A stretch of DNA of 64,000 nt from an uncultured delta proteobacterium (lineage in GTDB: Bacteria; Desulfobacterota; Desulfuromonadia; Geobacterales; DSM-12255): assembly GCA_963787125.1 (NCBI GenBank), contig CAWBBV010000016.1, positions 21,679 through 85,678 of the forward strand, in the 5' to 3' direction. The notes beneath the pieces are model-generated. The model made no database searches. It saw nothing but the letters and a program-made list of their open reading frames with translations, and was not told the origin of the DNA. Numbering within the stretch: position 1 is the first letter of the stretch; each line of letters opens with the position of its first letter. This document shows, piece by piece, positions 1 to 64,000 of the stretch. The position numbers and the translations under genes are program-made.

Positions 1-3000
1 TCACACCCTCTCTTAGTCCGGTCACACTGCAGCTCCACGTAGTCGGAGTAGTAAATGATACCGGACCCGCAACAGTGCCCGGGTCGACAGCTATGGTGAC
101 AATTGCCCCGGCGTCGGTTGTCCCGCTGATAGTCTGGAAATTCAGATTTGTGGGTGTTACGCCGGGATTGACTAATAATCCGGGCGGAGTCGTGACAATT
201 GAAATATCCGCTATAATTGTATTGCTGTAGGCTTGCGACCAGTTACCCACAGCATCCTTGAACCGTGCATAGACGGTCTTTATTCCCATCTCTCCACTCA
301 AGATCCAGTTCTTGCTGTTCGTATATGGTTCAGGGGCAGACCAACCGTCATTATCGTTGCTGAACTGCATTTCTGTAACACCGGAAATATCAACAGCGGC
401 AAAGCTTAACAAAACAGCAGAAGACGTTGTCACCGTTGCACCATTGTTGATAAACAGCCCGTTGCCGTTTACAATCGGCACAACAGTCGGGATTTCGCTG
501 AATTGAGTTATTCCATCGGCAAATAAACCGCTCCAACTATCCCCCCAGCCCCATAGAGATCCGTCGTCTTTTATTACCAACGAACTACTCCCTTTAATGT
601 CAGCAAGCGAAGATACGTTGGTCACTTTTGATTTTACCGGTGCTGTACCACTTTGATCCATGCTGTCAATCTGCTGACCACAATAATCCCCTCCCCAACA
701 CCAAAGGGTCCTGTCTTTTTTCAGAGCGATTACACGCCCCCACCCGGCAGAAACTGCATTCCAGTTAGTATCCAAACCAATTTGTATCGGGACTAATGTG
801 CCTTCCGGATCAACATCTCCTAGCTGACCGGATTCATTTGTCCCCCATCCCCAAAGGGTGCCATTAGATTTTATGGCCATTGTAAAATCGTTACCTGCTG
901 TTATTGACTGCCAATCAGTGTCAGTGCCGATTTTCGTCGGAAGAAATTTACTTTCTCTAGTTCCATCACCTAATTGTCCAGAATAATTATTTCCCCACGT
1001 CCAAAGTGAGCCGTCTGACTTTAAAGCCACTATATAGGCATCACCGCCAGCGGCTATTGCCAACCAATCGCTATCCGTGCCAATCCGGGAAGGCACTAAC
1101 TTGGGCTCTGTTGTCTCATCACCCAACGTACCGTAATCATTGCTGCCCCACCCCCACAATGTGCCATCTTTTTTCAGGGCAAATGAGTTATTCCCACCTG
1201 CGGCTAAGGCACGCCAGTCATTGTCCTGCCCAATCTTGACTGGAACCAGTTTATCCTCGGTGGTTCCGTCTCCCAGCCGGCCTGAGTAATTTGACCCCCA
1301 AGCCCAGAGGCTGCCATCTTTTTTCAGCGCCAAAGTATGAACGAACCCAGCAATTACCTCAGACCAATCCACATCGGTTCCTATTCGTACCGGGGACAAT
1401 TTGTCCTCTGTAGTGCCATCACCGACCTGCCCACTAGCATTCCAGCCCCAGGACCAGAGGCTGCCGTCCTTGAGCACGGCAACAGTATGGGCATATGAAG
1501 AGACACTTATTACCGGGCTTACAAGGATTGGCGAGGTTAAATCGACGACAAAACTCCGCTCTGCATAGCCCATATTCCCAGCTACATCCGTGGCTTCGAT
1601 GCGCACTGTATGCATTCCGTCCGTCAGGTGATCAAGATAGTCGCCGGATGATTTTGCTACAACTACTCCGTCTACTTTGACGACTACTGTGCCGACGTTG
1701 GCTGTAAATGTCAGCAGAGGGACCGCATTAGAGGTAAACCCTGATTGGGGAGCAGTAATGATCACTTTAAGTATCTCGGTCAAAGAGATCGATGCACTCT
1801 GCTCAATAGACCAGTTTCCCGCTGCATCACCATATTTAACGAAGAGCTGTTTCATCCCGTCACCGGATGCAAAAGTCCACAACCTTGCTGAAGAATATTC
1901 CTCAGGAAACGTCCAGTTGGAGCGGTCAGTGCTGAATTTCATGCGAGTAACGCCGGTATCATCACTTGCGTTTAGAGTCAGTTGAACAGTCGTTACGCCG
2001 GTTATCTCCGCACCGCTGTTGATGGTGATTGAACCAGTCGGGGAAATAATGTCATAGACTATAGAGGCAGTAGCATTGCCACTGTTACCGGCTGCATTGA
2101 CGGCGGTTACAGTGATGTCATTGCCGTTGGCATTGAAGCCGCTGACCACCACACTCCAAGTTGTGGCAGAACGATAGATAACTTTACCGACAAAGGCTGT
2201 CGCGCAATTGACAGTAATCATTGCGCCGGAGTCTCTTGTGCCGGTAATCGTCTGCCTATTCTGATTGGTCGGGCTTATTACTGTGTCTATGGCAACTGCC
2301 GGCGCTGTAATGTCGTAGATGACATTGCGCTGGACAGAAGTAATTTCTTCACCAACTGCATTAGTCGCAGAAACGTAGACTGCATAATCCCTTTTTTCAT
2401 AGCCATTCTCACCTCCTACAGGGAAATACAAGATCTGTTCAAATGCGCCGTCGACAACCTGCGGAGTATACAACCATCCATTCACGTAAATATTGATACC
2501 AGCCACAGACTGTGGATCTACTGTTCCCTTTATTATATTTTTGCCTGTCAGAATGTCCTGCCCAGGGTCGGTTATCGCCAGCGACGGTTTCTGAGCGTCG
2601 AAAAACAGTGTCCGCTTCGCATTATTCTGCTTTCCTGTAAGATCGGTGGCGGTTATTTCGATCGTGTTCCATCCGGGAAGTAGAGATAACGCTACAGTGA
2701 AGACAGAACCACTCATTTCGGCTATCTGAACATTTTCGCCCAGTTTGACTTGTACAGTCGTGCCTTCAGTTACAGTACCGGTGATAGATATAAGCGGAGT
2801 TGCAGAGTTACTGTTGTCAGCCGGTGCGGTGATAGTCAGCACAGGGGCTGCTTGATCAAAAATTATCGTACGTGTTTCTGTTACTTTATGCCCCAGAGCA
2901 TCGAGCACAGTTACTGTCACATCATTGCTCCCCTCCTGTAGCAACAGCGCATGACTGAAGCTGCTGTCGAAATTAACCGGCACCTGAATGCCATTGATAA

Positions 3001-6000
3001 TTATTGATTTATCGAGGTCGAACATGCTTGTTGCGTTGCCGGCAATATTTAATGTCTGGTTATTGGTAACTGCGCCGTTTGCCAGGGTGGAAAGCAGCAA
3101 CGACGGTGGCGGTGTGGCCATCACATTAAACCGAGTCAAAGCAAGAGGGGGGGCAGTGTCACGGAGAGGGTCATAATACCAACCATCTGCTGGAACGGAG
3201 ATGCGAAGCGCAGCGAGATAATTTCGCTCATTCAAGGAAGTTGTCGGCAAGTTGATATTGCCACTAAATGTGCCCTGCTGGGAGAAGGTAACCAGTCTTG
3301 TAGATTGAGCCATGACCTCATATGTATCTGGGTTAATCGCTTGTACAACGATGAATCGCTCCATATGCTCATTACCATTATTGACAAGAGTGACAGCAAA
3401 AACCTCGTCAACACTCTGATAGACTGAATTAATTGTTGGCGCAATAGTGCCAGCCAACTCAGTTCTTGTATACGCAGAGGAGCGGATGTAAAAATATTCT
3501 TCGCTTGTGGCAAGAACAACTCCACCTGCTTCCACTTCAAGCCTGACGTAGTAAGCTCCTTCGGGATGACTACCGCTGTTCCAGTACCTGCTAAATGTAT
3601 ATGATCGTCCCGCGTCGAGCGTTGGCAATATAAACCGGTCGGCAAAAAACACTTCTCCTGAACTGTTGGATATCAGCACTTTTGCAGTCAGGCTCTCGAC
3701 ATTTAAACCAACATCCAGACAGGTTACAGTTGCGGCAACGGCAACCGGCTTGTTGGCATCGTAGACAAATTTGTCTGTAACCGCCTTCACATTAACTTTG
3801 GCAACCTGTTTGGGAGCCGTGTAAACGACACTCTTTGTTAATTGCAGTGCAAGATCTCCGGAAATATTAAAAGTATTGATTTTATTGGCCGTGATTTGTT
3901 GCTGATATTGCAATGTTTTGGTCTGTCCAGCCGGAATAATCACCGTTTCCACTATTGAGTTAACTGAGTTGGCAACGGAAACCACAGCAGCAATCCTGCT
4001 GCTGTTTACCAAAGTGAGCGTCAAGGTAAACGGGTCGCTACCGGCACTTTCCGGCCCATTTAAGGTTGCAGTCACCTTCGGGCTGACTACTTCATAATAA
4101 TCGGCTACTGAAGCCAGAGTTGCAGCACTCTGTATAATAGTCGCCGTCAAGTTAACCAGTCCGTCTGTTCCTGCTATGGTAGTCACCTTGAAAGGATGGC
4201 TGGAACCGGCAGGGATGGAAAAGGTATCCTGCAGGAGGTTCTCGCTCACGGCAAAGACCCTTGCCTTGACTGTCAGAGACAGGTTAGCCGCCTCTATGGT
4301 AGCCAGGTTGGTAACTTCACCGCTGATGGTGACGGTTTCACCCGGTTTGTACATTTTCCTGTCCGGGTTGATGCTGAAGAGCGTGTCACCCTGGACGACA
4401 TAGAACGGATACTCCGCTGTGGCAAAGGCCTGGCCAGTGTTTGCAGTGAGAGTTCCTTGCAGATAATATTTGCCGATCTGGCCGATTGCGCCAATGAGGT
4501 TGTTCGGGTCTGCAAGAACTCCTTGCGCCAGATTTACTGGGATATCGGTCTGCCAGAATATATCTCCGGGTTTATGTTCACGACTGACGGTAATATCACG
4601 CAGAACCGGAGTGACAGCTCTATCAGTAGTGGACAGGGTTCCCTCCACTTCGATCCAGCGACCTTTTGGACTCGTAATCTGCGAACCGCTTGCCGTTAGA
4701 TAACTGCTCCATGTGGCCTCGGCCAAGTCTGCTTCCGTCTCAGCAGTGCGTGTCCTGAACTTCATGGCTGTACCGTTAGGCATATCTCCATTAAAAGTCA
4801 GCTTGTCCCAAGTCTCCGAATTGGCGGCGCTGTCATACTTAAGGTTCAGTGTCCCGGAATCAGGATACGTCTGGGTGGTGACAAGGAAATTATCGTATTG
4901 AACATTGCTGTTACCAGTGGGACCAAAGTTGAGCAACGACAGGTATGCCGGACCGCTTATTGGCTCTCCACCATAGCTCATCATATTATCCCAGTTTGAG
5001 CCGTTCCAAAAGTACAGGTCTAAACTACTGCCGACACGTTTGATCCGGAACTTGCCGTTAAGTAAGACCGGGCCGGTATTGCGGTATTGACCGTACGAAT
5101 CGATGACCCCATATGTTGGCGATGAGCCCCAAACATCAATCCGGGCGCTCCAACCGCCAACAGAGACCATCATGCCTGCCGGATGATTATTAGACGCTGG
5201 TTGCCAGGGACTGACGATGTTGTAATCTACCATAGCGTCAAAATCGCCTGTCAGCGGCGCTCTTGTGGTAGCCGATGTTCCGTTCCAACCACCGGTTGAC
5301 CAGGGGAGATCCAGCAAAAAGTAGCCGTTCTCCTCCATAGGCAGAGGCCCATTCGGGGCAGATCCCAACGACCATCTATCAATATCAAGGACGCCATCAT
5401 TGAAATTGTCCGAGAAGGCAAGCAGGGTTACAGCGTCAACTGTTTCGATTGTGTCGACTCCGTTTCGCGTCCCTTGCTGAAAATCAGCCTGGCTGGTCCA
5501 GGTTTGCTGTTTATTACTGCCGGTTGCGCTGGTCACCTGAAGATGAAGATTCCCATCCTGTAAGGCTATGCCGCTATTGGTAATACTGCTCAGGCTATTA
5601 ATCCCTTCCGTTGTCAGATAATTCTGCTTGCCGGTCTGTACCGTAAGAGACCCTTTAACACCGCTTATTGTAAGTGGGTGAGTAACGGTCTCTTCCTTGC
5701 CAGTGGTAAGGTCTTTGAAATTGATCACCAGATTGTAGCTGCCATCCACTGCGCCAGCCGGTATTACCAGTGCCGGTGAGAGTGATCCTCCGGCCATTAC
5801 CGTTACACTGTCATTTTTAGCGGCAACAGGCATCCCTTTGGCATCATAAAGACGCAAACTGAGCTCTAATGGCGAGTCAACGCCACCGCTGTTGCTTATG
5901 ACATGATTGATGGTATCACCAGCGTTATATTTACCGGGCAATGGCATCAGCGTTAGAACCGCCTCGAAAATCACCAGCTTGGTCCCTTTGGTCGCGGACG

Positions 6001-9000
6001 AATTGCTTGGGAGCGTAACAGTCGCGATGACATTATGCTCTCCAGAGGTGAAGTATTCACGGATCTGAACCCGATAGAGAAACGTGCTGCCGTTGGCGCT
6101 GCCAACAGCCGGTGCCGAAGAAAGGGTCTCAGTCATGGACATGTTAGCATCTGGCACTGTTACCGTAACTGACGTTCCGGCATCCAGGTTAAATCTTCCG
6201 GTGTTATTCAACCTGAGTGTCAGCCCGGCAGTACTTCTGACCCGGTGGGAGTTACTGTCAAAGGTGGCATCAATTGCTAAAGTGTTGGGGAGAGCTATTG
6301 ATGTAGCCATTCCGTTTCTGGTCTCGTCACTCTGCGAGTAGTCAAGGGTATAAGTGCCGAATTTAAGCGGCGGGACAGTTATGGTGGTAGAGAGCGTTTT
6401 GCTCTCCCCTACGTTCAAACTGAAAGGCTGTTCAGCGGTTGCTACCGACTGCCCATCCGGATCTTTCAAGGTCACGGTGAGGTTGCCGGAGGCTATGGGG
6501 AGAGTGCCGCTGTTGGCAAGGTTGAAGCTTATGGAATTAGGACCGCTGGAAAATGCCGCGGGAAGCAGCGGATTTACGGTTATCCGGCTGACTGCCACGC
6601 CGAAGCTTTGTGTAGCGCTGCCTATCCAGATGCCGGTCGCGTCATACATGTTTGCTGTGACAGTGTAGTTCCCGCCCAGAGCGGACAAGGGGAGCGGAAA
6701 GCTCTGGTTGAGGGTCAGGCTGCCGTCAGCGGCCAGGTTCGCTGGACTACTTGTGTCGTAAACAGTCATGCCGTTTGGGTCAATCACCTCAAGTCGTAAG
6801 GTTGCTGCCAACTCTATTGACTGGGGGTTTTGCAGGGCAGCGGATATGTTGATTGTCTCACCTTTGGAGTAAACGGTCTTGTCGGTCTGTACAGCTACAG
6901 AAACCGTTGGGGAAAGGTTGTTAAAGAGGGTCGGGCTGAAGATCAGTATCCCCCCCGGTTCCAGGGAAGCGGTGAAACTGGCCGGGAAATAGCCGGCTCG
7001 CGCAGTGGCGGCTGTGACAGTGACCAGGCCGGGGGTGACGTTATCCAGGCTGTAAACCCCTTCGCTGGTGGAGGCGGTCTGATTGTCCCCACCTCCTCTT
7101 GCCAAGATTACGGCATCGGCAAAGGGGAGATTGGTCATGCCGTCCGTCACCGTTCCTCTTATTGTGGCAGGCAGCGGGTTCGAAGACAGAGGGATGCTGC
7201 CGGCGTTATTGACCATGCCCGGCAATATTGCTGTGGTCAGGGTGCGCAAGGAGTAACCGCTCAGCGAGATGGTGACCTGCTGCACCCCCTTTGGCAAGGC
7301 AGCAAAGGTGAATATGCCACTGCTGTCTGTTGTCACGCTCACAGCAGGGTCGGCAATTGTTGTCAGGGCGACTCCTGCAAGCGGCTGCCCCGAAACAGCA
7401 TCAACCACTATTCCACTAAGACTTCCTTTGGTCTCCAGGGGAGTAAGAGCAACATCCAACTGCTGTGTCCACATCGCGGCTTTGCCACCAGGCTGTTTCA
7501 AAATGATGGTTCTACCTACATAGCCGCTGGCAGCAATCTTGACCGTAAATCCCATCTCCTTGATGTCGGCAACAACATAAGTTCCGGCAAAGTCGGTACG
7601 GGCAGTGAGATTGGAGCCAACGACCATGATTTCGGCAGCAGTGATTGGCAGCCTGGTGAGGCTGTCGGTCACCATGCCGGTAAGGGTTATGGTGTTGGCA
7701 GACATGACGAGGCGGATTGTTCCCAGATCGGTGGTGACGCCGGGAGTGATGACCAAGCGGAAGGTCTGGCTGATAAAACCGCTCATACCCACTGTCACCT
7801 GGTAGGTATTAGGAGCCAGCCCCTCGAAAGTGAATTTGCCGCCGTCGTCAGGGTTGGGGTCTACAAATGCGCCGCCGGAGATGGTGACTCTTACCCCCTG
7901 CTCTCCCAGCAGGTGGTCGATAGGCAGTCCCCACAGGTCGCCGACAACCCGGCCAATAATGGTACCGGTGGTGATCGTTGAAGGGGTGGCACTGAGTCGC
8001 GGGGAGATAGCAAGAGTGGTACGAGCGTAGACCCTTCCCGTGCCGCTGAAGCTCAGGTAGCCGGTTTTGGTTGCCGTGATGGTGACGTCACCGGGGGTGA
8101 CATAGCTGAAGGAGAAGGCACCGTCTGCCCCGGTCAAGGCGTTGCCGCTCCAGGCGCCGCTGACTGCGATGGCGACTTCTGGCAGAGGCTTTCCTGACGG
8201 ATCCAGAATGGTGCCGCTGATAGTGCCGGTGGTGTAGGCGGAGGTTATGGCAACTATTCCGAGGCTGACGCTGGTGTCAGCTATTGAGGTGGCGGAAGCA
8301 GATGCAGATAAATAGCCGGAAAGAGTAAAAACAATCTTCTGTGCGCCTGGCGGCACATCCGCAAGGGTGAAGTTGCCGGAGGCATCGGTGACTGTGTTGA
8401 TCACAGGGTTGTTCTCCAGGACAACAGCCACTCCATTGACCCCTTGGCGGGTTATAGTGTCAAGCAGAGTCCCTGTGATTTTACCGGCAGATGGTGGTGC
8501 AGGGGGTGGCGCGGGGCGGTTTTCAAAGAGGTATATTGCTTTTATGGCAAGCGCCGTGGCATAGGGATCGTCGTTCCAGGAGCCATTCAAGGACTGGGCT
8601 CCTGTCAAAAAGTTAATTGCATTTTGTAGAGGCAAGTCTTGTGTTTGCCCATTACCTACCAGAGCGATGAACGCTAGGGCGGTTTCGTAGGCGGTGCCGA
8701 AACCACCGTCCAGGTTCTGGTGAGCAAGGAGATAGGTCGTGGCTCTGTTTACGGCGGTGGCGATGCTGATCATCTGCGGGAACTGTTGCAGAGTGGCGGA
8801 GACGATGGCGGTCAGGTAGATGTTGCTGTCATCGCCAACTGAGAAGCCCCAGCCGCCGTCGGGGTTCTGGCTGCTGGTGAGGTAGGCGAGAGCGTTGTTG
8901 ATGATAGTGATGTCGGAGAAGTTGGTGGCTTTTAGGGCCTGAAGGGCAAGGGAAGTGTCAAGAGAGTTGACAAAATATCCTTCATCCCCTCCCCAGGCTC

Positions 9001-9361
9001 CTTTGGATGGATCGATAAGGGGTAAAAGAGCATTGATGCTATTGCCGGTAAGACTCAGGACGCGGATTTGGTCAGCGAGGGTATCAACGGAAAGCGGCGT
9101 CTGCCCTTGCAGCCAGGAAGCGCCGGTGGTATAGGAGGTTCCGGCGGTCTGGTTCAGGAGTTTGAGAGTTTCCAGTGCGCCAACCGTGACAGCGGTGGTC
9201 TCAACCGGAGTGGTACTGGTCTCCCAGGTGCCATCAGGGTTTTGGGATGCGGAGAGGTAGCCAAGGCCGCTTGCTATCTGCGGTAGCTGGGCGTGAGCCG
9301 CCATGGTGAATATCAATGAGCAGAACATCGCCAAAATAATGAACAACTGCCGTCTATGCAT
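1..9361 (-). CDS. Giant secreted/cell-surface multidomain protein; N-terminal >3,100 codons, C-terminus beyond the left window edge
   Basis: Missing from the ORF track because it has no in-window stop. Minus-strand frame opens at ATG 9361..9359 (AGGAGG 5 nt upstream); no other minus ORF is listed in that frame down to nt 1. My translation: MHRRQLFIILAMFCSLIFTMAAHAQ (signal peptide). SQNPDGTW/SQNPDGGWG/HQNLDGGFG/AQSLNGSWN repeats, prenyltransferase/terpene-cyclase-like (~8530-9290). Many carboxypeptidase-regulatory-like beta-sandwich repeats (~6800-8500). Ig-like modules. A ConA/LamG-like segment (~4900-5460: FSDNFNDGVLDIDRWS...GKFRIKRVGSSLDLYFWNGSNW). RCC1-type propeller repeats (~540-1490: KDGSLWSWGWNASGQVGDG, KDGSLWAWGSNYSGRLGDG, SDGSLWTWGNNYSGQLGDG). 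Confidence 0.85.
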   Translation of the reverse strand, partial: MHRRQLFIILAMFCSLIFTMAAHAQLPQIASGLGYLSASQNPDGTWETSTTPVETTAVTVGALETLKLLNQTAGTSYTTGASWLQGQTPLSVDTLADQIRVLSLTGNSINALLPLIDPSKGAWGGDEGYFVNSLDTSLALQALKATNFSDITIINNALAYLTSSQNPDGGWGFSVGDDSNIYLTAIVSATLQQFPQMISIATAVNRATTYLLAHQNLDGGFGTAYETALAFIALVGNGQTQDLPLQNAINFLTGAQSLNGSWNDDPYATALAIKAIYLFENRPAPPPAPPSAGKITGTLLDTITRQGVNGVAVVLENNPVINTVTDASGNFTLADVPPGAQKIVFTLSGYLSASASATSIADTSVSLGIVAITSAYTTGTISGTILDPSGKPLPEVAIAVSGAWSGNALTGADGAFSFSYVTPGDVTITATKTGYLSFSGTGRVYARTTLAISPRLSATPSTITTGTIIGRVVGDLWGLPIDHLLGEQGVRVTISGGAFVDPNPDDGGKFTFEGLAPNTYQVTVGMSGFISQTFRLVITPGVTTDLGTIRLVMSANTITLTGMVTDSLTRLPITAAEIMVVGSNLTARTDFAGTYVVADIKEMGFTVKIAASGYVGRTIILKQPGGKAAMWTQQLDVALTPLETKGSLSGIVVDAVSGQPLAGVALTTIADPAVSVTTDSSGIFTFAALPKGVQQVTISLSGYSLRTLTTAILPGMVNNAGSIPLSSNPLPATIRGTVTDGMTNLPFADAVILARGGGDNQTASTSEGVYSLDNVTPGLVTVTAATARAGYFPASFTASLEPGGILIFSPTLFNNLSPTVSVAVQTDKTVYSKGETINISAALQNPQSIELAATLRLEVIDPNGMTVYDTSSPANLAADGSLTLNQSFPLPLSALGGNYTVTANMYDATGIWIGSATQSFGVAVSRITVNPLLPAAFSSGPNSISFNLANSGTLPIASGNLTVTLKDPDGQSVATAEQPFSLNVGESKTLSTTITVPPLKFGTYTLDYSQSDETRNGMATSIALPNTLAIDATFDSNSHRVRSTAGLTLRLNNTGRFNLDAGTSVTVTVPDANMSMTETLSSAPAVGSANGSTFLYRVQIREYFTSGEHNVIATVTLPSNSSATKGTKLVIFEAVLTLMPLPGKYNAGDTINHVISNSGGVDSPLELSLRLYDAKGMPVAAKNDSVTVMAGGSLSPALVIPAGAVDGSYNLVINFKDLTTGKEETVTHPLTISGVKGSLTVQTGKQNYLTTEGINSLSSITNSGIALQDGNLHLQVTSATGSNKQQTWTSQADFQQGTRNGVDTIETVDAVTLLAFSDNFNDGVLDIDRWSLGSAPNGPLPMEENGYFLLDLPWSTGGWNGTSATTRAPLTGDFDAMVDYNIVSPWQPASNNHPAGMMVSVGGWSARIDVWGSSPTYGVIDSYGQYRNTGPVLLNGKFRIKRVGSSLDLYFWNGSNWDNMMSYGGEPISGPAYLSLLNFGPTGNSNVQYDNFLVTTQTYPDSGTLNLKYDSAANSETWDKLTFNGDMPNGTAMKFRTRTAETEADLAEATWSSYLTASGSQITSPKGRWIEVEGTLSTTDRAVTPVLRDITVSREHKPGDIFWQTDIPVNLAQGVLADPNNLIGAIGQIGKYYLQGTLTANTGQAFATAEYPFYVVQGDTLFSINPDRKMYKPGETVTISGEVTNLATIEAANLSLTVKARVFAVSENLLQDTFSIPAGSSHPFKVTTIAGTDGLVNLTATIIQSAATLASVADYYEVVSPKVTATLNGPESAGSDPFTLTLTLVNSSRIAAVVSVANSVNSIVETVIIPAGQTKTLQYQQQITANKINTFNISGDLALQLTKSVVYTAPKQVAKVNVKAVTDKFVYDANKPVAVAATVTCLDVGLNVESLTAKVLISNSSGEVFFADRFILPTLDAGRSYTFSRYWNSGSHPEGAYYVRLEVEAGGVVLATSEEYFYIRSSAYTRTELAGTIAPTINSVYQSVDEVFAVTLVNNGNEHMERFIVVQAINPDTYEVMAQSTRLVTFSQQGTFSGNINLPTTSLNERNYLAALRISVPADGWYYDPLRDTAPPLALTRFNVMATPPPSLLLSTLANGAVTNNQTLNIAGNATSMFDLDKSIIINGIQVPVNFDSSFSHALLLQEGSNDVTVTVLDALGHKVTETRTIIFDQAAPVLTITAPADNSNSATPLISITGTVTEGTTVQVKLGENVQIAEMSGSVFTVALSLLPGWNTIEITATDLTGKQNNAKRTLFFDAQKPSLAITDPGQDILTGKNIIKGTVDPQSVAGINIYVNGWLYTPQVVDGAFEQILYFPVGGENGYEKRDYAVYVSATNAVGEEITSVQRNVIYDITAPAVAIDTVISPTNQNRQTITGTRDSGAMITVNCATAFVGKVIYRSATTWSVVVSGFNANGNDITVTAVNAAGNSGNATASIVYDIISPTGSITINSGAEITGVTTVQLTLNASDDTGVTRMKFSTDRSNWTFPEEYSSARLWTFASGDGMKQLFVKYGDAAGNWSIEQSASISLTEILKVIITAPQSGFTSNAVPLLTFTANVGTVVVKVDGVVVAKSSGDYLDHLTDGMHTVRIEATDVAGNMGYAERSFVVDLTSPILVSPVISVSSYAHTVAVLKDGSLWSWGWNASGQVGDGTTEDKLSPVRIGTDVDWSEVIAGFVHTLALKKDGSLWAWGSNYSGRLGDGTTEDKLVPVKIGQDNDWRALAAGGNNSFALKKDGTLWGWGSNDYGTLGDETTEPKLVPSRIGTDSDWLAIAAGGDAYIVALKSDGSLWTWGNNYSGQLGDGTRESKFLPTKIGTDTDWQSITAGNDFTMAIKSNGTLWGWGTNESGQLGDVDPEGTLVPIQIGLDTNWNAVSAGWGRVIALKKDRTLWCWGGDYCGQQIDSMDQSGTAPVKSKVTNVSSLADIKGSSSLVIKDDGSLWGWGDSWSGLFADGITQFSEIPTVVPIVNGNGLFINNGATVTTSSAVLLSFAAVDISGVTEMQFSNDNDGWSAPEPYTNSKNWILSGEMGIKTVYARFKDAVGNWSQAYSNTIIADISIVTTPPGLLVNPGVTPTNLNFQTISGTTDAGAIVTIAVDPGTVAGPVSFTTPTTWSCSVTGLREGV

Positions 9362-9396
9362 AAAATCCTCCTAATTATAAAAAGGGCACTATCAAT

Positions 9397-9837
9397 TCAT
9401 TTACTTGTGGCTATTTCATTTACCCTACGTATTAAATCAGCTGCTTGTGAAATAAACTTTAATTCTATTCTATTGCTATCAAACTCAATAATAATACATC
9501 CACGTTTTGCATCTGTTATAGATATATTTGATAAATTAGATAACGGTATTATATTAATAATCCTATCCATTTTCATAAATGAGTCATATTTCGGCATATC
9601 AAGCTCAATTCTATCATTATATAATGTTATTGCTTGACTGGAACTTTTACATAATAAAAGTAGAAGTATTAGTAAAATAATAGATATAGCTATAAATAAC
9701 CATGCCATTAAATATATTTTACTTACATATAAAACTATTGAAATAGATGTAATTACACACCACGTGAAAGCTAGATATATCACAATATTAATCTTAGAAA
9801 ATGACTTATTGTAAAATAATATATTGCAATTATTCAT
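9397..9837 (-). CDS. Small AT-rich membrane protein (2 predicted TM helices + ~75-aa soluble tail); candidate cognate partner/immunity gene of paralogue A
   Basis: 146-aa ORF. Hydrophobic stretches IVIYLAFTWCVITSISIVLYV and WLFIAISIILLILLLLL. My hand count of a 60-nt sample (9421-9480) gives 30% GC. Removing the IS1380 element makes its ATG overlap the stop of paralogue A (ATGA). Confidence 0.7.
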   Translation of the reverse strand: MNNCNILFYNKSFSKINIVIYLAFTWCVITSISIVLYVSKIYLMAWLFIAISIILLILLLLLCKSSSQAITLYNDRIELDMPKYDSFMKMDRIINIIPLSNLSNISITDAKRGCIIIEFDSNRIELKFISQAADLIRRVNEIATSK

Positions 9838-9857
9838 ACTGTCTCCTCTCGTTTAAT

Positions 9858-11530
9858 CCCGAATCCGCAAACCTTTGCCGGACACATTCATACAGGGTGA
9901 TTTCGGAGGTATTTTTTTGAGTGAGACCCCATTGAGGGGAGTCGAAATCACAGTTTTCAGCAAATTTCAAAAAGTGACGAGCTATTTTCCTCTTCAGGCG
10001 GTGTTTTTGCCGAATTAGGGACGAACTGCCACCTTGATCTTGTTTTTTGCTCTTTGACAATCTTGTTTTCAGTGTTTCCTTTAGCCGGTTACCGGCTGGA
10101 GCCTGCTGATTCTCGCCTGTATTCTGTCAGGGCGAAGCTTCTCCAGCCACCAGCCGTTGACTTTTAGCAGGTTCTTGCGAGCATGATTGACCACGATTGC
10201 CGCACTACGCAGCAGATAATCCTGAATGGTCTTGATCCGCCGCCGCACTGGTGTTGCCTGACTGTCCGTCTCTATATCACCAGTTTCATCCCGCCACTGC
10301 TGGCCCAGCAAAATTAGCAGATTGTAGGCCATGGTTCCCAATGTAAGGAATACTTCGTTGACACTGAAGGTCTGGGAGGGAAACCGTTCCAGGTCCAGAT
10401 CGTGCTTAAGCTCTTTGTTTGCCTCCTCTGCCGCTCCACGTCCCCGATAGAGTTCGAATGCTCGCTGCGGGGTAACATCTTTGGGCAGGTTGGTGGCCAG
10501 TACGTGATAGCGGACATCATTGATCAGCAGTGGCTCCCCTTTTTCGTCTACAGACTTGATCTGAACGCAGAAGACGAAGCGGCGTGGAATCTTCCAGCCG
10601 CTTGGGGTGTACTCGAATTCTCCGTAGAACTCACCACCGAAGTCCGTGACTTTGAGGCTCATAACGTCTACATCGAGATTCTCGTTTACCACCCGGTCCA
10701 AAGCGCCACTGGTTCGGGCCTTGACCAGATAGTACGCCCCGGCATCTTCGCTGGCCTGGACAGTTTTGATGCTATAGAGCCCGGCATCGTAGCGAAAGAG
10801 GAGCTTGTTTCGATCTATCTTCTCAGGGAGCAGCTCTGCCGTTTCCCTGATAAAATCGTCAATCCGTTCGACAGCTTTCTCTCGTCCTGGCAACAGCCAG
10901 TGATTGATGCAGAACCGTTCGCGACCTACAACAGCAAATACGGGGGTATAGCAGAGTTTGCCGTTGTATGTGGTTTGAGCACCTTCTCGTTTGGGCGCAA
11001 ACTGCTCAAAAATACTTGGATCAATATCGCAAGGGATGTAACCTTCAGCTCCCGGTTCAGCAGTGATGGTTGCCTGGGAAACAATCTTTGCTCCGACCCG
11101 CTTGAGACCAGTGATCTGCTCTTTGCCATATTTTTCAAGATGCGTGGCAACAGCCCGTTCTTTTGGGAGTTTGTTAAAGCCAAGCGACTTCTTGAGCAGT
11201 TTTTCTTCCCGAGCGAGCCAGGCAAGATCAGTGTAACTAGTCCGGCGTAGGGAAATGTTTAGTAACAGCGGGATCAGATGTTCCTCTTCCCGGAAGCCGT
11301 AGTCGATCTTCTTGACCCGCACCTCGCTTCTGATTGCTCGAATCAAATCGAGACGGCGTATGAGGGTGGTGAGCAACTCCAATCCTGCTACGGAAGTTAG
11401 TGTCTGTCGGGCTGCTACATACTGGAAACCAAGATTGTCTTTCACCATTCGGGTGAACTCCTTCACTGCAATTATGTGAAGGATTATAGCATGTTACGTT
11501 ACATTAGCCCAATAGTTTTGCGGATTGGGG
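9858..11530 (-). mobile_element. IS1380-family insertion sequence (1,673 bp) with 5-bp TTAAT target duplication
   Basis: Terminal inverted repeats CCCGAATCCGCAAACCT (9858->) and CCCCAATCCGCAAAACT (11530<-) match 15/17. They are flanked by direct TTAAT at 9853-9857 and 11531-11535. Length, CC-starting IRs and a single ~455-aa DDE transposase fit IS1380-family characteristics. Confidence 0.8.
10081..11448 (-). CDS. IS1380/IS4-like DDE transposase
   Basis: ORF track 10081..11466 starts at GTG. ATG at 11448 (MVKDNLGF...) has GAAGGAG upstream. C-terminal ...YRGRGAAEEANKELKHDLDLERFPSQTFSVNEVFLTLGTMAYNL is the Y-(2)-R-(3)-E-(6)-K style signature region of IS4/IS1380-type DDE transposases. Confidence 0.85.
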   Translation of the reverse strand: MVKDNLGFQYVAARQTLTSVAGLELLTTLIRRLDLIRAIRSEVRVKKIDYGFREEEHLIPLLLNISLRRTSYTDLAWLAREEKLLKKSLGFNKLPKERAVATHLEKYGKEQITGLKRVGAKIVSQATITAEPGAEGYIPCDIDPSIFEQFAPKREGAQTTYNGKLCYTPVFAVVGRERFCINHWLLPGREKAVERIDDFIRETAELLPEKIDRNKLLFRYDAGLYSIKTVQASEDAGAYYLVKARTSGALDRVVNENLDVDVMSLKVTDFGGEFYGEFEYTPSGWKIPRRFVFCVQIKSVDEKGEPLLINDVRYHVLATNLPKDVTPQRAFELYRGRGAAEEANKELKHDLDLERFPSQTFSVNEVFLTLGTMAYNLLILLGQQWRDETGDIETDSQATPVRRRIKTIQDYLLRSAAIVVNHARKNLLKVNGWWLEKLRPDRIQARISRLQPVTG

Positions 11531-11910
11531 TTAATAAATTCAATCAATGCTATATTTATTAACATTTGACCAACTGTTAATAGTGCAACCAATAATATTC
11601 CAAGGCCAATGATGGCTAAGCCAAATGGTGTTGCAGCAATTAATGTAGTTAATGCAGTCCCCATATAACCTGATAAAATATAGCCTAATACACTTGTTCC
11701 ACCAGTCCCTAGTAGAGATGAAAATAAAGTTTTCCCAAGGTTAAAATCAGTGTTATTTATGAGTGAGTCTAATGTTGAAATTAGAAATGAAGACAACACT
11801 GTAACTACCAAAGCCGCTACGCCTAAACCTGACAATGCTAGCAGTACTGATATCAATGTAAATGCTCCCCATAAAAGGTCTTTCCCTAAATTAACCGCAC
11901 ACCCACTAGC
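11494..11910 (-). other. Variable C-terminal module CT-A (138 aa, multi-helix hydrophobic, Gly/Ala/Ser-rich)
   Basis: Similarity to paralogues B/C ends after GYMISGG. Sequence ASGCAVNLGKDLLWGAFTLISVLLALSGLGVAALVV...GLAIIGLGILLVALLTVG. My hand count of 11541-11600 gives 27% GC, against 58% for 13201-13260 in the conserved body. Confidence 0.75.
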
Positions 11911-14541
11911 CCCCCCGCTAATCATATACCCGCCAGCCCCAGTCTCCGGATTGGTAATGATATAACCACACCCATTCCACCCATTGAAGTTGATGTTGGT
12001 CTTGGAAACAGTAACAACTTTTCCGGCATTGACGGCATTGGCGATGTCGTCCTTTGTTTGCTGGTCTACCTGCAACTGCGGCATTACTGTAGCAATATTT
12101 GACTGGTTGATTGTATAGATCGGTATCCCCTGGTCATTGGCAATCTTGAGCGCCTTGACCGTGCTGATTCCTTGCACTGAGTTACTTGGCGTGGAGAAGA
12201 GCTTCTCCGGCACATTGTGCTCCAGCGCCGAGGAAGTCATGCCGCTGGAGAGCATATACTGCTTGGCGGTCTCGCTGTTGCCGTCTTTTGCCTTTACTAC
12301 CTGCATCAGATAATCAGCATCCATATTGAGTCCGCCGGAACTGATATAGCGCGGTATTCCCCAAAGACACATTACTTTGAGCTTGGTGGCGAAGATGGTT
12401 TCTGACGGTACGGTGATGGCGTTGACGTTCATGGTTTTTGCGGCAATGTAGTTCATGGTGCCGAGTTCGGCATGATAGGCCATGGCGGTGGTGTAGAGGA
12501 GATCACCGATCAGATCATCTTTGGTCATGCCGGCGAAGTCGTTGTTCTGCAGTTTTGCTTTGGTAGCTTCCAGTTTTGCTTTGAGCCCGGTTAACTGCTC
12601 GGCGCTGATTCGCCCCAGGTTGAGCCCGATTGCCTGGTACACCCCGGCGTCAATGTAGTTGGTTATCTGGCTTGAGCCGTAAGCCGGGTCGCTGAAGGTC
12701 ATGGTGGAGATGTTGGTGCCGCCAAGGCCTACCGGCGCTCCGGTGGCCACTACCTGACCGTCAATCCTGAGTTCCGGTTTGACGTTGATCAGATACGCCG
12801 GTAGTTGGCTGGGCAGTTCGCTTGGCTGTATGGGGGTGCCGTCTGCATGCGGGCTTGGCAGGTAGGAATTGATGACTGCTTCATCCTGGGCGGTTGCCGG
12901 ACTGTAGCTGAGGGTAATCTTTTTGCCTGCCAGTTCTGCGAGGCTTTTGGTTATGCTCAGTGAGTTGTCCACCGGTGCCGGTGCTTCGGGATCAATGAAG
13001 GTGTTGGATGCTTCGTTCTCTACCCTGAAGGAGAGCTTGTGCCGCAAGCTGTCTGGGATGCTTGCAAACGTGCTCCCCTTGACGGCGGTGCGGTACGGCA
13101 GGGTACCGAGGAGATGGCGGTATTCTTTTTTGATGATCTCTTTTTTGCCGAGGACGTCGCCGACAGTGGCGTTGGCGTGGTTCTGCTGGATGTAGCTCTG
13201 TACCCGTGCCTGGTAGTCTTGCATGGTCTGCTGGGTGAGGATGGAGTTGATGCCGGTGACGTAGCCTTGAGTTTCGTTGATAGTGGCGGTGGCCTTGATC
13301 TGGTCGAGGAACGCTTGAGCGTCGAAGGGGACTGCTGTCTTGATGTCGATGCCCTGGGTGAAGTTGTACTGCTTGTAGCTCGGATCAAGAGGTATCCAGG
13401 TGTCACCCTTGCCGCTTATATGCTTTGCGCCACGGGAGGGGATGTAGTTGATGAAAGCTTCGACCGAGACATGTTCAAAACGGGCAGCAACGATCTTGCC
13501 GCCGCTAACCAGTCCCTTGGTGGGAATGCCGCCGCTGGACATGAAATCGAGGGCGGACAGTGGGTCGGTGAAGCCTCCGGCCCAGTTCATGACTTTATCA
13601 ATGGGGAGTTCTACTGTGCCGGTGACATAGCGGGCATTGATCCCGGCAGCTCGCAGCAGAGCGATGAGGAGGGAACTTGTATCAAAGGAGTTGCCCTGCC
13701 TGGTGAGCAGGGTCATCTGCGCCCCCTGGATGGAGCCCCAGGTGGGGACGAACTCGACGTTGTTCCGTACCCACTCGTAAATCTTTACCGGATTATTCCC
13801 CAGCTCCAGAGCCTTGGCCTTTATTTCGGGGGTGAGCTGGACTTCTATGTTTTCTGCCAGATCATCGGCAGGCAGCAGGCCGGCAACTGAGCCGTTGGCG
13901 GCAACCATGATCCGCTTGGCGCTCTTCCAGGCATGTTTGTCTTTTTTGAAATCCTTGTCGAAGTCTTCTTTCTTCAGCCGCGGTTCGCGTTTTTGAGCTT
14001 TGGGCTGGCGGTGAGGGAGGTTGTTCGGGTCGAGCTTCTGGTGGCGGGAGGGGGCTTTGGCCCGCTCAAGATGCTGGCGGGTCTTGTCAATGGCAGCTTG
14101 CAGCTCGGCATCGTTCTTTGCCGTTGCCGCCCGCTCAAGGTTCCCTTTCAGTTCAGTCAGGTTGTCATCGTAATGTTTGACGAACTTCTGATGCCGCGCC
14201 AAGATCTCGGGCGACATGCCAGAAGCCTTCAGTTTCTTCTCAGTGGCGGCGAGTTCGCTGCGGATGGCGGTGTCATGGGCGTCCAGCTCCGCTCTGGCAG
14301 CGCTCAGCCGCTGTTTTTTGTGATCATGGCCGGTTTTGGGATCTTGGAGATCGGCAGTCAGCTCCTCAGTAAGCTTGGCGAAGCGCTCTTCCGCCCCCTC
14401 GCTCTTCCTGGTCGGAGTTTCCTGGTTCCCCTTTTTAACGGCATCCACCGCCCCGTGGGCAAGGCTAAAGACACCACCTGATGTCCAGGTGAAGAATGAC
14501 AGTACAACTGCGGCAATGACTCTTGAGTACTTGCGAAACAT
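11494..14541 (-). CDS. Paralogue A: exported transglutaminase-fold protein with variable hydrophobic C-terminal module (last ~12 codons supplied by IS1380)
   Basis: 1015 aa. Signal peptide MFRKYSRVIAAVVLSFFTWTSGGVFSLAHG. K/E-rich coiled coil. Transglutaminase-like core GNSFDTSSLLIALLRAAGINARYVTG...FEHVSVEAFINY...WIPLDPS. Body ends NFNGWNGCGYIITNPETGAGGYMISGG. RBS GGAGA before ATG 14541. Confidence 0.9.
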   Translation of the reverse strand: MFRKYSRVIAAVVLSFFTWTSGGVFSLAHGAVDAVKKGNQETPTRKSEGAEERFAKLTEELTADLQDPKTGHDHKKQRLSAARAELDAHDTAIRSELAATEKKLKASGMSPEILARHQKFVKHYDDNLTELKGNLERAATAKNDAELQAAIDKTRQHLERAKAPSRHQKLDPNNLPHRQPKAQKREPRLKKEDFDKDFKKDKHAWKSAKRIMVAANGSVAGLLPADDLAENIEVQLTPEIKAKALELGNNPVKIYEWVRNNVEFVPTWGSIQGAQMTLLTRQGNSFDTSSLLIALLRAAGINARYVTGTVELPIDKVMNWAGGFTDPLSALDFMSSGGIPTKGLVSGGKIVAARFEHVSVEAFINYIPSRGAKHISGKGDTWIPLDPSYKQYNFTQGIDIKTAVPFDAQAFLDQIKATATINETQGYVTGINSILTQQTMQDYQARVQSYIQQNHANATVGDVLGKKEIIKKEYRHLLGTLPYRTAVKGSTFASIPDSLRHKLSFRVENEASNTFIDPEAPAPVDNSLSITKSLAELAGKKITLSYSPATAQDEAVINSYLPSPHADGTPIQPSELPSQLPAYLINVKPELRIDGQVVATGAPVGLGGTNISTMTFSDPAYGSSQITNYIDAGVYQAIGLNLGRISAEQLTGLKAKLEATKAKLQNNDFAGMTKDDLIGDLLYTTAMAYHAELGTMNYIAAKTMNVNAITVPSETIFATKLKVMCLWGIPRYISSGGLNMDADYLMQVVKAKDGNSETAKQYMLSSGMTSSALEHNVPEKLFSTPSNSVQGISTVKALKIANDQGIPIYTINQSNIATVMPQLQVDQQTKDDIANAVNAGKVVTVSKTNINFNGWNGCGYIITNPETGAGGYMISGGASGCAVNLGKDLLWGAFTLISVLLALSGLGVAALVVTVLSSFLISTLDSLINNTDFNLGKTLFSSLLGTGGTSVLGYILSGYMGTALTTLIAATPFGLAIIGLGILLVALLTVGQMLINIALIEFINPNPQNYWANVT

Positions 14542-14799
14542 TTATGTCTCCAAAATTACCGTAATTGATTTCCAGAAGTCGGGGCTCAGATCCGTCGGGC
14601 AATCGCCAGGAGCCTTAATCTTGAGAGAAGCGAGAATCTGCCCTTCTTCGGGATCGGTGAAGTCAATATCGTCACCCATCTCGACAAAACAATCCGTATC
14701 TTCCGGCAACCTGATCATTTGCAGCAGAGCATAACGGACCTGATAGAGATAGCCGAGGGCCTGTTTGCCTGCGGAGAAATTGTCGGTTGTGTCAGCCAT
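14542..14799 (-). pseudogene. 85-codon fragment resembling the N-terminus of DUF4297/Cap4-type dsDNA-nuclease (defence-effector) proteins; apparently truncated
   Basis: MADTTDNFSAGKQALGYLYQVRYALLQM...VEMGDDIDF...TDLSPDFWKSI resembles the G-(F/Y)-x-Y-Q ... E-x-x-D-D-I ... W-K N-terminal pattern of that family (recognised from memory, not searched). The ORF stops (TAA) directly abutting the ATG of paralogue A, at about a third or less of normal family length. Confidence 0.4.
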
Positions 14800-14904
14800 G
14801 AGATATCACCTTTAAATTCAAAGAAATGATAGTCCATGGTTATTGACCCTCCTAAAGAACATATGGCCGTTTCTCCTTTCTCACCAATGTAGACCAGAAT
14901 AAAT

Positions 14905-15333
14905 TTAATTGGTTACCAACCAAAAAAGCCCAACAATGTTAGTTGCGATTATTATTATTATTATTTGCCAACCATAAACCCCTGTTTTAAGAGTTGAAAT
15001 TCTAGGGCATGACTTCGAGTAAATTATATCTAAAGGCTCTTTCTTTAATTTCTTATAAAGAGCATCATGTTCAAGTTCATCAATTGTATTATAAATTGGA
15101 TTCATAAAACTTATCCTGGTTCCAATGTGTTTATCACTATCCACCGTGTACTCATATTTGATATTAACTGAGACAAAACGTGCCTTTTGCACTTTCAATT
15201 CAATTATATTCCCTGTAGCATGAGGCCAATTTTTTGAAGTTAAGCCTAAATATACAACTAATAATAAATAACTAGTCGAGCAAATCATAATAAGCATAAG
15301 CAGCACTGAAAATGCATCCATTTTGCACCTCAC
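14905..15333 (-). CDS. Small AT-rich membrane protein, DUF3592-like (TM - beta domain - TM); candidate partner/immunity gene of paralogue B
   Basis: 142 aa. N-terminal TM FSVLLMLIMICSTSYLLLVVYLGL, then WPHATGNIIELKVQK...VNIKYEYTVDSDKHIGTRISF (pattern typical of DUF3592), then C-terminal TM WQIIIIIIATNIVGLFWLV. Lies 65 nt downstream of paralogue B. Confidence 0.7.
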   Translation of the reverse strand: MRCKMDAFSVLLMLIMICSTSYLLLVVYLGLTSKNWPHATGNIIELKVQKARFVSVNIKYEYTVDSDKHIGTRISFMNPIYNTIDELEHDALYKKLKKEPLDIIYSKSCPRISTLKTGVYGWQIIIIIIATNIVGLFWLVTN

Positions 15334-15398
15334 ACAAAAGTCTAATTTAAAATTTAGATCATAATTTATGGCGAGTATTTATATAGAGTTATCTATAA

Positions 15399-15758
15399 TC
15401 ATACTATTTGTCTTTTTATTCCAAACCTATTAATTGCATAGAGCGCTACACGCAAATCGAGATAAGCAGCTAATGCAATCATAATGTATAAAGCTATTGC
15501 TCCTGCTGGTGCTAATATCAAAGCCGAGCTAAGAGTCACTTGTATTACGAAATTCGCAAAAATGGCACTCCAATTATGATCAATCGACAAACCTTCAGCT
15601 CCATCGACAATTCCTGATCCTATTAGACTTATAGCTGTTGCAAGAAAAGTAGTTATTGCAACTCCACCAATTTCACCGATCATCAACAATAAACCTATTT
15701 CTGGCCCAAAAGTTAAAACTAGCATGAATAATACAGACCACATCGCAATTATTAAGTA
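15399..15758 (-). other. Variable C-terminal module CT-B (119 aa, multi-helix hydrophobic)
   Basis: Identity with paralogue C ends after GYMISGGSNGG. Then YLIIAMWSVLFMLVLTFGPEIGLLLMIGEIGGVAITTFLATAISLIGSGIV...ALILAPAGAIALYIMIALAAYL; visibly AT-rich. Confidence 0.75.
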
Positions 15759-17450
15759 TCCACCATTCGACCCCCCACTAATCATGTACCCACCAGCCCC
15801 GGTATCCGGGTTAGTGATAATATAACCACACCCAATCCAGCCATTGAAGTTGATGTTGGTCTTGGAAACAGTAACAACCTTCCCTGCGTTGACGGCGTTT
15901 AGAATATCGTCCTTCACCTGCTGATCGACCTCCAACTGCCACATTACAGTTCCGATGTTCGCCTGATTAACCGTGTAGATCGGTATCCCCTGGTCATTAG
16001 CAATTTTTAGCGCCTTGACCGTGCTGATCCCTTCGGCTTTGTTGTCCGGTGTGGAGAAGAGCTGTTCCGGGACGCTGTGCTCCAGCGCCGAGGAAGTCAT
16101 GCCGCTGGAGAGCATATACTGCTTGGCGGTCTCGCTGTTGCCGTCTTTTGCCTTTACTACCTGCATCAGATAATCAGCATCCATGTTGAGTCCGCCGGAA
16201 CTGATATAGCGCGGTATTCCCCAGAGACACATTACCTTGAGCTTGGTGGCGAAGATGGTTTCTGACGGTACGGTGATGGCGTTGACGTTCATGGTTTTTG
16301 CCGTGATGTAGTTCATGGTGCCGAGTTCTGCATGATAGGCCATGGCGGTGGTGTAGAGGAGGTCACCGATCAGATCATCTTTGGTCATGCCGGCGAAGTC
16401 GTTGTTCTGCAGTTTTGCTTTGGTAGCTTCCAGTTTTGCTTTGAGCCCGGTTAACTGCTCGGCGCTGATTCGCCCTAGATTGAGGCCGATGGCCTGATAG
16501 ACCCCGGCGTCAATGTAGTTGGTGATCTGGCTTGAGCCGTAGGCAGGGTCGCTGAAGGTCATGGTGGAGATGTTGGTGCCGCCCAGACCTACCGGTGCTC
16601 CGGTGGCTACTACCTGCCCGTCAATTCTGAGTTCGGGTTTGACGTTGATGAGGTATGCCGGGAGCTGGCTGGGCAGTTCGCTTGGCTGTATGGGGGTGCC
16701 GTCGGCATGCGGGCTTGGCAGATAGGCGTTGATGATAGCTTCGTCCTGAGGGGTGGCCGGGGAGTAGCTTAAGGTTATCTTCTTGCCTGCCAGTTCTGCG
16801 AGGCTTTTGGTTATGCTCAGTGTGTTGTCCACCGGTGACGGTGCATCAGGATCGACGAAGGTGTTTGAGGCTTCGTTCTCTACCCTGAAGGAGAGCTTGT
16901 GCCGCAAGCTGTCGGGGATGGTGGTGAATGTTGCCCCCTTGACAGCGGTGCGGTACGGCAATGTGCCGAGAAGATGGCGGTACTCTTTTTTGATGATCTC
17001 TTTCTTGCCAAGAACATCGCCGACAGTGGCATTGGCGTGGTTCTGCTGGATATAGCTCTGTACCCGTGCCTGGTAGTCCTGCATGGTCTGCTGGGTGAGG
17101 ATGGAGTTGATGCCGGTGACGTACCCTTGTGTTTCATCAATAGTGGCGCTGGCCTTGATCTGATCAAGGAACCCCTGGGCGTCGAAGGGGACTGCTGTCT
17201 TGATGTCGATTCCCTGGGTAAAGTTGTACTGCTTGTAGCTCGGATCAAGAGGTATCCAGGTGTCACCCTTGCCGTTTACATGCTTTGCTCCACGGGAGGG
17301 GATGTAGTTGATGAAGGCTTCGACCGAGACATGCTCAAAGCGGGCAGCAACGATCTTGCCTCCGGCAACCAGACCTTTGGTGTGAAGTGGTTGCGCTTTA
17401 TGAGACATGTGTGTAAGCAATGAACCTCCCTATTTCAAAAGGAGAGTTCA

Positions 17451-17759
17451 ATGCAACAACATCGTACACGTCACAGCGCAGCTTTTAAGGCCAAGGTCGC
17501 TTTGGCCGCCTTATCAGAGTCAAAGACTCTGGCAGAGCTTGCAACCGAGTACCAGGTTCACCCGACCCAGATCACCCGTTGGAAGCAGGATCTGATTGCA
17601 AATGCTTCTGACCTTTTTGGCAAGGGCAAAAAGAAAGAAGTCAACCATGAGGGCGAAGTGGCCGAGCTTCACCGCCTGATCGGCAAGCTCAAGGTTGAGA
17701 ATGATTTTTTGTCACATCTGCCCGGGCTGAACTTGGCCGGGCGCAGAAACAACAAGTGA
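17451..17759 (+). CDS. IS3-family transposase OrfA (HTH)
   Basis: 102 aa; HSAAFKAKVALAALSESKTLAELATEYQVHPTQITRWKQDL is a helix-turn-helix followed by a leucine-zipper-like LHRLIGKLKVEND. Confidence 0.9.
   Translation: MQQHRTRHSAAFKAKVALAALSESKTLAELATEYQVHPTQITRWKQDLIANASDLFGKGKKKEVNHEGEVAELHRLIGKLKVENDFLSHLPGLNLAGRRNNK
17705..17711 (+). promoter_or_regulatory. Candidate -1 programmed ribosomal frameshift heptamer T-TTT-TTG
   Basis: In the orfA frame the codons read gaT TTT TTG (D-F-L), an X-XXY-YYZ slippery motif. Shifting -1 here reads on without a stop into the orfB frame (FFVTSARAELGRAQKQQVIATGHP...). Confidence 0.6.
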
Positions 17760-18592
17760 TCGCCACCGGTCATCCTGAAGTTTCTGTTGAACGCCGCTGC
17801 CAGCTTCTGGGTCTGCCTCGTTCCAGCTATTACCGTGGCCCTGCTTCCGGTCTTCGTTCCGGTGACCTGGAAATGATGCAGCGGATCGACAAACTCTACA
17901 TGGAGCAGCCCTGGATGGGGAGCCGCTCACTGGCCAACCACCTCACGACACCTGAAGCACCCTTGGGACGAGATCGTGCCCGTCGCTTGATGCTCATCAT
18001 GGGTATTGAATCCCTGGCTCCTCAGCCGGGCACCAGCAAGCGGCAACCGAAGCATCCGGTCTATCCCTATCTGCTGCGGGGAATGACCATTGACAAGCCC
18101 AATCAGGTCTGGGCGACTGATATCACCTACATCCCCATGGCACGGGGATTCATGTACCTGATAGCGATCATGGACTGGGCCACCAGAAAGGTTCTGTCCT
18201 GGCGTCTGTCCAATACGCTGGATACCCGATTCTGCGTCGAGGCGCTCAAAGAAGCTCTGTTCAAATACGGTGCCCCGGAGATCTTCAACACCGACCAGGG
18301 CTGCCAGTTTACCAGCGAAGCATTCACGTCAGTGCTCAAAACCTGGAACATCAAAATCAGCATGGACGGCAAAGGTCGTTTCAGGGACAACATCTTCGTC
18401 GAACGGCTCTGGCGCACGCTGAAGTATGAGAGAATCTACCTGAACGTTTATGAAACGGGAACCGAACTTTCCAAAGACATGACATACTGGTTCAACTGGT
18501 ACAACGTAACCAGAAAACATACATCTCTTGACAAACTGACACCGGATGAGGCTTATTTCCAAGGACTTGAAAAACTGAAACTGGCAGCCTGA
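17756..18592 (+). CDS. IS3-family transposase OrfB (DDE/rve integrase core); probably made as an OrfAB fusion
   Basis: 278 aa. WATDITYIPM..., NTDQGCQFTS..., ERLWRTLKYE match the DDE(35)E rve catalytic regions. It lies in the -1 frame relative to orfA. Confidence 0.9.
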   Translation: MIATGHPEVSVERRCQLLGLPRSSYYRGPASGLRSGDLEMMQRIDKLYMEQPWMGSRSLANHLTTPEAPLGRDRARRLMLIMGIESLAPQPGTSKRQPKHPVYPYLLRGMTIDKPNQVWATDITYIPMARGFMYLIAIMDWATRKVLSWRLSNTLDTRFCVEALKEALFKYGAPEIFNTDQGCQFTSEAFTSVLKTWNIKISMDGKGRFRDNIFVERLWRTLKYERIYLNVYETGTELSKDMTYWFNWYNVTRKHTSLDKLTPDEAYFQGLEKLKLAA

Positions 18593-19781
18593 AGCCAGAA
18601 AACCACAACAACCAAGGGACATTGCTTATTTCACCCTTCAGGCTGTCTCACTAAGCCCGGCCACCTCAGTGGGAATGCCACCGCTGGACATGAAATCGAG
18701 GGCGGACAGTGGGTCGGTGAAGCCTCCGGCCAAGTTCATGACTTTATCAATGGGGAGTTCTACTGTGCCGGTAACATAGCGGGCATTGATCCCGGCAGCT
18801 CTGAGCAGGGCAATGAGGAGGGAACTTGTGTCAAATGAGTTCCCCTGTCTGGTCAAGAGCGTCATCTGCGCCCCCTGGATGGAGCCCCAGGTGGGGACAA
18901 ACTCGACGTTGTTACGCACCCACTCGTAGATCTTTACCGGATTGTTCCCCAGCTCCAGAGCTTTGGCCTTTATTTCGGGGGTGAGCTGTACTTCTATGTT
19001 TTCTACGAGATCATCGGCAGCCAGTAGGCCGGCAACTGAGCCGTTGGCGGCAACCATGATCCGCTTGGCGCTCTTCCAGGCATGTTTGTCTTTTTTGAAA
19101 TCCTTGTCGAAGTCTTCTTTCTTCAGCCGCGGTTCGCGTTTTTGAGCTTTGGGCTGGCGGTGAGGGAGGTTGTTCGGGTCGAGCTTATGATGGCGGGAGG
19201 GGGCCTTGACCTTTGCCAGGTGCTGACGGGTCTTTTCAAACTCAGCCTCTACATCGGTTTTGCTTTTCGCTTTCTCAACACGATCAATGTTCCCCTTCAG
19301 CTCGGCAAGGTTGTCGTCGTAGTGTTTGACGAACTTTTGGTGACGGGTCAGGATCTCTGGCGGCAGTTTGGCGTTCTTGAGCTTCTTTTCGGTGGCAGCA
19401 AACTCGCTGCGGATGTCGGCGTCAAGGGTGTCTAGCTCAATTTTGGCCGCTAGCAGCTTGTCCCGTTTGGCTCCATGAGCCAGTTTTGAATCGGCCAGTG
19501 TCTCCCGCAACTCCTCAGTGAGTTTGGCCAGCTTCTCTTCCGCTCCTTCGGCCTTTTGCGCCGGAACTGCGGTCTTGGCCTTTTTCGCACCATCAACCGC
19601 TGCATGGGCAGCGCTGAAAACTCCGCCGGATGTCCAGGTGAAGATGAAGAGAACCAGTGTGGCAGTTATTTTTGTGAAGCTATGGGGCATTTTTATCCCA
19701 TCTGCCATCTGAATTTATCTGCTAAGGTAATGTAAAGTCAAGTTGATGCTATTTCTGTAAAAACAAATTATTTATCAGCAG

Positions 19782-20372
19782 TTAGGATATTTCTTTGTAT
19801 AGTACACCATGCCTATTTAATACATCTCTTATCGATTGAACGTCAGCTTCATTTAAATGATGTCCTGTAATAGCGAATACTGAAATTCCATAGTTATTTA
19901 CACATCTGGGTATTATTCCTTTTGTCCGAATGTATAAATAGAATTTTTTTCTTTCATCGCTACCAATTTTCAATAATGATTGGAGCTCATATATGGAATA
20001 AAATTCAATATCAGCCCATTTCTCAGCTATTAATCTGTATATTGGTACTCTAGCGAGAAATTTATTTGGATATAGGGCAATTCCATTGTTTGTGATTATA
20101 AGCTTCATATTTCTTGAATAATTAATATAATATGCTGGCAGCATAACAATAAGTAATATTAACAGTTCAATAACAACCAAACTGATTATACTAAATCTGA
20201 TTATCAATAAATGTGAATATAAAGCATCATAAGTAAATACTAGCAAAACAATAACATTTAGTAAGACTTCTTTGTATGTTATGTATTTGCTTGCCTTTGG
20301 TTTATAAATTGAATCAAATTTACAACATATATCTGCACTTACAATATATTCGTATTTATTTTGTGTTTTCAT
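19782..20372 (-). CDS. Small AT-rich membrane protein (2 TM + ~100-aa C-terminal domain); candidate partner/immunity gene of paralogue C
   Basis: 196 aa. TM stretches LLNVIVLLVFTYDALYSHLLII and FSIISLVVIELLILLIVMLPAYY. The ATG is 7 nt after the stop of paralogue C, with AGGA overlapping that stop (tAGGAtaattATG). Confidence 0.7.
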   Translation of the reverse strand: MKTQNKYEYIVSADICCKFDSIYKPKASKYITYKEVLLNVIVLLVFTYDALYSHLLIIRFSIISLVVIELLILLIVMLPAYYINYSRNMKLIITNNGIALYPNKFLARVPIYRLIAEKWADIEFYSIYELQSLLKIGSDERKKFYLYIRTKGIIPRCVNNYGISVFAITGHHLNEADVQSIRDVLNRHGVLYKEIS

Positions 20373-20379
20373 AATTATC

Positions 20380-20760
20380 CTATAAAAAGAAATATGCTAT
20401 TAAATCAACAAAATATGCACAATAAGCAACAAGGTATTGCACAAGCTGTATTTCAACTGATTGCGGTACTCCTCCACTAAAAGGACTAGGCATGCCTCTT
20501 AGTAAAAATCCTAACGCTATCTGACCTATAATATCCATAATTGCCCCAGATCCTGTAATAATAGTCAAATCAGTCAGGCCATAACTTCTTCCAAATACTG
20601 TTTGTATAGTATTTGCAATTACCACTTGAATAACTGTCGTCAATATAGGAACCATAACTATTCCAAGAGGCGTTGTGAATGTCAAACCAAGTGCAATTGA
20701 TAATAGCAATATCGAAAAGTATGATACCCACATTGCAGATGCGTATGGAAATAATAAATC
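20380..20760 (-). other. Variable C-terminal module CT-C (126 aa, multi-helix hydrophobic)
   Basis: After GYMISGGSNGG: DLLFPYASAMWVSYFSILLLSIALGLTFTTPLGIVMVPILTTVIQVVIA...GAIMDIIGQIALGFLL...LVQYLVAYCAYFVDLIAYFFL. No alignment to CT-A or CT-B; AT-rich. Confidence 0.75.
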
Positions 20761-23403
20761 TCCTCCATTCGACCCCCCACTGATCATATACCCACCAGCC
20801 CCGGTCTCCGGGTTAGTGATAATATACCCACACCCAATCCAGCCATTGAAGTTGATGTTGGTCTTGGAGACGGTAACAACCTTTCCGGCATTGACTGCAT
20901 TAGCGATGTCGTCTTTTGTCTGCTGGTCTAGCTGTAGTTCCCAATATAATGTTCCAAAGTTTTCTTTATTGACCGTGTAGATCGGTATCCCCTGGTCGTT
21001 GGCAATCTTGAGCGCCTTGACGGTGCTAATGGCCTGTGCCGGTGCGTCGGGAGTGGAGAAGAGCTGCTCCGGAACGCTGTGCTCCAGCGCTGATGAGGTC
21101 ATGCCGCTGGAGAGCATGTACTGCCTGGCTGTCTCGCTGTTGCCGTCTTTTGCCTTTACCACTTGCATCAGATAATCAGCATCCATGTTGAGTCCGCCGG
21201 AAGCGATATAGCGCGGTATTCCCCAGAGACACATTACTTTGAGCTTGGTGGCAAAGATGGTTTCTGACGGTACGGTGATGGCGTTGACGTTCATGGTTTT
21301 TGCCGTGATGTAGTTCATGGTGCCGAGTTCTGCATGATAGGCCATGGCGGTGGTGTAGAGGAGGTCACCTATCAGATCATCTTTGGTCATGCCGGCAAAG
21401 TCGTTGTTCTGCAGTTTTGCTTTGGTAGCTTCCAGTTTTGCTTTGAGCCCGGTTAACTGCTCGGCGCTGATTCGTCCCAGGTTGAGGCCGATGGCCTGGT
21501 ACACTCCGGCGTCAATGTAGTTGGTGATCTGGCTTGAGCCGTAAGCCGGGTCAGAGAAGGTCATGGTGGAGATGTTGGTGCCGCCCAGGCCTACCTGTGC
21601 TCCGGTGGCTACTACCTGGCCATCAATTCTGAGTTCCGGCTTTACGTTGATGAGGTAGGCCGGGAGCTGGCTGGGGAGTTCGCTTGGTTGTATGGGGGTG
21701 CCGTCGGCATGCGGGCTTGGCAGATAGGCGTTGATGATAGCTTCGTCCTGAGGGGTGGCCGGGGAGTAGCTTAAGGTTATCTTCTTGCCTGCCAGTTCTG
21801 CGAGGCTTTTGGTTATGCTCAGTGTGTTGTCCACCGGTGACGGTGCATCAGGATCGACGAAGGTGTTTGAGGCTTCGTTCTCTACCCTGAAGGAGAGCTT
21901 GTGCCGCAAGCTGTCGGGGATGGTGGTGAATGTTGCCCCCTTGACAGCGGTGCGGTACGGCAATGTGCCGAGAAGATGGCGGTACTCTTTTTTGATGATC
22001 TCTTTCTTGCCAAGAACATCGCCGACAGTGGCATTGGCGTGGTTCTGCTGGATGTAGCTCTGCACCCGTGCCTGATAGTCCTGCATGGTCTGCTGGGTGA
22101 GGATGGAGTTGATGCCGGTGACGTACCCTTGTGTTTCATCAATAGTGGCGCTGGCCTTGATCTGATCAAGGAACCCCTGGGCGTCGAAGGGGACTGCTGT
22201 CTTGATGTCGATTCCCTGGGTAAAGTTGTACTGCTTGTAGCTCGGATCAAGAGGTATCCAGGTGTCACCCTTGCCGTTTACATGCTTTGCTCCACGGGAG
22301 GGGATGTAGTTGATGAAGGCTTCGACCGAGACATGCTCAAAGCGGGCAGCAACGATCTTGCCTCCGGCAACCAGACCTTTGGTGGGAATGCCGCCACTGG
22401 ACATGAAGTCGAGGGCGGACAATGGGTCGGTGAAGCCTCCGGTCCAGTTCATGATTTTGTCAATGGGGAGTTCTACTGTGCCGGTGACATAACGGGCATT
22501 GATCCCGGCAGCCCTAAGCAGGGCAATGAGGAGGGAACTTGTATCAAAGGAGTTGCCCTGCCTGGTCAGGAGCGTCATCTGCGCCCCCTGGATGGAACCC
22601 CAGGTGGGGACGAATTCGATGTTATTCCTCACCCACTCGTAAATCTTGACCGGATTATTCCCCAGCTCCAGTGCCTTGGCCCTGATCTCCGGGGTGAGCT
22701 GTACTTCTATGGTTTCGGCCAGATCATCGGCAGGAAGCAGTCCGGCAACTGAGCCATTTGCAGCGACCATGATCCGCTTGGCGCTCTTCCAGGCATGCTT
22801 GTTCTTCTTGAGATCCTTGTCGAACTCTTCTTTCTTGAGCCGTGGTTCGCGCTTTAGGGCTTTGGGCTGCCGATGGGGAAGATTGTTCGGATCCAGTTTA
22901 TTGTGATGGGACGGAGCTTTGACCTTTGCCAGGTGCTGGCGAGTCTTCTCAATCTCAGTCTCGACTTCATCCTTGCCTTTCGCTTTCTCAACACGGTCAA
23001 TGTTCCCCTTCAGCTCGGCAAGGTTGTCGTCGTAGTGTTTGACGAACTTCTGGTGACGGGTCAGGATCTCAGACGGGAGTTTGGCGTTCTTGAGCTTCTT
23101 CTCGGTTTCAGCAAACTGCTTGCGGATGTCGGCGTCAAGGGTGTCCAGCTCACCCTTGCGGGACGTCAGCCGCTGTTTCTTGTGCTCATGACTCGTTTTC
23201 GAGTCGAGAAGTTCTGTTGTCAGTTCCTCAGTCAGCTTCGCAAACCGTTCCTCAGCCCCTTCGCTCTTCTTTGCCGGAGCCTCGGTCTTGGCCTTCTTCA
23301 CGGCAGTTGTTGCTGCATGAGCAACGCTGAACACCCCCCCTGAGGTCCAGGTGAAGAAAGACAATACAACTGCGGCGATTATCCTTGAGTGTTTGCGAAA
23401 CAT
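20380..23403 (-). CDS. Paralogue C: intact exported transglutaminase-fold protein with variable hydrophobic C-terminal module
   Basis: ORF track 20380..23424. I prefer ATG 23403 (MFRKHSRIIAAVVLSFFTWTSGG, colinear with paralogue A, GGAGGA 6 nt upstream). Same architecture as A; near-identical to the 3' part of B over ~1.6 kb. Confidence 0.9.
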   Translation of the reverse strand: MFRKHSRIIAAVVLSFFTWTSGGVFSVAHAATTAVKKAKTEAPAKKSEGAEERFAKLTEELTTELLDSKTSHEHKKQRLTSRKGELDTLDADIRKQFAETEKKLKNAKLPSEILTRHQKFVKHYDDNLAELKGNIDRVEKAKGKDEVETEIEKTRQHLAKVKAPSHHNKLDPNNLPHRQPKALKREPRLKKEEFDKDLKKNKHAWKSAKRIMVAANGSVAGLLPADDLAETIEVQLTPEIRAKALELGNNPVKIYEWVRNNIEFVPTWGSIQGAQMTLLTRQGNSFDTSSLLIALLRAAGINARYVTGTVELPIDKIMNWTGGFTDPLSALDFMSSGGIPTKGLVAGGKIVAARFEHVSVEAFINYIPSRGAKHVNGKGDTWIPLDPSYKQYNFTQGIDIKTAVPFDAQGFLDQIKASATIDETQGYVTGINSILTQQTMQDYQARVQSYIQQNHANATVGDVLGKKEIIKKEYRHLLGTLPYRTAVKGATFTTIPDSLRHKLSFRVENEASNTFVDPDAPSPVDNTLSITKSLAELAGKKITLSYSPATPQDEAIINAYLPSPHADGTPIQPSELPSQLPAYLINVKPELRIDGQVVATGAQVGLGGTNISTMTFSDPAYGSSQITNYIDAGVYQAIGLNLGRISAEQLTGLKAKLEATKAKLQNNDFAGMTKDDLIGDLLYTTAMAYHAELGTMNYITAKTMNVNAITVPSETIFATKLKVMCLWGIPRYIASGGLNMDADYLMQVVKAKDGNSETARQYMLSSGMTSSALEHSVPEQLFSTPDAPAQAISTVKALKIANDQGIPIYTVNKENFGTLYWELQLDQQTKDDIANAVNAGKVVTVSKTNINFNGWIGCGYIITNPETGAGGYMISGGSNGGDLLFPYASAMWVSYFSILLLSIALGLTFTTPLGIVMVPILTTVIQVVIANTIQTVFGRSYGLTDLTIITGSGAIMDIIGQIALGFLLRGMPSPFSGGVPQSVEIQLVQYLVAYCAYFVDLIAYFFL

Positions 23404-23467
23404 TCTGTTCCTCCATGAAATCAAAATTCAGTTTTACCGCCATTACAACCCCCTATATTGTAGACAC

Positions 23468-23508
23468 AAAAAAACCGCTCCATCAGCCTAAAGCTGACCC
23501 GAGCGGTT
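23468..23508 (-). terminator. Rho-independent terminator downstream of the tns operon
   Basis: The minus strand reads AACCGCTCGGGTCAGCtttagGCTGATGGAGCGGTT followed by TTTTTTT. It is ~180 nt after the stop of the TnsE-position gene. Confidence 0.7.
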
Positions 23509-23689
23509 CTTGATCACAATATATACGGACTCCACAAAGTGGCGCAAATTCACCCCTGCAAATATAAACATAATGCAATGAAGGCATGTTCAATACACTG
23601 TTCTAATATTTGTGTCAATAAAAACAGACAAAAATACGTTTAGAACCCAGACAGCTAACGAGAATCCGGGCCGGGATTGCATATTCAGA

Positions 23690-25342
23690 TTACTTCGACA
23701 TCCTTTCCTTTAATCTCCTGACCCACATCTCGACATAATCCATATCCCCTGCCCGCTCGGTCATCCGTAGCAGTTTCGGCAGACGCTTGACCGCTACCCA
23801 TTTCGGAAGCGTGCGTTCGGCCTCCTTGTCCCAACTGCCATAGCGGTCAACCATGGTATCGAGCAATTGTTTGATATGCTGGTCCATTTCGTCAAGCTGG
23901 CAGAAGAGGTCATAGCGAAGCATCAGCCCAGACAGATCGCCTGCCAGCTCGCTGTGGTCGATATCAAGCACCACGAAAGGTGGCCTGACAGGCGAGGTGA
24001 ACACCGCCACTAAGCAAATGCGGCGGCCCTGTGGAGTCCGCGAAACAGACTGTCCCGGCTTGAGGAAAACCAGCGATACTGTCAGGGTCAGGTCAGGCTG
24101 GGACTGCTCGATCAGTTTCAAGGTTTCGATCAATAAGCCAAGATCTCCGATGGCCTCAAAACTTGCTGGTTCGAGCGTCAACACCTCCAGCGGGGACAAC
24201 CCTCCGGTGACGGATTCCTCCCCCAAACTGACTGTTTTAGAGACGATTTTGACTGGCAGTGCCGGATCAACCGGCCGTCCGGTGTCAGAGCGGGATTTGC
24301 GCGGCACCGGTTCCTGATCTCCGGTTTCCTTAACGGTCTGTCTTGCGCGGGGGGGAGAGAGAATTCTGACGACCCTGGCAGGGGAAGTGAACATACCTCG
24401 CTTACCGCCCAGCAGGATCATATCTTGGTTTATGTCCTTTTGACTATCGGCTTCCTCATCGACTTCATGCTCACGGACATGTACGGGACGGGCTGGACGG
24501 AGTAAGTCATCTTCCTCGTTCTTGGCGACGGTTGTTCTCTCCGGCCCTGTGTTTTTCTCGCAGACCGAAGGATGTGTCCAGTTAATTACCGGGGCTGGCA
24601 GGGCACGACCGGATAGTGCGTTAATCTCCAGAACAAGCCAAGTCTGAGCCTTTGCCACACCGCGGAACTCAATCCTGCAATTTTTCAGGGGCGGTGGTTC
24701 CAAGATCAAGGTCCGTTGTCCCGAACTCAAACGCCGGACGCTGTCCCAGGCAGCTCGCCCTTCCGGATGGACCGCCGCCCAGGCGAACTCCTGAACGAAC
24801 TCAGGGCGCATCAAGGCGCGGGGCGTGTTTTGATGGAATTCGATTAGAATTTCGGGATAAAAGTCAGGAACGGGAGTAAGTGCGAGATTCATCAGCCCCA
24901 TCGGCTCAAGCAGGGCCTTGGCCATTACTTTGCTGTGCAGGAAAAGGAATCGAACCAGTTCCATCGCCGGGATCAGGATGGTCCAACCACGGGAGTGATA
25001 ACGCAAGACACTATGGTCACCACCGAAATGCCCCCCCAGATCATAATGATCACGGGTGAAGGCCTTGATGGCCGGGATGACCTCCATTTGCGACAGATCC
25101 GGAATCACTGCCCAGCCGCTCTTCCCTCCCTTGCGAGAGGTCAGCACCTCTCCACTGGATATCACCAGGCCCGGCATCAGAAAAGGCAGTGTCCCATAGG
25201 GTAGCCGCCAAAAAAAAGTACTGCCGTTTTTCTGGCGGAAAAACGTATCAACACAAAGTTTGCCATCAGTTGTTTTTCCGACTCCCTTCAACCACCGCAG
25301 TTCAAGGTCGTCGGTATAATTGGCCAGCGAGGAAATCTTCAT
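23690..25342 (-). CDS. TnsE-position protein of the Tn7-like element (putative alternative target selector)
   Basis: 550 aa, last gene of the tns operon; its start overlaps the tnsD stop (ATGA). Size and position match TnsE of Tn7 (538 aa). Homology not verified here. Confidence 0.55.
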   Translation of the reverse strand: MKISSLANYTDDLELRWLKGVGKTTDGKLCVDTFFRQKNGSTFFWRLPYGTLPFLMPGLVISSGEVLTSRKGGKSGWAVIPDLSQMEVIPAIKAFTRDHYDLGGHFGGDHSVLRYHSRGWTILIPAMELVRFLFLHSKVMAKALLEPMGLMNLALTPVPDFYPEILIEFHQNTPRALMRPEFVQEFAWAAVHPEGRAAWDSVRRLSSGQRTLILEPPPLKNCRIEFRGVAKAQTWLVLEINALSGRALPAPVINWTHPSVCEKNTGPERTTVAKNEEDDLLRPARPVHVREHEVDEEADSQKDINQDMILLGGKRGMFTSPARVVRILSPPRARQTVKETGDQEPVPRKSRSDTGRPVDPALPVKIVSKTVSLGEESVTGGLSPLEVLTLEPASFEAIGDLGLLIETLKLIEQSQPDLTLTVSLVFLKPGQSVSRTPQGRRICLVAVFTSPVRPPFVVLDIDHSELAGDLSGLMLRYDLFCQLDEMDQHIKQLLDTMVDRYGSWDKEAERTLPKWVAVKRLPKLLRMTERAGDMDYVEMWVRRLKERMSK

Positions 25343-27156
25343 GCCGCCCGGTCCTCCGTCGCCAACATAACAGCTTCAACGCCAGGTGCGCATCGGTCCG
25401 GTAGCCCGGCCAAACGCCTCAGCCGCCAGACCTGAACCGGCTTGTCCTCCTGGCGCAGTTCCTCCGCCGCCCAGGTTATACGGCGGCACTGAAACTCTTC
25501 TACACTTTCAGCAAGCTCGGCCAGCGCTGCAGCGCACAGCGGGAGTTTGTAAAGGCGTTTTCCCAGCCAGCCGGGCTGTCCCAAAGCGCGTTCCAAGGCA
25601 AGGCGGGTAATCTGCAGGGGCGGGGTTAGGGCGCGTAGCCTTGCGACTTCTTGCCGCAGGGCTCTCGCCGTCGTCGCATCGATATCGGCCCAGTCAAAGC
25701 GGGATTTGGTGGGAATTGGGAGTATGGCGGTGGGCGGTTGCGCCTCCAACCAGTTGCGGTCATGGCGATAAAGCCATGTGTATACCGCCGGAATCTGGTG
25801 TCGCAGATGTTGCCGGGTCAGGGTTGGGTTGGCAGTGTGTATTTCGCTCCAGGCAGCGCGCATCACATCCCGTTCGATTTGTGGCCGCTTGGCCCGCTCT
25901 GGCCGGGCCTTCCACGGCGTTTCCAGCCCCAAAAGGGCAACATACCGCAATACCGTCTTGGGATCGACAAACAGAGCTTTGGCAGTGCTGCGTAGACTGG
26001 CCCCAATAGCGACAAAGTCGCGTAACCGGTTCTCAAACAACGGGCCAAGATCGAGGAGTTTGGCGCGGCTGCCTGGCTCCGGCGCAGTGCTGAAGACATA
26101 CCCGCAGGAACAATGAAAAACTCCAATCGTCCTACCACCTTCATCATGCAGTCGGTAATCCGTGACGACCGGTAGGCCATGATGATCGGCAAGCGGATTG
26201 CGGCAGGGCCAGGGGCCGGGTCCGAAGGGGTTGAACCTTTCGAACAGCGGCAGCGCGTCCAACAACAACTGCATCAGAACATGGCGCAAGGGGGCAAAAC
26301 TCTTCCGATGTTTGCGGGCCATCGACACCAGCCAGCCGTCCGGCGCAGCGTCCGGCAGGATGTCGATCATCGGGCCAAAGTGTGTCAGATAGGCATCCAA
26401 CAGCGCTCGTTGGTCCACCTGAGCATCCCCTCGGGCAAAACCGCGCGCAAACAGAGCAGCGCGAATGTAATCGCTCCACGCCACCAGCTTACGAGCCGCA
26501 GGCGGGTTGGTAAGCAAGGCGGCGCTAGCGATAGCAATATCGCGCAGATGCTTGAGCGTTTCCGGTTGATCTATCCAGGCGGGCTGCGGCGGATCGGCAG
26601 GGCAATTGTCCTGGTCTGCTGCGCTGAAGCCGTGCTGGCCGGTACATGGGAGAACGATCCGACTGTCAGCCAGAGGCACGCCGTGAGTCAGGCAAACGAG
26701 GACGCCAGGCAGTTGATGGTCGCGCCGCCAATAGAGCTCCCCATGTCGGGTGAGCATCTCGGCGCGACACGTCGGGCAGTAGCGCAAAGCTGAAGGCAGG
26801 CGGACCTTGCTGGCCGCCAACCCAAGTTTGACATGAAGGGCATCGGCACCATCATTCTCGGCTGTTATCGCTGCCAAAGCCCAGTCACGTGCCTCCTGCG
26901 GCTGAAAGGCCGTAACATAGTTCAGGATGGTGTTCTCTAGCGCGAGCCTGTGTGCCGTGAGTTCCCTTGCTGGCGGTAGGTTTGTCGCCAGCCGACCCAG
27001 TTCTGTCTGCAGAAACGCTCCCGCCCGGACATTGCGGCTGCCGAATGCCTCGTCCAGCATCTGTTTCGGACTGTGCCACCCGCTATGGCGGCAAGTACGC
27101 GCCAACAGGCTGTAGACAAGCTCGTCTCGATAGAGTGCCGGTAGGTAAGGCAGCAT
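25339..27156 (-). CDS. tnsD: TnsD/TniQ-family target-selection protein
   Basis: 605 aa. TniQ-type N-terminus MLPYLPALYRDELVYSLLARTCRHSG and Zn-finger-like region LRYCPTCRAEMLTRHGELYWRRDHQLPGVLVCLTHG. Starts 2 nt after the tnsC exon-2 stop. Confidence 0.85.
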   Translation of the reverse strand: MLPYLPALYRDELVYSLLARTCRHSGWHSPKQMLDEAFGSRNVRAGAFLQTELGRLATNLPPARELTAHRLALENTILNYVTAFQPQEARDWALAAITAENDGADALHVKLGLAASKVRLPSALRYCPTCRAEMLTRHGELYWRRDHQLPGVLVCLTHGVPLADSRIVLPCTGQHGFSAADQDNCPADPPQPAWIDQPETLKHLRDIAIASAALLTNPPAARKLVAWSDYIRAALFARGFARGDAQVDQRALLDAYLTHFGPMIDILPDAAPDGWLVSMARKHRKSFAPLRHVLMQLLLDALPLFERFNPFGPGPWPCRNPLADHHGLPVVTDYRLHDEGGRTIGVFHCSCGYVFSTAPEPGSRAKLLDLGPLFENRLRDFVAIGASLRSTAKALFVDPKTVLRYVALLGLETPWKARPERAKRPQIERDVMRAAWSEIHTANPTLTRQHLRHQIPAVYTWLYRHDRNWLEAQPPTAILPIPTKSRFDWADIDATTARALRQEVARLRALTPPLQITRLALERALGQPGWLGKRLYKLPLCAAALAELAESVEEFQCRRITWAAEELRQEDKPVQVWRLRRLAGLPDRCAPGVEAVMLATEDRAA

Positions 27157-27158
27157 GG

Positions 27159-27258
27159 TTACACCGGTCCGAATCTGGGTGGGCGAACCAGCCCGGCAGC
27201 GGCCAAAGACTCCTCGGCGGTCAGTCCGCGTTCACTGCCCTTAATGGCGATTTTGGAC
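27159..27258 (-). CDS. tnsC: tnsC exon 2 (C-terminal 33 codons + stop)
   Basis: Encodes (L)SKIAIKGSERGLTAEESLAAAGLVRPPRFGPV*. It is in frame with exon 1 once the 1,895-nt intron is removed, and the stop is 2 nt before the tnsD ATG. Confidence 0.7.
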
Positions 27259-29153
27259 AATCGGGTAGCCGGGGGTTTTTCTCCCCCAGCCCCCACACCA
27301 CCGGACATGCGGGTCCGCATCCGGCGGTTCGATAGAATTACCGGGCCGTAGCCGGGTAGTGAAGCTTCACCCACAGTTCTTTGACAGATAATAAGCCTTG
27401 ATCCTTCAGACATTTGTTGGTCAAACCGGTATGAGCAGCCAATCTTCGGGACATGGCCCACGGGCCACTTCTATTCAGGCCCGCTCGGATGGCGGTGAAT
27501 TTCTCCGTCCCCAACTTGAGCAGCTCCCGAATTTTGGTACGACACCAGCGCCACTGTTTCCAGTAACAGAGCCGTATCCTGCGCCTTATCCAACCGTCTA
27601 TTTCCGGAATTTCACGGTAATACTCCGATATTCCGAAGTACCCCATCCAGCCACGGAGATATTGAGCCAGTTTATACAACCGGTACTTCATGGAGACCCG
27701 CCAGCTTCTTCCGGTATACTGTTTGACGCGGCGTCTGAATTCCTTGTATGCCTTGTCAGACCAGATGATGCGGGTGCCACTGAAGATAAAACCAAGGAAG
27801 TCGATGCGGGATGTTCTTGCTACCGCACTCTTGGTTTCATTGACGTTAAGCTTGAGTTTGCTGGTCAGGAAGGTTTTCATCCCTTCCATTACCCGGTCGC
27901 CGGCGCGCTGGCTTTTGACGAGGATGACGAAGTCGTCTGCATAGCGGACGAACTTGTGACCGCGTTTCTCAAGTTCTTTGTCCAGTGTGTCGAGCAGGAT
28001 ATTGGCAAGAAGCGGCGAGAGGGGGCCACCCTGGGGAACACCCAGTCTGGTCTTTTCAAGACGCCCGTTTACCTTTACACCTGCCCGTAAGTACGTGCCG
28101 ATCAGGGCTAGTACCCGCTTGTCGTGAACTTTCTTGCTCACAAGGTGCATGAGCAGATCATGGTTGACCGTGTCGAAGAACTTGGCAAGGTCAATATCCA
28201 CGGCAATCCGGTATCCCTGCTGGATGTACTCCCGCACCTTTCGGACAGCATCTTTTGCTGACCGACGGGGACGGAAACCGAAGCTCGATGCGGAGAAGTC
28301 CGGATCGAAGATCGGTGTCAACACTTGGGCAATGGACTGTTGGATCAGCCGGTCAAGTACAGTGGGTATCCCCAGCGGACGGGTTCCACCCGTTGCTTTG
28401 GGAATCTCTACCCGCTTTACCGGCAAAGGTTGGTAACTGCCTGTCATTAGCGATTCGCGAATAGTGTTCCAGTGAGAACGGGTATGGTCGGGGAATTGTT
28501 CGATGGTGATGCCATCGACGCCGGGTGCGCCCTTATTGGCTTTGACCCGTTTCCACGCTTGCTCCATGTTCGCACTGGAGAGTATCCGCTCCAGTAGGTG
28601 CTGCTCAGGGGTTGGCTGATCAATGACGCGCTCCATAGGCATTCCCCCGGACGGGTTCTTTATGTCATGAAAGCTCATTGGTGCTACTCCCCTTTCTTCG
28701 TTCGGCCCTTCGGCGGGGTAAGGCTTCCCGGACTCTGCCGGGCTTGTTTCCAGTTGCCGGATCGCTTGCGGCAACGTCTCGCGCCTACTATGGCTTCTGC
28801 TGACTTCTGTCCGATACCCGGCATGTTGCCATGCAGAGCGCAGCCCCACGTATCTGGAACGGCAATTCGGACAGATCTCCCCGGATAAGAACGTGAACTG
28901 TGGCTACACAACCGCAGCATTTACCATTTCTCCTGAACCCATGGGACTTCGTCATGTTGTGCTGACTTGCCCGGATGATGGCCTTGTATGCTGTTTCTGT
29001 TCGTCGGCTCATAGCTTTGCGCTCCGGCTTCCTCCAGACCCCTCCTCGCGGAGACGCCCTTGCCTTCGGCTAGTACTTGGTTTACGCTGTCTCGCGACAG
29101 TGTTGGATTCACCGTACAGGGGACTTGCACCCCATAAGTTCACGCCCATGACG
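27259..29153 (-). mobile_element. Group II intron (~1,895 nt) inserted in sense orientation in the 3' part of tnsC
   Basis: Contains an RT/maturase ORF. 5' end GTGTACGCCCG (consensus GUGYG, so one mismatch). Downstream of the ORF there is a domain-V-like hairpin with a 2-nt 3'-side bulge (~27296-27330: AACCGCCGGAUGCG-GACC-CGCAU-GU-CCGGUGGU). A domain-VI-like stem with a bulged A follows (~27262-27295: GGGGGCUGGGGG-AGAAAAA-CCCCCGGCUACCC). The boundaries are ambiguous within a shared ATTG at both junctions. Confidence 0.8.
27338..28678 (-). CDS. Group II intron reverse transcriptase/maturase
   Basis: RT motifs KANKGAPGVDG, TGGTRPLGIPTVLDRLIQQ, VDIDLAKFFDTVNHDLL, GVPQGGPLSPLLANILL, FVRYADDFVIL, plus the maturase X domain (YLRGWMGYF). 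No obvious C-terminal HNH endonuclease. Start chosen at MSFHD (AAGGGGAG upstream); the track ORF extends to 28849 through intron RNA. Confidence 0.93.
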   Translation of the reverse strand: MSFHDIKNPSGGMPMERVIDQPTPEQHLLERILSSANMEQAWKRVKANKGAPGVDGITIEQFPDHTRSHWNTIRESLMTGSYQPLPVKRVEIPKATGGTRPLGIPTVLDRLIQQSIAQVLTPIFDPDFSASSFGFRPRRSAKDAVRKVREYIQQGYRIAVDIDLAKFFDTVNHDLLMHLVSKKVHDKRVLALIGTYLRAGVKVNGRLEKTRLGVPQGGPLSPLLANILLDTLDKELEKRGHKFVRYADDFVILVKSQRAGDRVMEGMKTFLTSKLKLNVNETKSAVARTSRIDFLGFIFSGTRIIWSDKAYKEFRRRVKQYTGRSWRVSMKYRLYKLAQYLRGWMGYFGISEYYREIPEIDGWIRRRIRLCYWKQWRWCRTKIRELLKLGTEKFTAIRAGLNRSGPWAMSRRLAAHTGLTNKCLKDQGLLSVKELWVKLHYPATAR

Positions 29154-30685
29154 GGCGTACACAATGACACTGGCGACTGACGCGCCTTGTCCTGTCGCGG
29201 GGCTCGCTTCGGTTTCTTCTTGGCAGTCTCCGGCCCACGATCCCGTAACATGCCGGAAATATGACCGATTAATTCAAAGTTCGAGGCGTTGGGGTACAGC
29301 GCACGCGCTTTTTCCGCCATCAGAGAAGCGATGTCTTGGGCCAAGCCAACCTGGACCAGCGCGGCGATGAGTTGGTCGGCCCAATTATCTTCGGCGGGTG
29401 GATCATACTGGTCGGGGGGTGAGTCTTGCCGCAACATAGGCTCAGATTGCAGCATTGCATTCTGGAAAATCTGACAGACATGGTTTTCCAGCGGCTTCAG
29501 ATCATCATATTTATCGATTTCCTTCTCATTTTTGGTCTTGAGCGCGGTCATCATCGGCTCGATTACCTTGAAATGCTGGGAGGCCGTCTCGCGGAACAAC
29601 TGGGCGTCCATCACTTCGGGGGTGTTGCGGATGGAGCTCTGTTCCATTACCTGAAGCTGGGTCAGCATGAACAACTTGATAAGCACGTCGATGATACCTT
29701 GGCTTTCATCATAGAGCACGTTGCGGATATCATCAGTCAGCGGAGTTTCCTGAAGGGTCCACTGGAACTTCCACAGGACGTCGACAAAATGGTTCCATAC
29801 TGGTCCAGGCTGTAACCGCTCCCAGACGGCACACCCAAGACCATTGGCACGACGCGCCTGTCGGAAATCGCCTTGAAACAACGGCAGCGCTCCCATGGTC
29901 CCAACAGTGATGACCGGAATACCTATGGTGTTGACCAGAGTGACCAGGAAATTCAACATAGCATCTTGTCCCACCCCATCGGCCAAGGTCAGATGCTGGA
30001 TCTCGTCAATGACCAGAACCCCCAAGGCGTGGCGATTCGCCAACTGCGCCATTTCTGCCATCATCAAATCGATGGAATTTTTGTTTTTTCCAAACTGGGC
30101 GAAGCTCCGTGTCCCCAATATCAGGTCCAGTTCGCGGAAAAAATGTCTGCAGAGCTGATTTGCAGAACCCTTGTAAGGGCAGTCGAGCTTTAGCCAAACT
30201 ACTTGCTGGAGGCTAAAGGGTTGGAGATGTTCGATAGTCTGCGGATAATATTCCAGAAGCCTGTTGATTGCCGTACTTTTGCCCGCCCCCGAGGTGCCCA
30301 ACAGAGTAAATCCCTCGGCCGTTCCCCTTACATAATGGCGGCCCGCGTTCAAATCACGGTTGATGATCCGTTCATGCCCGTCCTGCAGCCGCCGAATATA
30401 GTCGGTGGTCAGAGGATTGCGGCTGACATAGCCTTGCCGTAAGAGTGTCGAGAAGGCGGTTTCCAACCGCAGGTGATGATCAAGTGGTTCGAAGAAACGG
30501 CGCAAACGATACAAGCAATTAATCCGGATATGGAAAGGATAGTTTCGTTCTTCCGGTTTAAAATATGGAGGATCGGACAGGAATTTCAAGGCGTCGCGCT
30601 GGGAAAGCTGCGGAGGCAGTTGATTAATGAAGGGGTTGCTACTAAACTCGGGGAGGAGGGCGATATCGGTCTGAGGCTGGTCCAT
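29154..30685 (-). CDS. tnsC: tnsC exon 1 (AAA+ ATPase regulator of Tn7-type transposition)
   Basis: Walker A LLGTSGAGKSTAINRLL and Walker B-like LGVLVIDEIQHL. The track ORF (29009..30685) continues 48 codons into the intron (…CTPVMGVNLWGASPLYGESN…). Spliced product ~543 aa (Tn7 TnsC is 555 aa). Confidence 0.88.
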
Positions 30686-30691
30686 GATGGC

Positions 30692-32839
30692 TTACTCCTC
30701 CTCTTGATCATCTTTGCGAAATTTTCGTAACATCTCGGTGATGTCTGGCAGGCTGTAGTCTTTCTTTGCCGGTATGCCGGGAAAGGGAACGACATCTGCG
30801 GGTCGCGCCGTTTGTTTACGCTCAGGTCGCAGTGCATCACGCTTCTGCAAAGCTGTCCGCTCCACCTGACGATTGGGGCGGATTTCCTTGGTGCGTTGCC
30901 GGCTCGACGCAGGTGATCTGTTGGCCAGCGCGGATTGGGCCTCGGTCACAATCTGCTGAATCTGCTCTATCAGGTTGATGCGACCCGTAGTTTCCTCGGG
31001 TTGCTGCATGCGGGCAACACTCTTGGCCTCCTGTCGTAACTGATCAATTTCCCACAAAGTTTTGCCGACATGTTCGCGGCTCTGCCCCATCAGTGTACAG
31101 GGAATGAAATGCGGCTGACCGCTTTCGCCTTGTAGCCATATGTCGTCCATGCATCGTGGATCATAAGAAACGACGATCCGCCAGTTTCTGACCTGCCGGG
31201 CGCGCTCGAACCAGTGTTCCTTGATGGCCAGCGTGCAGGAATAGTAGAGCCCGAAAAGACGGATGCCCCGCTCTGTTACGGTCGCGTTGTCATGCGGCAG
31301 CAGACTGAGACGGACCAGATCAGCTGGATATTGCCGCAACCGTCCGCTTCGGTTAGCGATGCCCCAATTCCATAACTCAACTGGGACGGCGGGAACTCGA
31401 TCGCGAATCATCTCGGGACTGAGCGGGTACTCCTTCAACCGGTGCTGGATGTTATAGTATCGGACACAGACAAGTAGAATTTTTGTGAATTGATCGATAT
31501 TCAGTGTCGCGTCAAGGCGATAGTCATTGCCACCGCGCTGCTGATAATCTTCCTGAATATAGCCGGGGGTATATGCCTTGAATCGCGCTGGGAGCAGGCG
31601 GAATTGTTGTTCCACCACCCCTTTCCAATCGGCGCGATAGGGAGCGGAGTTTTCTATCCTGACGGCAAAGGCCTTAATCAGCGTTTCTACCATCTGCCCG
31701 ACCATTTCCCCCCGGTCGCCCATAATAGCTTCCGGCATGCCCTGGCAGGGCCATTGGTCGCTACTGAAGCTGACGCCAAACCGGTCGCAATAAGGCCCCT
31801 TGTCCAATATGGCATTGCTCAGCGCCTGCATGGCTCCCACCCAGCTTGGTCCCTCGAACCCGACATGCAGGCCGGTAATCATTCTGCTGAAAACGTCTAT
31901 GATGACGTAGACAACTGGACGGCCAACGATCTTGTCCGAGAAATAACGGGAGACGAGATAAACATCGGCAATGGTTGCGTCGATCAGGTAGCGGGAGCCG
32001 GGACCGATGGTCTCCGCCGTGGCTGTGCCGGTCAATGCCCGCATGTCCTTGTCATAGACACGCGGTGAGACCCGCCGCCGCTTCAATTCGAAGATGTCGT
32101 TGTCCTTTTGATACCAGTAACGGAACTGCCACCAACTGGGCGCATCTGGACGTAAAATCAGTTCCTGCTGGCTGGTTTCCGTATTGATCACCGAGTCGGA
32201 AAAGAAAGATCCCAGCATGGCATGATAACACTCGGTCAGTTCAAAGACCGAATGCATGGCATAATATTTGGTGATGGCCACCTTGAAGATTAGGCGTGTT
32301 TCTACGGTAACATTGGCCGAGGGCTCGTTGTTTTTCGGCGGTCGCCCCCGTGGCTTTCCTGTGGCGGGACGCTCCTTCCCCCTCCCACCGCAATAGTCAT
32401 AGTCTGGCAGCAGGGCATTGGGAGTCATGCCACGCTGCCAGTAGCGACGTAGCAACCGCAACAGGCTGTGGCAGCTTTCGCCATGAGCCGTGACGGTTTC
32501 GGCGATAATCTGCCCCCGCTTGCGGAGGTCGAAAATCTCTGGTTGCCGGGCGAGCAGCGGTGCGATTCGAGCATAGTTCTCATCACGAATGACGCGTTGG
32601 GCGGGTGAGAGCTGATCCTCGATCACCATGATCAGGAAGGGATCATCTGCTCGCAGATGAATCGCCTCCTCGCTCTGCAACCGGATCACATCTTCATGCC
32701 GTCGATAGGCCGGATTGGCCCGTTCCGCCAGGATATCGATGACAACATATCCTGGGTCCAGGGTATCGAACCATAGCACCCGTTCGGTGTGACCGTCTTC
32801 GGTAAATTCCAACAGCTGGTTCAGGGTCAGGAGGGTCAT
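30692..32839 (-). CDS. tnsB: TnsB, Mu/retroviral-integrase-type DDE transposase
   Basis: 715 aa. rve-type core (YLIDATIADVYLV..., VIIDVFSRMITGLHVGF..., MGDRGEM...). The position between tnsA and tnsC is typical. Confidence 0.9.
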   Translation of the reverse strand: MTLLTLNQLLEFTEDGHTERVLWFDTLDPGYVVIDILAERANPAYRRHEDVIRLQSEEAIHLRADDPFLIMVIEDQLSPAQRVIRDENYARIAPLLARQPEIFDLRKRGQIIAETVTAHGESCHSLLRLLRRYWQRGMTPNALLPDYDYCGGRGKERPATGKPRGRPPKNNEPSANVTVETRLIFKVAITKYYAMHSVFELTECYHAMLGSFFSDSVINTETSQQELILRPDAPSWWQFRYWYQKDNDIFELKRRRVSPRVYDKDMRALTGTATAETIGPGSRYLIDATIADVYLVSRYFSDKIVGRPVVYVIIDVFSRMITGLHVGFEGPSWVGAMQALSNAILDKGPYCDRFGVSFSSDQWPCQGMPEAIMGDRGEMVGQMVETLIKAFAVRIENSAPYRADWKGVVEQQFRLLPARFKAYTPGYIQEDYQQRGGNDYRLDATLNIDQFTKILLVCVRYYNIQHRLKEYPLSPEMIRDRVPAVPVELWNWGIANRSGRLRQYPADLVRLSLLPHDNATVTERGIRLFGLYYSCTLAIKEHWFERARQVRNWRIVVSYDPRCMDDIWLQGESGQPHFIPCTLMGQSREHVGKTLWEIDQLRQEAKSVARMQQPEETTGRINLIEQIQQIVTEAQSALANRSPASSRQRTKEIRPNRQVERTALQKRDALRPERKQTARPADVVPFPGIPAKKDYSLPDITEMLRKFRKDDQEEE

Positions 32840-33675
32840 GCTCGCTTCTCCATATAGCTGGAAAGTGGCATCTGAAACGATGCCATGGTCAGTCGGTCGC
32901 TCAGCGTCAGGGTCTCCATGTCGCAGATGATCGACTTAGTGGCCAGGAGATGGCGGAACAGCATCAGCCCATCACCATCGATTAGCTCTAGGCGGGCCTC
33001 CATGTCGGAGCAGAACTGGCGTAAAGTCTGCCACGGTGAGGCCATAACCTGTGCCAGCATCCTTCGGGCTGCGTCCTGGTAAAATCCGGGATGTGGTTCG
33101 ATAAGATCATTCAATCGATAGAAACTGTGAACCCATTCGATATTGCGAATCAGGCAGGTGGGAAGAACTGCCGGGGTGACGATGCTCCAGTCAACCGCCT
33201 TGGTGCCCCAGTAAATCCTTTCTATTTCAAGCTTTTCTCTTGTCCGGGGAACGTCGAGATCCTTGCCAAGCTTGACCGCATAGGCCACTTGGGCCAGGCA
33301 TCCGTCTTTCCAGACATCGACCAGAAAGTCAGTGGTCATGACCATCGGCGTGGACATGCCGGGAAAGCGGGGAGGTTGGATATTACAGGTCTGAGCGATG
33401 AGGGTTGTTGCGGACCGGTCGAGGGGGAATTGTTCCCGGATATCGGCGACTGACTCTTCCCATTCCAGCCAGTAGAACAAGCTACGTTCAATATCAGAAA
33501 GAAGATGGTGTATTCGGCCAGTATGAATGCCCATAGGGCGCGTGCTGCGCCCTATCGAGGGGACATCTTGAACGGTTAGCCAGGGCTTGTAGTCATTCTT
33601 GTTTCCCTTTCCCCGTCCTTCCTTTTCGAACAGGGCAATCCGTTGTTCGTCAATGACATATCGGCGTCGTGCCAT
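32836..33675 (-). CDS. tnsA: TnsA, restriction-endonuclease-like transposase subunit
   Basis: 279 aa. HLLSDIERSLFYWLEWEESVADIREQFPL and MTTDFLVDV match the TnsA N-terminal catalytic-domain pattern. First gene inside the right end; its stop overlaps the tnsB start. Confidence 0.88.
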   Translation of the reverse strand: MARRRYVIDEQRIALFEKEGRGKGNKNDYKPWLTVQDVPSIGRSTRPMGIHTGRIHHLLSDIERSLFYWLEWEESVADIREQFPLDRSATTLIAQTCNIQPPRFPGMSTPMVMTTDFLVDVWKDGCLAQVAYAVKLGKDLDVPRTREKLEIERIYWGTKAVDWSIVTPAVLPTCLIRNIEWVHSFYRLNDLIEPHPGFYQDAARRMLAQVMASPWQTLRQFCSDMEARLELIDGDGLMLFRHLLATKSIICDMETLTLSDRLTMASFQMPLSSYMEKRA

Positions 33676-33744
33676 GGCACCCCTCCGGGAATAAGATCAT
33701 CCTAATGACAGAATACACCGATACCCGAAGAAAGCAATGGTCAG

Positions 33745-33809
33745 GACCAAACTTTATTCATCACGAGCAAACTATTTTACCCATGAGCAAACTTTATTAC
33801 ATCTGGACA
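33745..33809. repeat. Tn7-like right end: three abutting ~20-bp TnsB-type binding repeats ending in terminal ...ACA (5'-TGT on the element strand)
   Basis: GACCAAACTTTATTCATCAC / GAGCAAACTATTTTACCCAT / GAGCAAACTTTATTACATCTGGACA. The terminal ACA is at 33807-33809. There are 24 nt (33810-33833) to the glmS stop codon. Confidence 0.75.
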
Positions 33810-33833
33810 AAGGAGTCTTCGGCAAAGCTCAGA

Positions 33834-35669
33834 TCATTCGACTGTAACGCTTTTTGCCAGGTTCCTCGGCTGATCCACATCGGTCCCTTTCATGACTGCA
33901 ATGTGGTAGGCAAGGAGTTGCATCGGGATGGAGAGGAGCAGTGGCAGCAGCTCTTCGGCAGCAGGGGGAATCTCGATGACCGCCTCGACTTTCCCTCGGA
34001 CATCCTGGTCTCCTTGTGTGCAGACAGCAATCACCCTGCCGCCCCTGGCAATGACCTCCTCCATATTGGAGGCGACCTTATCGTAGGTGCTGTTTTTCGG
34101 CACAAGCACCACGACCGGCATGTTCTCATCAATCAGGGCTATCGGGCCATGCTTCATTTCACCTGCCGGATATCCTTCGGCATGGATGTACGAAATTTCT
34201 TTCAGTTTAAGCGCCCCTTCAAGGGCTATGGGGTAGTTCATGCCGCGCCCCAGGTAGAGGAAGTCGCGAGCGTTCATATAGCGCCTGGCGATCTTCTCGA
34301 CAGTTGCATCAAGCGTGAGTGTCTCCTCCATCAGTGAGGACACCTGCAGGAGTCCTTTAGTCAGGACGATTCCTTTTGCCTTGTCTATTCTGCCGATTCC
34401 CCGGCCAAAACGGATAGTCAGCAGATAAAGGGCGACCAACTGGGTAACGAATGCTTTTGTCGAAGCAACGCCGATTTCAGGGCCGGCGTGGGTATAAATA
34501 ACGCCATCCGCCTCTCTGGCAATCGAGGAATCAACGACGTTGCAGATAGCAACGGCTTTTGCCCCACGCGAGCGCGCTTCCCTCATGGCTGCCAGAGTAT
34601 CGGCGGTTTCACCGGACTGGGAGATCAGCACCATCAGCGTCCGTTCATTGACAACGGGATTGCGGTAACGAAACTCCGAGGCAATATCCACCTCAACCGG
34701 CAGGCGACAGTGCTCTTCCAGAAGGAACTTGCCGACAAGTCCCGAATGCCAGGAGGTGCCGCAGGCAACGATGCAGATCCTGTCTATTTTTGCCAGCGCT
34801 TCATCGTCAAGGTTGAAATCTTCGAGGAAAACATCCCCCTCCTCCTCCAGCAGGCGGCCGGAAATTGTATCCCGTATGGCTCTTGGCTGTTCATAAATCT
34901 CCTTGAGCATGAAATGCTTGTAGCCCCCCTTTTCGGCCATAAGAGGTGACCAGTCGATATGCCTGGACTGCTTGACCAGTTTCTCGCCGGCAAGGGTCGA
35001 AAATTCAGGCTCCGTGGCTAACGCCCGGAACAGCACGAACTCGCCATCCTCCATAAAAACCATTTGTCTGGTATGGGCAAGGATGGCCGGGATGTCTGAA
35101 GCTACAAAAAATTCGGAATCGCCGAGACCAACGACCATGGGAGAGCCCTGTTTGGAGGCGATCAGCACCCCTGGCTCGTCCTCGCAGAGGATGCAGACTG
35201 CATATGCGCCTCTCACCTTCGAGAGCGCCTGACGTACCGCAGACTCAAAGCCGCAGCCGGATTCAAGCTCCTCTTCAACAAGATGGGATATTACCTCGGT
35301 GTCGGTCTCGGATAAGAAGCGATGGCCGATGCTGCGCAGATTCTCTCTAAGCTGAAGATAGTTCTCAATGATGCCGTTATGGACAACTATCACACTGCCT
35401 GCCTTGTGTGGGTGGGCATTGACAACCGAAGGTCTGCCGTGGGTAGCCCAGCGGGTATGCCCGATGCCTATGGAGCCTGGCAGCGGCATGTCGGCAAGAA
35501 TTTTTTCCAGATTCACCAGTTTTCCTTCACTTCTAGCCATAACTGCCGAGCCGTTTACGATTGTACAGATCCCGGCAGAGTCATAACCGCGGTACTCAAG
35601 CTTTTTGAGCCCTTCAAGGATGACAGGAGTCGCCTGCTGATTGCCAATATAACCTACAATTCCGCACAT
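33834..35669 (-). CDS. glmS: Glutamine--fructose-6-phosphate aminotransferase
   Basis: 611 aa; [10 protein letters not shown]-terminal nucleophile and two SIS domains; C-terminal ...[13 protein letters not shown]. Confidence 0.98.
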
Positions 35670-35725
35670 AAAAGTCTCCGTTCAAAATTCATGAATTCAC
35701 TCGACAACTACACTAATAAAAGCGT

Positions 35726-37096
35726 CTATTTCTTCTTCAAAATCCAGCCGTCCTTGTTAACCTGCGGAGTCCGGGCGATTGCCAGTGAATCCGGCGGGAC
35801 ATCTTTAGTGATAGTAGTTCCGGCAGCTATCAGTGAGTTGCTGCCGACTGTCACCGGAGCAACCAGCTGGACATCGCTGCCGACAAAGACATTGTCGCCG
35901 ATAATCGTCCGATGTTTTTTAACGCCGTCATAATTGCAGGTGATTGTGCCGCAGCCGATATTGACATCTTTCCCTATATCCGCATCGCCAAGATAGGTGA
36001 GATGTGACGCCTTTGACCCCGCCCCCATGACGATCTTCTTGGTTTCGACAAAATTACCGATCTTCACATGGTCGCCAAGGTTGGAGCCGGGTCTTAAGTG
36101 AGCCATCGGGCCGATGGAGACTTCATTCCCGAGCACTGACTCCGCCAGCACTGAGCCTGTCTTGATGGTTACACTTTCACCTATCCTGCAATCACGGATC
36201 ACTGCACCGGACTCAAGCAGACAGTTGGCGCCGATAACAGTACTGCCTGAAATATGAACGTTCGGATAAATAATTGTGTCTCTGCCGATGGAGACCCCTG
36301 CTTCGATATAGGTAGTTGCCGGATCGATCAGGGTTACTCCGGAAAGCATCAGCTCCCGGTTGATACGACTACGCTGGATTGTCGCCGCAGCCGCAAGCTG
36401 CACCCGGTCATTGACGCCCATGACTTCATCCGGATCAGCGGTGGGAAATGCCAGGCAGAGGCGGTTCTGCTCGGCGGCAATCCTGACGATATCAGTCAGG
36501 TAGTATTCCCCTTGGGCATTGTCGCACTTCAGCCCGGACAGAGCATCGAAAAGGAACTCGGCGGACACACAATATATGCCTGAATTAATTTCCGTAATTT
36601 CCTGCTCTTCAGAATTTGCATCCTTCTCTTCGACAATTCTGCTGATTCTTCCACCTTCACGTTTGACAATCCGGCCATAGCCGAAAGGGTTGTCAAGGTG
36701 GGTTGTCAATACAGACACTGCCGCGCCCCGTTTTTCATGATTGGCAAGCATGGCAAGCAGCGTTTCATGGCGAAGGAGCGGCACATCGCCGCAAAGGATT
36801 AAAATAGTCCCGTTGAAACCTTCAAGTGCTGCACGCGCGCAAGCGGCAGCATGACCTGTACCAAGCTGTTCCTCCTGAGTTGCAAAGGTTATTGAATCGT
36901 CCGCGGCAAAGAGCTCCCTTACCCTGTCAGCCTGATGCCCCACCACAATCGTAACTCGCCCGGCACCGGCAGCCTTGGCTGCCAGAACCGACCAGGAGAT
37001 CATCGGCTTACCCCCCACACCGTGCATAATTTTTAACAGGCCGGACTTCATCCGTGTTCCCATACCTGCTGCAAGAATTACCGCTGCGACACTCAT
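35726..37096 (-). CDS. glmU: Bifunctional UDP-GlcNAc pyrophosphorylase / GlcN-1-P acetyltransferase
   Basis: 456 aa; AVILAAGMGTRMKS nucleotidyltransferase motif and C-terminal left-handed beta-helix hexapeptide repeats. Confidence 0.96.
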   Translation of the reverse strand: MSVAAVILAAGMGTRMKSGLLKIMHGVGGKPMISWSVLAAKAAGAGRVTIVVGHQADRVRELFAADDSITFATQEEQLGTGHAAACARAALEGFNGTILILCGDVPLLRHETLLAMLANHEKRGAAVSVLTTHLDNPFGYGRIVKREGGRISRIVEEKDANSEEQEITEINSGIYCVSAEFLFDALSGLKCDNAQGEYYLTDIVRIAAEQNRLCLAFPTADPDEVMGVNDRVQLAAAATIQRSRINRELMLSGVTLIDPATTYIEAGVSIGRDTIIYPNVHISGSTVIGANCLLESGAVIRDCRIGESVTIKTGSVLAESVLGNEVSIGPMAHLRPGSNLGDHVKIGNFVETKKIVMGAGSKASHLTYLGDADIGKDVNIGCGTITCNYDGVKKHRTIIGDNVFVGSDVQLVAPVTVGSNSLIAAGTTITKDVPPDSLAIARTPQVNKDGWILKKK

Positions 37097-37273
37097 AATG
37101 ATATGACCTCCAATTCACGACACTCGGCCAATTTTACCCACTAAATCAGATTTGACACTTTAGACGATACTGCTTGCCATCGTCAAGAAATTAAGCCTTT
37201 TACATAATCCTGGGACCTCGTTTTGACTTTACACAAAGCAGTGATGCGTTTATATTCTCTAACCGGAGAAACC

Positions 37274-37840
37274 ATGGCAATACTGGATGACATAGCCTTT
37301 CTCGAAGGTAATATTGCGGAGCTGATCATCAAATATGAACAGTACTTCCTCGGCATTGAAAAAAGGGAACCGCAAAACCTCTGCGAAGATATAGAGCGCT
37401 TCATCAGGCGCTACAATACCGCCTCGATTGTCAATACAATGCACAAATTCAAGTTTAACACGCTCGTCGGCAAGTTCAACAGCTACAAACAGTACTGGAC
37501 ACGGACAAACCGGCTCATTGAAGAGGGGAAATATTCGCGCGACCGTTTCAAGATGGCACGCCACCTGACTGAAGGTGGGGCTCGTTCACCGCTGGAAACT
37601 CATGAAAGATCCCATGAAAACGACGTGGAAATTGTCTTCCAGCACTATCTTGAGGCGCGCAGGAAGTGTAACCTCCCCACTGAAAATCTCAGCAGAGAGA
37701 CAATGTTCGCTGCGATTGAAAAGCAACGTGAAGCGCTCAAAAGCAAACATCACTGTGCTGATGTCGAGTTTAGGGTGGTAATCGAAGACGGGGCGCCCAA
37801 ACTCAAGGCTAGACCGGCCAAAATTTCTGTGAGCCGTTGA
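37274..37840 (+). CDS. Conserved hypothetical protein (alpha-helical, cytoplasmic)
   Basis: ORF track 37223..37840. ATG 37274 (MAILDDIAFLEG...) has GGAGA upstream. No motif I can name confidently. Confidence 0.6.
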   Translation: MAILDDIAFLEGNIAELIIKYEQYFLGIEKREPQNLCEDIERFIRRYNTASIVNTMHKFKFNTLVGKFNSYKQYWTRTNRLIEEGKYSRDRFKMARHLTEGGARSPLETHERSHENDVEIVFQHYLEARRKCNLPTENLSRETMFAAIEKQREALKSKHHCADVEFRVVIEDGAPKLKARPAKISVSR

Positions 37841-37842
37841 AA

Positions 37843-39729
37843 ATGCCCGTCACCAAAACGCTCAGGATAACTCTTGTCTCAATCCATCCGCTAAAATCTC
37901 CCCAATCCGTCCCACTTGCGGGCGCTTTTCTTGCAGCAGCCCTAAAAGCCGCACCCGACCTTGCCGGGCAGGTGGCTGTAACCGTCATAAACCTGTATGC
38001 AGAGCAGACAGCTGCAGAGTGTGCGGCCGCTGTCAGAGCTACAATGCCGGATATGGCCGGTTTTTCAATCTACGCCTGGAACCGGGCGCTAAGCGTAGCG
38101 ACCGCGAAACTCCTCAAAACAACTAATCCGGAAGTGACCTTATTTTGCGGCGGCGCAGAAGCAACTGCGGATCAGTTCCGACTCCTTTGTGAAGCGCCCT
38201 TTAGCTTTCTGATTCATGGCGAGGGCGAAGCGACCTTGACCAGAGTGGTAAAGCTTCTTTGCCAGGGGGGCAAGATCAGCGGGACTCCAGGCACGGCAGT
38301 CCTTGAAAACGGTAGCTTGAAATCATCTCCGGCACCGGCAGTGCTTGACCTTGAAACCCTCCCCTCGCCACTTCTCAGTAGAGAGATCGACCCTGCAGAT
38401 TACTCCGGGATGCTCTGGCAGATTGCCCGCGGCTGCAGCTTTGCCTGCGATTTCTGTTTTGACGGCGGCGGCAGCCGCAAAGTCAGGCGTTTTCCTCTGG
38501 AACGGATTGCAGCAGAACTACGCTGGTTTGCCACTAACAGGGTCGCCCAGGTCTTTGTGCTCGACTCCACTTTCAATAGCGACCGGGAGCGGGCAGTCAA
38601 AATCCTCAAACTGATCAAAAAAATCGCCCCACAGATTCATTTCCATTTCGAGGTCAGAAGCGAATTCATTGACAGGCAGCAGGCAGAGCTGTTTGCAGCA
38701 ATTACCTGTTCGCTGCAGATAGGGCTGCAGAGTGCCGATGCAGCAGTGCTGAAGCAGTCGGGCAGAAACTTCAGCAAAGCTGATTTTGCTGCCAAAATAG
38801 CCCTGCTCAATGAGACCGGGGCGGTATTCGGCTTCGATCTTATCTACGGACTCCCCGGTGATACTCTTGACGGTTTCAGAAACAGTGTGGATTTTGCCCT
38901 TGGACTCTACCCTAACCATCTCGACATCTTTCCACTGGCACTGCTCCCCGGCACCGTACTTGCGGCACGCAGCGCTGAGCTGCAACTGGCGCACCAGCCC
39001 GCCCCCCCCTACACCCTGACAGCGTCGCCTGCTTTTCCGGAAAAAGATCTGGCCATAGCCGCCAAACTCGCTACTGGCTGCGACACCTTTTACAGCCGCG
39101 GGAAAGCCGTCCCCTGGTTCTTGAGCGCACTTCATCCTCTCACGCTTAGGCCGAGCCGGTTTCTGGAAGATTTTTGCGAATACGTCGAAAAGAGGGGGAT
39201 AAAGCCAAAAGATATCGAAGGATTGAGCGAGGAGAGTATTTTTGACCTTCAGTGCAGCTTCATCTCGGCACTCTTCAGGGCGAAGCGGCTGATAAAGCTA
39301 CTGCCGGCAGCTCTGGACATGATTACCTATAACTATCACTATGCTGCCGCACTGATGGCAACGCCACCGGCGTTGCCTCATCAAGCGCAACTTGAAAAGA
39401 TTGATCCGGCCAAACTACCGCTCAAACTCGCCGGGTCAGCCCGCCTGGCCACTTTCAACTACGAGGTATTGGAAATCCTGGAGTCGGGGATCGCTGATCT
39501 GCGGGAACTGACGGCAACCCTTTCACCGACAGGGTCAACGGCTGTCATCTACCCGAAAGCCGGCGAAGTCCTGACGGAATCACTTTTCGCGGTTTACGCC
39601 AAGCTTCTTGAGCAGCTCGATGGAAGGGAGCAAGCCGGTGTGCATGCAGCAAAACTCGGCATCCCGCCCGAAGATACGGCGGCGTTTCTGGAGTTTGCCA
39701 TGTTAGAGGGGATAGTGACTCAAGAGTAA
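37843..39729 (+). CDS. B12-binding-domain radical SAM protein
   Basis: Track ORF starts at TTG 37837; ATG is at 37843. CxxxCxxC cluster motif ARGCSFACDFC. The N-terminal Rossmann-like region is typical of class B radical SAM enzymes. Confidence 0.8.
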   Translation: MPVTKTLRITLVSIHPLKSPQSVPLAGAFLAAALKAAPDLAGQVAVTVINLYAEQTAAECAAAVRATMPDMAGFSIYAWNRALSVATAKLLKTTNPEVTLFCGGAEATADQFRLLCEAPFSFLIHGEGEATLTRVVKLLCQGGKISGTPGTAVLENGSLKSSPAPAVLDLETLPSPLLSREIDPADYSGMLWQIARGCSFACDFCFDGGGSRKVRRFPLERIAAELRWFATNRVAQVFVLDSTFNSDRERAVKILKLIKKIAPQIHFHFEVRSEFIDRQQAELFAAITCSLQIGLQSADAAVLKQSGRNFSKADFAAKIALLNETGAVFGFDLIYGLPGDTLDGFRNSVDFALGLYPNHLDIFPLALLPGTVLAARSAELQLAHQPAPPYTLTASPAFPEKDLAIAAKLATGCDTFYSRGKAVPWFLSALHPLTLRPSRFLEDFCEYVEKRGIKPKDIEGLSEESIFDLQCSFISALFRAKRLIKLLPAALDMITYNYHYAAALMATPPALPHQAQLEKIDPAKLPLKLAGSARLATFNYEVLEILESGIADLRELTATLSPTGSTAVIYPKAGEVLTESLFAVYAKLLEQLDGREQAGVHAAKLGIPPEDTAAFLEFAMLEGIVTQE

Positions 39730-39753
39730 CAAAAGAACTATTCAATAAACAGT

Positions 39754-41280
39754 TCAAAGCGGCAGTGTAAAAGTAACCCTGGTGCCTTCCTGCTGACGGC
39801 TTTTCAAATTTATTTCTCCGCCATGACCTTCGACAATGTCCCGTACAATACAGAGACCGATCCCCAGTCCACCTGGGGCAGTATTTGATGAATCGGCACG
39901 GAAGAACTTGTCAAAGACGCGACGCACTTCAGTCTCACTCATGCCTATCCCCTGATCACTGACGCAAAAACTCACCATCGCACCGGCCAGTCGAATCTCC
40001 AATGTTACTGTGCCACCTTGCGGTGAATACTTGATGGCATTACAGAGCAGATTCTCCAGCACCTGGATGATCCGCCCGCCGTCACATGAAATTTTTTCAG
40101 GAAGATCCGGGCCGCAGGAGAGTTCCACTACATGCTGCGGCGCACTCCGGCTGAAATAACCAATAACGCGTTCCACCAGCGGCAATAGAGCAATCTTTTG
40201 CCGCACCATCTTCAGCCTGCGGCCAACCTGAATAAGGCTTAAATCGTGCAGATCGTCTATTAAACGCGACATGCTTTCACCATGGGCAGAGATCTCCCGG
40301 GCGAACATTTGCTGACTGTTCAAGTCCGTTCCTTCTTCGGCAAACAGCTCCGCATACCCCATAATGGCTGTCAGGGGGGTGCGGAGCTCATGGGCGGCAA
40401 TAGAGATGAATTCGTCCTTGGCCCGGTCCAGGTCTTGCAGAAACTGCTGACTCCGTTTGTAGGTTATGGCAATGGCAGTCAGCGAAGCGGCTGAAGTGAT
40501 CAGGTCAAGTTCGTCTGGTTGCGGTTCGCGCGGGGTATCGTAGTAGATGGCAAAACTGCCGAGCAGGCTGCCGTCTCCGGCAATAATCGGCTCGGACCAG
40601 CAGGCGCGCATAGGTGTACGGGAAACGAGCCGCCGTGCCCTTTCCCAGTAAGGATGATTCAGAATGTCGGCAACAACTACCCGCTCACGGCGGTATGCAG
40701 CTGTACCGCAGGAGCCGACACCATCACCGATGCGCATCCCCTCAATAGCGTCGCTATAAAAATCAGGAAGACTTGGCGCCGCAGCCTTATGCAGTGTACC
40801 GCGCTCGGCATCCAGTGTCAGAATTGAACAGCGCATCCCCTCGCCAAGTGTCTCAATATAGCGGACTATCGTTTCACAAATCTCGGGGAGACTGTTATCG
40901 TTATAGAGGAGTTCCAGAACCTTCGCGCGCCCTTTTTGGATCTGCTGCTCGAGGTGATCGCTGGTCTGGTCGCGAACCTGAAGAATAAAATTGTCAGCGG
41001 AGTTATCAGTGGATTCGAGTGAAAGAGTACAGGTGTCACCCCAACACAACTGACCGTCACTGGAGAGATAGCGGAGACGAGCCGAAGCATCTGCTTTCGG
41101 GAGTGAATCGTCGGGATGAAGCAGTGTGGAAAGAGGAAGCCCTTCAAGCTGTTGCTCCGAATACCGGGTAAACCGCGTAAAAGCTTGATTAACTCTGGTG
41201 ATACAACCGTTAACATTGACCACTGCATGACCGACCAGAGGGGTGTGAAAGAGGCTGTTAGAGATGTTATTGACTGGCAT
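39754..41280 (-). CDS. PAS-GAF sensor histidine kinase
   Basis: 508 aa; H-box FISIAAHELRTPLTAI, N-box LENLLCNAIKYSP, G-boxes DQGIGM / GGLGIGL. Confidence 0.9.
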   Translation of the reverse strand: MPVNNISNSLFHTPLVGHAVVNVNGCITRVNQAFTRFTRYSEQQLEGLPLSTLLHPDDSLPKADASARLRYLSSDGQLCWGDTCTLSLESTDNSADNFILQVRDQTSDHLEQQIQKGRAKVLELLYNDNSLPEICETIVRYIETLGEGMRCSILTLDAERGTLHKAAAPSLPDFYSDAIEGMRIGDGVGSCGTAAYRRERVVVADILNHPYWERARRLVSRTPMRACWSEPIIAGDGSLLGSFAIYYDTPREPQPDELDLITSAASLTAIAITYKRSQQFLQDLDRAKDEFISIAAHELRTPLTAIMGYAELFAEEGTDLNSQQMFAREISAHGESMSRLIDDLHDLSLIQVGRRLKMVRQKIALLPLVERVIGYFSRSAPQHVVELSCGPDLPEKISCDGGRIIQVLENLLCNAIKYSPQGGTVTLEIRLAGAMVSFCVSDQGIGMSETEVRRVFDKFFRADSSNTAPGGLGIGLCIVRDIVEGHGGEINLKSRQQEGTRVTFTLPL

Positions 41281-41563
41281 CAGAGCAATTTCCTTGTAAA
41301 TGACAGCGGCCTGAATAACATCAAAACATTGTTATTGCTCTAATTAAAAGCAAATTGTGTGCCGACCTCACTGCAGATTTCCAGTCCTGCCACAGACGTA
41401 TCATCAATGAATTTATTCCAGAACCAATAAAGTAGTCGCGTCTCCTTAACCTCTCCAACGAATTACCCTAACTCATCCAGCGGCTTAAGCGCGCTGAAAT
41501 TTGAGACCCGATTTCCAACAGCTGATTGTCCGCACAAGCTATGCTGAAGCTCCTGGATAAGCG

Positions 41564-42643
41564 TCACTGATACTGGATATAAACCGGCTTCGGATTAAGT
41601 TTGAGCAGATCCTGCGGTGTCATGAGCGGATCACCTTTTTTCGTATCGTTATGATAGAAGAGCTTGAAGCCGGTGTACTGCACCGGTTCGGCGACAACAT
41701 ACGCCTTGTAAGAGTCCCGCTTGAGCCAGGGGGCGCCCCAACCGTCCATATGCATGACAATCTGCACTTCCGGCCGCAGGGCAATGTTTTTGGAGTTGGT
41801 TACGCCGTTTTTGGTAAAGCGGTGCACCGTAAAGACCTTTGGCGGCAGGTTGTACTTTTTAACCAGCCCCTGCAGATAACCCGCTGCAAAATTTATATCC
41901 GCGGCATCATAGGTGCCGATCTTGGTTCCCGGTTTCTTGCCGCTGGCAATAAGGTTGAATTCCGGATCCATGCCGAGATGCACGTCAGGATTTTTCAGGA
42001 TCCATTCAAAGCGGGGAAGGAGCGTACGGATATCTTCGTGACCGGTCTGAATGTCGATAAAAAGCAGCGCATTAGCCTCTTTCGCCCAGCCATAAATCTG
42101 ATTAATAGTCGCGTCAGGCATGATCATCCGGTACTTACCGGCTTTGCCGGGCGCCCCTTGGGCGACAACCGCGATCAGATGGAGTGCCGGCTGCACCGGC
42201 AGTGCCGGATCAGCGGCCTGCCAGCGCGCCACCTCGACCTTGAGACGGCTCAGCATCTCATCCTTTGGGTATTCACCTAAAGCACCCATCTTTTTGGAAA
42301 GAGGATTGCCATAATAGGCAACAATCCTTTTTGCCGGCAGGATGGAGCCGGGGAGCAGTGCCGGACTCTTTGGCGGCCAGCCGCTCTGGGTGGCAAATTC
42401 AGGGTCTTCGCCGGCATTGTACCTGATTTTCGGGGCTGCAGCCTTTTTCGTGCCGGCAGAGCTGTGAACATTCAGAACCGCGCTGCTCGCCAGCTTAAAG
42501 GCGGCCGGAGCTTTATTTACCGGAGCTGCCGCTTGCGAGCCGGTTCCGGTCGATTGCTGACAACCGGACGCAAGAATTAAAAAAAGCCCCGATAGGGCCA
42601 GTGTTTGCATTTTTCGACTTTCAAACAGATCTCTTTTCTTCAA
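41564..42643 (-). CDS. Putative lipoprotein, function unknown
   Basis: 359 aa; lipobox LFLILASGC. The start may be the internal MQTLAL. Confidence 0.65.
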   Translation of the reverse strand: MKKRDLFESRKMQTLALSGLFLILASGCQQSTGTGSQAAAPVNKAPAAFKLASSAVLNVHSSAGTKKAAAPKIRYNAGEDPEFATQSGWPPKSPALLPGSILPAKRIVAYYGNPLSKKMGALGEYPKDEMLSRLKVEVARWQAADPALPVQPALHLIAVVAQGAPGKAGKYRMIMPDATINQIYGWAKEANALLFIDIQTGHEDIRTLLPRFEWILKNPDVHLGMDPEFNLIASGKKPGTKIGTYDAADINFAAGYLQGLVKKYNLPPKVFTVHRFTKNGVTNSKNIALRPEVQIVMHMDGWGAPWLKRDSYKAYVVAEPVQYTGFKLFYHNDTKKGDPLMTPQDLLKLNPKPVYIQYQ

Positions 42644-42676
42644 AATTTCCCCTTCATTATTTTCTGTTTTCTGCAG

Positions 42677-43261
42677 TTAAGCCTTGAATTTACTTTCCGT
42701 CCCCTCTTTTAGTCTGTTGATATTCTCGCGATGTTTCCAGACAACCAGCAGCGCCACAATAGCCGTCATTACCACAATCGCCGGCCTTGAATCAAAAACC
42801 GCCACCATCCCCGGCATCGCCACAGCCGCTGAAATCGAACCGAGGGAGATATAGCGCCACTTCCAGACAACCGCGATAAAAATCAGCACTGCAGCGCCAA
42901 CAGCGATCGGAGAGACCGCCAGAAAGACGCCGAGAGCGGTTGCAACCCCTTTGCCCCCTTTGAAACCAAGGAAGATCGTGTAAACATGCCCCAAAAACGC
43001 GGCAAGACCGACTGCCGCAATCCAGGCAGCGCTCATTCCCAGATAGCCGGCGGCAACGACGGGGAGCGCCCCTTTGAGGCAGTCGCCAACAAGGGTCAGG
43101 ATGCCGACCGTTCTGCCGAGAGTCCGGTAAACGTTTGTCGCACCGATGTTGCCGCTGCCGCTGCTCCTTATGTCAACCCCGGCAGCCTTTGCCAGCAAAA
43201 GACCGGTCGGTATCGAGCCGAGCAGGTATGCCGTGATTAGCAGCACTATTTCTCTGGTCAT
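42677..43261 (-). CDS. plsY: Glycerol-3-phosphate acyltransferase PlsY
   Basis: 194 aa; GSGNIGATNVYR and FKGGKGVAT motifs. Confidence 0.92.
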   Translation of the reverse strand: MTREIVLLITAYLLGSIPTGLLLAKAAGVDIRSSGSGNIGATNVYRTLGRTVGILTLVGDCLKGALPVVAAGYLGMSAAWIAAVGLAAFLGHVYTIFLGFKGGKGVATALGVFLAVSPIAVGAAVLIFIAVVWKWRYISLGSISAAVAMPGMVAVFDSRPAIVVMTAIVALLVVWKHRENINRLKEGTESKFKA

Positions 43262-43373
43262 TGATTTGTTCCTGAATTTAATCCCGCTGAGGTCAGCATA
43301 TTATGCCGATTATTACACTCCGATGCAAGCGTGCAATCAGTTCCAGCAAACAGTGCCAGGAATTAACCACGAA

Positions 43374-44579
43374 TTACAGATTACTCTTCAGCCGGTCGTG
43401 CTGCAAAAGCTGCGGGAAAAAACGCATCCAGAAAAGCACCACCAGCAGCGTACCCAGACCGCCGAGCAGCACCGCCGGGACAGCCCCGAACAAGGCGGCA
43501 GTCAAGCCGGACTCGAATTCGCCCAACTCGTTGGAGGTGCCGATGAAGATAGCGTTGATAGCACTCACCCTCCCCCGCATGGCATCCGGTGTTTCCAACT
43601 GCACCAGAGTGGAGCGGATGACCACGCTTATCATGTCCGAGCCACCCAGGATGACCAGCAGCAAAAAGGAGAGCGGCAACCAGCTGGAGAGCGCAAAGCC
43701 GATCGTTGCCAGGCCAAAAACCGTGACAGCCAGATAGAGCGCTTTGCCGACACGCTGCCTGAGCGGATTACGCGCCATCCAGAGTGAAGCCAATAGCGCC
43801 CCGACAGCCGGGCCGGCCCTTAAGAGGCCAAGCCCCCAGGCGCCGGTCTGGAGAATATCCTTGGCATAAACCGGTAACAGAGCGGTGGCGCCACCGAGAA
43901 GAACGGCAAAAAGGTCAAGGGAGATGGCTCCGAAGATCACTGGCCGCTGCCTGATAAAGCTGATTCCAGCAAAAAATGTTGCCAAAGCAAACGGCTCCGG
44001 GGTGCGTGAACGGTGCTGAATCTTCAGCAGAAAGATCATCCCGGCGGAGAAGAGAAAGAGCACGGCACTTGTCAGGTAGACAGTCGCTGCGCCGGCAAGG
44101 TAGAGAAATCCGCCTAGTAGCGGTCCGGAGATGACCGCTGCCTGGCGGACTGAGCCGGCAAGGGCAAGCGCCCGGGGAAGGCTTTCGTTGTCTACCAGAG
44201 ATGGGAGCAGCGTCTGCAGGGTTGTAAATTCAAAAGAGCGGGCTATGCCGACAAAAAACAGCAGAATGAGGATAATGTCCCGGTTCAACCAGCCGCCGCT
44301 GCTCCCCAGGGCTAAGAGGCCCAGAATCAGCGCCATAGCTGTCTGGGCGAAACTGACGATTATCCTGCGGTTGTAGCGGTCAGCGGCATGGCCGACATAG
44401 AGGGCAAGAAAGAGGGCGGGGAGGAACTGCACCAGACCAACCAGGCCGAGATCAAGCACCCGGCCGGTAAGGGCGTAGATATGCCAGCCTACAGCCACTC
44501 CTGTCATCTGGAAAGCGACGGTACCGGCTGCACGGGCAATGATAAATCTGAAAAAAGAGCCCGGCAGAGGCATGTTCAT
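43374..44579 (-). CDS. MFS transporter
   Basis: 401 aa, ~12 predicted TM helices; GHAADRYNRR loop motif between TM2 and TM3. Confidence 0.85.
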   Translation of the reverse strand: MNMPLPGSFFRFIIARAAGTVAFQMTGVAVGWHIYALTGRVLDLGLVGLVQFLPALFLALYVGHAADRYNRRIIVSFAQTAMALILGLLALGSSGGWLNRDIILILLFFVGIARSFEFTTLQTLLPSLVDNESLPRALALAGSVRQAAVISGPLLGGFLYLAGAATVYLTSAVLFLFSAGMIFLLKIQHRSRTPEPFALATFFAGISFIRQRPVIFGAISLDLFAVLLGGATALLPVYAKDILQTGAWGLGLLRAGPAVGALLASLWMARNPLRQRVGKALYLAVTVFGLATIGFALSSWLPLSFLLLVILGGSDMISVVIRSTLVQLETPDAMRGRVSAINAIFIGTSNELGEFESGLTAALFGAVPAVLLGGLGTLLVVLFWMRFFPQLLQHDRLKSNL

Positions 44580-45631
44580 GCTTTTGGTTCATGCAGCTGC
44601 AGCAGTTCCCTCATTTCGGCAGTACAGACCTTCATAACCGCAGCAGTCGGAATCGCCAGAATTATCCCCCAGAAACCCATAAGTTCACCCATTGCCATAA
44701 CTGCAAAGATGACGGCCAGCGGATTGAGCTGTAACGTGTGCCTCATGACCAGCGGCTTTATCAGGTTCCCTTCTATAATGACATTGATAGTGAAGTAGGC
44801 GGCGCAGACCTTGGGAATAATCCAGATATCGCCGCTATTGGCATAGCCGATGAGCGCAGGGGGGATCACCGCTACAACCGCCCCGAGAAACGGTACAATC
44901 GAAGCAAACCCGGCAAAAAAGCCGTTGAGAATCGGGAATTCTATACCAAGCATTGCCAAAGCTATGGAGGTAAGAATGGCAACAATCAGGCAGTCGAAGA
45001 ACATGCCGACAAGGAAACGCTCAAGACTTCTGTTAAGCTCCCGGCCAAGCTCGACAAGATGTTGCCGTTCGTTGTGATGGAACATCCTTCGGACAAAATC
45101 TTTGGCGTGCTGCTTGTAAAGGAGCATGAAAAAAACCAGAATAGGCGCCAAAATAATATTGAATCCAGCATAGAATACTTTTTTAATCTGTCCGAAACTA
45201 AAGTTGGAGATGTAAATCGTCGCCTGTTCGATTGCGTCGGTCATCCGGGAGAGCACCCACGCCCCCTCTTCGCCGCCGTAATAACCGGACATCTGCGTCT
45301 GCCACTTTTCAATAACGGCCTGAAGGCTCCTTATATACACTGGGAGAGCCTTGACAAGGGCATCGATCTGATGGCCGAGATACGGTACGAGCACGAAGGA
45401 GGCCAGAAAAACAGCACATAAAGCCAGGCCGTAAACAAACAGCAGGGCTGTCAAGCGGTCAAAGCCTCTTTTTTCGATCAACTTGAGCGTTGGGTTAACG
45501 AGATAGGCAATAACGAGGGAGGTGAGGATTGCTGAAAAGGTGTGGGCCATAAAATAGCCTGCACCGATAAGAGCCGCAACGGTAAACAGTATGGCGAAAA
45601 ATATCCTGTTTCGCTCTCTTTCGCCTGACAC
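44576..45631 (-). CDS. AI-2E (PerM/YhhT) family transporter
   Basis: 351 aa polytopic membrane protein; conserved C-terminal LNPLAVIFAVMAMGELMGFWGIILAIP. Confidence 0.85.
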   Translation of the reverse strand: MSGERERNRIFFAILFTVAALIGAGYFMAHTFSAILTSLVIAYLVNPTLKLIEKRGFDRLTALLFVYGLALCAVFLASFVLVPYLGHQIDALVKALPVYIRSLQAVIEKWQTQMSGYYGGEEGAWVLSRMTDAIEQATIYISNFSFGQIKKVFYAGFNIILAPILVFFMLLYKQHAKDFVRRMFHHNERQHLVELGRELNRSLERFLVGMFFDCLIVAILTSIALAMLGIEFPILNGFFAGFASIVPFLGAVVAVIPPALIGYANSGDIWIIPKVCAAYFTINVIIEGNLIKPLVMRHTLQLNPLAVIFAVMAMGELMGFWGIILAIPTAAVMKVCTAEMRELLQLHEPKA

Positions 45632-45633
45632 AA

Positions 45634-46683
45634 CTACTCCTTTACAGCAAAATCACCGCGCCGCCAGTGAATGGAGAGTATCTTCAAGGCCGCGGCGATG
45701 GGAATAGCCAGCAATATCCCCCAAAAGCCCATCATTTCACCAAAAGCCATGACGACAATGATGGTCATGAGCGGATTAAGGTTCATCGACTCTTTGAAGA
45801 TCAGCGGTTTTACCAGATAGCCTTCAAGAAAATAGATGGCGGCAAATGCGCCGATAACTTTGAGAATGATTGCCCCGTTCTGGAACTTGATATAGGCAAA
45901 AAAGAGCGGCGGGAGCGTTGCCAGGAAAACCCCTATGAACGGGAGGATCGAGGCGGCTCCGGCAAAAATACCGTTTAGTAACGCATAATCAACATCGAGG
46001 ATGAACAGGGCGATTGTTGAGAATACCGCAACAATGGCTGAAACTATCAGCTGCCCACGGAGATAACCGCCAATGCTGTCGTTTATCTCAACTCCGATTT
46101 TGATGATATGCTCTTTGTGTCTTGGCGGTAGCCAGACTTTCACCCAGTCGATAATCTGCTGCTTGTAGTGAAGCATGAAAAAAACCAGGATCGGCGCCAA
46201 AACCAGGTTGAACAGGTTGAAGGCCAGACTGGAGGCGGCCAGGTAGACCCCTGAGCCAAGCTTGCCGGAAGCGCTGTCAAGCTTGCTGTAGGCAGAGTTA
46301 AGCAGCCAGTCCCACTCGGCAAATGCCGGCGATGAAATAAGCTGACCATGCTGGGCGACAATCAGCTCTTTAGTTTTTTGCAGATAGACAGGGAGAGTCT
46401 GGAGGAGCGAGGTCCAGCGTTCAGCGATAAAGGGAACGATAAAGAAGACCGCAAAAAATGAGAGAACGCCTAGAACCGCATATAGGATTATGAGCGCGTA
46501 GTCCCTTTTGAGCTGGCGTTTCTCCATGATGACCAGAAGGGGATCGAGCAGATAGGCAATCACAAAGGACAACAAAAAACAGGATACCGTATGTTTTATT
46601 GCATAGCCGCCGGCGGCGATCGCAGCAATGACCAGCAAAACGGCGATTGTCCTGAAAAGCGTATGATTCTGATTATCTGCCAT
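45634..46683 (-). CDS. AI-2E (PerM/YhhT) family transporter, tandem paralogue
   Basis: Track ORF runs to 46731; ATG 46683 (MADNQNH) avoids overlap with the upstream gene. LNPLMTIIVVMAFGEMMGFWGILLAIP. Confidence 0.85.
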   Translation of the reverse strand: MADNQNHTLFRTIAVLLVIAAIAAGGYAIKHTVSCFLLSFVIAYLLDPLLVIMEKRQLKRDYALIILYAVLGVLSFFAVFFIVPFIAERWTSLLQTLPVYLQKTKELIVAQHGQLISSPAFAEWDWLLNSAYSKLDSASGKLGSGVYLAASSLAFNLFNLVLAPILVFFMLHYKQQIIDWVKVWLPPRHKEHIIKIGVEINDSIGGYLRGQLIVSAIVAVFSTIALFILDVDYALLNGIFAGAASILPFIGVFLATLPPLFFAYIKFQNGAIILKVIGAFAAIYFLEGYLVKPLIFKESMNLNPLMTIIVVMAFGEMMGFWGILLAIPIAAALKILSIHWRRGDFAVKE

Positions 46684-46690
46684 GGAGTCC

Positions 46691-47128
46691 CTAAAGCAAT
46701 GAACCTGGTGCGTAAATATCATGCTCTTCAAGCCAGGACCTGATCCGGGTATTGAGCATCTCGTCCTTTAATGCGTAGTAGGTTTCCAGTTCATCCGGGT
46801 AAAAGGAGAGGATCTCTTCGGCTTTTCCGTAAGAGTTTTTTCCGGCAAAGGTCCGGTTCAGAACAGCTTTTAGTGTCGAATCAGGGAGACTTTTGATGAA
46901 TTCATGCAGGAACAGTCGCTCCTGTTCATAATCAAAAGAGGGAATCTGCACAAACTGATCACCGCTTGAGTCTATCTGTTGCCAGAAAGCCTCGTCCTCA
47001 TAATCTTCAGGCACAAAAAAGATCTCACCGTTGGCTCTGTCGAGAAAGTAGACCAGTTCAGTTTCCTGATTAAGGAAAGCGTCAATCAACTCATCCCAGA
47101 CAATCTCCATTTCTCGTGCTACCGCCAT
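46691..47128 (-). CDS. Hypothetical cytoplasmic protein (possibly UPF0158-like)
   Basis: Track ORF runs to 47212; ATG 47128 (MAVAREMEIVWDEL) has GAGG upstream. Family assignment is from memory only. Confidence 0.5.
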   Translation of the reverse strand: MAVAREMEIVWDELIDAFLNQETELVYFLDRANGEIFFVPEDYEDEAFWQQIDSSGDQFVQIPSFDYEQERLFLHEFIKSLPDSTLKAVLNRTFAGKNSYGKAEEILSFYPDELETYYALKDEMLNTRIRSWLEEHDIYAPGSLL

Positions 47129-47182
47129 CCAAACCTCACAACCTGCTAGACCTTGGGACATTTTTGCACTATTATTCTGCTC

Positions 47183-47905
47183 ATGCATACAATATTCATT
47201 GCCGACGCCCACTTAAGAAGTCCGGATGACCGAAATTACCGGCTGATGCTCCGCTTTCTTGAGGAAATTCCAGGTAAAGCTGACATGCTGGTAATTGCCG
47301 GTGACTTCTTTGAATTCTGGCTTGGCGATTCACCCGGGGCGTTCCCCCATTACCAGCCGCTGCTGGATGCACTTGCACGAGTGACCTCGCAAGGGGTGAA
47401 ACTTCTCTTTTTTGAAGGCAACCACGACTTCCATCTGGGCAGCTATTTCCGCACCGCTTTCAATGCCGAGGTATACCCTGACTCCGCTGCAATTACCATC
47501 GATGGCAGGCGGCTGTTCATCTGCCATGGCGACCTGATAAACAGGTCTGATTCCGGCTATCTGGCGTTGCGCTTCATCTTCCGCAACCCGCTCACCCGTC
47601 TGCTGGCAAAGATACTCCCTGCTTCAGTGCCGGCCTTTATAGCTGCCAGACTTGGCAAACATTCCAAAGGCAAGCATTCAGCGACTTCTGCCAGGTGGGA
47701 TGTTAGAACGCTGGTCAGAGATTTTGCCGCAGAGCGTTTTGCCGCCGGTTTCGACACTGTCGTGACCGCCCACTACCACCGCCCCTTTCTGGAAAAGAGC
47801 GGCGCACAGACTCTCCTTGCTCTGGGAGACTGGATCACCCAGTTCTCTTACGCTGAATTGATCGATGGCGACCTGACGCTAAAAACATATGAAGAGCCTA
47901 TCTGA
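47183..47905 (+). CDS. lpxH: UDP-2,3-diacylglucosamine hydrolase-like metallophosphoesterase
   Basis: MHTIFIADAHL (D-x-H), IAGDFFEFW (GD), FFEGNHDF (GNHD), CHGD motifs of calcineurin-like phosphoesterases in the LpxH arrangement. Confidence 0.8.
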   Translation: MHTIFIADAHLRSPDDRNYRLMLRFLEEIPGKADMLVIAGDFFEFWLGDSPGAFPHYQPLLDALARVTSQGVKLLFFEGNHDFHLGSYFRTAFNAEVYPDSAAITIDGRRLFICHGDLINRSDSGYLALRFIFRNPLTRLLAKILPASVPAFIAARLGKHSKGKHSATSARWDVRTLVRDFAAERFAAGFDTVVTAHYHRPFLEKSGAQTLLALGDWITQFSYAELIDGDLTLKTYEEPI

Positions 47906-49250
47906 AAAAAGCTTCCAACGCCTTCTCTCCCACATGAGACGCTTTCACACTCCACTTTCCCTGATTCACCACCAGCGCCACCAGCGCTATCTGCGGGTCC
48001 TCCATCGGCGCATAGGCAGCAAACCAGCTGTACTGCCCATCCGGATCTTTACCGTCTATTGAGCCGGTTTTTGCAGCGATGTTCAGCTTCGCCAGGAGCG
48101 CCCTGCCTCTGCGGTCGTGAAATGCGCGCCGTGAAGTCCCTTTGTTCACCGTAGTCGAGAGTGTCTTGGCCAGTTTCAGTGAAGTCTCCTCGGAAAGCAG
48201 CCGACGGAGTTCAAGTGGTGCCGCCGAAAAAAGTAACTCGCCGGTACCGCTGGTTACCTTGTCAGCCAACAGCGGAGTCATCATGAGGCCGCGATTTGCC
48301 ACAGCCCCCATGAGTGCGGCGGCGTGAATCGGCGAGATCTTGACCTCGCGGCCAAGTCCGGCGCCCATAAGCTTGAGCTCTGCATCATTCTGAGGAGAGA
48401 CAGTTGTACTCTGGACAATTGAAGTGCCTGGAAAGAGTGCCTGATTAAAACCGAATTTATTCGCCTCCAGCAGCAGTTGTTCCTTCCCCACATAAGAGCT
48501 GGCAATCCGCCCGAATATCGGATTGACCGATTTTCCCATGGCATCAGTCACGGTCATCTCCGGACTGCGGCGGCCGCGTGGATCCCAGTAGCGCGGATTT
48601 ACCGAAGTCAGTTTCCCGTTGAAGGCGATGACCGTATCAGGGGTAACTTTATTCTGTTCAAGAGCCGCAGAGGCGGTAATGATCTTAAAGAGCGACGCCA
48701 TGGGGTAGATCTGGTAGCAGGCTTTTTTCTGCCACTCTCTGTCAACAGTTGAATGGCTGACCATGCCGAGTACCCTGCCGCTCTTCGGCTCAATTGCGAC
48801 CAAAACAGCATAAGGAACCCGTCTCTCAGCCAGATAGTGCGAAACCCTCTCCTGCAGCACCGGGTCAAGATTGTAGAGCACCGAGCCACCATCCGGCAAG
48901 GATGATTCCAGCTTGTCGCCGACCACCCGCGCTGAAGGAATAAGGTCTGCTGAAAACTGCAACGACTGGAACCGGTCGAGGGGTAGGAGTTTTGGAATCG
49001 CCGGAACAGACGGTTTTGCGTCAGCTTTCTGCACTGGTGAAAGCTGTGCAAATATGGGGGAGATGAGGTTGTAGAGCGGCCACAGCGCCAGAACAACGGC
49101 AATAACCGGCAGGAGTACCCGGAGACGATGCTTCTTGCGCGGGGACTCGGCAAGTTGCCGTCTATGGTTGGCATTCCGGCTTTTACGCCCTTTCAAGAGT
49201 CGCTTCAGAAAGCTCTCTTTTGTTTTTGTGAGATGTTTGATATCCAGCAT
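47898..49250 (-). CDS. Penicillin-binding protein, transpeptidase domain
   Basis: 450 aa; N-terminal TM anchor, SLFK (SxxK) and KTGS (KTG) motifs. Confidence 0.85.
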   Translation of the reverse strand: MLDIKHLTKTKESFLKRLLKGRKSRNANHRRQLAESPRKKHRLRVLLPVIAVVLALWPLYNLISPIFAQLSPVQKADAKPSVPAIPKLLPLDRFQSLQFSADLIPSARVVGDKLESSLPDGGSVLYNLDPVLQERVSHYLAERRVPYAVLVAIEPKSGRVLGMVSHSTVDREWQKKACYQIYPMASLFKIITASAALEQNKVTPDTVIAFNGKLTSVNPRYWDPRGRRSPEMTVTDAMGKSVNPIFGRIASSYVGKEQLLLEANKFGFNQALFPGTSIVQSTTVSPQNDAELKLMGAGLGREVKISPIHAAALMGAVANRGLMMTPLLADKVTSGTGELLFSAAPLELRRLLSEETSLKLAKTLSTTVNKGTSRRAFHDRRGRALLAKLNIAAKTGSIDGKDPDGQYSWFAAYAPMEDPQIALVALVVNQGKWSVKASHVGEKALEAFFR

Positions 49251-49307
49251 ATTGGTTGGCGCACTATATTTGAAAGGGGGGCGCTTGTCAATGAGCGGCG
49301 CAGCTCT

Positions 49308-50639
49308 TCAAGAAGCTAACTTCACTACAACCTCTTTCACGGAGATGCCGGCCAAGCGCTCAGAGCTGTCCCGCTCCGCCTTTGCAAGAAGATCCGCAAA
49401 ATATGATTCGCCGCTTGTCAAAGATTGTGGTTGCCATCCGCCCGAAGATTCGCGTAGAGCGTTAAGAACTTCGCTGACCATTATATGTTCAGGCTCTCTG
49501 GCCAGTCTATAGACAGGAATAGTATCATTAGTGGCGGCGATAAAACCGTCAGTCAGCAGCTTGTCGAGCAGCTCCTTAAGAGTTCTCTCCGGTAGATCGA
49601 AAGTCTCGCCAAGCTGTTCGCATGTCCACCCTTGCGCACCTCTGGCAGCGGCCAGGGCCATATCCTGCAAAATGGCCAGTGACACCAGTTCACGCACTTT
49701 CTGATTGACTGGGCCGCTTCTGATTTCTCTTTTCAGCGACTTGATATTTTGATGGGCGTGCACGACCTCAACGCCAAAGAGGAGAATCAGCCAACTGACA
49801 TATATCCAGATCATGAATGTGGGCAACGCCGCCATGGTCCCGTAGATAGCATTATTTTTGGCAACGCCGAACTGGAAATGGACATACAACCACTGGGCGA
49901 GCTGCCAAAGGGTGCCGGCCAGAAAAGCCCCTGCGAATGCGGATCCAGTGCGGACTTTCGTGTTTGGCACGAGCTTATAGAGAAAAGCAAGGGCAAGGCA
50001 GACAACCAGGTACGGAATAAGATGCAGTAAATACGGCAGAATATCACCCAAGTGCGATGTCGCCAGGAACCAGTGGAATATTGACTGCCCCTCAAGAAAA
50101 GTCGTCATGCTCAGAGCGGTAAATATCAGAATCGGCATACTGATAATGAGGATTATGTAACCGCCAATCTTATTATTAAGGGCTCGAGTCTCCTTGACAA
50201 CCCATATTTCGTTGAATGAACCCTCAACGCTATCCAGCAGCATTATGACAGTGAAAACAAGGCCGGCAAAGCCGAAGCTCCCCAACGAAGTCATATTGGT
50301 ATTGTCGATGTATCTGATGAGTCTGACAGCTACATCCTGAGATCCGGCAGAGAGCTGTTCGAGTAGAAACGGGGCAACCTGATTCTGAACCCCAAGACCT
50401 TTAAGCACCGAGAAAAGAATTGCCAAAAAAGGGATCAGGGAAAGCAGGGTTGTGAAGGCAAGGGCGGATGCGCGCAAAAATGACTGATTACGCCATGAAT
50501 TGCGCAAGACAATGACAAGGAACTGGAGAAAGATCAGCCGATAGCGACGCAAACCATTGCAATTTTCCGGCACTGCTTCCCAGAGAGTTTTCTCGAAATA
50601 GTTCTTGATCGATTTTATTGTTGTTTTTTCAGCAAGCAT
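49308..50639 (-). CDS. YihY/BrkB-family inner-membrane protein with C-terminal winged-helix-like extension
   Basis: Track ORF starts at 50675, but that N-terminus overlaps the terminator hairpin; ATG 50639 (MLAEKTTIK) is preferred. Polytopic membrane core ...FTTLLSLIPFLAILFSVL... Confidence 0.8.
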   Translation of the reverse strand: MLAEKTTIKSIKNYFEKTLWEAVPENCNGLRRYRLIFLQFLVIVLRNSWRNQSFLRASALAFTTLLSLIPFLAILFSVLKGLGVQNQVAPFLLEQLSAGSQDVAVRLIRYIDNTNMTSLGSFGFAGLVFTVIMLLDSVEGSFNEIWVVKETRALNNKIGGYIILIISMPILIFTALSMTTFLEGQSIFHWFLATSHLGDILPYLLHLIPYLVVCLALAFLYKLVPNTKVRTGSAFAGAFLAGTLWQLAQWLYVHFQFGVAKNNAIYGTMAALPTFMIWIYVSWLILLFGVEVVHAHQNIKSLKREIRSGPVNQKVRELVSLAILQDMALAAARGAQGWTCEQLGETFDLPERTLKELLDKLLTDGFIAATNDTIPVYRLAREPEHIMVSEVLNALRESSGGWQPQSLTSGESYFADLLAKAERDSSERLAGISVKEVVVKLAS

Positions 50640-50650
50640 CAATAAAGTCC

Positions 50651-50682
50651 AAAAAAAGGGGCGCACGTCGTGCACCCCTTTT
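50651..50682 (-). terminator. Rho-independent terminator after the ytxH-like gene
   Basis: The minus strand reads GGGGTGCAC-gac-GTGCGCCCC followed by TTTTTTT. Confidence 0.75.
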
Positions 50683-50717
50683 GCGGTTAACAGCTTAGAT
50701 TAAAAAGGCGCAGACGG

Positions 50718-51032
50718 TCAGATACTTTTCAGTTTCTCTTTTTCCCGCTCAATCGCCTCTTTTCCTGCTTCTATAGCGGAAGTCAGTATGCTTTTCTTCT
50801 CGTTGATAATATCTTTGCCATCTTCAATGGTAGACTTTATCTTTTCCTGTGCTTCGCTGGTGTACTCCTTGATTTTGTCGATTGCATCATCGGCAAGGCC
50901 CTTGATCTTACCGCGAATCTCTTCGCCAGTCTTGGGCGCAACCAGAAGGGCTACCCCGGCGCCGACAGCTGCCCCGGCAAGAAACGAGAGAATTACTGCG
51001 CCTGCACCTGCTCCATTATCATTATCAGACAT
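50718..51032 (-). CDS. YtxH-domain protein
   Basis: 104 aa; AGAAVGAGVALLVAPKTGEEIRGKIK then a helical K/E-rich tail. Confidence 0.8.
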   Translation of the reverse strand: MSDNDNGAGAGAVILSFLAGAAVGAGVALLVAPKTGEEIRGKIKGLADDAIDKIKEYTSEAQEKIKSTIEDGKDIINEKKSILTSAIEAGKEAIEREKEKLKSI

Positions 51033-51038
51033 AACTAT

Positions 51039-51428
51039 TTACCTCCTTTTTTTGGTAAATCTATCCAACACAAATGTACCGGCTACCTTTGCTCCAGTGA
51101 CCCATAATGACGACTTTGTCAGTACGTTTGCGGCACTGCCAACAACACCGCCAATTGTTCTGAGCCCTCTACCTGTCTCACCAATGACACTCATAAAGTT
51201 TTTTACGTCCTCTACTTTGTCGGCGGCTCCAGCCGTTATCACATTCAGGTCAGCCAAAACATCTTGCAACTCCTTGATAGTCGGCACTATCTCCGTGTCA
51301 AGCTTTACCGTCAGCTCCCTGACAGCAACAGCAGCGGCTTTCAGCTCCCGAATCAGCGGGATGAGTGCGACAACCAGCGCAACAGCGGCAATCGCAACCA
51401 CAAGCGCTGCAATATTAATAATTATCAT
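51039..51428 (-). CDS. DUF948-domain membrane-anchored protein
   Basis: 129 aa; N-terminal TM IIINIAALVVAIAAVALVVALIPLI followed by a coiled-coil, as in DUF948. Confidence 0.75.
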   Translation of the reverse strand: MIIINIAALVVAIAAVALVVALIPLIRELKAAAVAVRELTVKLDTEIVPTIKELQDVLADLNVITAGAADKVEDVKNFMSVIGETGRGLRTIGGVVGSAANVLTKSSLWVTGAKVAGTFVLDRFTKKRR

Positions 51429-51536
51429 GATAGAGGCCTCCGACTTTTTCTGGAAAATCCAGTCAGGTTAGAATTATATCTTTATTCCACTGTAATGCAA
51501 CTTTTAGCCAGGGAAAAGTTATCATGCTGATTAAAC

Positions 51537-51725
51537 TCATGATTTTTTTTCATCATCCTCTTTACCTGACTTGATAACGATCTCTTCCTTGCCGTCTGAA
51601 GCACGCTTGAAATTTCTGATGCTCTTGCCGAGTGCGCCACCTATTTCCGGCAACTTGCCTGCGCCAAAAACTACCAGTACTATCACCAGAACAACTATCA
51701 TCTCCGGCATGCCGAATCCAAACAT
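51537..51725 (-). CDS. tatA: Twin-arginine translocase subunit TatA/E
   Basis: [42 protein letters not shown]. The track ORF extends to 51791; GGGGGA precedes ATG 51725. Confidence 0.88.
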
Positions 51726-51837
51726 AAATCCCCCCATCTGCATCATTGAAGCCAAGTCTGGCAATAATACACTCAGGTGAGAAAAAATCAAGCTGACTTC
51801 GCATTACAAAGCTTTCCGTTCATGCTATAAATCATCT

Positions 51838-53832
51838 ATGCCAATATTCACCCTGAAATCCGACTATCAACCGCGTGGTGACCAGCCGCAGGCGATCTCT
51901 GAACTCGTCGCCGGGCTGCGGCGCGGAGACAGGCACCAGGTTCTGCTGGGGGTGACCGGCTCCGGCAAGACCTTCACCATGGCCAATGTCATCGCGGCAA
52001 CTGATCGCCCGGCCCTCATTCTTGCCCCCAACAAGACCCTTGCAGCCCAGCTCTACGGCGAGTTCAAAGAGCTTTTCCCTGACAATGCCGTGGAATATTT
52101 TGTCTCCTATTACGATTACTACCAACCCGAAGCCTATATCCCGACAACAGATACTTTTATTGAAAAAGATTCCGCCATAAACGACGAGATCGACAAACTG
52201 CGCCACTCGGCAACCCGAAGTCTTTTGACGAGGCACGACGTCATCATAGTCGCGTCGGTCTCCTGTATCTACGGCATCGGCTCACCGGCTGAATACGAGG
52301 CGATGCATATTTTTTTCAATCTGGGCGATGATTACGGCAGAGACAATCTCCTTCGCAAACTGGTTGAAATCCAGTACGAACGGAATGATGTTGATTTTCA
52401 TCGCGGCACGTTCCGGGTTCGCGGTGACAATATCGAAATCTTTCCTGCCCACGATGACGAGAAGGCGATCAGGGTCGAATTTTTTGGTGATAACATCGAA
52501 TCAATCTGCGAAATCGATCCACTGCGGGGCATCATCCTCAATCGTATCACAAAATGTGCAATCTACCCGGCGTCACACTATGTTGCCACCAAGGAGACGC
52601 TCGAACGCGCCATTGAAGAGATCAGAAATGACCTGCGAGAGCGCCTGCAGTGGTTCCGCGCCGAAAATATGCTGGTGGAAGCGCAGCGACTGGAACAGCG
52701 GGTCATGTTTGACCTGGAGATGATGGAAGAGATGGGGTTTTGTCAGGGGATTGAAAACTACTCCCGCTACTTTGACAACAGAGAGGTGGGGGAGCCGCCA
52801 TTCACTTTGATTGACTACTTTCCCGCTGATTTCATCCTTTTTGTGGATGAATCCCACATCACCAATTCCCAGGTCGGCGCTATGTACCGGGGAGACAGAA
52901 GCCGGAAAGATACTCTTGTCAACTTCGGCTTCCGCCTGCCGGCAGCCCTTGACAACCGCCCGCTTAACTTCACCGAATTTGAAGCAAAACTGCGGCAGAC
53001 AATTCATGTCTCTGCCACTCCGGCTGATTATGAGCTGCAGCAGGCAGAGGGGGTGGTGGTTGAACAGGTGATTCGTCCTACCGGGCTCCTCGACCCTATG
53101 ATTGAGGTTCGCCCGGCCACCCTGCAGGTCGATGACCTTTTGCTGGAAATCCGTAAGACTGTTGAAAAAGGAGAGCGGATTCTGGTCACCACCCTCACAA
53201 AACGGATGTCTGAAGAGCTGACAGAGTACTACCGGAACATCGGTGTCCGGGTAAAATATCTCCACTCGGACATTGACACCATCCAGAGGATGGAGATCAT
53301 CCGCTCACTGCGACTGGGTGAATTTGACGTCCTTGTGGGAATAAACCTGCTCAGGGAGGGGCTCGATCTACCAGAAGTCTCTCTGGTAGCCATCATGGAT
53401 GCCGACAAGGAAGGGTTCCTCCGCTCACAGCGCTCCCTGATCCAGACCTGCGGCAGAGCCGCCAGAAATATAAACGGTCGGGTGATCATGTACGCCGACA
53501 TCATTACCCGTTCCATGCAGGCGTGCCTTGATGAGACAAACAGGCGCAGGAAACTGCAGGAAGAATACAACCGCGCCAACAACATTACCCCCCGGACTGT
53601 ACGCAAAGGGATTCGCACCATCCTTGAATCAATTGAGGAAAAGGATTACTACGAACTGCCACTTGCGGCTGAAGCGCAGGAAGAGTATCTGCCTCCAAAA
53701 GAACTTGCCCGACTGGTTAAAAAACTGCGTAAAGAGATGCTGGATGCAGCCAAGGAGCTTGATTTTGAGAAAGCAGCGGCTTTGCGTGATCGGGTTCGCA
53801 AGCTGGAATCTATGGAGTTGAAGCTTCGATGA
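51838..53832 (+). CDS. uvrB: Excinuclease ABC subunit B
   Basis: 664 aa; GVTGSGKTF Walker A, DESH box, C-terminal UVR domain ...[16 protein letters not shown]. Confidence 0.98.
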
Positions 53833-54575
53833 AAACCGAGTCTTTAAACCTGAAAAGGCTCCTGGTACCGATTATAAATCTGTTTTTCCCGCCAGTTTGT
53901 CATCTCTGCAAGGAGTTCATTCCGGACGCAGGCGAGGTGAAGCTCTGCTTGAGCTGCCTGGCTAAAGCACCGCCGCTGGCGTCCCCCAAATGCTACTGCT
54001 GCAGTCAGCCGTTTGCAACGGTTGGCGGAATTGACCACCTCTGCGGCCTCTGCAGCGCTGACCCGCCCCCCTTTTCTACCGCCCGTGCCCCTCTTCTCTT
54101 TCAAGACACCACCAGAGAGCTTATCCACCAGTTCAAATACGGCAAAAGAGTTATGCTCCGCAAACCGCTTGGCCTCCTTGCCGCAGCTTATCTGGACAAT
54201 TTTGCCGGCGAATTCGGCGCGGACCTTATTCTGCCCGTGCCGCTGCATGTCAAAAGACTCCGGCAGCGAGGCTTTAATCAGGCGATTCTGCTGGGAGAGA
54301 TTTTTTCCAAAAGATGGGGGGTGGCGCTGTCAAGGAACAATCTGAGGAGGACAAGATGGACGGAACCACAGGTGAATCTGGGGGCAGCAGAGCGGGCAGC
54401 CAATGTAAAAGGGGCATTTGCGATTACGGCTACGACGGAAATAGCCGGCAAGAAAATTTTTCTGGTTGACGATGTCTACACAACCGGCAGCACAGCCAAA
54501 GAGTGCTGCCGCATTCTTATGAAAGCGGGCGCTGCCGAAGTAGCGGTGCTGACGATTGCCAGAAGCGCAAGCTGA
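53829..54575 (+). CDS. ComF-family phosphoribosyltransferase-like protein
   Basis: 248 aa; N-terminal Cys-rich Zn-finger (CHLC...CLSC...CYCC...CGLC) and PRT motif [13 protein letters not shown]. Confidence 0.85.
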
Positions 54576-54599
54576 TACTTTGCTGGTGCTACTTCAGCC

Positions 54600-55157
54600 T
54601 TAATATACGCTAAGCACATTCGGCGATTTTACACCCTTGAAATCCACATAGTACACATCTACCTGCATTGAATTTCTGTTAATGTTGACAACAACAGTTC
54701 CCTTGGCATTAGCATTGGTTACATAGCTCGCGTAAGGATATTGGGTGTTATTGTAACTGATGAAAATAGCGGGGTTCTTGAATGCAGCGGTAATTGAAGT
54801 CGAATTAAGAACTACCTTACTGTTTGAGAACGGGTTCTTGTGTCCGTAAGAGTTTGAATTGGTTAAACCCTTTTCCCAGATCTCCAGAAGCGCGGCATTC
54901 AGGTAGGCAGAGTTGTACTTCCCTTTAACTTTGGCCGTTGTAGTATAGCGGTGCGCAAGGTCAAAATTGCCGTTTATGCCGGAGACTTCCTGATGAAGAT
55001 ATCTCATCATTGCTGTGAGCTTTACGATTTTAGCCCTCTCGATATACTTGCCCATTGTCAGCATCGCGACCGATGAAAGAATTGCAATTATTCCAATCGT
55101 AACGAGCAGTTCTACCAGGGTAAACCCGGCCTTCGCATAATTTCGGTTTCTGTTCAT
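54600..55157 (-). CDS. Prepilin-type N-terminal cleavage/methylation domain protein (pseudopilin/pilin)
   Basis: 185 aa; KAGFTLVELLVTIGIIAILSSVA class III signal. Confidence 0.85.
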   Translation of the reverse strand: MNRNRNYAKAGFTLVELLVTIGIIAILSSVAMLTMGKYIERAKIVKLTAMMRYLHQEVSGINGNFDLAHRYTTTAKVKGKYNSAYLNAALLEIWEKGLTNSNSYGHKNPFSNSKVVLNSTSITAAFKNPAIFISYNNTQYPYASYVTNANAKGTVVVNINRNSMQVDVYYVDFKGVKSPNVLSVY

Positions 55158-55858
55158 TGGATCACCTCCGGCGCGTTTTCCCCAACGACTCTCAATACCT
55201 TTAAGGGCGGGTCATGACGCTCAGGTGTCGGACATGAAATAATCCTTGCTGAACCTGCTGAACTGAATTTGTACGTTTCTCCACTGACAGGACAAAGCAG
55301 CTCAGGTTTACTCGAAATTTTTCCCATAAAAAACAGCTGATATTCGACCAGATTCCCCATACAGAGAGCTGTGTCCCTTGGCTGCCCAGGGAATGGATCT
55401 GCTGCTTCCTTCAGAGGCCTAGTCAGTTTGAACATTGAGTACGCATTAAAGCCTATTACCCCAATGGCAAGCACAAGCACCAGAATCAAAAATACTGTTG
55501 CAGCTGTACTCCGTTTTTTTTCCATCTTTTTATGCACAACCCCTAGTTTGTCTTCGATAATACTCTGCTGAAGAACAGGGTCTGCAAGATGCAGGGTTTT
55601 TATGAGCCCTTGTAATTTCTCTCCAAACTTCTCAGTCTCATCCTCATCTAACCTGATAAAGGGCTTATTTGTGACCGACGGATTCATTTCCAGAAAGATA
55701 ATTCCATCACAATCAGAGAGCTGCTCATCGCTGACTGAACGTTCATAGGCACAGATGGAGTAGGTAAGAGTTTTCAGCTGAATCTCTTTTTCCAGAAGTT
55801 CGTATAGTTTACTCCAAACTTCGCTGCCAGGATCCATCCCGACTACATTGATCTTCAT
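55154..55858 (-). CDS. Hypothetical single-pass membrane protein
   Basis: 234 aa; central TM ATVFLILVLVLAIGVIGF. Translationally coupled between the ATPase and pseudopilin genes. Confidence 0.6.
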   Translation of the reverse strand: MKINVVGMDPGSEVWSKLYELLEKEIQLKTLTYSICAYERSVSDEQLSDCDGIIFLEMNPSVTNKPFIRLDEDETEKFGEKLQGLIKTLHLADPVLQQSIIEDKLGVVHKKMEKKRSTAATVFLILVLVLAIGVIGFNAYSMFKLTRPLKEAADPFPGQPRDTALCMGNLVEYQLFFMGKISSKPELLCPVSGETYKFSSAGSARIISCPTPERHDPPLKVLRVVGENAPEVIQ

Positions 55859-55890
55859 AATTTCCTCTCCGTCGATGTAATATTAGAGCC

Positions 55891-57828
55891 TCACTTAATG
55901 CATACTCTCCGTATTTCATGGATATCGGTCAACCCCTGCATCACCTTCAGGATTCCGTCTTGCTTAAGAGTTGTCATTCCGCCATCTATGGACTGCGCCC
56001 GGATAACATCTGTCGATACTTTGGCCTTTATGGAAATTTTCATGGCATCACTTGTCACCAGAAGTTCGTGGATGCCGAGTCTGCCCCTGTAGCCACTGGA
56101 ATTGCAGTTATCACAACCACAAGCCTTTGCCAATTGCACTCTGTCTCGGTCTACACCAGACAAGGTAAATGCCTCGAAACCATATTCATTGACAAGCTCA
56201 CTCCACTCATCGTCATCAGGGGTGTACTTTACTTTGCATTTATCGCAAAGCCTGCGCGTAAGGCGCTGGGCGAGGATGCAAAGGAGTGAATCGGCAAAGC
56301 CGAACGGATCTATTCCCATTTCCAGCAGACGGGTTAGTGTCTCAGGAGCAGAGTTCGTGTGCAGCGTTGAAAAGACAAGATGCCCTGTAAGAGATGATTC
56401 TACTGCGATGGCAGCGGTTTCTTCATCTCTCATCTCACCGACCATTATGACATCAGGATCGAGTCTCAGAAAAGATCGGAGAGCTGCTGCAAAGGTAAGT
56501 CCTATCCTGTGATTCACCTGGACCTGTCGAAGACCCAGCTGTGTTATCTCCACAGGGTCTTCGACTGTCCAGATCTTAACTTTCGGAGTATTTATCGTGG
56601 CAATTGCCGAATGGAGAGTCGTAGTTTTTCCTGAACCAGTCGGGCCTACCACAAGAATCAGCCCATAAGGCTGATGGATGGCATTGTCAAACTCACGCAG
56701 ATTTCGATCAGTCAAGCCGAGATGCTTGTACTCAACCGGATCAGAGTTGTTCAAAAGCCTCAAGACCACATCCTCCATACCTCCGACGGTGGGCATGGTG
56801 GCAAGTCTCAATTCAATGTCTGCGGGTCCGAATTTCTTGAAATCTATCTTCCCATCCTGCGGTTTGCGTCTTTCCGAGATATCAAGATCAGCCATTATCT
56901 TGAGTCGTGACGGAATTGAGTATTTGTACCTGGACGGAATCTTATCATAGACCTCACAGCAGCCATCAACTCTCATCCTGACGATCATATCCCCTTTTTC
57001 TGGTGACGGCTCGATATGAATATCTGACGCCCGCCTGGTCCAGGCATCATAAATTATTTTATTGATCATTTTTGCAACCAGACTGTCCGTCTCGGTTACA
57101 ACCCTGGTATCTTTCTCTTCTTCAGGGGCTTCCACCTCTCCCGCCACAAGCTCCTGTATCGAGTTAGCCAGAGTCGCTCTATTTCCTTTAACAGGAGTCG
57201 AGGTCACTTCAGGAGTCACTGTGGCGGAATAAAGCTGCTGTGTTTTAATAATCTCGTCTTCGGGGGCAATGACGATTTCCACCTTCAGCTTCAAATGGTC
57301 TTCAAGCCGAAGCAGCTCCTTCGGCTCTAAAGGCCTGGACATTGCGATGGTAACTTTCCGGCCATCAAGGGCAACCGGGACAAGCTTCCGATCACCGATC
57401 ACAAAAGAGATGATGGATTTGGCAAGACCGATTTTGATGTCAGGAAGATTGCCGCTCAAGTGAATAAATGGAAGCCCGGAGTAGATAGAAATTGCCTTTG
57501 CAAGCGATTCCGAATTAAGGAAATCCAGGTTAAGCAACACCTTGAAGAGTGAAATGTGCTCACTCAGACTCATATCGTAGGCAAGATCCAACTCATCATT
57601 GGTAACAAACTTGTAGTTAAGCAGGACTTCTCCAAATTTTTGCCGTCTTTCGTATTGATCAAGAGCCATTTGGAGGGCCGGCTCCTTCAGATAACCGAGA
57701 CTGATGAGAATAGCGCCAAGCTTATCATTCGCTCTCGAGTCTCTCTGTATTGCGAGCGCTTCGTTTAGCTGCTCATCAGTAATCATCCTGAATTCAAGCA
57801 GGATTTCGCCCAACAGCCTCTGTTTCAT
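55891..57828 (-). CDS. GspE/PilB-family secretion ATPase with tandem N-terminal T2SSE_N/MshEN-like domains
   Basis: 645 aa; Walker A GPTGSGKTT, Asp/His boxes, tetracysteine CDKC...CDNC. Confidence 0.92.
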   Translation of the reverse strand: MKQRLLGEILLEFRMITDEQLNEALAIQRDSRANDKLGAILISLGYLKEPALQMALDQYERRQKFGEVLLNYKFVTNDELDLAYDMSLSEHISLFKVLLNLDFLNSESLAKAISIYSGLPFIHLSGNLPDIKIGLAKSIISFVIGDRKLVPVALDGRKVTIAMSRPLEPKELLRLEDHLKLKVEIVIAPEDEIIKTQQLYSATVTPEVTSTPVKGNRATLANSIQELVAGEVEAPEEEKDTRVVTETDSLVAKMINKIIYDAWTRRASDIHIEPSPEKGDMIVRMRVDGCCEVYDKIPSRYKYSIPSRLKIMADLDISERRKPQDGKIDFKKFGPADIELRLATMPTVGGMEDVVLRLLNNSDPVEYKHLGLTDRNLREFDNAIHQPYGLILVVGPTGSGKTTTLHSAIATINTPKVKIWTVEDPVEITQLGLRQVQVNHRIGLTFAAALRSFLRLDPDVIMVGEMRDEETAAIAVESSLTGHLVFSTLHTNSAPETLTRLLEMGIDPFGFADSLLCILAQRLTRRLCDKCKVKYTPDDDEWSELVNEYGFEAFTLSGVDRDRVQLAKACGCDNCNSSGYRGRLGIHELLVTSDAMKISIKAKVSTDVIRAQSIDGGMTTLKQDGILKVMQGLTDIHEIRRVCIK

Positions 57829-57868
57829 CTCACTTTCCCTTTATGCACAAAATATTTATTCGCCATTA

Positions 57869-58249
57869 CTATAATTGCTGTGCTGATGCTTCAGGGGTAT
57901 TCTCGTTGAGCCTCGCAAGCATATACTCGAAAGCGTTCACACGTGAAGCCATGACAACAATCTTCTGATCAGCCCGAGTCATGGTAAAGAGTTTTTGCAC
58001 GTTGTCCCTGAGCCCGCAGCAAACAAGTTTGCCTGAGCAGGCGGCCAAATCTCTGGCGGTGGAGATGCATAGTCCAAGGCCGGAGCTGTCGACGAAATCA
58101 ACTCTGGAGAGGTCAAAAACTATATAGATGTACTTTTTGTCAACAAGCTTCTGCACCTGGCTCTTAAGCTCCTCAAGTGTGCTTGCTACGAGACTCCCCA
58201 CCAGTTTCAGAAAAATGATGTCACTATCAACTTCAACTTTAATCTCCAT
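57869..58249 (-). CDS. STAS-domain anti-sigma-factor antagonist
   Basis: 126 aa; FVDSSGLGL phosphorylatable-Ser motif. Confidence 0.85.
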   Translation of the reverse strand: MEIKVEVDSDIIFLKLVGSLVASTLEELKSQVQKLVDKKYIYIVFDLSRVDFVDSSGLGLCISTARDLAACSGKLVCCGLRDNVQKLFTMTRADQKIVVMASRVNAFEYMLARLNENTPEASAQQL

Positions 58250-58257
58250 AAGTCCCC

Positions 58258-58680
58258 CTATCTTTCTGTTGAAAATAGTTTTGCAACGACTGTAACATTC
58301 TTGCCATCCTGGAATTTATAACTGAACTCATCTGAAAGCTGTTCTATGATTGCAAGCCCATAGCCACCCTCAGGAAGATCATCTTTTTCGTCAAAATCCG
58401 GCATTTTTGCTTTTCTGGCAGTCGGATCGAACGCCACCCCGTCAGTCTTCAGGGTAAACAGAGCCTTAGCAGCTTCCAGCTTGAGTTCACCTTCTATGCA
58501 GACGCAACGACCATGCTCAACAGCATTATTGACAAGCTCGCTGACAACCTGGCAAAACTCGTCAATCCTCGAGTCTTCACCTGAACCAAGCCTTATCGCA
58601 AGCTCTTCTTTAACTTTTTTACGAATAATTTCGGTACTGCTGAACTCTGGCTTTATGGAGAACAGGACTTTATTTTCCAT
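58258..58680 (-). CDS. RsbW/SpoIIAB-like anti-sigma factor serine kinase
   Basis: N-box ELVNNAVEHG, G-box GGYGLAI. Start chosen at MENKVLF (58680); the track ORF runs to 58725. Confidence 0.8.
   Translation of the reverse strand: MENKVLFSIKPEFSSTEIIRKKVKEELAIRLGSGEDSRIDEFCQVVSELVNNAVEHGRCVCIEGELKLEAAKALFTLKTDGVAFDPTARKAKMPDFDEKDDLPEGGYGLAIIEQLSDEFSYKFQDGKNVTVVAKLFSTER

Positions 58681-64000: not shown

Follow-up and report, generated by a model that had tools for sequence, protein, structure and literature searches.

The window, that is, the whole stretch of 64,000 nucleotides analysed here, carries glmU, glmS, TnsA, TnsB, TnsC, a group II intron, TnsD, a 550-aa ORF and the array described below, in that order (Table 1). 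The array holds three tandem paralogues, A, B and C, all on the minus strand, which encode secreted-type proteins of about 1,000 residues with a signal peptide. In C, which also has an in-frame TTG at 23424 upstream of its ATG, the signal peptide is followed by a coiled coil (about aa 50-165), a K/E-rich linker, an inactive transglutaminase domain (about aa 240-400) and a body (aa 400-877) that closes with the junction ...GCGYIITNPETGAGGYMISGG, ending at 20773. Transglut_core was the sole Pfam match in each of the three proteins (about aa 240-390, E 1e-14). Pairwise DNA identity by blastn was 84-94% from the ATG and stopped sharply at the codon after ...TGAGGYMISGG, with breakpoints at about 11911 in A, 15771 in B and 20773 in C, and the tails beyond were mutually dissimilar at E<=1e-3. 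An earlier note on this DNA had described such a shared body with three unalignable C-termini, and all of these elements were recovered in place with identity ending at the junction; it gave tail lengths of 119-138 aa, and the native tails measure 132, 123 and 130 aa (A, B and C).

Table 1. Positions of the features in the window.
Feature	Coordinates	Strand	Description
Giant secreted protein, 5′ part	1..9361	-	>3120 codons; runs off window start
Putative immunity gene for A	9397..9837	-	146 aa, 2 TM, GC 0.24
IS in A	9858-11530	-	DDE_Tnp_1_4 transposase 10081-11466; 17-nt inverted repeats
Paralogue A as it now reads	11494-14541	-	1015 aa; native part 11531-14541
Putative immunity gene for B	14905..15333	-	142 aa, TM at each end, GC 0.32; 65 nt past B's stop
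Paralogue B, 3′ part	15399..17382 (reading frame 15399-17420)	-	Body to 15771, then tail
Tail of B	15402-15770	-	123 aa, four hydrophobic segments
IS in B	17383-18668	+	IS3-family; orfA 17451-17759, orfB 17756-18592; ends TGAAGTGG...CCACCTCA
Paralogue B, 5′ part	18669..19708 (reading frame 18638-19708)	-	N-terminus to mid-transglutaminase region; IS cuts off rest
Putative immunity gene for C	19782..20372	-	196 aa, 2 TM, GC 0.27; 7 nt past C's stop
Paralogue C	20380-23403	-	1007 aa from ATG; sole intact copy of three
Tail of C	20383-20772	-	130 aa, hydrophobic
550-aa ORF	23690..25342	-	Between tnsD and paralogue C
Tn7-like transposition module	25339..33675	-	TnsA, TnsB, TnsC, intron, TnsD/TniQ
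TnsD/TniQ	25339-27156	-	Tn7-like module
Group II intron with RT/maturase	~27260-29055		Between TnsC and TnsD
TnsC	29009-30685	-	Tn7-like module
TnsB	30692-32839	-	Tn7-like module
TnsA	32836-33675	-	Tn7-like module
Three 16-nt direct repeats	33745..33800	+	20 nt spacing; between tnsA and 3′ end of glmS (33834-35669)

The Tn7-like transposition module that had been reported next to the array was confirmed by TnsA/B/C/D and glmS. The three 16-nt direct repeats look like transposase-binding sites of the right end of the element. Since no inverted copy of them was found elsewhere in the window, the left end would lie beyond the window start, and we infer, with that end outside the window, that the array is located inside the Tn7-like element. 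Searches of Pfam, NCBIfam and PADLOC placed the 550-aa ORF in no family. At the window start, the giant secreted protein presented a signal peptide, a squalene-cyclase/TED-like alpha-alpha toroid, six CarboxypepD_reg domains, MG2, Ig-like domains and an RCC1 propeller.

Two of the three copies in the window, A and B, were damaged by insertion sequences. The element in A, flanked by a 5-bp TTAAT target duplication (9853-9857 and 11531-11535), sits within the 3′ end of the gene and parts it from its small ORF, and the last 12 residues of A as it now reads (11494-11530 region) are therefore IS-encoded. Removing the element in silico gave a 1009-aa protein with the C-terminus ...IEFIKREETV; its TGA stop and the start codon of ORF 9397-9837 overlap as ATGA, which indicates translational coupling. 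B had previously been described as IS-split, correctly so, as an IS3-type element with a 3-bp GTG target duplication disrupts it, and a 1006-aa ORF was regained without that element. This damage could indicate that the array is a set of decaying duplicated pseudogenes, a functionless relic in this genome that is carried by the transposon. However, neither C nor any of the three small ORFs is disrupted, and A and B have no other break in their reading frames of about 1,000 codons, which IS excision restores exactly. Decay would in any case bear on the state of two copies and not on what kind of system this is. We regard this explanation as very improbable.

Each paralogue had been said to be followed by its own small gene on the same strand. 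The small gene comes directly after B and C and not after A, where the IS lies between. The description of these genes as AT-rich, membrane-encoding and unrelated to one another was borne out, with 2 hydrophobic segments each and no mutual similarity at E<=1e-3; GC was 0.24-0.32 for the small ORFs, 0.35-0.37 for the tails and 0.54-0.55 for the bodies, the fall setting in right at the junction. The small ORF of B matched the ORF downstream of P0016, which bears a B-type tail (47% identity over 123 aa, E 1e-44), and that of C matched the ORF downstream of P0045, which bears a C-type tail (58% identity over 191 aa, E 3e-88), as well as the partner ORF of L008. In other contigs the tail and ORF of B, and likewise those of C, are again found together, and cross-pairs gave no match. 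No cognate relatives of the A pair were found among the homologues searched, and its linkage is given solely by the ATGA overlap regained after IS removal.

About 1,000 homologous proteins were found, nearly all about 1,000 aa long; they stay alike as far as the junction motif and diverge beyond it. The 75 genome loci compared belong to Geobacterales/Desulfuromonadales, Nitrospirota and Syntrophia. Among 162 full-length members there were 61 tail classes, and tails were alignable in only 10% of pairs at 80-90% body identity and in 3-10% at 60-90% body identity. A same-strand downstream ORF within 120 nt accompanied 78 of 86 tail-bearing ORFs (median gap 2.5 nt, 35 overlapping). The family is thus not one with a single C-terminus everywhere and no linked small gene. 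The earlier note had proposed to test whether tail and downstream ORF co-vary while the body stays conserved, and they did: of 3003 pairs, 65 were tail-similar, 32 partner-similar and 19 both (Fisher odds ratio 93, p 4e-25), with several tail-similar pairs having unlike downstream ORFs (e.g. L055/L056, L038/L064). The type of partner also followed the type of tail, since multi-TM tails had multi-TM partners in 52 of 59 cases and non-TM tails had a partner with an N-terminal signal-like segment in 12 of 19. Orphan cassettes, in which a new tail and a small ORF follow the final 70-220 aa of the body, were located downstream of full genes in L027, L030, L036, L057, L058 and L064; the window has tandem full-length copies in their place.

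The N-terminal domain of the giant protein was found beside the array on the same strand in 42 of the 75 loci, and also in L076 and L078, and no other neighbour family besides the toxin family was conserved in the related loci. The giant protein is the conserved third component of the cluster. Its ORF does not appear in the earlier note, though it is part of the same conserved cluster.

At least two hydrophobic segments were predicted in 78% of all tails, and the tails in the window have about 2-4 each. None of these three matched a known toxin family in Pfam and further searches, and tail C was found in no protein outside the A/B/C-type family among 1.84 billion representatives. Soluble tails of relatives were more informative. 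One matched NLPC_P60 with 40 bits (cut-off 23), another fell just under the cut-off for prokaryotic phospholipase A2 (27.8 bits, cut-off 29.4), and others resembled CHAP/NLPC_P60 and, below cut-off, the lysozyme-like SLT domain; a caspase-like domain was also present. Their partners were PD40/DPPIV-N-like proteins with signal peptides. The tails in the window are termed toxins only by analogy with these enzymatic tails.

The tails could instead be non-toxic, interchangeable anchors for a functional periplasmic body (e.g. a partner of the giant surface protein with a structural or peptide-binding role), with the small proteins as assembly partners. The frequency of hydrophobic segments, the lack of toxin-family matches for the window tails, and a highly conserved, confidently folded body in synteny with the giant secreted protein are all consistent with this. 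Nevertheless, soluble NlpC/P60, CHAP, lysozyme-like, PLA2 and caspase-like domains would not replace anchors, 61 unalignable classes with co-varying private partners would be left without reason, and the orphan cassettes and the marked compositional foreignness of the cassettes likewise speak against it. We therefore consider non-toxic anchoring quite unlikely.

The transglutaminase domain of the scaffold has lost its nucleophile, as GVCRD of 3isr aligns to GNSFD of the window proteins. Among matched homologues the catalytic Cys position held Ala in 65, Ser in 6 and Cys in none (Ser in the window, Ala in most relatives), with the His and Asp kept. This combination agrees with the leader that Zhang et al. 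2012 (PMC3482391) noted in Sec-dependent polymorphic toxins and called 'inactive transglutaminase'. The adjoining 490-aa body gave a confident structure model, which matched no known structure, and ends in the conserved glycine-rich junction ...GW.GCGYII..P.TGAGAYMISGG, after which the C-terminal modules are interchangeable. The claim that the scaffold belongs to no described family is thus only partly right, as the leader is already present in that paper. In L033, from Geomonas anaerohicana, this N-terminal body leads on to Ig domains, then RHS repeats, a DPxGL motif and lastly a C-terminal module. Among homologues of the L033 leader, the closest 120 were all about 1,000 aa long and had no RHS-family annotation in Pfam.

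All computational tests proposed beforehand came out in favour of the polymorphic-toxin/immunity-like reading of the earlier note. From these sequence comparisons, we believe that the array in the window probably belongs to a family not characterised before and encodes polymorphic toxins with their immunity proteins. The large protein would be exported by Sec, and the scaffold would serve in trafficking or anchoring in the envelope in a non-catalytic role. The C-terminal module would be the toxic part, directed at the envelope of competing cells; the modules in the window, bundles of 2-4 hydrophobic helices, would most likely insert from the periplasm into the inner membrane and break down its barrier function, and each would be neutralised by its cognate 2-TM small protein binding it within the membrane. 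New specificities could arise when homologous recombination within 3′ body sequence swaps tail-plus-immunity cassettes, a process of which the low-GC cassettes and the orphan cassettes of relatives may be traces. The Tn7-like element at glmS would carry the array as cargo, and probably also the giant surface protein syntenic with it.

One counterpoint is that a Sec-exported protein with 3-5 strongly hydrophobic C-terminal helices should remain in the producer's own inner membrane. The same stop-transfer logic could point to a cis-acting envelope effector, tail-anchored in the producer's inner membrane with its body in the periplasm, in which a trigger such as phage attack or envelope damage lets the tail (pore, peptidoglycan hydrolase or phospholipase) kill or lyse the producer, the small protein being a cis inhibitor or antitoxin. 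Partner localisation agrees with the topology of each tail in the producer, the repertoire of membrane helices, phospholipase and peptidases is like that of abortive-infection systems, and the cluster is borne by mobile elements. However, none of the 5027 defence-system models of PADLOC matched C, any of the three small ORFs or the 550-aa ORF. A private inhibitor that co-varies with its effector is not normally required in abortive infection, and here the immunity-like genes change even more rapidly than the tails do. Tandem full copies and orphan tail/partner cassettes are a signature of toxins diversifying between strains, and the same leader is fused to RHS in L033. Self-directed action of this kind thus appears unlikely to us.

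The closest described class is that of Zhang, de Souza, Anantharaman, Iyer and Aravind 2012 (Biol Direct 7:18, PMC3482391), Sec-dependent toxins with an N-terminal inactive transglutaminase followed by RHS repeats. Like these, the window proteins have a signal peptide and then a transglutaminase domain with a lost triad residue, a variable C-terminal module and a downstream putative immunity gene, and the relative L033 shows the described architecture exactly (leader, Ig, RHS, DPxGL, toxin). Of the general features of polymorphic toxins in the sense of that paper, variable C-termini, a co-varying downstream gene and orphan cassettes (the latter in relatives) were found; recognisable toxin-type domains at the C-terminus were seen in relatives and not in the window proteins. 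The window proteins differ in that they have neither RHS repeats nor the DPxGL motif, that their 490-aa body joins the transglutaminase directly to the tail through its own junction motif, and that the tails are mostly membrane-helix bundles. Neither the A/B/C-type family nor Geobacter is mentioned by Zhang et al. 2012 (PMC3482391), where the MAFB-N/DUF1020 class is placed in the 'T2SS/Sec-dependent' row of the table. Pfam gave no match to RHS/YD or MAFB-N (DUF1020) in A, B or C, and L033 was the sole relative with both the leader and an RHS array. The absence of VENN, TPS, RHS, HINT, LXG and PAAR from the window proteins, as the earlier note had it, agrees with Transglut_core being the only Pfam result.

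MafB/MafI of Neisseria have a signal peptide, a conserved N-terminal domain, a polymorphic C-terminal toxin, an immunity gene directly downstream and alternative 3′ cassettes in the locus; they are island-borne, and their tails are mostly nucleases. The window family has the same layout; in contrast, its scaffold is about three times larger, and its tails are predicted to be envelope-directed, with membrane or periplasmic immunity proteins. CdiA-CT/CdiI share with it a conserved body, a sharp pre-toxin motif, a variable tail, a cognate small gene and orphan cassettes. For example, in the EC93 type of CDI, an ionophore, a membrane-acting tail is paired with an inner-membrane immunity protein, and the window family likewise pairs a hydrophobic tail with a membrane protein. 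None of the CDI hallmarks (TPS domain, FHA repeats, VENN motif, CdiB gene) was found in A/B/C or as a conserved neighbour, and export in the window family would, unlike in CDI, go through Sec only. T6SS envelope effectors comprise the Tae/Tai, Tge/Tgi and Tle/Tli pairs and the membrane-disrupting Tse4, Ssp6 and VasX. The tails of relatives similarly span NlpC/P60-type amidase, lysozyme-like, phospholipase and membrane-helix modules with periplasmic or membrane partners. To our knowledge, T6SS effectors lack Sec signal peptides, whereas the window proteins bear them; PAAR, VgrG, MIX, FIX and Rhs-type delivery domains had no match in A/B/C, and no T6SS gene family was recurrent in the 75 related loci.

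The giant protein aside, related loci showed no associated gene for a secretion system or an outer-membrane partner. It is conceivable, though on balance doubtful, that the scaffold (signal peptide, coiled coil, inactive transglutaminase and novel-fold body) and the giant TED/MG2/CarboxypepD_reg protein syntenic with it make up a distinct, self-contained delivery platform. Toxins that insert into membranes or degrade cell wall or lipid would then pass to neighbouring diderm cells with none of the known T1-T9, CDI or Rhs machineries involved. Such a platform would be found widely among anaerobes that reduce metals or live in syntrophy (Geobacterales, Nitrospirota, Syntrophia), with Tn7-like and integrase-borne islands as its vehicles.

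When about 160 relatives are compared, the swappable cassettes of predicted toxin and immunity genes on the A/B/C-type scaffold emerge as an undescribed family. As far as we know, work on interbacterial toxin systems has centred almost entirely on a few tractable members of the Proteobacteria, Bacteroidota and Firmicutes. If the reading is true, Geobacter-type metal reducers, Nitrospirota and syntrophs would have a polymorphic arsenal of their own, with at least 61 tail classes, all predicted to be envelope-directed. Organisms of these groups grow in dense aggregates that are electroactive or syntrophic. A scaffold with no structural match or recognisable secretion partner raises the question of how a Sec-exported, membrane-embedded tail gets to a neighbour. 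The unrelated hydrophobic tails and their private 2-TM protectors would also be a collection of candidate membrane-permeabilising peptides and specific inhibitors, and carriage by a Tn7-like element at glmS would provide a way for such arsenals to move between genomes.

A, B and C, the three tandem paralogues of the array, were 84-94% identical in DNA sequence between the start codon and the codon that follows the junction motif ...TGAGGYMISGG, and homology was completely lost beyond it. When the three copies were compared with each other, no mutual similarity was detectable among the tails that follow the motif, or among the small ORFs (146, 142 and 196 aa), one of which lies downstream of each copy. 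A shift in GC content coincided with the end of homology: the bodies had a GC of 0.54-0.55, the tails 0.35-0.37 and the small ORFs 0.24-0.32. Each tail of the window had two to four hydrophobic segments, and each small ORF had two. These comparisons bear out the earlier note, which had read the array as a conserved body with swapped C-termini and a different small ORF for each copy. Transglut_core was the single Pfam match in each large protein (about residues 240-390, E about 1e-14), the small ORFs had no Pfam match, and neither NCBIfam nor PADLOC gave a name to the large protein or the small ORFs.

Positions of the array, its neighbours and one fused relative (window coordinates unless a locus is named)
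Feature	Position	Strand	Remarks
Whole array: A, B, C and the small ORF that follows each	9397-23424	minus	
Paralogue A, as now read	11494-14541	minus	
Paralogue B, IS-split	15399-17420 plus 18638-19708	minus	
Paralogue C	20380-23403	minus	sole intact copy
Giant ORF	1-9361	minus	>3120 codons, runs past the window start; directly after A's small ORF
IS3-type element within B	17383-18668		GTG target duplication
Second IS, inside the 3' end of A	9858-11530		17-nt inverted repeats, TTAAT target duplication, DDE_Tnp_1_4 transposase
550-aa ORF between tnsD and the toxin array	23690-25342	minus	position where Tn7 has tnsE
Group II intron	27260-29055	minus	Rfam RF02001, RF01998, RF00029; between tnsC and tnsD
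RT/maturase ORF of the group II intron	27338-28849	minus	
Three 16-nt direct repeats, GACCAAACTTTATTCA / GAGCAAACTATTTTAC / GAGCAAACTTTATTAC	33745-33800		20-nt spacing, between tnsA and the glmS stop
RHS-fused relative, 2756-aa ORF	L033 7929-16199		Geomonas anaerohicana Red421

Relatives of the array have the same modular architecture, with co-varying cassettes and orphan cassettes. A protein search gave 974 homologues, nearly all of about 1,000 aa, with Geotalea daltonii, Desulfuromonas versatilis and MAGs of Desulfuromonadaceae and Geobacteraceae among the named sources; conservation extended up to the same junction motif, followed by divergent tails of about 95-170 aa. Scanning species-representative genomes yielded 75 loci. 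They belong to Geobacterales/Desulfuromonadales, to Nitrospirota, with Thermodesulfovibrionales and magnetotactic members among these, to Syntrophia and to a few Beta- and Gammaproteobacteria, a large and taxonomically unusual spread. Judged by these relatives, the source of the window is probably Desulfuromonadales/Geobacterales-like. The 162 full-length members carried 61 tail classes, and tails were alignable in just 10% of pairs with 80-90% body identity. Of 86 tail-bearing ORFs, 78 had a same-strand ORF within 120 nt, with a median gap of 2.5 nt and 35 overlaps. Among 3003 locus pairs, tails were similar in 65, partners (the small ORFs downstream of the tails) in 32, and both in 19 (odds ratio 93, p 4e-25). 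The partner of C was 58% identical (E 3e-88) to the ORF after P0045, a homologue with a C-type tail, and that of B was 47% identical (E 1e-44) to the ORF after P0016, which has a B-type tail, with no match in cross-comparisons between the B and C sets. Thus, co-variation of tail and downstream ORF with a conserved body, which the earlier note had proposed as a check, was found both in the odds ratio and in the recurrence of the B and C pairs elsewhere. In several loci, the full gene and its partner were followed by one or two orphan cassettes, consisting of the last 70-220 body residues, a different tail and another small ORF.

No counterpart of the tail and small-ORF pair of A was found beside the A-like tails of two homologues, P0007 and P0028. 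The tail of A resembled that of P0007 over the first ~70 residues only, and P0007 and P0028 were followed by unrelated ORFs of 67 aa (L002 11042-11245) and 81 aa (L078 3821-4066). These two ORFs, which are unlike the 146-aa ORF of the window, each have a CxxC...C zinc-ribbon-like motif and one TM helix. Recombination inside the tail, bringing in a different protector, is the likely source of A-like tails with differing partners.

At least two hydrophobic segments were found in 78% of tails. Soluble tails of relatives included one with an NlpC/P60 match (40 bits, cut-off 23), a CHAP/NlpC-P60 tail, one with an SLT-like lysozyme motif below the cut-off, a candidate prokaryotic phospholipase A2 that fell just short of the cut-off (27.8 against 29.4 bits) but has the CxxHDxCY motif, and a caspase-like sequence. 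The recognisable tails are directed to the envelope, and the localisation of the partners matches the tail type, the proteins that follow these soluble tails having a signal-like segment at the N-terminus together with PD40/DPPIV-N propeller signatures. We propose that the large proteins would be exported via Sec and that their putative toxin tails would attack competitors at the inner membrane, the cell wall or the lipids. The small proteins would be cognate immunity factors, binding the tails either within the membrane or in the periplasm. Exchange of cassettes would occur by recombination within the body's conserved 3' end. Since the tail is expected to arrest in the inner membrane of the producer, and its release would need the crossing of two outer membranes, we kept two other readings: a suicide or lysis module acting in cis, which we consider improbable, and a non-toxic anchor, to which we give slightly less credence still. 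Neither reading sits well with the enzymatic tails, the private partners that co-vary with the tails, or the orphan cassettes, and the cis-acting module is further disfavoured by the lack of any matching defence-system model in PADLOC. Judged from its sequences, the family of the array would fall within the general definition of a polymorphic toxin system, with a repertoire of membrane-helix tails and putative private protectors. A search for tail C on other scaffolds gave one same-family fragment and one spurious repeat protein. With tail B as the sole query there was no match, the query itself included, an outcome that composition filtering probably explains.

One class of longer tails (206-231 aa; L002 1316-4561, L014, L044 11313-14594 and L061) consists of one or more membrane helices and then a soluble domain with a conserved W..LRHYT and no Pfam match. 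Its partners are non-membrane, helical-repeat proteins of 211-386 aa, and these tails may form a class of toxins that bring an entry helix of their own and act in the cytoplasm.

In the transglutaminase domain, the catalytic GVCRD of 3isr, a solved transglutaminase-like protease, aligned with GNSFD. His and Asp were conserved, and the nucleophile position was occupied by Ala in most homologues and Ser in the window copies, never by Cys, so the domain is predicted to be catalytically inactive as a thiol enzyme. The full-length AlphaFold model of C, made with 39 sequences, was poor (pLDDT 64, pTM 0.32), and Foldseek recovered the transglutaminase domain only. The 490-residue body between the transglutaminase domain and the junction (aa 400-890, 115 sequences) gave a high-confidence model (pLDDT 88, pTM 0.76), for which Foldseek found no significant match in the PDB or among viral predicted structures (best E 0.04-0.1, TM at most 0.11), and the fold pointed to no function. 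An autoproteolytic Cys at the junction (GCGY) was considered and rejected; several members have Val or Thr in place of this nearly invariant residue, making Cys-dependent self-cleavage there unlikely. The predicted signal peptide (residues 1-35 of A, B and C) was conserved across the family as ...FFTWTSGGVF..AHA, with F17, W19, G23, A28 and A30 nearly invariant. Such conservation is not usual in a plain Sec signal, and the peptide may serve in specific targeting or retention.

Inactive transglutaminase domains following a signal peptide and followed by RHS repeats were described in polymorphic toxins by Zhang et al. 2012, who proposed an anchoring or peptide-binding role for them (PMC3482391). 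The window family has the inactive-transglutaminase leader in common with that class but not the RHS array. In one relative, the L033 ORF, the family leader and body reach to about aa 860. Ig-like domains and a long array of RHS/YD repeats come next, and a DPxGL motif precedes an unassigned C-terminal module; no further RHS fusion was present among the best 120 matches to its leader, making the fusion a single case. The window family is functionally similar to MafB/MafI, although without DUF1020, to CdiA-CT/CdiI, especially ionophore-type tails with membrane immunity, although without TPS, VENN and CdiB, and to T6SS envelope effectors, although without PAAR. The claim that known delivery and pre-toxin hallmarks are absent held, as no TPS, VENN, PAAR or RHS was found in the window proteins. 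That the scaffold is undescribed was true in part: literature searches, including full text, gave nothing on this family beyond Zhang et al. 2012, but the inactive-transglutaminase leader was already reported there (PMC3482391).

The array has a conserved giant partner. The giant protein of the window comprises a signal peptide, a squalene-cyclase/TED-like toroid, six CarboxypepD_reg, MG2, Glucodextranase_B and Ig-like domains, and an RCC1 propeller. Its N-terminal toroid adjoined the toxin/partner array on the same strand in 42 of 75 loci, many of the others being short contigs, and the usual place of the gene, in the window as elsewhere, was straight after the last partner gene. The toroid was also found in L076 and L078. 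On the metagenomic contig of L076 (1-3107), a toxin, a 138-aa partner, an NHL protein and a 2913-aa CarboxypepD_reg giant adjoin a phage-type integrase, AlpA and a Toprim/AAA_25 primase, a different mobile element from the Tn7-like one of the window. The 550-aa ORF upstream of C was rejected as a conserved neighbour of other loci, the true neighbour being the giant ORF.

The splitting of B by an IS was confirmed, since precise excision of the IS3-type element restored the frame, giving a 1006-aa ORF that reads ...SSGGIPTKGLVAGG..., the same as C. In present A, the final 12 residues are encoded by the second IS; without it, A is 1009 aa with the C-terminal end ...IEFIKREETV, and its TGA and the start codon of the 146-aa ORF overlap (ATGA). 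This overlap indicates that the ORF was originally coupled to A, like many homologous pairs. The pairing of A with its small ORF therefore stands as the original arrangement, but the two are now parted by the IS and the 3' end of A is damaged.

The array had been placed beside a Tn7-like module as its cargo. A TnsA/TnsB/TnsC/TnsD module at glmS was confirmed, the gene order being glmU, glmS, TnsA, TnsB, TnsC, group II intron, TnsD/TniQ and the 550-aa ORF, with the array downstream; the remainder of the window is ordinary chromosome. The 16-nt repeats probably serve as TnsB-binding sites at the right end. They have no inverted copy within the window, which places the left end at a distance of more than 33 kb, past the window start, and we infer that the element includes the toxin array as cargo. 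The 550-aa ORF had no match in Pfam, NCBIfam or PADLOC. The tnsC ORF, whose stop is at 29009, shares its 3' end with the 5' part of the group II intron, and splicing may therefore be needed for a complete tnsC.

Follow-up and report, generated by a model that had tools for sequence, protein, structure and literature searches.

Tandem cassettes of a putative polymorphic toxin family with small membrane-protein partner genes in a member of the Geobacterales

Described toxin/immunity systems and the present locus

In the CdiA-CT/CdiI (CDI) systems, a variable tail follows a short conserved motif, the immunity gene adjoins or overlaps the toxin gene, and orphan tail/immunity arrays occur; the membrane-acting CdiA tail of EC93, with its small membrane immunity protein, is what we take to be the closest CDI parallel to the locus described here. 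The Rhs/YD-repeat toxins consist of a GC-rich core and AT-rich, exchangeable tips with an immunity gene, and are found as tandem and orphan cassettes. Membrane-depolarising pairs include the T6SS effectors and immunity proteins Tme/Tmi, Tse4/Tsi4 and Ssp6/Sip6, as well as the pore-forming colicins with immunity proteins of the Cai or Cei type. Another such effector/immunity pair is EsxX with ExiCD of the T7SS (PMC12744356). Polymorphic toxins carrying an inactive transglutaminase domain were described by Zhang, de Souza, Anantharaman, Iyer and Aravind in 2012 (PMC3482391), and in these the inactive domain is described as always preceding RHS repeats.

The DNA analysed here, a stretch of 64,000 nucleotides referred to as the window, carries on its minus strand three tandem paralogues of ~1,007 aa (A, B and C). 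All three have a signal peptide and a transglutaminase-like domain, and downstream of each comes a small membrane ORF (a, b and c, respectively). We read the observed anatomy, junctions, insertion sequence (IS) reconstruction, composition break and family-wide linkage and co-variation as probably those of a polymorphic toxin-like family present here in three tandem cassettes, the small ORFs encoding cognate membrane partners that are likely to confer immunity. With the toxins of the 2012 survey the locus shares the signal peptide, a transglutaminase domain that has lost its catalytic residue, diverse C-terminal domains and a downstream (putative) immunity gene, and both are classed as Sec/T2SS-dependent; it differs in that no RHS repeats are found by Pfam, their place being taken by a coiled coil and a family-specific region of ~480 aa ending in GYMISGG. 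The features by which polymorphic toxins are recognised (PMC3482391) are present as a conserved N-terminal region with different C-termini, a C-terminus that is hypervariable from a sharp boundary, a co-varying gene immediately downstream, and tandem arrays (three full-length members in the window) together with orphan cassettes. Recognisable toxin domains at the C-terminus (NlpC/P60, PLA2) are seen in other members of the family and in none of the window's tails. We found no description of the scaffold in the full-text literature beyond the 2012 survey.

The parallels with the other systems are also partial. As in CdiA-CT/CdiI, a variable tail lies past a short motif, the partner gene adjoins and often overlaps, and orphan arrays exist, but the large proteins gave no match to TPS or filamentous haemagglutinin domains (Pfam), and no VENN motif came to notice in passing. 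The GC-rich core, the AT-rich exchangeable tips and the tandem and orphan cassettes recall the Rhs/YD-repeat toxins, yet there was no PAAR or VgrG match in the large proteins (Pfam), and RHS/YD repeats are absent from A, B, C and seven other members (Pfam, E<=0.01). With the membrane-depolarising pairs the locus has in common a hydrophobic C-terminal module and an adjacent gene for a small polytopic membrane protein, whose function here is putative; its sequences, however, are not similar to theirs, and it has neither a glycine zipper nor a recognisable secretion system.

The large paralogues, their tails and the insertion sequences

Coordinates below refer to the minus strand unless stated otherwise. 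Paralogue C is intact (20380..23403); its probable start is ATG 23403, the longest ORF beginning at TTG 23424, and its database homologues begin at MFRK, one of them (P0001) being 1007 aa long. It is made up of a signal peptide, a coiled coil, the transglutaminase-like domain, and a conserved core reaching to GYMISGG, past which lies its variable hydrophobic tail (CT-C, 20383-20773). The signal peptides are of the AHA/AHG type, as judged by eye only, and the coiled coil of ~110 aa lies between them and the transglutaminase domain, which is the sole Pfam match of the large proteins (Transglut_core, 1e-14). H357 and D386 are kept, but in place of the nucleophile cysteine stands A, D, S or V; judging from this loss, the domain is inactive. 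The ~480 aa that follow it are conserved and end in ...GWxGCGYIIxxPxTGAGGYMISGG, and across 20 diverse members the mean column identity of the core is 57%, with invariant residues up to G880. The AlphaFold2 model of paralogue C is poor (pLDDT 54.8, pTM 0.28); Foldseek searches with it recovered the transglutaminase fold and nothing else, and a PDB sequence search with the large protein returned a single weak transglutaminase match.

Up to C:20773, A:11911 and B:~15765 the three paralogues share 84-94% DNA identity; beyond these points identity is undetectable, the break falling just after the GYMISGG motif. At this boundary GC content drops from 54% to 36%: the cores have 54-55%, the tails 35.5-37% and the small ORFs 24-31%. 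The exchangeable tails are ~125-130 aa long, and all three in the window are hydrophobic modules of ~four helices each, mutually unrelated (pairwise BLASTP of the small proteins and of the tails showed no similarity, with best E of 0.57 and 0.86). A glycine zipper of the form GxxxGxxxG is absent from all three, and neither these tails nor the small ORFs gave a significant toxin or immunity domain against Pfam, NCBIfam or PADLOC. Promoter-like sites occur inside each tail-coding region (22 in total, against 16.1 +/- 4.4 after shuffling); the count is not above the shuffled expectation, and we give no weight to internal promoters for the small ORFs.

Paralogue B is split by an IS3-family element on the plus strand (17383..18668), with a 3-bp target duplication CAC (18669-18671 and 17380-17382) and a transposase scoring 247.9 bits against an NCBIfam cut-off of 160. 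The 5' part of B (18669..19708) lies upstream of the insertion and the 3' part (15399..17382) contains the tail CT-B (15402-15771); removal of the element restores one open frame. This interruption did not figure in a preliminary description of the region made from the sequence alone. Paralogue A is native up to its own insertion (11531..14541, including most of the tail CT-A, 11531-11911), from where the present ORF reads into the element as far as 11494 and gains 12 foreign residues. The element (9858..11530) is assignable to the IS1380 family by its transposase (10081-11466, co-directional with A and a; NF033539 of NCBIfam, 237.8 bits vs a cut-off of 180), by inverted repeats of 17 nt (9858-9874 and 11514-11530; 15/17 bases complementary) and by a target duplication of 4-5 bp (ATTAA at 11535-11531 and 9857-9853). 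Two of the three large genes, A and B, are thus interrupted by insertion sequences, a, b and c are all intact, and the insertions into A and B are recent.

The displaced native 3' end of A remains on the far side of the element (9834..9852), reading a CGA GAG GAG ACA GTA TGA, with a GAGGAG ribosome-binding site and an ATGA overlap with ORF a at 9837-9834. When the element and one copy of the target repeat were deleted in silico, a 4- or a 5-bp duplication giving the same result, a 1009-aa ORF was obtained that ends ...IEFIKREETV*; its gtATGA overlaps the ATG of a, and GAGGAG stands 5 nt upstream of that ATG. We could in this way reproduce the native ending and the ATGA overlap proposed in the preliminary description. 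Because the target duplication is clean, the flanks must have been contiguous before the insertion. As for an IS-free allele of A, an exact-protein look-up of a gave one other contig (Logan ERR12037365), which starts inside the same IS end, and a search of JGI metagenome contigs for exact 26-mers from each IS flank gave no match.

Upstream of A, an lmuA remnant of 85 codons (14542..14799; PADLOC LmuA 7.8e-12) ends exactly at the start of A's ATG and marks a recombination scar between cassettes; a complete LmuA/MC3/LmuB operon is present in L002. On the other side of the array, 35 nt after a, starts a giant exported protein (1..9361, >3120 aa within the window) that has an alpha/alpha-toroid domain and, behind it, CarboxypepD_reg and MG2 repeats; a thioester motif (CxEQ) is not present in it. 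Such a protein is a recurrent downstream neighbour of these cassettes and may be functionally linked to them. On the reading favoured below, the cassettes would belong to the cargo of a Tn7-like element at glmS. We saw no secretion or delivery system within the 64-kb window, and no CdiB-like gene was found among the subset of neighbouring ORFs that was scanned.

The small ORFs and their linkage to the tails

ORF c (19782..20372) encodes 196 aa with two transmembrane helices and a PH-like domain. The stop TAG of C (20382-20380) and the ATG of c (20372-20370) are separated by 7 nt, and AGGA at 20381-20378 overlaps the stop, so that the coordinates on the minus strand bear out what had been proposed for this junction. 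In the model of c (pLDDT 66.5) the two helices precede a beta domain on which a C-terminal helix forms a cap; its Foldseek matches were almost exclusively PH domains, including the bacterial 3dcx and 3hsa (best E 6e-3). No Pfam match was obtained for c itself, and a remote relative matches DUF5673 and bPH_3 below curated thresholds.

ORF b (14905..15321) has N- and C-terminal transmembrane segments flanking a beta-rich domain. The stop of B is TGA 15401-15399, and the gap of 65 nt given previously holds from GTG 15333, the start of the longest ORF (142 aa); from ATG 15321 the gap is 77 nt. The latter start has AGGTG 4 nt upstream and yields 138 aa, the length of its homologue, whose own start aligns within a few residues of it, so the better-supported gap is more likely 77 nt rather than 65 nt. 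On this count B and b would be closely linked, with no translational coupling, and the earlier proposal that all three small ORFs are tightly or translationally coupled to their paralogues stands for the A-a overlap and the 7-nt C-c gap, not for B-b. The label "DUF3592-like" also proved weaker than claimed: the similarity is weak, at 12.8 bits (E=0.2) for b and 24.2 bits (E=5.6e-5) for its L004 homologue, and both lie below the gathering score of 25.3 (PF12158). DUF3592 is a transmembrane family that is also found in LXG toxin loci (PMC12482557). Likeness to the bacterial PH-domain membrane proteins (bPH) resides in the topology of the c model and its PH matches; on the other side, all b- and c-related matches to the bPH families and DUF3592 fall below curated thresholds, and the confidence of the c model is moderate.

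ORF a (9397..9837) encodes 146 aa, with hydrophobic residues 14-73 (~two transmembrane helices) and a soluble C-terminal domain. No homologue of it was found in 5.8 billion proteins (word-indexed search) or among 1.84 billion cluster representatives (full HMMER scan). BLASTP showed no pairwise similarity among a, b and c, and hhalign, comparing profiles, found nothing between the c family and either a or b, in agreement with the preliminary statement that the three small proteins share no sequence, in parallel to the unrelated tails. At their GC content (24-31%) a, b and c would stay open by chance with probabilities of 5e-7, 6e-6 and 1e-8, respectively, and their lengths were reached in 0/5000 shuffles; these are not chance open frames.

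The family comprises 1269 protein matches, with 368 matches among species-representative genomes, mainly in the Geobacterales/Desulfuromonadales and Nitrospirota. Of 88 non-redundant relatives in which an ORF lies downstream, 66 carry one on the same strand whose start falls -20 to +30 nt from the stop, and the commonest spacing is -4 (12/88), which together with the clean duplication backs the view, already put forward, that A and a were an overlapping pair before the insertion. Tails and downstream ORFs co-vary: of 3916 pairs, which are not phylogenetically independent, 43 were similar in tail, 23 in downstream ORF and 15 in both (odds ratio 259). The sequence of c has 58% identity to an ORF that follows a C-type tail on a core of just 65% identity, and all five homologues of c with examined context, one orphan fragment included, follow C-type tails; b is 47% identical to an ORF directly after a B-type tail elsewhere. 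The cores at these other sites have diverged much further. The nearest relative of tail A is alike in its first 75 residues only and precedes a different, 67-aa ORF, so the pairing of A with a is drawn from this single locus. These homologues of b and c, the shared low GC content and the family-wide co-variation support the suggestion that each tail has its dedicated partner in the small ORF downstream of it. In other members the tails carry NlpC/P60 (1e-9 and 1e-13, above the Pfam cut-off) or prokaryotic phospholipase A2 domains (2.5e-6, just below it), and such tails precede beta-propeller proteins of 300-350 aa or membrane proteins. Truncated orphan arrays of core, tail and small ORF occur in L042, L066 and L078.

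Toxin and immunity as the favoured reading

The best reading, from sequence comparison, is that of a Sec-exported polymorphic toxin family, so far uncharacterised, whose transglutaminase domain is inactive and which lacks RHS repeats. The large proteins would be exported via Sec and the toxin transferred to other cells, where the three hydrophobic tails would damage the cytoplasmic membrane by inserting into it from the periplasmic side. The product of each small ORF would be an inner-membrane partner, most likely an immunity protein that acts within the membrane to neutralise its own tail and no other. Together with its small ORF, each tail would form a single low-GC module that moves as a unit and recombines onto the high-GC core at GYMISGG. 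A start of the immunity gene on or near the toxin stop (the ATGA of A-a; the 7 nt of C-c, with the ribosome-binding site over the stop) would tie synthesis of immunity to that of toxin by presumed co-translation, B-b being merely closely linked in this scheme.

The window tails, which lack both a match to a known toxin family and a glycine zipper, could be plain membrane anchors. On a broader version of this idea they would anchor a non-toxic exported or surface protein, with the small ORFs as structural or regulatory partners of the anchor and diversity arising from relaxed constraint or from phage or predator pressure on a surface complex. The ~four hydrophobic helices per tail fit, as does the giant surface-type protein often found downstream, which suggests a common envelope structure. 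Relaxed constraint, however, fails to explain how identity falls abruptly from 94% to undetectable, with an 18-point drop in GC, at a single motif; other members have peptidoglycan-hydrolase or phospholipase domains in this position, paired with periplasmic beta-propeller proteins, and truncated orphan arrays of tail and small ORF are typical of toxin systems. We consider this explanation unlikely.

That the small ORFs encode chaperones for the export or stability of the hydrophobic tails, or release factors for them, instead of immunity proteins seems improbable. Toxins with transmembrane segments often need dedicated helpers, and tight coupling would suit a stoichiometric chaperone; yet the small proteins are themselves predicted integral membrane proteins, they change with every tail type, they persist beside orphan and IS-disrupted toxin genes, and the pairing of soluble enzymatic tails with exported beta-propeller proteins is the pattern of immunity in the toxin's compartment. 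It is very improbable that the small ORFs, or a as the orphan among them, are spurious and that the reconstructed A-a overlap is coincidental. The failure to find a homologue of a in any database searched, or an IS-free allele, would agree with this, but a frame of 146 codons at 24% GC has the low chance of remaining open given above, GAGGAG precedes its ATG at 5 nt, b and c are kept at 47-58% identity in the same position elsewhere, and no spacing is commoner in the family than the -4 overlap.

Under the toxin/immunity reading, the coupling itself is the expected signature of such pairs and comes as no surprise. More speculatively, and as a possibility that we hold only tentatively, the locus may represent a new route of interbacterial antagonism in Gram-negative anaerobes (Geobacterales, Nitrospirota), in which a Sec-exported inactive-transglutaminase scaffold presents exchangeable envelope-targeting tails without a known specialised secretion system, may act with the giant alpha/alpha-toroid protein, and carries in its three tails new families of membrane-disrupting toxins, each with an unrelated membrane immunity protein (PH-like, DUF3592-like and orphan). 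If the toxin/immunity reading is correct, a family annotated just as "transglutaminase domain-containing protein", with >1,200 database members, would be a toxin delivery scaffold common in Geobacter-type and Nitrospirota bacteria, such cassettes would travel as cargo of Tn7-like elements at the glmS site, and the tails with their partner genes would offer new membrane-active toxins and immunity folds.

Shared cores, exchanged tails and downstream ORFs

The three large paralogues all lie on the minus strand: C is intact (20380-23403), B is split by an insertion sequence (15399-17382 and 18669-19708), and a second one has cut A (11531-14541) off from its native 3' end. Each has an apparent Sec-type signal peptide, judged by eye (e.g. 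MFRKHSRIIAAVVLSFFTWTSGGVFSVAHA/A), and a transglutaminase-like core that is its sole Pfam match (~1e-14). Between cassettes, each consisting of a large gene and the small ORF (a, b or c) that follows it, DNA identity is 84-94% (BLASTN) and breaks off suddenly at C:20773, A:11911 and B:~15765, in each case just past the motif GYMISGG by a few codons. The remaining 123-132 residues, referred to here as the tail, are hydrophobic, glycine-rich and modelled as about four helices in a poor structure model of the large protein. As had been stated in the preliminary description, the tails are mutually unrelated, with no identity detectable beyond the GYMISGG boundary. GC content is 54-55% in the cores, 35.5-37% in the tails and 24-31% in the small ORFs, and because of the drop at the tail we regard each tail and its small ORF as one compositionally foreign module on a native-looking core. 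Rhs-type toxins display the same pattern, with an AT-rich tail and immunity module set against the core.

The conserved region directly before the variable tail (C residues ~741-880 in the numbering of P0001, a 1007-aa database homologue of C; ~748-887 from TTG 23424; roughly 20760-21180 of the window, minus strand) has no match to a known domain. Alignment A1 shows D741, D743 and E774 to be invariant and H775 near-invariant (P0001 numbering), and it also contains a near-invariant Cys (GWxGCGY), which might, as a matter of speculation, be a (self-)processing site releasing the tail.

The small ORFs had been described as tightly or translationally coupled to the genes before them. At the C-c junction the coordinates proved correct: the TAG at 20382-20380 and the ATG at 20372 are separated by a gap of 7 nt, with AGGA overlapping the stop. 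The gap of 65 nt proposed between B and b holds when counted from the GTG of the longest ORF (15333; TGA at 15401-15399), but 77 nt is more likely, since AGGTG lies 4 nt ahead of the ATG at 15321, and starting there gives b a length of 138 aa, the same as in its homologue, whose own start aligns to within a few residues of this ATG. Removing in silico the insertion sequence of A together with one repeat copy reproduces the overlap claimed for this cassette, that is, a 1009-aa ORF ending in IEFIKREETV whose TGA overlaps the ATG of a (gtATGA). The reconstructed junction, GAATTTATTAAACGAGAGGAGACAGTATGAATAATTGC, has GAGGAG 5 nt upstream of that ATG and is identical for a 4-bp or a 5-bp duplication. 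An allele of cassette A free of the insertion was found neither by protein look-up and homologue searches with ORF a nor with exact flank 26-mers in JGI metagenome contigs.

All three small ORFs are intact, and they are far longer than chance would produce at their GC content (open-frame probability 5e-7 for a, 6e-6 for b and 1e-8 for c); none of 5000 shuffles reached the length of a, b or c. Their products lack mutual similarity by BLASTP or profile comparison, in agreement with the initial reading. The label "DUF3592-like" for b is weak (E 0.2 for b itself; 24.2 bits, against a cut-off of 25.3, for its homologue). In a structure model of c (pLDDT 66.5), two transmembrane helices are combined with a beta domain and a helix at the C-terminus, and nearly all Foldseek matches of the model, with weak E-values, are PH domains, some of them bacterial. 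ORF a is an orphan, with no homologue in 5.8 billion proteins or 1.84 billion cluster representatives.

Pairing of tails and downstream ORFs across the family

The large protein has 1269 database relatives; most of those with a name belong to Geobacter, Desulfuromonas and their kin. Culturable carriers of the family include Geotalea daltonii FRC-32 and Geothermobacter hydrogeniphilus HR-1. When one genome per species was scanned, 368 matches came up, from which 73 loci were fetched, mainly from Geobacterales/Desulfuromonadales and Nitrospirota, with some from other phyla. Of 88 non-redundant members whose 3' end is complete and which are followed by an ORF, 66 show a same-strand ORF that begins between -20 and +30 nt relative to the stop; -4 is the most frequent single spacing (12/88). 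Tails are hypervariable, being similar in 43 of 3916 pairs, and in 15 pairs similar tails go together with similar downstream ORFs (odds ratio 259; the pairs are not independent, so the p-value is not to be taken at face value).

Single cases give a clearer picture. The protein encoded by c is 58% identical to that of an ORF found behind a C-type tail (tail 68%, core only 65% identical to C), where the gap is also 7 nt. Only five homologues of c occur in 5.8 billion proteins; all those whose genomic context was examined sit behind a C-type tail, and one c homologue sits behind an orphan, frameshifted core-end fragment. Similarly, b is 47% identical to the ORF behind a B-type tail. Tail A shares its first ~75 residues with one relative, in which both the remainder of the tail and the downstream ORF differ, the latter being an overlapping 67-aa ORF. 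Shortened, orphan core-tail-ORF units are present in the arrays of three related loci (L042, L066 and L078). This comparative evidence supports the interpretation given in the preliminary description, in which each small ORF would be the partner of the tail that precedes it.

Mobile elements in and around the array

The array of putative toxin genes travels as cargo in a Tn7-like element that sits beside glmS, at the glmS attachment site. On the minus strand are found glmU (35726-37096), glmS (33834-35669), tnsA (32836-33675), tnsB (30692-32839), a TniB-like tnsC (29009-30685), tnsD/TniQ (25339-27156) and a 550-aa ORF (23690-25342). Between tnsC and tnsD lies a group II intron reverse transcriptase/maturase ORF (27338-28849, minus; RVT_1 1.5e-41, GIIM 1.3e-14), and the tnsC C-terminus has an altered look, so insertion of the intron into this gene or next to it is possible. 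An 85-codon remnant of lmuA, corresponding to the N-terminal part of the Lamassu effector LmuA (14542-14799, minus; PADLOC 7.8e-12), stops exactly at the ATG of A. Since this remnant abuts A, and since an intact LmuA-MC3-LmuB operon follows an A-like toxin cassette in two related loci (L002, at 7380-11013, and L006), cassette A seems, judging from sequence, to have replaced most of a Lamassu defence operon.

Among the putative toxin genes only C is untouched by insertion sequences. The IS3-family element in B (17383-18668, plus strand; orfA 17451-17759, orfB 17756-18592) is accompanied by a 3-bp CAC duplication, and its removal in silico gives B one open frame again. The element in A (9858-11530), whose transposase scores above the NCBIfam IS1380 cut-off, has 17-nt inverted repeats at 9858-9874 and 11514-11530, is flanked by ATTAA on either side, and splits A from a (9397-9837). 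A at present ends in 12 residues encoded by the element in place of KREETV. The transposase gene is co-oriented with A and a, and ORF a sits just past its 3' end. In ISEcp1-type elements a layout of this kind lets an outward promoter drive the genes downstream; by analogy, the orientation of the element means that ORF a may still be expressed from it, though uncoupled from A. The other contig retrieved with ORF a (L001 1-30, Logan ERR12037365) breaks inside the right end of the IS1380 element, which suggests that the sample has the element in several copies and shares this insertion-bearing allele.

Proposed toxin and immunity functions

In other members, the tail position is occupied by identifiable domains directed at the cell envelope, namely by NlpC/P60-CHAP peptidoglycan hydrolases (1.2e-9 and 1.4e-13), by a prokaryotic phospholipase A2 (2.5e-6) or by weak ART-like matches, and one further member has a CCxxHDxCY motif in its tail that is phospholipase A2-like by eye. 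Most of the hydrolase-type and ART-like tails that were tested precede a protein of 300-430 aa, and several of these proteins match beta-propeller repeats; a three-helix membrane protein comes after the phospholipase A2 tail. In the loci set overall (untabulated), the proteins behind hydrophobic tails tend to be small and to have several predicted membrane helices. In all 20 sequences compared, the residue at the nucleophile position of the transglutaminase domain is A, D, S or V, with His and Asp retained. We found no paper describing this scaffold. The lost nucleophile fits the Sec-dependent polymorphic toxins termed "inactive transglutaminase", a class described as always followed by RHS repeats (PMC3482391); unlike that class, A, B, C and seven other members lack RHS repeats according to Pfam.

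We propose that the large protein would be exported by Sec and that its exchangeable tail would be an envelope-acting effector. The tails of A, B and C would be membrane-inserting toxins and the small ORFs would encode inner-membrane immunity proteins, acting in the same compartment as the toxin, with overlapping or abutting start and stop codons tying immunity synthesis to toxin synthesis. The CDI EC93 pair, T6SS membrane effectors and pore-forming colicins are analogous toxin/immunity pairs. So is EsxX with ExiCD (PMC12744356).

No secretion system could be recognised within the window. Beginning 35 nt beyond ORF a, the gene at 1-9361 (minus) encodes a giant exported protein, of which >3120 aa fall inside the window. 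Its N-terminus consists of QNPDGGWG-type alpha/alpha-toroid repeats (SQHop_cyclase_C, Prenyltrans and TED-like matches); CarboxypepD_reg and MG2 repeats come next, and the protein lacks a CxEQ thioester. Giants with an N-terminal alpha/alpha-toroid and CARDB or CarboxypepD_reg repeats stand behind the cassette in the window and in L005, L021, L028, L060, L065 and L078, and in L004 the cassette is likewise followed by a CarboxypepD_reg giant, with no toroid domain recorded. Same-strand downstream ORFs of at least 700 aa occur in 17 of 74 related loci, all 17 being among the ~40 with at least ~3 kb of sequence left beyond the last family gene. Because such giants come after the pair in many unrelated loci, their presence suggests a functional link with the toxin/immunity pair, and offers a lead on delivery.

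Follow-up and report, generated by a model that had tools for sequence, protein, structure and literature searches.

The analysed stretch of DNA (64 kb in total, hereafter the window) contains a gene for a large secreted protein in three neighbouring copies, A, B and C, all on the minus strand and with near-identical bodies (Table 1). The product of copy C is identical to database protein P0002 (1007 aa) and is composed of a signal peptide, a helical N-terminal region, an inactive transglutaminase core, a body of ~480 residues, a junction motif and a hydrophobic tail, the signal-peptide-like N-terminus of this scaffold having been read by eye from the translation. The other two copies are disrupted by IS elements. 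The ends of the IS3-family element (TGAGGTGG.../...CCACTTCA) are flanked on both sides by a 3-bp target duplication, CAC, and its excision in silico restores the ...GIPTKGLV... reading frame of B. The IS4-like element, with imperfect terminal inverted repeats (CCCCAATCCGCAAAAC / CCCGAATCCGCAAACC) flanked by ATTAA, was inserted nine codons ahead of the original stop of A and replaced the last nine codons of this gene, whose present 3' end (the last 12 codons and the stop, 11494-11532) derives from the end of the element. In the reconstruction of the state before insertion, A ended in ...IEFIKREETV, and its TGA overlapped the ATG of the small ORF (ATGA).

Table 1. Features of the three-copy locus, with positions given in window coordinates.
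Feature	Position	Strand	Description and basis
Giant gene	1-9361	-	At least 3120 codons, continues past the window edge; translation without stops, Pfam
Small ORF, predicted immunity gene of A	9397-9837	-	146 aa, 2 TM helices, GC 0.25
IS4-like IS	9858-11530	-	DDE_Tnp_1_4 transposase at 10081-11466 (Pfam E = 2e-29)
Paralogue A, present form	11494-14541	-	1015 aa; junction motif 11902-11979; native tail 11531-11901
Relic of DUF4297/ABC-three-component (CTD7) anti-phage gene	14542-14799	-	85 codons; NCBIfam DUF4297_antiphage E = 0.009
Small ORF after B	14905-15333	-	142 aa, 2 TM helices, GC 0.30; predicted immunity protein
Paralogue B, C-terminal part	15399-17382	-	Junction motif 15762-15839; tail 15402-15761 (120 aa, 4 predicted TM helices, GC 0.36)
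IS3-family IS	17383-18668	+	orfA 17451-17759, orfB 17756-18592; splits paralogue B
Paralogue B, N-terminal part	18669-19708	-	Severed by IS3; translation, IS ends, target duplication
Small ORF after C	19782-20372	-	196 aa, 2 TM helices and a soluble domain, GC 0.27; predicted cognate immunity protein
Paralogue C	20380-23403	-	Sole intact copy, 1007 aa, ATG at 23403; ORF and translation
Variable tail of C	20383-20763	-	127 aa, 2-4 predicted TM helices, GC 0.35, GC3 0.22
Junction motif of C	20764-20841	-	W-x-GCGYIITNPETGAGGYMISGG-SNG; final conserved codons ahead of the variable tail; alignments

A Tn7-like element at glmS carries the array, and the left end of this element is absent from the window. 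The anti-phage relic between A and B is near-identical to the N-terminus of an intact 400-aa gene in locus L003 and to a partial gene in locus L001, and marks the old end of the B module from before copy A arrived. On its downstream side the AT-rich cassette is bordered by a giant gene, whose product has a signal peptide and a TED/prenyltransferase-like toroid, along with CarboxypepD_reg and MG2/Ig-like repeats as well as an RCC1 propeller. Of 78 related loci, 49 contain a homologue of the first 300 aa of this product, mostly straight after the tail and the small ORF. A promoter and terminator scan of the array gave counts equal to the shuffle level.

The original prediction had placed a sharp recombination junction directly past the residues G-Y-M-I-S-G-G. 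This was borne out by blastn among the three copies, which stops at 11911 in A, 15759 in B and 20761/20773 in C, and by a MAFFT alignment, in which identity is lost directly past the GYMISGG codons; B and C have four more codons in common, SNGG, as had been read from the sequence. Counted outwards from the junction in 60-nt blocks without gaps, identity is 0.85-0.93 upstream (two blocks, 120 nt) and 0.25-0.38 downstream, approximately the level of unrelated AT-rich DNA, with the first B-C block downstream at 0.53 because SNGG is common to both. The bodies of B and C are 100% identical across ~700 nt, as are those of A and B in three blocks of 100 nt, and in both pairs the tails are unrelated. 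The pattern of body identity among A, B and C appears to be a gene-conversion mosaic. The N-terminal helical region also differs among the paralogues.

Base composition changes at the same place. The bodies have a GC content of 0.54-0.55 and a GC3 of 0.68, the tails 0.35-0.36 and 0.22-0.24, and the downstream small ORFs 0.25-0.30 and 0.17-0.29, respectively. The analysis of GC and codon usage in windows, which had been proposed as a check, gave a fall in GC3 from 0.68 to 0.22 (z = -5 to -5.7): compared with 964 other 800-nt windows, each tail together with its small ORF falls 5.0-5.7 SD below average, and nowhere else in the entire 64 kb does a 300-nt window have less than 40% GC. The GC contents initially counted by hand were exact (0.267 at 11541-11600, 0.300 at 9421-9480 and 0.583 at 13201-13260). 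Hydrophobic amino-acid content was ruled out as the source of the low GC, since GC3, which is little affected by amino-acid content, drops too, and the low GC of the tails is therefore not merely a product of their hydrophobic residues. That AT-rich DNA continues through the downstream small gene holds for the low GC of the tails and small ORFs, but in A the stretch is interrupted by the IS4-like element, which separates the gene from its AT-rich ORF. The composition had also been called foreign, and the GC and GC3 shift in the window agrees with this; however, AT-richness is a general trait of the cassette pool and not proof of recent import, tail GC3 being ~0.34 across the family regardless of body GC3 and low-GC hosts having almost no drop in GC3 from body to tail.

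The protein database search returned 1057 homologues, and a scan of 185,579 representative species genomes gave 206 confirmed matches to the scaffold, with hosts in sediment, groundwater and soil lineages such as Geobacter relatives, Nitrospirota and Undibacterium. A PF28006 annotation is attached to two of the database homologues, P0031 and P0041. When 111 homologues were aligned, column identity fell from 0.71 to 0.10 over a single step of 20 residues, and the breakpoint consequently falls after the motif in other genomes as well, abruptly and not gradually. The family junction motif is W-x-GCGYII-x-[ND]P-x-TGAGAYMISGG-x-[NS]-G. Identity within the window ends where it had been predicted to end, but across the family the boundary is shifted three residues downstream, to a point after SGG-x-[NS]-G (residue 880 of A). 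Past this boundary the tails are non-homologous replacements of one another, grouping into 25 clusters for 107 proteins and into 54 clusters for 88 genomic modules. In the tandem copies of locus L041 the last 400 residues are 100% identical and the tails 37% identical; conversely, P0075/L001 has a tail with 67% identity to that of C on a body with just 61-62% identity.

Of 90 modules, 88 have an ORF downstream, and as a measure of genetic linkage, the type of tail co-varies with the type of downstream small ORF (odds ratio 528, Fisher p = 3e-39, 88 genomic modules). The search for orphan modules of tail and small ORF, also suggested at the outset, found 5'-truncated ones with 99-573 body codons retained downstream of full genes in five other loci (L061, L033, L035, L064 and L074). 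They span query residues 740-880, 782-880, 752-880, 714-880, 382-880 or 308-880, so that the body stub stops at residue 880 in every one of them, and in the first three of these loci the orphans all differ in tail, and behind each tail lies a small ORF of its own. No orphan with a short body stub was found in the 64-kb window. The IS-split copy B has the look of an orphan module. The abrupt drop in identity, the tail clusters, the co-variation and the orphans agree with the earlier proposal that the motif demarcates the exchange of tail and immunity cassettes in the manner of CdiA and Rhs.

Tail types in the family include known enzyme domains as well as multi-TM tails. Among 30 sampled tails of relatives, NlpC/P60 was matched in eight (best E = 3e-14), CHAP in four, prokaryotic phospholipase A2 (PLA2) in three and Peptidase_C92 in two. 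Ten partner ORFs of non-TM tails were scanned, of which five match beta-propeller families and most begin with a single hydrophobic segment, by eye a signal peptide. The cell envelope is the target of all these activities, as would suit a toxin exported by Sec. In Geotalea daltonii, the family member ends in a soluble tail with no small ORF behind it, and hence not every member looks like a toxin.

The three tails of the window matched no Pfam or NCBIfam family at thresholds up to E <= 10 or 1, and the three small ORFs matched no known family; beyond this scaffold, next to no relatives of the tails or small ORFs could be detected. The small ORF after C is 58% identical (E = 3e-88) and the one after B 47% identical (E = 9e-45) to the ORF behind a related tail in L001 and L002, respectively; the small ORF of A shares length and topology with the ORF behind a weakly related tail in L005 at weak similarity (E = 0.006), and a search for its relatives in a database of 5.8 billion proteins returned only itself. 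The B tail gave a single 104-aa match by phmmer against 1.8 billion representatives. For the C tail, a word-based search returned no match, not even the expected P0002 and P0075, and composition filters may have interfered. No occurrence of the window tails on Rhs, CdiA or other toxins was found in the tail and small-ORF searches. Judging from the predicted helices, the window tails are unrelated bundles of 2-4 hydrophobic helices and probably act as membrane-disrupting toxins, and the tail of C is accordingly annotated as a predicted membrane-acting toxin domain.

The only Pfam hit in the scaffold is a Transglut_core match (E = 1e-14), and a profile search of the PDB likewise returned 3isr alone, covering the transglutaminase core. 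The catalytic Cys of 3isr is aligned with Ala or Ser in the scaffold. Among the 111 aligned sequences, the site (position 285) is occupied by A in 86, D in 15, S in eight and V in one, with one gap, so that none of the 110 sequences with a residue at this position retains the catalytic Cys; H357 is retained in 108 and D386 in all 111. Between the signal peptide and this core, AF2 predicts a helical region of ~130 aa and a linker. Residues 500-880 were modelled well, and the motif sits on the last beta-strand of the confidently folded body (pLDDT 90-97), past which a glycine linker and low-confidence helices follow. No Pfam or NCBIfam match was obtained for residues 400-880 at thresholds up to E <= 10 or 1. 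In Foldseek against PDB and BFVD, just the transglutaminase core was recovered with a probability of 1.0, and E <= 0.001 was reached by no match. A further model, covering residues 495-882, had lower confidence (pLDDT 62), and its fold search returned noise. As modelled, the ~480-residue body thus matches no known fold.

The PT-TG domain is helical, and at the junction motif, the region compared with it, AF2 predicts beta-strands. No hmmscan match to PT-TG was obtained at E <= 10 for residues 400-880 or for the junction with the tail, a scan in which the HMMER filters discard most matches above ~0.1. The suggested link of the TG-containing block to the pre-toxin TG idea of Zhang/Aravind is therefore not supported, no other pre-toxin Pfam model having matched residues 400-880 at this threshold either. 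A bacteriocin with a double-glycine leader processed by a C39 peptidase was also considered because ISGG resembles the GG site, and was rejected since a gene for a C39/ABC exporter is absent from the window locus and L001-L004 and the 'leader' would be 880 aa long.

Four hallmarks of polymorphic toxins (Zhang/Aravind 2012) were found in this family, namely a conserved region with hypervariable C-termini, a co-varying downstream gene, orphan cassettes and toxin domains in relatives. As regards a trafficking route such as T2, T5, T6, T7 or PVC, the scaffold has the signal-peptide-like N-terminus, and secretion-system domains were found neither in the protein nor in its neighbours. Together with the composition shift, the family-wide abruptness of the junction, the unrelated tails, the co-variation of tail and ORF, and the orphans found elsewhere argue strongly for A, B and C being a Sec-exported polymorphic toxin/immunity system, a reading that we hold with good confidence on the basis of sequence comparison. 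For the window's own modules, we infer toxicity and immunity as well as delivery to another cell. The exchangeable cassette would comprise everything past the motif, i.e., a toxin tail of 100-240 residues followed by its cognate immunity gene. The window tails would most likely enter and disrupt the inner membrane of the target cell from the periplasmic side, and the two-TM small proteins would block them in the producer. The ~120 nt of the motif, near-identical among the copies, may serve as the upstream homology arm for recombination with orphan or incoming cassettes, and the downstream arm could be the beginning of whichever conserved gene follows, be it the giant neighbour or another paralogue. 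Gene conversion would homogenise the body, and the tail would be swapped wholesale. Release of the tail may occur by proteolysis at the glycine-rich linker.

A counterpoint is that a Sec-exported protein with C-terminal TM helices could stay anchored in the inner membrane of the producer. The hydrophobic C-terminus might accordingly be a mere membrane anchor of a periplasmic, non-toxic transglutaminase-like protein, with the small ORF an unrelated membrane partner and the variability due to relaxed constraint. A Sec signal with 2-4 C-terminal TM helices normally yields an anchored protein, no secretion-system markers (TPS, PAAR/VgrG, Rhs, LXG) were found in the protein or its neighbours (window locus and L001-L004), and the window tails are without a known toxin domain. 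We nevertheless regard this explanation as improbable: it does not account for NlpC/P60, CHAP and PLA2 at the same position in relatives, nor for the strict co-variation with the downstream ORF, the orphans and the GC3 shift, and relaxed constraint predicts gradual decay instead of a one-codon step beside 100%-identical bodies.

The same recombination could instead shuffle specificity or recognition modules, e.g., variable partners of the giant TED/Ig-repeat neighbour in kin recognition or surface variation. The conservation of that neighbour, the soluble tail without a small ORF in G. daltonii and the variation of the N-terminal helical region among the paralogues would suit such a role, which we consider quite improbable given that the tails of relatives are lytic enzyme domains with exported-looking partner ORFs, as is typical of toxin/immunity pairs. 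An intracellular or self-directed suicide (abortive-infection) module, as the mobile defence-island setting might suggest (carriage on the Tn7-like element, adjacency to the DUF4297/ABC-3C relic and the same neighbour in L001 and L003), is hardly credible, since the scaffold has a signal peptide, the tails are envelope-acting and the partner proteins look periplasmic or membrane-bound, and the defence-gene context does not discriminate because polymorphic-toxin loci often share hotspots with defence genes.

Several known systems resemble the proposed Sec-exported toxin/immunity system. Rhs/YD proteins have a GC-rich core, a DPxGL junction and an AT-rich 'core extension' with an immunity gene, as well as downstream orphans; the present family shares with them the conserved body, the sharp junction at a short motif, the AT-rich variable tails, the linked immunity gene and the 5'-truncated orphans keeping a body stub. 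Some Rhs tails are hydrophobic pore-formers, e.g., Tse5. In contrast to Rhs/YD, RHS/YD repeats, PAAR and VgrG are absent here (Pfam), the junction reads GAYMISGG-x-[NS]-G and not PxxxxDPxGL, there is no sign of an encapsulating shell or of aspartyl autoproteolysis, and the body fold is unmatched in the PDB. In the CdiA/CdiB/CdiI system, too, tail/immunity pairs are exchanged behind a demarcation motif and orphan modules occur, and one class of CdiA tails, a membrane ionophore, is paired with a small TM immunity protein. Unlike CdiA, which has 3000 residues or more, the scaffold is ~1000 aa long; the TPS domain, FHA repeats and VENN are absent (Pfam), as is a CdiB-like gene from the window and L001-L004.

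The inactive-transglutaminase Sec-dependent toxins (Zhang 2012) are similar in having a signal peptide, a transglutaminase-like domain minus its catalytic residue and variable C-terminal toxins. In those toxins an RHS repeat array follows the transglutaminase domain, according to Zhang 2012, the searched text of which mentions no example from Geobacter or Desulfuromonas. Here, RHS repeats are absent, and a family-specific body of ~480 aa, a new junction motif and the conserved giant neighbour are found instead. A full-text search of the literature found no description of the scaffold family. Streptomyces umbrella toxins and Tc/ABC toxins also couple a polymorphic-toxin protein genetically to large repeat or propeller accessory proteins, a likeness by analogy alone, with no similarity in sequence or structure.

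The giant TED/MG/Ig-repeat protein, a conserved neighbour, may take part in delivery. A more far-reaching proposal is that the transglutaminase-like scaffold and its ~3000-aa neighbour work as a pair to deliver envelope-targeting toxins, in an apparatus not recognised before. It would serve diderm bacteria of the environment (Desulfuromonadales, Nitrospirota, Oxalobacteraceae and others) and be independent of T5SS, T6SS, Rhs and CDI. The dead transglutaminase domain would dock the toxin on the giant protein, and GCGY...YMISGG-x-[NS]-G would be both recombination arm and tail release site. We put this forward as a speculative and, on present indications, rather unlikely scheme.

Polymorphic toxins are a main currency of bacterial competition, and most of their known scaffolds are linked to well-studied secretion machines and to culturable pathogens. 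The present family holds a very diverse and mostly unannotated cassette pool (~50 tail types in 88 modules), in which many tails and partner ORFs have almost no relatives, and no export route across the outer membrane could be recognised for it. New toxin/immunity pairs that act on the membrane or the cell wall could be drawn from this pool, and the clean junction motif could be used in automatic cassette mining. The carriage of the array as Tn7-like cargo at glmS shows how toxin arsenals travel between genomes, and the conserved giant neighbour provides a concrete lead to a possibly new delivery mechanism.

The minus strand carries a head-to-tail series of three paralogous genes for large, predicted secreted proteins (A, B and C), each composed of a conserved body, a junction motif and a variable tail, and each tail forms a cassette with the small downstream ORF, a predicted immunity gene (see table). 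Homology between the copies, determined by blastn, ended at 11911 in A, 15759 in B and 20761/20773 in C, in agreement with the breakpoints of the original prediction, and as predicted the alignments broke immediately past GYMISGG, with SNGG common to B and C. The loss of identity was as abrupt as claimed (60-nt blocks counted from the junction: 0.85-0.93 upstream vs 0.25-0.38 downstream). Three GC values counted by hand for the prediction were reproduced exactly, and the predicted GC drop including the downstream small gene was recovered, the tails and small ORFs lying far below the rest of the 64 kb. The bodies have a GC content of 0.54-0.55 (GC3 0.68), the tails 0.35-0.36 (GC3 0.22-0.24) and the small ORFs 0.25-0.30. 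Each tail with its small ORF lies 5.0-5.7 SD under the other 800-nt windows; GC below 40% was found only at these three segments, and GC is back to normal precisely where the next gene begins (9361, 14799, 19708). Upstream of the junction the bodies form a mosaic, in which B is identical to C over ~700 nt and A to B in three 100-nt blocks, and therefore gene conversion homogenises the bodies right up to the unrelated tails. Two patches of lower nucleotide identity between the paralogues (0.6-0.8) were also observed, one directly before the conserved junction block (~12015-12215 in A coordinates, residues ~776-840) and one in the N-terminal helical region (~14130-14530); both may be additional specificity determinants.

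Coordinates of the predicted toxin array, its insertion sequences and the adjoining Tn7-like genes in the window
Feature	Position	Strand	Remarks
Small ORF after A	9397-9837		146 aa; two predicted TM helices; beyond inserted element
IS4-like insertion sequence	9858-11530		inside 3' end of A; imperfect terminal inverted repeats, flanking ATTAA
Paralogue A	11494-14541	-	present form
DUF4297/ABC-3C (CTD7) anti-phage gene relic	14542-14799		N-terminal, 85 codons; between B's module and A, exactly upstream of A start codon
Small ORF after B	14905-15333		142 aa; two predicted TM helices
Paralogue B	18669-19708 + 15399-17382	-	split by IS3-family element
IS3-family element	17383-18668		orfA/orfB with usual overlap; 3-bp target duplication CAC
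Small ORF after C	19782-20372		196 aa; two predicted TM helices
Paralogue C	20380-23403	-	ATG start agrees with 1007-aa database protein P0002
550-aa ORF	23690-25342	-	directly after tnsD
TnsD	25339-27156		Tn7-like transposition gene
Group II intron	27260-29055	-	between tnsC and tnsD; RT/maturase ORF 27338-28849
TnsC-like	29009-30685		Tn7-like transposition gene
TnsB	30692-32839		Tn7-like transposition gene
TnsA	32836-33675		Tn7-like transposition gene
glmS	33834-35669		abutted by Tn7-like region 23690-33834; glmU also adjacent

Only C is intact among the three copies. The IS3-family element entered B between ...GIPT and KGLV..., and the IS4-like element, whose transposase is of the DDE_Tnp_1_4 family (10081-11466, Pfam E = 2e-29), contributes the stop and the final 12 codons that A now has. 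Its in-silico excision restored a C-terminus ...IEFIKREETV, the TGA stop of which overlaps the ATG of the 146-aa ORF (ATGA); judged from the sequence, A and this ORF were a translationally coupled pair before the insertion. The insertion uncouples A from its formerly overlapping partner ORF.

The homologue search with paralogue A as query yielded 1057 proteins, mostly from Desulfuromonadales/Geobacter-like organisms and all annotated merely as 'transglutaminase domain-containing' or hypothetical. In an alignment of 111 sequences the breakpoint fell at the motif, three residues further along than predicted, mean pairwise column identity dropping from 0.71 (residues 861-880, numbered as in A) to 0.10 (881-900). 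The conserved block reads W855-x-G-C858-G-Y-I-I-x-[ND]-P-x-T-G-A-G-[AG]-Y-M-I-S-G-G877-x-[NS]-G880, with no conservation beyond it in these sequences; 107 proteins formed 25 tail clusters. When a single genome of each species was scanned, 206 relatives were recovered, in Geobacterales/Desulfuromonadales, Nitrospirota/Thermodesulfovibrionales, Undibacterium and other Oxalobacteraceae, Smithella/Syntrophaceae, Thiotrichales, Nitrospinota and others. From these 74 loci were fetched, in 29 of which (by our count) the tblastn match ended at query residue 873-885. They provided 90 unique junction-plus-tail modules, of which 88 have a small ORF downstream; these 88 comprised 54 tail clusters.

Several observations support the view that tail and small ORF together are an exchangeable toxin/immunity cassette. 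Tail and downstream ORF co-vary across these 88 modules (odds ratio 528, Fisher p = 3e-39): both were related in 22 module pairs, only the tail in 25, only the ORF in 6 and neither in 3602. Bodies and tails are discordant. The tail of the C type shares 67% identity with its counterpart in the database homologue P0075 (locus L001), the corresponding bodies being 61-62% identical, and the small ORF of C is 58% identical to the ORF after this related tail; that of B is 47% identical to the ORF after a related tail in L002. In the two tandem copies of L041 the last 400 residues ahead of the tails are 100% identical, the tails 37% and the partner ORFs 49%. Orphan modules, proposed as a check of the original prediction, were found as 5'-truncated modules downstream of the full gene in L061 (query residues 740-880), L033 (782-880), L035 (752-880 and a second, 382-880), L074 (714-880) and L064 (308-880). 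The body ends at residue 880 in all of them, and in L061, L033 and L035 every orphan has a distinct tail, behind which lies a small ORF of its own.

Among 30 sampled tails of relatives, eight matched NlpC/P60 (best E = 3e-14), four CHAP, three prokaryotic phospholipase A2 and two Peptidase_C92, and by eye some of the remainder resemble lytic transglycosylases or caspase-like proteases. The cell envelope is the target of all recognised tail activities in relatives; the tails in the window are hydrophobic and helical with TM partners. Ten partner ORFs of non-TM tails were scanned, of which five match beta-propeller families (PD40, SBBP, YNCE and similar) and one YARHG/DUF4424, and most of the ten have at their N-terminus a lone hydrophobic segment that by eye looks like a signal peptide. 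Envelope-directed tails would fit a Sec-exported toxin requiring periplasmic or membrane immunity. Part of the data would also be explained if the tail were a self-directed defence module or a recognition module for the giant protein encoded beside the array, but neither accounts at once for enzymatic tails, co-variation with the partner ORF and orphan modules. A pure membrane anchor, which likewise explains part, fails on these three taken together.

Across the 90 modules GC3 was 0.48 +/- 0.13 in the body and 0.34 +/- 0.08 in the tail, and higher in the body in 80 (Wilcoxon p = 1.6e-14). The drop was from 0.65 to 0.35 for bodies with GC3 of at least 0.55 and almost absent in low-GC hosts. Since tail GC3 is nearly independent of body GC3 (slope 0.15), AT-richness is a property of the cassette pool. 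Rhs core extensions are classically described as AT-rich too, a likeness to the pool found here.

The sole Pfam match of the scaffold was Transglut_core (residues ~236-387). In the alignment with the solved homologue 3isr, its catalytic cysteine falls on Ala/Ser, and this position holds A in 86, D in 15, S in 8 and V in 1 of the 111 sequences, with one gap; the other catalytic residues are retained (His357 in 108/111, Asp386 in 111/111). Certain Sec-dependent polymorphic toxins have been described as starting with an inactive transglutaminase, with a suggested role in peptide binding or anchoring (Zhang et al., PMC3482391). The situation here is the same, but those proteins continue into RHS repeats, whereas RHS, TPS, PAAR and VENN models had no match in this scaffold. 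The proposed link to pre-toxin TG was not supported, as no PT-TG model matched. The database proteins P0031 and P0041 carry a precomputed Pfam accession, PF28006, absent from the Pfam copy used, which may be a newly defined family over part of this protein or tail. An AF2 model (101-sequence alignment, mean pLDDT 77) began with a signal helix and four further helices (residues 50-161), from which a disordered linker of Lys, Glu and Pro leads to the transglutaminase core; next came an alpha/beta body confidently folded to residue 874 (pLDDT 90-97 toward its end), then a glycine linker and low-confidence tail helices. Foldseek returned no structural counterpart for residues 400-880. According to this layout the motif would therefore comprise the final strand of the folded body together with the flexible linker behind it, a predicted natural domain boundary doubling as a ~120-nt conserved DNA segment.

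The giant gene starts at 9361 on the minus strand and runs off the window in one uninterrupted frame of at least 3120 codons. Its predicted parts are a signal peptide, a TED/prenyltransferase-like toroid, CarboxypepD_reg, MG2, Glucodextran_B, Ig-like repeats and a C-terminal RCC1 propeller. Of 78 related loci, 49 contain a homologue of its N-terminal 300 residues. It mostly starts 0.4-1.7 kb past the junction, where it immediately follows the cassette; betaproteobacterial loci have it upstream instead. The giant gene is a neighbour of the toxin family conserved across phyla. In Geotalea daltonii FRC-32 (L004, 10001-21736) a member with a soluble helical tail and no small ORF is separated by 55 nt from a 2901-aa giant gene in a housekeeping neighbourhood; this pair may represent an ancestral condition in which there was no toxin.

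The array lies beside tnsD-tnsC-tnsB-tnsA, adjoining glmS/glmU. Three 14-nt repeats (GAGCAAACTTTATT, 20-nt spacing, 33745-33798) resemble the TnsB sites expected at the end nearer to glmS; a matching left end was not found within the window. From this arrangement we infer that the array and the giant gene are probably Tn7-like cargo. For the 550-aa ORF neither Pfam nor NCBIfam returned a match; its position points to another protein of the transposon (target-selection?) or to the gene with which the cargo begins. The group II intron (Rfam group-II-D1D4-3, 127 bits; Intron_gpII, 49 bits) overlaps with its 5' domain the final ~46 nt of the TnsC-like ORF. The L002 module sits on an integrase-type island. 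The DUF4297/ABC-3C anti-phage system follows the toxin module intact in L003 (CTD7, at 11380-12582, with MC3 and LmuB_C) and partially, with its start present, in L001 (7588-7758); together with the relic in the window, this indicates that toxin modules and defence system share a hotspot.

Polymorphic toxin/immunity systems with a demarcation motif and AT-rich cassettes are well known. This scaffold, of which no description was found in Pfam, NCBIfam or full-text literature searching, is set apart in four respects: its inactive transglutaminase is not joined to RHS repeats, its junction motif is new, its body has no structural match and its giant neighbour is conserved. Modular replacement at the fixed junction, linked partner genes and orphan reservoirs in relatives were observed. 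The A, B and C proteins would be exported by Sec and their tails would reach the periplasm of a neighbouring cell, insert into the inner membrane and dissipate it, and the two-TM small protein would block the tail in kin. New specificities may arise by recombination with orphan or incoming cassettes, in which the upstream arm would be the conserved motif DNA and the downstream arm the beginning of the following conserved gene.

Follow-up and report, generated by a model that had tools for sequence, protein, structure and literature searches.

Do the variable, hydrophobic C-termini of three paralogous exported proteins act as toxins, or do they simply anchor a periplasmic body in the membrane of the cell that makes them? 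This question is raised by genes A, B and C of the window (the whole 64,000-nucleotide stretch of DNA that we analysed), whose C-termini the initial annotation had read as candidate membrane-inserting toxins neutralised by small linked membrane proteins. Analysis of the three loci and of a comparative set of 91 relatives from 77 loci supports the view, at the level of sequence, that these hydrophobic C-termini are toxin modules with membrane immunity proteins, beyond mere anchors. We consider A, B and C to be, probably, Sec-exported polymorphic toxins with membrane-inserting, non-enzymatic tails and cognate membrane immunity partners.

All three genes lie on the reverse strand, and the window contains no toxin-gene fragments in addition to these three full-length-type copies. 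Gene C (20380..23403), identified by its ORF and translation, is the sole intact copy; its 1007-residue product is identical to database protein P0002 and consists of a predicted signal peptide, a coiled coil, a transglutaminase-like core without the catalytic Cys (Pfam Transglut_core, 9.9e-15), a middle region, a junction and the variable tail CT-C. Gene B is split by an IS3-family element (17387..18668, forward strand), which was delimited by the break in paralogue homology and by Pfam matches to HTH_Tnp_1 and rve and which carries orfA (17451-17759) and orfB (17756-18592). The 5′ part of gene B (18669..19708), located by tblastn with residues 1-342 of A, runs from the predicted signal peptide to the middle of the transglutaminase core, with DNA homology to the paralogues over 18669-19644 and a truncated Transglut_core match; the 3′ part (15399..17386), located by homology to the paralogues and tblastn, holds the junction and the tail CT-B. 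Gene A (11494..14541) encodes 1015 residues in its present form and has an IS in its last codons.

The IS in gene A is 1673 bp long (9858..11530, reverse strand), lies between the tail CT-A and its partner gene, and has 17-nt imperfect inverted repeats, a 5-bp target duplication (TTAAT, at 9853-9857 and 11531-11535) and a transposase gene at 10081-11466 (Pfam DDE_Tnp_1_4); the tentative label IS1380-like was assigned from its size and repeat features. The last 11 codons of gene A and its stop codon derive from this element, as does the final base of the Asn codon before them. The interval 11494-11910, annotated as the variable C-terminus of A, indeed encodes the last 138 residues of the 1015-residue ORF, with all of the peptides quoted for it, and is the hydrophobic variable tail; only 11531-11910 is native, however, and the final 37 nt (11494-11530) belong to the inserted element. 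In an IS-free reconstruction, native CT-A ends in ...LIEFIKREETV. When the IS and one copy of the target duplication are removed, the stop codon of gene A (TGA) overlaps the start codon of the downstream 146-residue ORF (ATGA), and this ORF (9397-9837) appears to be the original partner of gene A, joined to it by translational coupling.

The border between conserved body and variable tail is sharp. Up to the junction, DNA identity among A, B and C is 85-94% (85-96% for DNA and protein together), whereas past it the paralogues have no DNA homology and protein identity is at chance level; DNA homology stops at 11903 in A, 15763/15747 in B and 20765/20749 in C. The border itself is the motif NGWNGCGYIITNPETGAGGYMISGG, at 11911..11985 on the reverse strand in gene A, with the consensus GW.GCGYIITNP.TGAGGYMISGG in the window genes and GW.G.GY....P.TG.G.Y.ISGG family-wide, the invariant columns spanning W855 to G880. 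This junction is present in 93 genes from several phyla (Geobacteraceae, Nitrospirota, Thermodesulfovibrionales, Smithella, Undibacterium and Thiotrichales) and is the region of highest pLDDT in the AF2 model of the gene A product. Cys858 of the junction (GCGY) was considered as an autoproteolytic nucleophile and rejected, since the position is occupied by V, T, S or A in relatives that are more distant, and the Trp-containing first helix after the junction was dropped as a scaffold part because its enrichment was weak (48% vs 34%). The junction also refines the limits of the other two tails: CT-B (15399..15770, reverse strand, stop codon included; 123 aa) and CT-C (20380..20772, reverse strand, stop codon included; 130 aa) are variable tails as first described, but they start at 15770 and 20772, slightly upstream of the 15758 and 20760 given initially.

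All three tails are strongly hydrophobic, with GRAVY values of 1.10-1.26 (CT-C 1.10, CT-B 1.26) and 2-3 non-overlapping Kyte-Doolittle TM windows each (3 in CT-B), and the AF2 model of CT-A contains five main helices and a short terminal one at low confidence (pLDDT 42-66 by 10-residue block), in agreement with their description as hydrophobic multi-helix modules. The number of helices in the tail TM region ranges from 2 to 5, and its sequence is hypervariable. The absence of a recognisable enzyme motif also held: Pfam gave no match at E≤1 except a spurious DUF6203, and searches of PDB chains with the tail sequences gave no relevant match at E≤10. By contrast, the small-residue spacing claimed for the tails, and with it the glycine-zipper analogy to Tse4 and Ssp6, did not survive a shuffle test, in which counts of GxxxG, [GAS]xxx[GAS] and a triple motif did not exceed the mean of 2000 shuffles in any of the three tails (P = 0.11-1.0); G+A+S content is only 25-31%. 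On a crude, position-independent Hessa-scale sum, each tail contains 1-3 TM segments of marginal score (-2.3 to +0.6 kcal/mol), compared to -2.4 to -6.5 for the best TM segments of the partners, and Lys+Arg residues number 2-4 per tail versus 15-24 per partner; the Hessa sum and Lys/Arg content are weak evidence that the tails differ from ordinary anchors. GC content is 0.35-0.37 in the tails (CT-C 0.354, CT-B 0.368) compared to 0.54-0.55 in the body (gene C 0.543), and the tail-plus-partner cassettes, at 0.24-0.37, are low against 0.54.

A small ORF on the reverse strand is linked to each tail, and each contains ~2 TM segments, confirming the membrane nature proposed for all three. The gene A partner (the immA candidate, 9397..9837, 146 aa) is predicted on the Kyte-Doolittle scale to be a two-TM hairpin followed by a soluble C-terminal domain of ~80 residues; its GC content is 0.243, and no sequence homologue was found. 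The immB candidate (14905..15321, 138 aa, or 142 aa from an upstream GTG) has, on the same scale, a TM segment, an ~85-residue domain and a second TM segment, and is identical to P0121. Its 47% identical homologue lies right after a CT-B-type gene in locus L002, where the tail (P0022) is 43% identical to CT-B. The immC candidate (19782..20372, 196 aa, GC 0.274) starts 8 nt past the gene C stop and is predicted on that scale to be a two-TM hairpin with a soluble C-terminal domain of ~110 residues. In L001 and L079, a 58% identical homologue comes directly after CT-C-type genes; in L011, a remotely related tail is followed by a distant relative (28% identity); and an immC profile recovered two short contigs from metagenomes, both with the same toxin upstream. 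Partner genes overall have a GC content of 0.24-0.32, and none of the partner ORFs matched Pfam, NCBIfam or PADLOC. A search with the immB candidate returned only itself, and relatives of immB and immC were seen only beside members of the inactive-transglutaminase/ISGG-junction family.

More than 1000 proteins belong to the family, and the majority match ~87% of the query, corresponding to all but the tail. In the comparative set, 88 unique tails fall into 56 clusters, and tail clusters covary with clusters of the downstream ORF, with 17 same/same pairs where 0.3 were expected (permutation P<=2e-4), a relationship that holds for hydrophobic tails alone. The median gap from the tail gene to the next gene is -3 nt. 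Hydrophobic multi-helix modules account for ~74% of tails, and a hydrophobic tail is strongly associated with a partner of at least 2 TM segments (odds ratio 11.8, P = 2.6e-6). Window C and its L001 relative are 64% identical in the body, 67% in the tail (CT-C versus P0075) and 57-58% in the partner, whereas window C and window B are 96% identical in the body and have unrelated tails. Discordance between cassette and body phylogenies indicates that cassettes move independently of bodies. Truncated modules add to this picture: in L011, L034, L042 and L063, orphan modules lacking their 5′ ends, together with partner genes, stand behind full-length genes.

The same slot also accepts recognisable toxin domains. 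Among the 37 less hydrophobic tails, NlpC/P60 domains occur in 8 (three were checked singly, all over the Pfam cut-off) and a prokaryotic PLA2 domain (Phospholip_A2_3; best E 2.9e-6, CNNHDECY motif) in 3, with weak matches to Tox-ART-HYD1 in 2 and to SLT in 1; nuclease and deaminase domains were found in none of the 37. Tails with peptidoglycan hydrolase domains have signal-peptide beta-propellers as partners, the partner of the ART-like tail is cytosolic, and PLA2 and hydrophobic tails have multi-TM partners. Predicted partner localisation in this way tracks the expected site of toxin action. Portability across delivery systems is a classic toxin hallmark. Zero matches on other carriers were obtained for CT-A (phmmer against 1.84 billion representatives) and for CT-C (word-index search). 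These negatives, like those for immB and immC, are weak: clustering at 50% conceals variants of the tails, and the word index failed to recover the protein that served as query.

The conserved body spans ~880 residues, with a coiled coil of ~200 residues before the transglutaminase-like core and an uncharacterised region of ~480 residues after it. The N-termini of A, B and C each have a basic n-region, a 20-residue h-region and AHG or AHA before Ala, which we read from the sequence as a signal peptide, and a Kyte-Doolittle window covers residues 8-27 of this region. In the alignment to 3isr, the window proteins (QGNSFD) have Gly, or Ser/Ala depending on register, at the position of the catalytic Cys and retain His and Asp; a minority of relatives have QCN at this site. 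Transglut_core was the only Pfam match in A, in C and in four relatives scanned whole, none of which contained RHS repeats, and the body matched nothing in NCBIfam or PADLOC. For the AF2 model of full-length A (mean pLDDT 64.8, pTM 0.35), PDB matches were confined to the transglutaminase fold, none at E<=0.001, and no match in BFVD was significant. A search of the literature found no experimental study of the inactive-transglutaminase/ISGG-junction family. Neither the window nor the conserved neighbours of the 77 loci were found to encode a T6SS, PAAR, VgrG, Eag, CdiB or an outer-membrane secretion partner.

Genes A, B and C are cargo of a Tn7-like element, whose tnsA, tnsB, tnsC and tnsD genes and group II intron RT (27338-28849) were identified by Pfam at 25339..33675 on the reverse strand, just downstream of glmS (33834-35669). 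An 85-residue N-terminal fragment of Lamassu LmuA/DUF4297 (14542..14799, reverse strand; PADLOC LmuA, 7.8e-12) abuts the start of gene A and is a scar left when cassettes were rearranged. In L003, a full-length gene with the same start as this fragment (Pfam CTD7) follows the toxin/immunity pair and is itself followed by MC3 and LmuB_C genes, and in L001 the contig ends 57 residues into this gene. Toxin genes of relatives likewise reside in integrative elements and adjoin Lamassu genes.

Recombination has exchanged interchangeable cassettes of tail and partner behind the junction. We propose that CT-A, CT-B and CT-C would be non-enzymatic toxin modules of moderately hydrophobic helices. From the periplasmic side, the tails may insert into the cytoplasmic membrane and impair its barrier or energisation, and each co-varying small membrane protein would neutralise its own tail, probably via intramembrane helix-helix contact. 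Possible routes to another cell include release of periplasmic contents, vesicles or a surface complex with conserved neighbouring surface proteins. Because these proteins combine Sec export with hydrophobic C-terminal helices, self stop-transfer and insertion into the producer's own inner membrane would be expected from their sequences, which speaks against the proposal.

If the tails were C-terminal anchors that hold the periplasmic body in the producer's inner membrane, with a structural or regulatory partner and no toxicity, the signal peptide and hydrophobic C-terminal helices would account for stop-transfer insertion, at least one segment per tail does score as TM, no export machinery was found, and RloB and HM2192, in which a periplasmic inactive transglutaminase domain is joined to a multi-TM region, would be precedents. 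Anchors, however, have no need for 56 unrelated tail types, co-varying partners, low-GC cassettes and orphan modules; NlpC/P60, PLA2 and ART-like domains occupy the same slot and have no anchor role; Lys/Arg topology signals are nearly absent from the tails; and no NCBIfam family matches, including the 7-TM inactive-transglutaminase family. We regard anchoring as improbable: covariation, discordant phylogeny, low GC content, orphan modules and toxin domains in the slot all argue, on sequence comparison, for the pairing of toxin module and membrane immunity protein suggested in the initial annotation. Tail and partner might instead act in cis as toxin and antidote, forming an addiction or exclusion module of the mobile element or an abortive-infection effector triggered via the periplasmic body. 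Carriage on a Tn7-like element at glmS, the location of relatives in integrative elements beside Lamassu genes, and the simplicity of self-insertion via Sec where no delivery system is evident are compatible with such a role. Nevertheless, tandem full-length paralogues and 5′-truncated orphan modules that differ in tail and partner only are what competition loci typically contain, an attack on the envelope of other cells is a better fit than suicide for tails that carry peptidoglycan hydrolase or PLA2 domains and have secreted or membrane partners, a simple toxin-antitoxin pair leaves the ~880-residue conserved exported body unexplained, and neither body nor partners match PADLOC; action in cis seems unlikely, if somewhat less so than anchoring.

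Variable membrane-embedded regions that must match are known from Proteus IdsD/IdsE, and tails and partners here could, by analogy, be non-lethal determinants of kin recognition. The pairing of hypervariable hydrophobic regions with co-varying membrane proteins and the absence of an enzymatic motif from the tails agree with this idea, but other tails of the family are clearly destructive enzymes, toxin/immunity loci typically show orphan modules and the exchange of low-GC cassettes, and neither a T6SS nor another exchange apparatus is linked to the genes, so that we give kin recognition very little credence. Sec-exported toxins with membrane immunity partners are the reading that we retain.

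To our knowledge, membrane-inserting antibacterial toxins are scarce, and most examples come from colicins, from a single CDI toxin and from a small number of T6SS effectors. If the toxin reading is correct, the family would contribute dozens of toxin/immunity pairs, hydrophobic and unrelated to one another, on a scaffold without an established delivery machine. Such pairs would be material for studying specific neutralisation between membrane proteins inside the bilayer, and, as Tn7 cargo, they illustrate how weapons of this kind are spread. More speculatively, and with considerable doubt, the family might constitute a large route of antagonism in lineages such as Geobacteraceae, Nitrospirota, Smithella and Undibacterium, based on Sec-only toxins that act near-exclusively on the envelope, through membrane-inserting tails, peptidoglycan hydrolases and PLA2, and are transferred by a mechanism other than T5SS, T6SS or Rhs; delivery could then occur, for example, by vesicles or by a complex formed at the surface with conserved neighbours of the alpha-2-macroglobulin/CARDB type. 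On this reading, the ~74% of tails that are hydrophobic would represent dozens of unrelated new pore-forming or membrane-disrupting families, each with its own intramembrane immunity. The hosts are environmentally important anaerobes (metal reducers, nitrite oxidisers and syntrophs) in which interbacterial warfare has been little explored.

Comparison with known systems places these genes near several classes. The RloB/HM2192 family shares a periplasmic transglutaminase domain without catalytic residues and a multi-TM region, but its members are housekeeping membrane proteins whose operon also encodes an ATP-grasp enzyme and a retropepsin-like protease, whereas the window genes have no NCBIfam match, a hypervariable and cassette-borne TM part, co-varying partner genes, and other neighbours. 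Pore-forming colicins A, E1, Ia and N use a hydrophobic helical module to attack the inner membrane from the periplasm and are countered by a small multi-TM immunity protein that recognises them within the membrane. The tails, in contrast, do not match the colicin pore domain in Pfam or the PDB, are 120-140 residues long versus ~200, and are far more hydrophobic overall, and the window system has no colicin receptor-binding or translocation domains and no lysis gene. No established pore-forming family in Pfam or among PDB sequences matches the tails. The T6SS effectors Tse4, Ssp6, Tme and VasX are small, hydrophobic and encoded adjacent to an inner-membrane immunity protein; compared to these, the window proteins carry a predicted Sec signal and lack a glycine zipper, and no T6SS genes, PAAR, VgrG or Eag chaperones were found in the window or beside the relatives as conserved neighbours. 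CdiA-CT(EC93) is a non-enzymatic, membrane-acting toxin that lies past a demarcation motif, with orphan CT/immunity modules, and Imm-CdiI, the small inner-membrane protein that neutralises it, has a two-TM architecture. The likeness to CdiA-CT(EC93)/CdiI(EC93) comprises a membrane-type C-terminal module behind a fixed motif, a small two-TM partner and orphan modules, and does not extend to sequence similarity or to the TPS domain, FHA repeats, VENN motif and CdiB partner.

Most MafB toxins known to date are nucleases or other enzymes, not hydrophobic modules. MafB/MafI of Neisseria and the window genes nevertheless share dependence on a signal peptide (predicted in the window proteins), a conserved N-terminal domain, a polymorphic toxin region at the C-terminus, an immunity gene downstream (a candidate in the window), paralogous loci and alternative cassettes, although the DUF1020/MAFB-N domain of MafB has no Pfam match in the window proteins. 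A 2012 survey lists MafB beside the inactive transglutaminase in its Sec class and describes Sec/T2SS polymorphic toxins with an N-terminal inactive transglutaminase domain (Zhang, de Souza, Anantharaman, Iyer, Aravind; PMC3482391). The window proteins match these predicted toxins but without RHS repeats: both have a signal peptide (predicted in the window proteins), a transglutaminase core with lost catalytic residues, a hypervariable slot at the C-terminus and immunity genes downstream (candidates in the window), and the survey records a PLA2 toxin in a polymorphic toxin of Pelobacter propionicus (PMC3482391). The surveyed proteins carry RHS repeats, and sometimes bacterial Ig domains, right behind the transglutaminase domain, whereas the window proteins instead have the ~200-residue coiled coil, the ~480-residue uncharacterised region and the distinct ISGG junction. 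Tox-WTIP, with two helices, was the sole pore-forming toxin domain in the survey (PMC3482391); in the present family, by comparison, hydrophobic multi-helix modules make up ~74% of tails.

The window carries three paralogous genes for predicted exported proteins of ~1010 aa each, all on the minus strand: A (11494–14541), B (15399–17386 and 18669–19708, split by an IS3 element), and C (20380–23403), the only intact copy of the three. Read from the sequence, each product has a signal-peptide-like start (MFRKxSRxIAAVVLSFFTWTSGGVFS.AHA/A), followed by a ~110-aa helical region, a Lys/Glu-rich linker, a Pfam Transglut_core domain (residues ~236–390; E about 1e-14), and ~480 aa that match no family, and the junction motif GW.GCGYIITNP.TGAGGYMISGG closes this conserved body. 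A Foldseek structure search with the body matched the transglutaminase fold alone, and weakly. In an alignment to the transglutaminase-like protease 3isr, the core retains His and Asp and has lost the nucleophile, the catalytic Cys position (QGNSFD; 13680–13700 region in gene A) being taken by Gly or, in another register, by Ser/Ala. Most family members have QGN at this motif and a minority have QCN, in which a Cys is present; some lineages may have an active core. The bodies of A, B, and C share 85–94% DNA identity, and 93–96% protein identity over their last 500 aa. Homology at the DNA level breaks at 11903, 15763/15747, and 20765/20749, the position of the junction motif, and this conserved junction is followed by hypervariable tails of 138, 123, and 130 aa (CT-A, CT-B, and CT-C) that are mutually unrelated.

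The three tails are hydrophobic (GRAVY 1.10–1.26), contain 2–3 non-overlapping Kyte-Doolittle transmembrane (TM) windows, and have no match in Pfam and no sequence relative in the PDB. An AF2 model places CT-A helices at residues 880–903, 907–929, 935–944, 947–970, and 973–1003, plus a short one at 1007–1014, with a pLDDT of only 42–66 by 10-residue block. By a crude, position-independent Hessa-scale sum, only 1–3 segments per tail fall at or below a cut-off of +1 kcal/mol, with marginal values (−2.3 to +0.6), and each tail has just 2–4 Lys+Arg; the best TM segments of the partner ORFs downstream score −2.4 to −6.5 by the same sum, and these ORFs have 15–24 Lys+Arg. The initial annotation had proposed that the tails are membrane-inserting toxins with small-residue spacing in their helices. 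The peptides it quoted are all found in the translations. The spacing is not borne out, as GxxxG and [GAS]xxx[GAS] show no excess over shuffles in the three tails (P 0.11–1.0) and G+A+S make up only 25–31% of residues; the glycine-zipper flavor of the toxin reading is thus not supported. The interval assigned to CT-A, 11494–11910, does hold the tail, except that its last 11 residues are not native.

Those residues are encoded by a 1673-bp insertion sequence (9858–11530; 17-nt inverted repeats at 9858–9874 and 11514–11530; 9853–11535 with its 5-bp TTAAT duplications; DDE_Tnp_1_4 transposase at 10081–11466) located within the last codons of gene A, where PNPQNYWANVT replaces the native end KREETV. 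In silico removal of the element gives a gene A product of 1009 aa that ends in ...LIEFIKREETV and a TGA stop that overlaps the ATG of the ORF at 9397–9837 (ATGA). Because of this overlap, we take that ORF (immA; 146 aa, two TM), now parted from gene A by the element, to be its native, translationally coupled partner. The corresponding genes immC (19782–20372) and immB (14905–15321/15333) start 8 nt past the gene C stop and 66–78 nt past the gene B stop, respectively. The IS3-family element (orfA/orfB; 17387–18668, plus strand) interrupts gene B in the transglutaminase core, leaving the CT-B/immB cassette a de facto orphan. Several unrelated partners (9397–9837, 19782–20372, and the downstream ORFs of related loci L004 and L038) share one build, in which a short, basic N-terminal stretch leads into a two-TM hairpin and then into an 80–110-aa beta-rich soluble domain predicted by the positive-inside rule to lie in the cytoplasm.

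Tails and partners co-vary across the family. The body has >1000 database relatives, most of which align over about 87% of the query, which is all but the tail. A one-genome-per-species scan returned 206 relatives, and 74 loci were kept, spanning Geobacteraceae, Nitrospirota, Thermodesulfovibrionales, Smithella, Undibacterium, Thiotrichales, and others; the junction was recognizable in 93 genes. Among 184 unique tails from loci and database proteins, 137 (74%) reach a GRAVY of at least 0.6, and their median length is 129 aa. For 85 non-redundant locus genes with a downstream ORF, 17 pairs shared both tail cluster and downstream-ORF cluster, compared to a mean of 0.30 (maximum 5) when labels were shuffled (P ≤ 2e-4); hydrophobic tails alone gave 12 such pairs compared to 0.24 by shuffling. 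Homologs of immC (58% identity) lie behind close CT-C-type tails in L001/L079, a remote relative (28%) follows a remotely related tail in L011, and an immB homolog (47%) follows a CT-B-type tail in L002. The adjacent partner genes often overlap the toxin genes, and the downstream ORF has two or more TM segments for 46/59 hydrophobic tails versus 6/26 less hydrophobic ones (odds ratio 11.8, P = 2.6e-6).

Cassettes of tail and partner gene are also exchanged. Window C and L001 are 64%, 67%, and 57% identical in body, tail, and partner, respectively, whereas window C and window B have 96% identical bodies and unrelated tails; cassette and body phylogenies are discordant. GC content falls from 0.54–0.55 in the body to 0.35–0.37 in tails and 0.24–0.32 in partners. 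Orphan modules, 5′-truncated and with their own partner genes, lie behind full-length genes in L011, L034, L042, and L063. The L042 array (7971–13395; Geothermobacter hydrogeniphilus) resembles the orphan loci of CDI/Rhs. Its full-length gene is apparently frameshifted, with ORFs 7971–10388 and 10175–11221 overlapping in different frames; behind it come a partner gene and, next, an orphan fragment of 351 aa that has a partner of its own.

Known toxin domains occupy the same slot. A domain scan of 37 less hydrophobic tails found NlpC/P60 in eight (three checked individually exceed the curated threshold, and CHAP is a further match for some of the eight), prokaryotic phospholipase A2 in three (best E 2.9e-6, with CNNHDECY), weak Tox-ART-HYD1 matches in two, a weak SLT match in one, and nuclease or deaminase families in none. 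Peptidoglycan hydrolase tails precede genes for signal-peptide beta-propeller proteins (SBBP, PD40), the ART-like tail precedes one for a cytosolic repeat protein, and the PLA2 tail one for a 4-TM protein, so partner localization fits the expected site of action. By the same logic, the multi-TM partners of hydrophobic tails suggest action in the membrane. One tail class (L003 47–1561, L019, L057 11337–14618, L064) has one or two hydrophobic helices before a domain in which an RHYT motif is conserved, a weak Tox-ART-HYD1 match, and a ~330–390-aa cytosolic repeat protein as partner; it may combine a membrane-crossing module with a cytoplasm-acting toxin. Soluble tails without a family match (L040 3912–7055 and 7938–11114, L075; database proteins P0083/P0086/P0057, P0080, P0040, P0069, and P0093) look like uncharacterized toxin domains. 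They include one caspase-like YSGHG...NSCS pattern and Cys-rich ~150-aa domains, and some Gly-rich/Cys-rich ones are preceded by a shared helix, A..MTYI.MF.T.SAW.DAW.N.S.YW.

The genes are carried on mobile elements. In the window, the genes after glmU and glmS (33834–37096) are tnsA, tnsB, tnsC, a group II intron reverse transcriptase/maturase (27338–28849), tnsD, an unannotated 550-aa ORF, and then the toxin genes, a gene order indicating that the latter are cargo of a Tn7-like element at the glmS attachment site (element region including glmS, 23690–35669). The 550-aa ORF (23690–25342) has no Pfam, NCBIfam, or PADLOC match and lies where a tnsE-like targeting gene would be expected. Between immB and gene A, an 85-aa Lamassu LmuA/DUF4297 N-terminal fragment (14542–14799) ends exactly at the gene A start codon. 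Genes sharing its start lie behind toxin/partner pairs in L003 (8380–12013; full-length, CTD7, then MC3 and LmuB_C genes) and L001 (7588–7758; the contig ends 57 aa into the gene), which points to a common hotspot and to a scar left by rearrangement. Across the 77 loci, the conserved neighbors include no component of a T5SS, T6SS, or T1SS. In 24 of these loci the toxin genes adjoin the gene for a secreted protein that combines CARDB repeats with an alpha-macroglobulin TED/prenyltransferase-like toroid; in Undibacterium, among others, the gene upstream encodes a ~2150-aa CarboxypepD_reg/FG-GAP/MG2 protein, accompanied by a 'pAdhesive_15' protein. Such large secreted neighbors (L049 4459–7266, L047 3192–4448, L056 32–6490, and 22 other loci) may be surface or delivery partners; both types are absent beside window copies A, B, and C.

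These results support the tails as candidate membrane toxins with membrane immunity partners. In such a mechanism, the hydrophobic tails would be toxic to rival cells through insertion into the inner membrane, and the partners would protect through intramembrane binding. It is possible that the tails are anchors only, a role that accounts for none of their polymorphism. The most serious rival to the toxin–immunity reading is a cis-acting addiction or abortive-infection role, which agrees both with the mobile-element setting and with Sec topology.

The toxin–immunity reading has precedent. Zhang et al. (PMC3482391) described polymorphic toxins, exported through Sec/T2SS, in which a signal peptide precedes an inactive transglutaminase domain and RHS repeats, with the toxin at the C-terminus. 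They also recorded a PLA2 toxin in a polymorphic toxin of Pelobacter propionicus and listed one pore-forming toxin domain, Tox-WTIP. The A/B/C family follows the same logic as these inactive-transglutaminase toxins but has no RHS repeats by Pfam, ends its body in another junction, and carries tails that are for the most part hydrophobic. Literature searches found no experimental paper on the family. The A/B/C system is a novel variation on a type that has been described but not explored by experiment.
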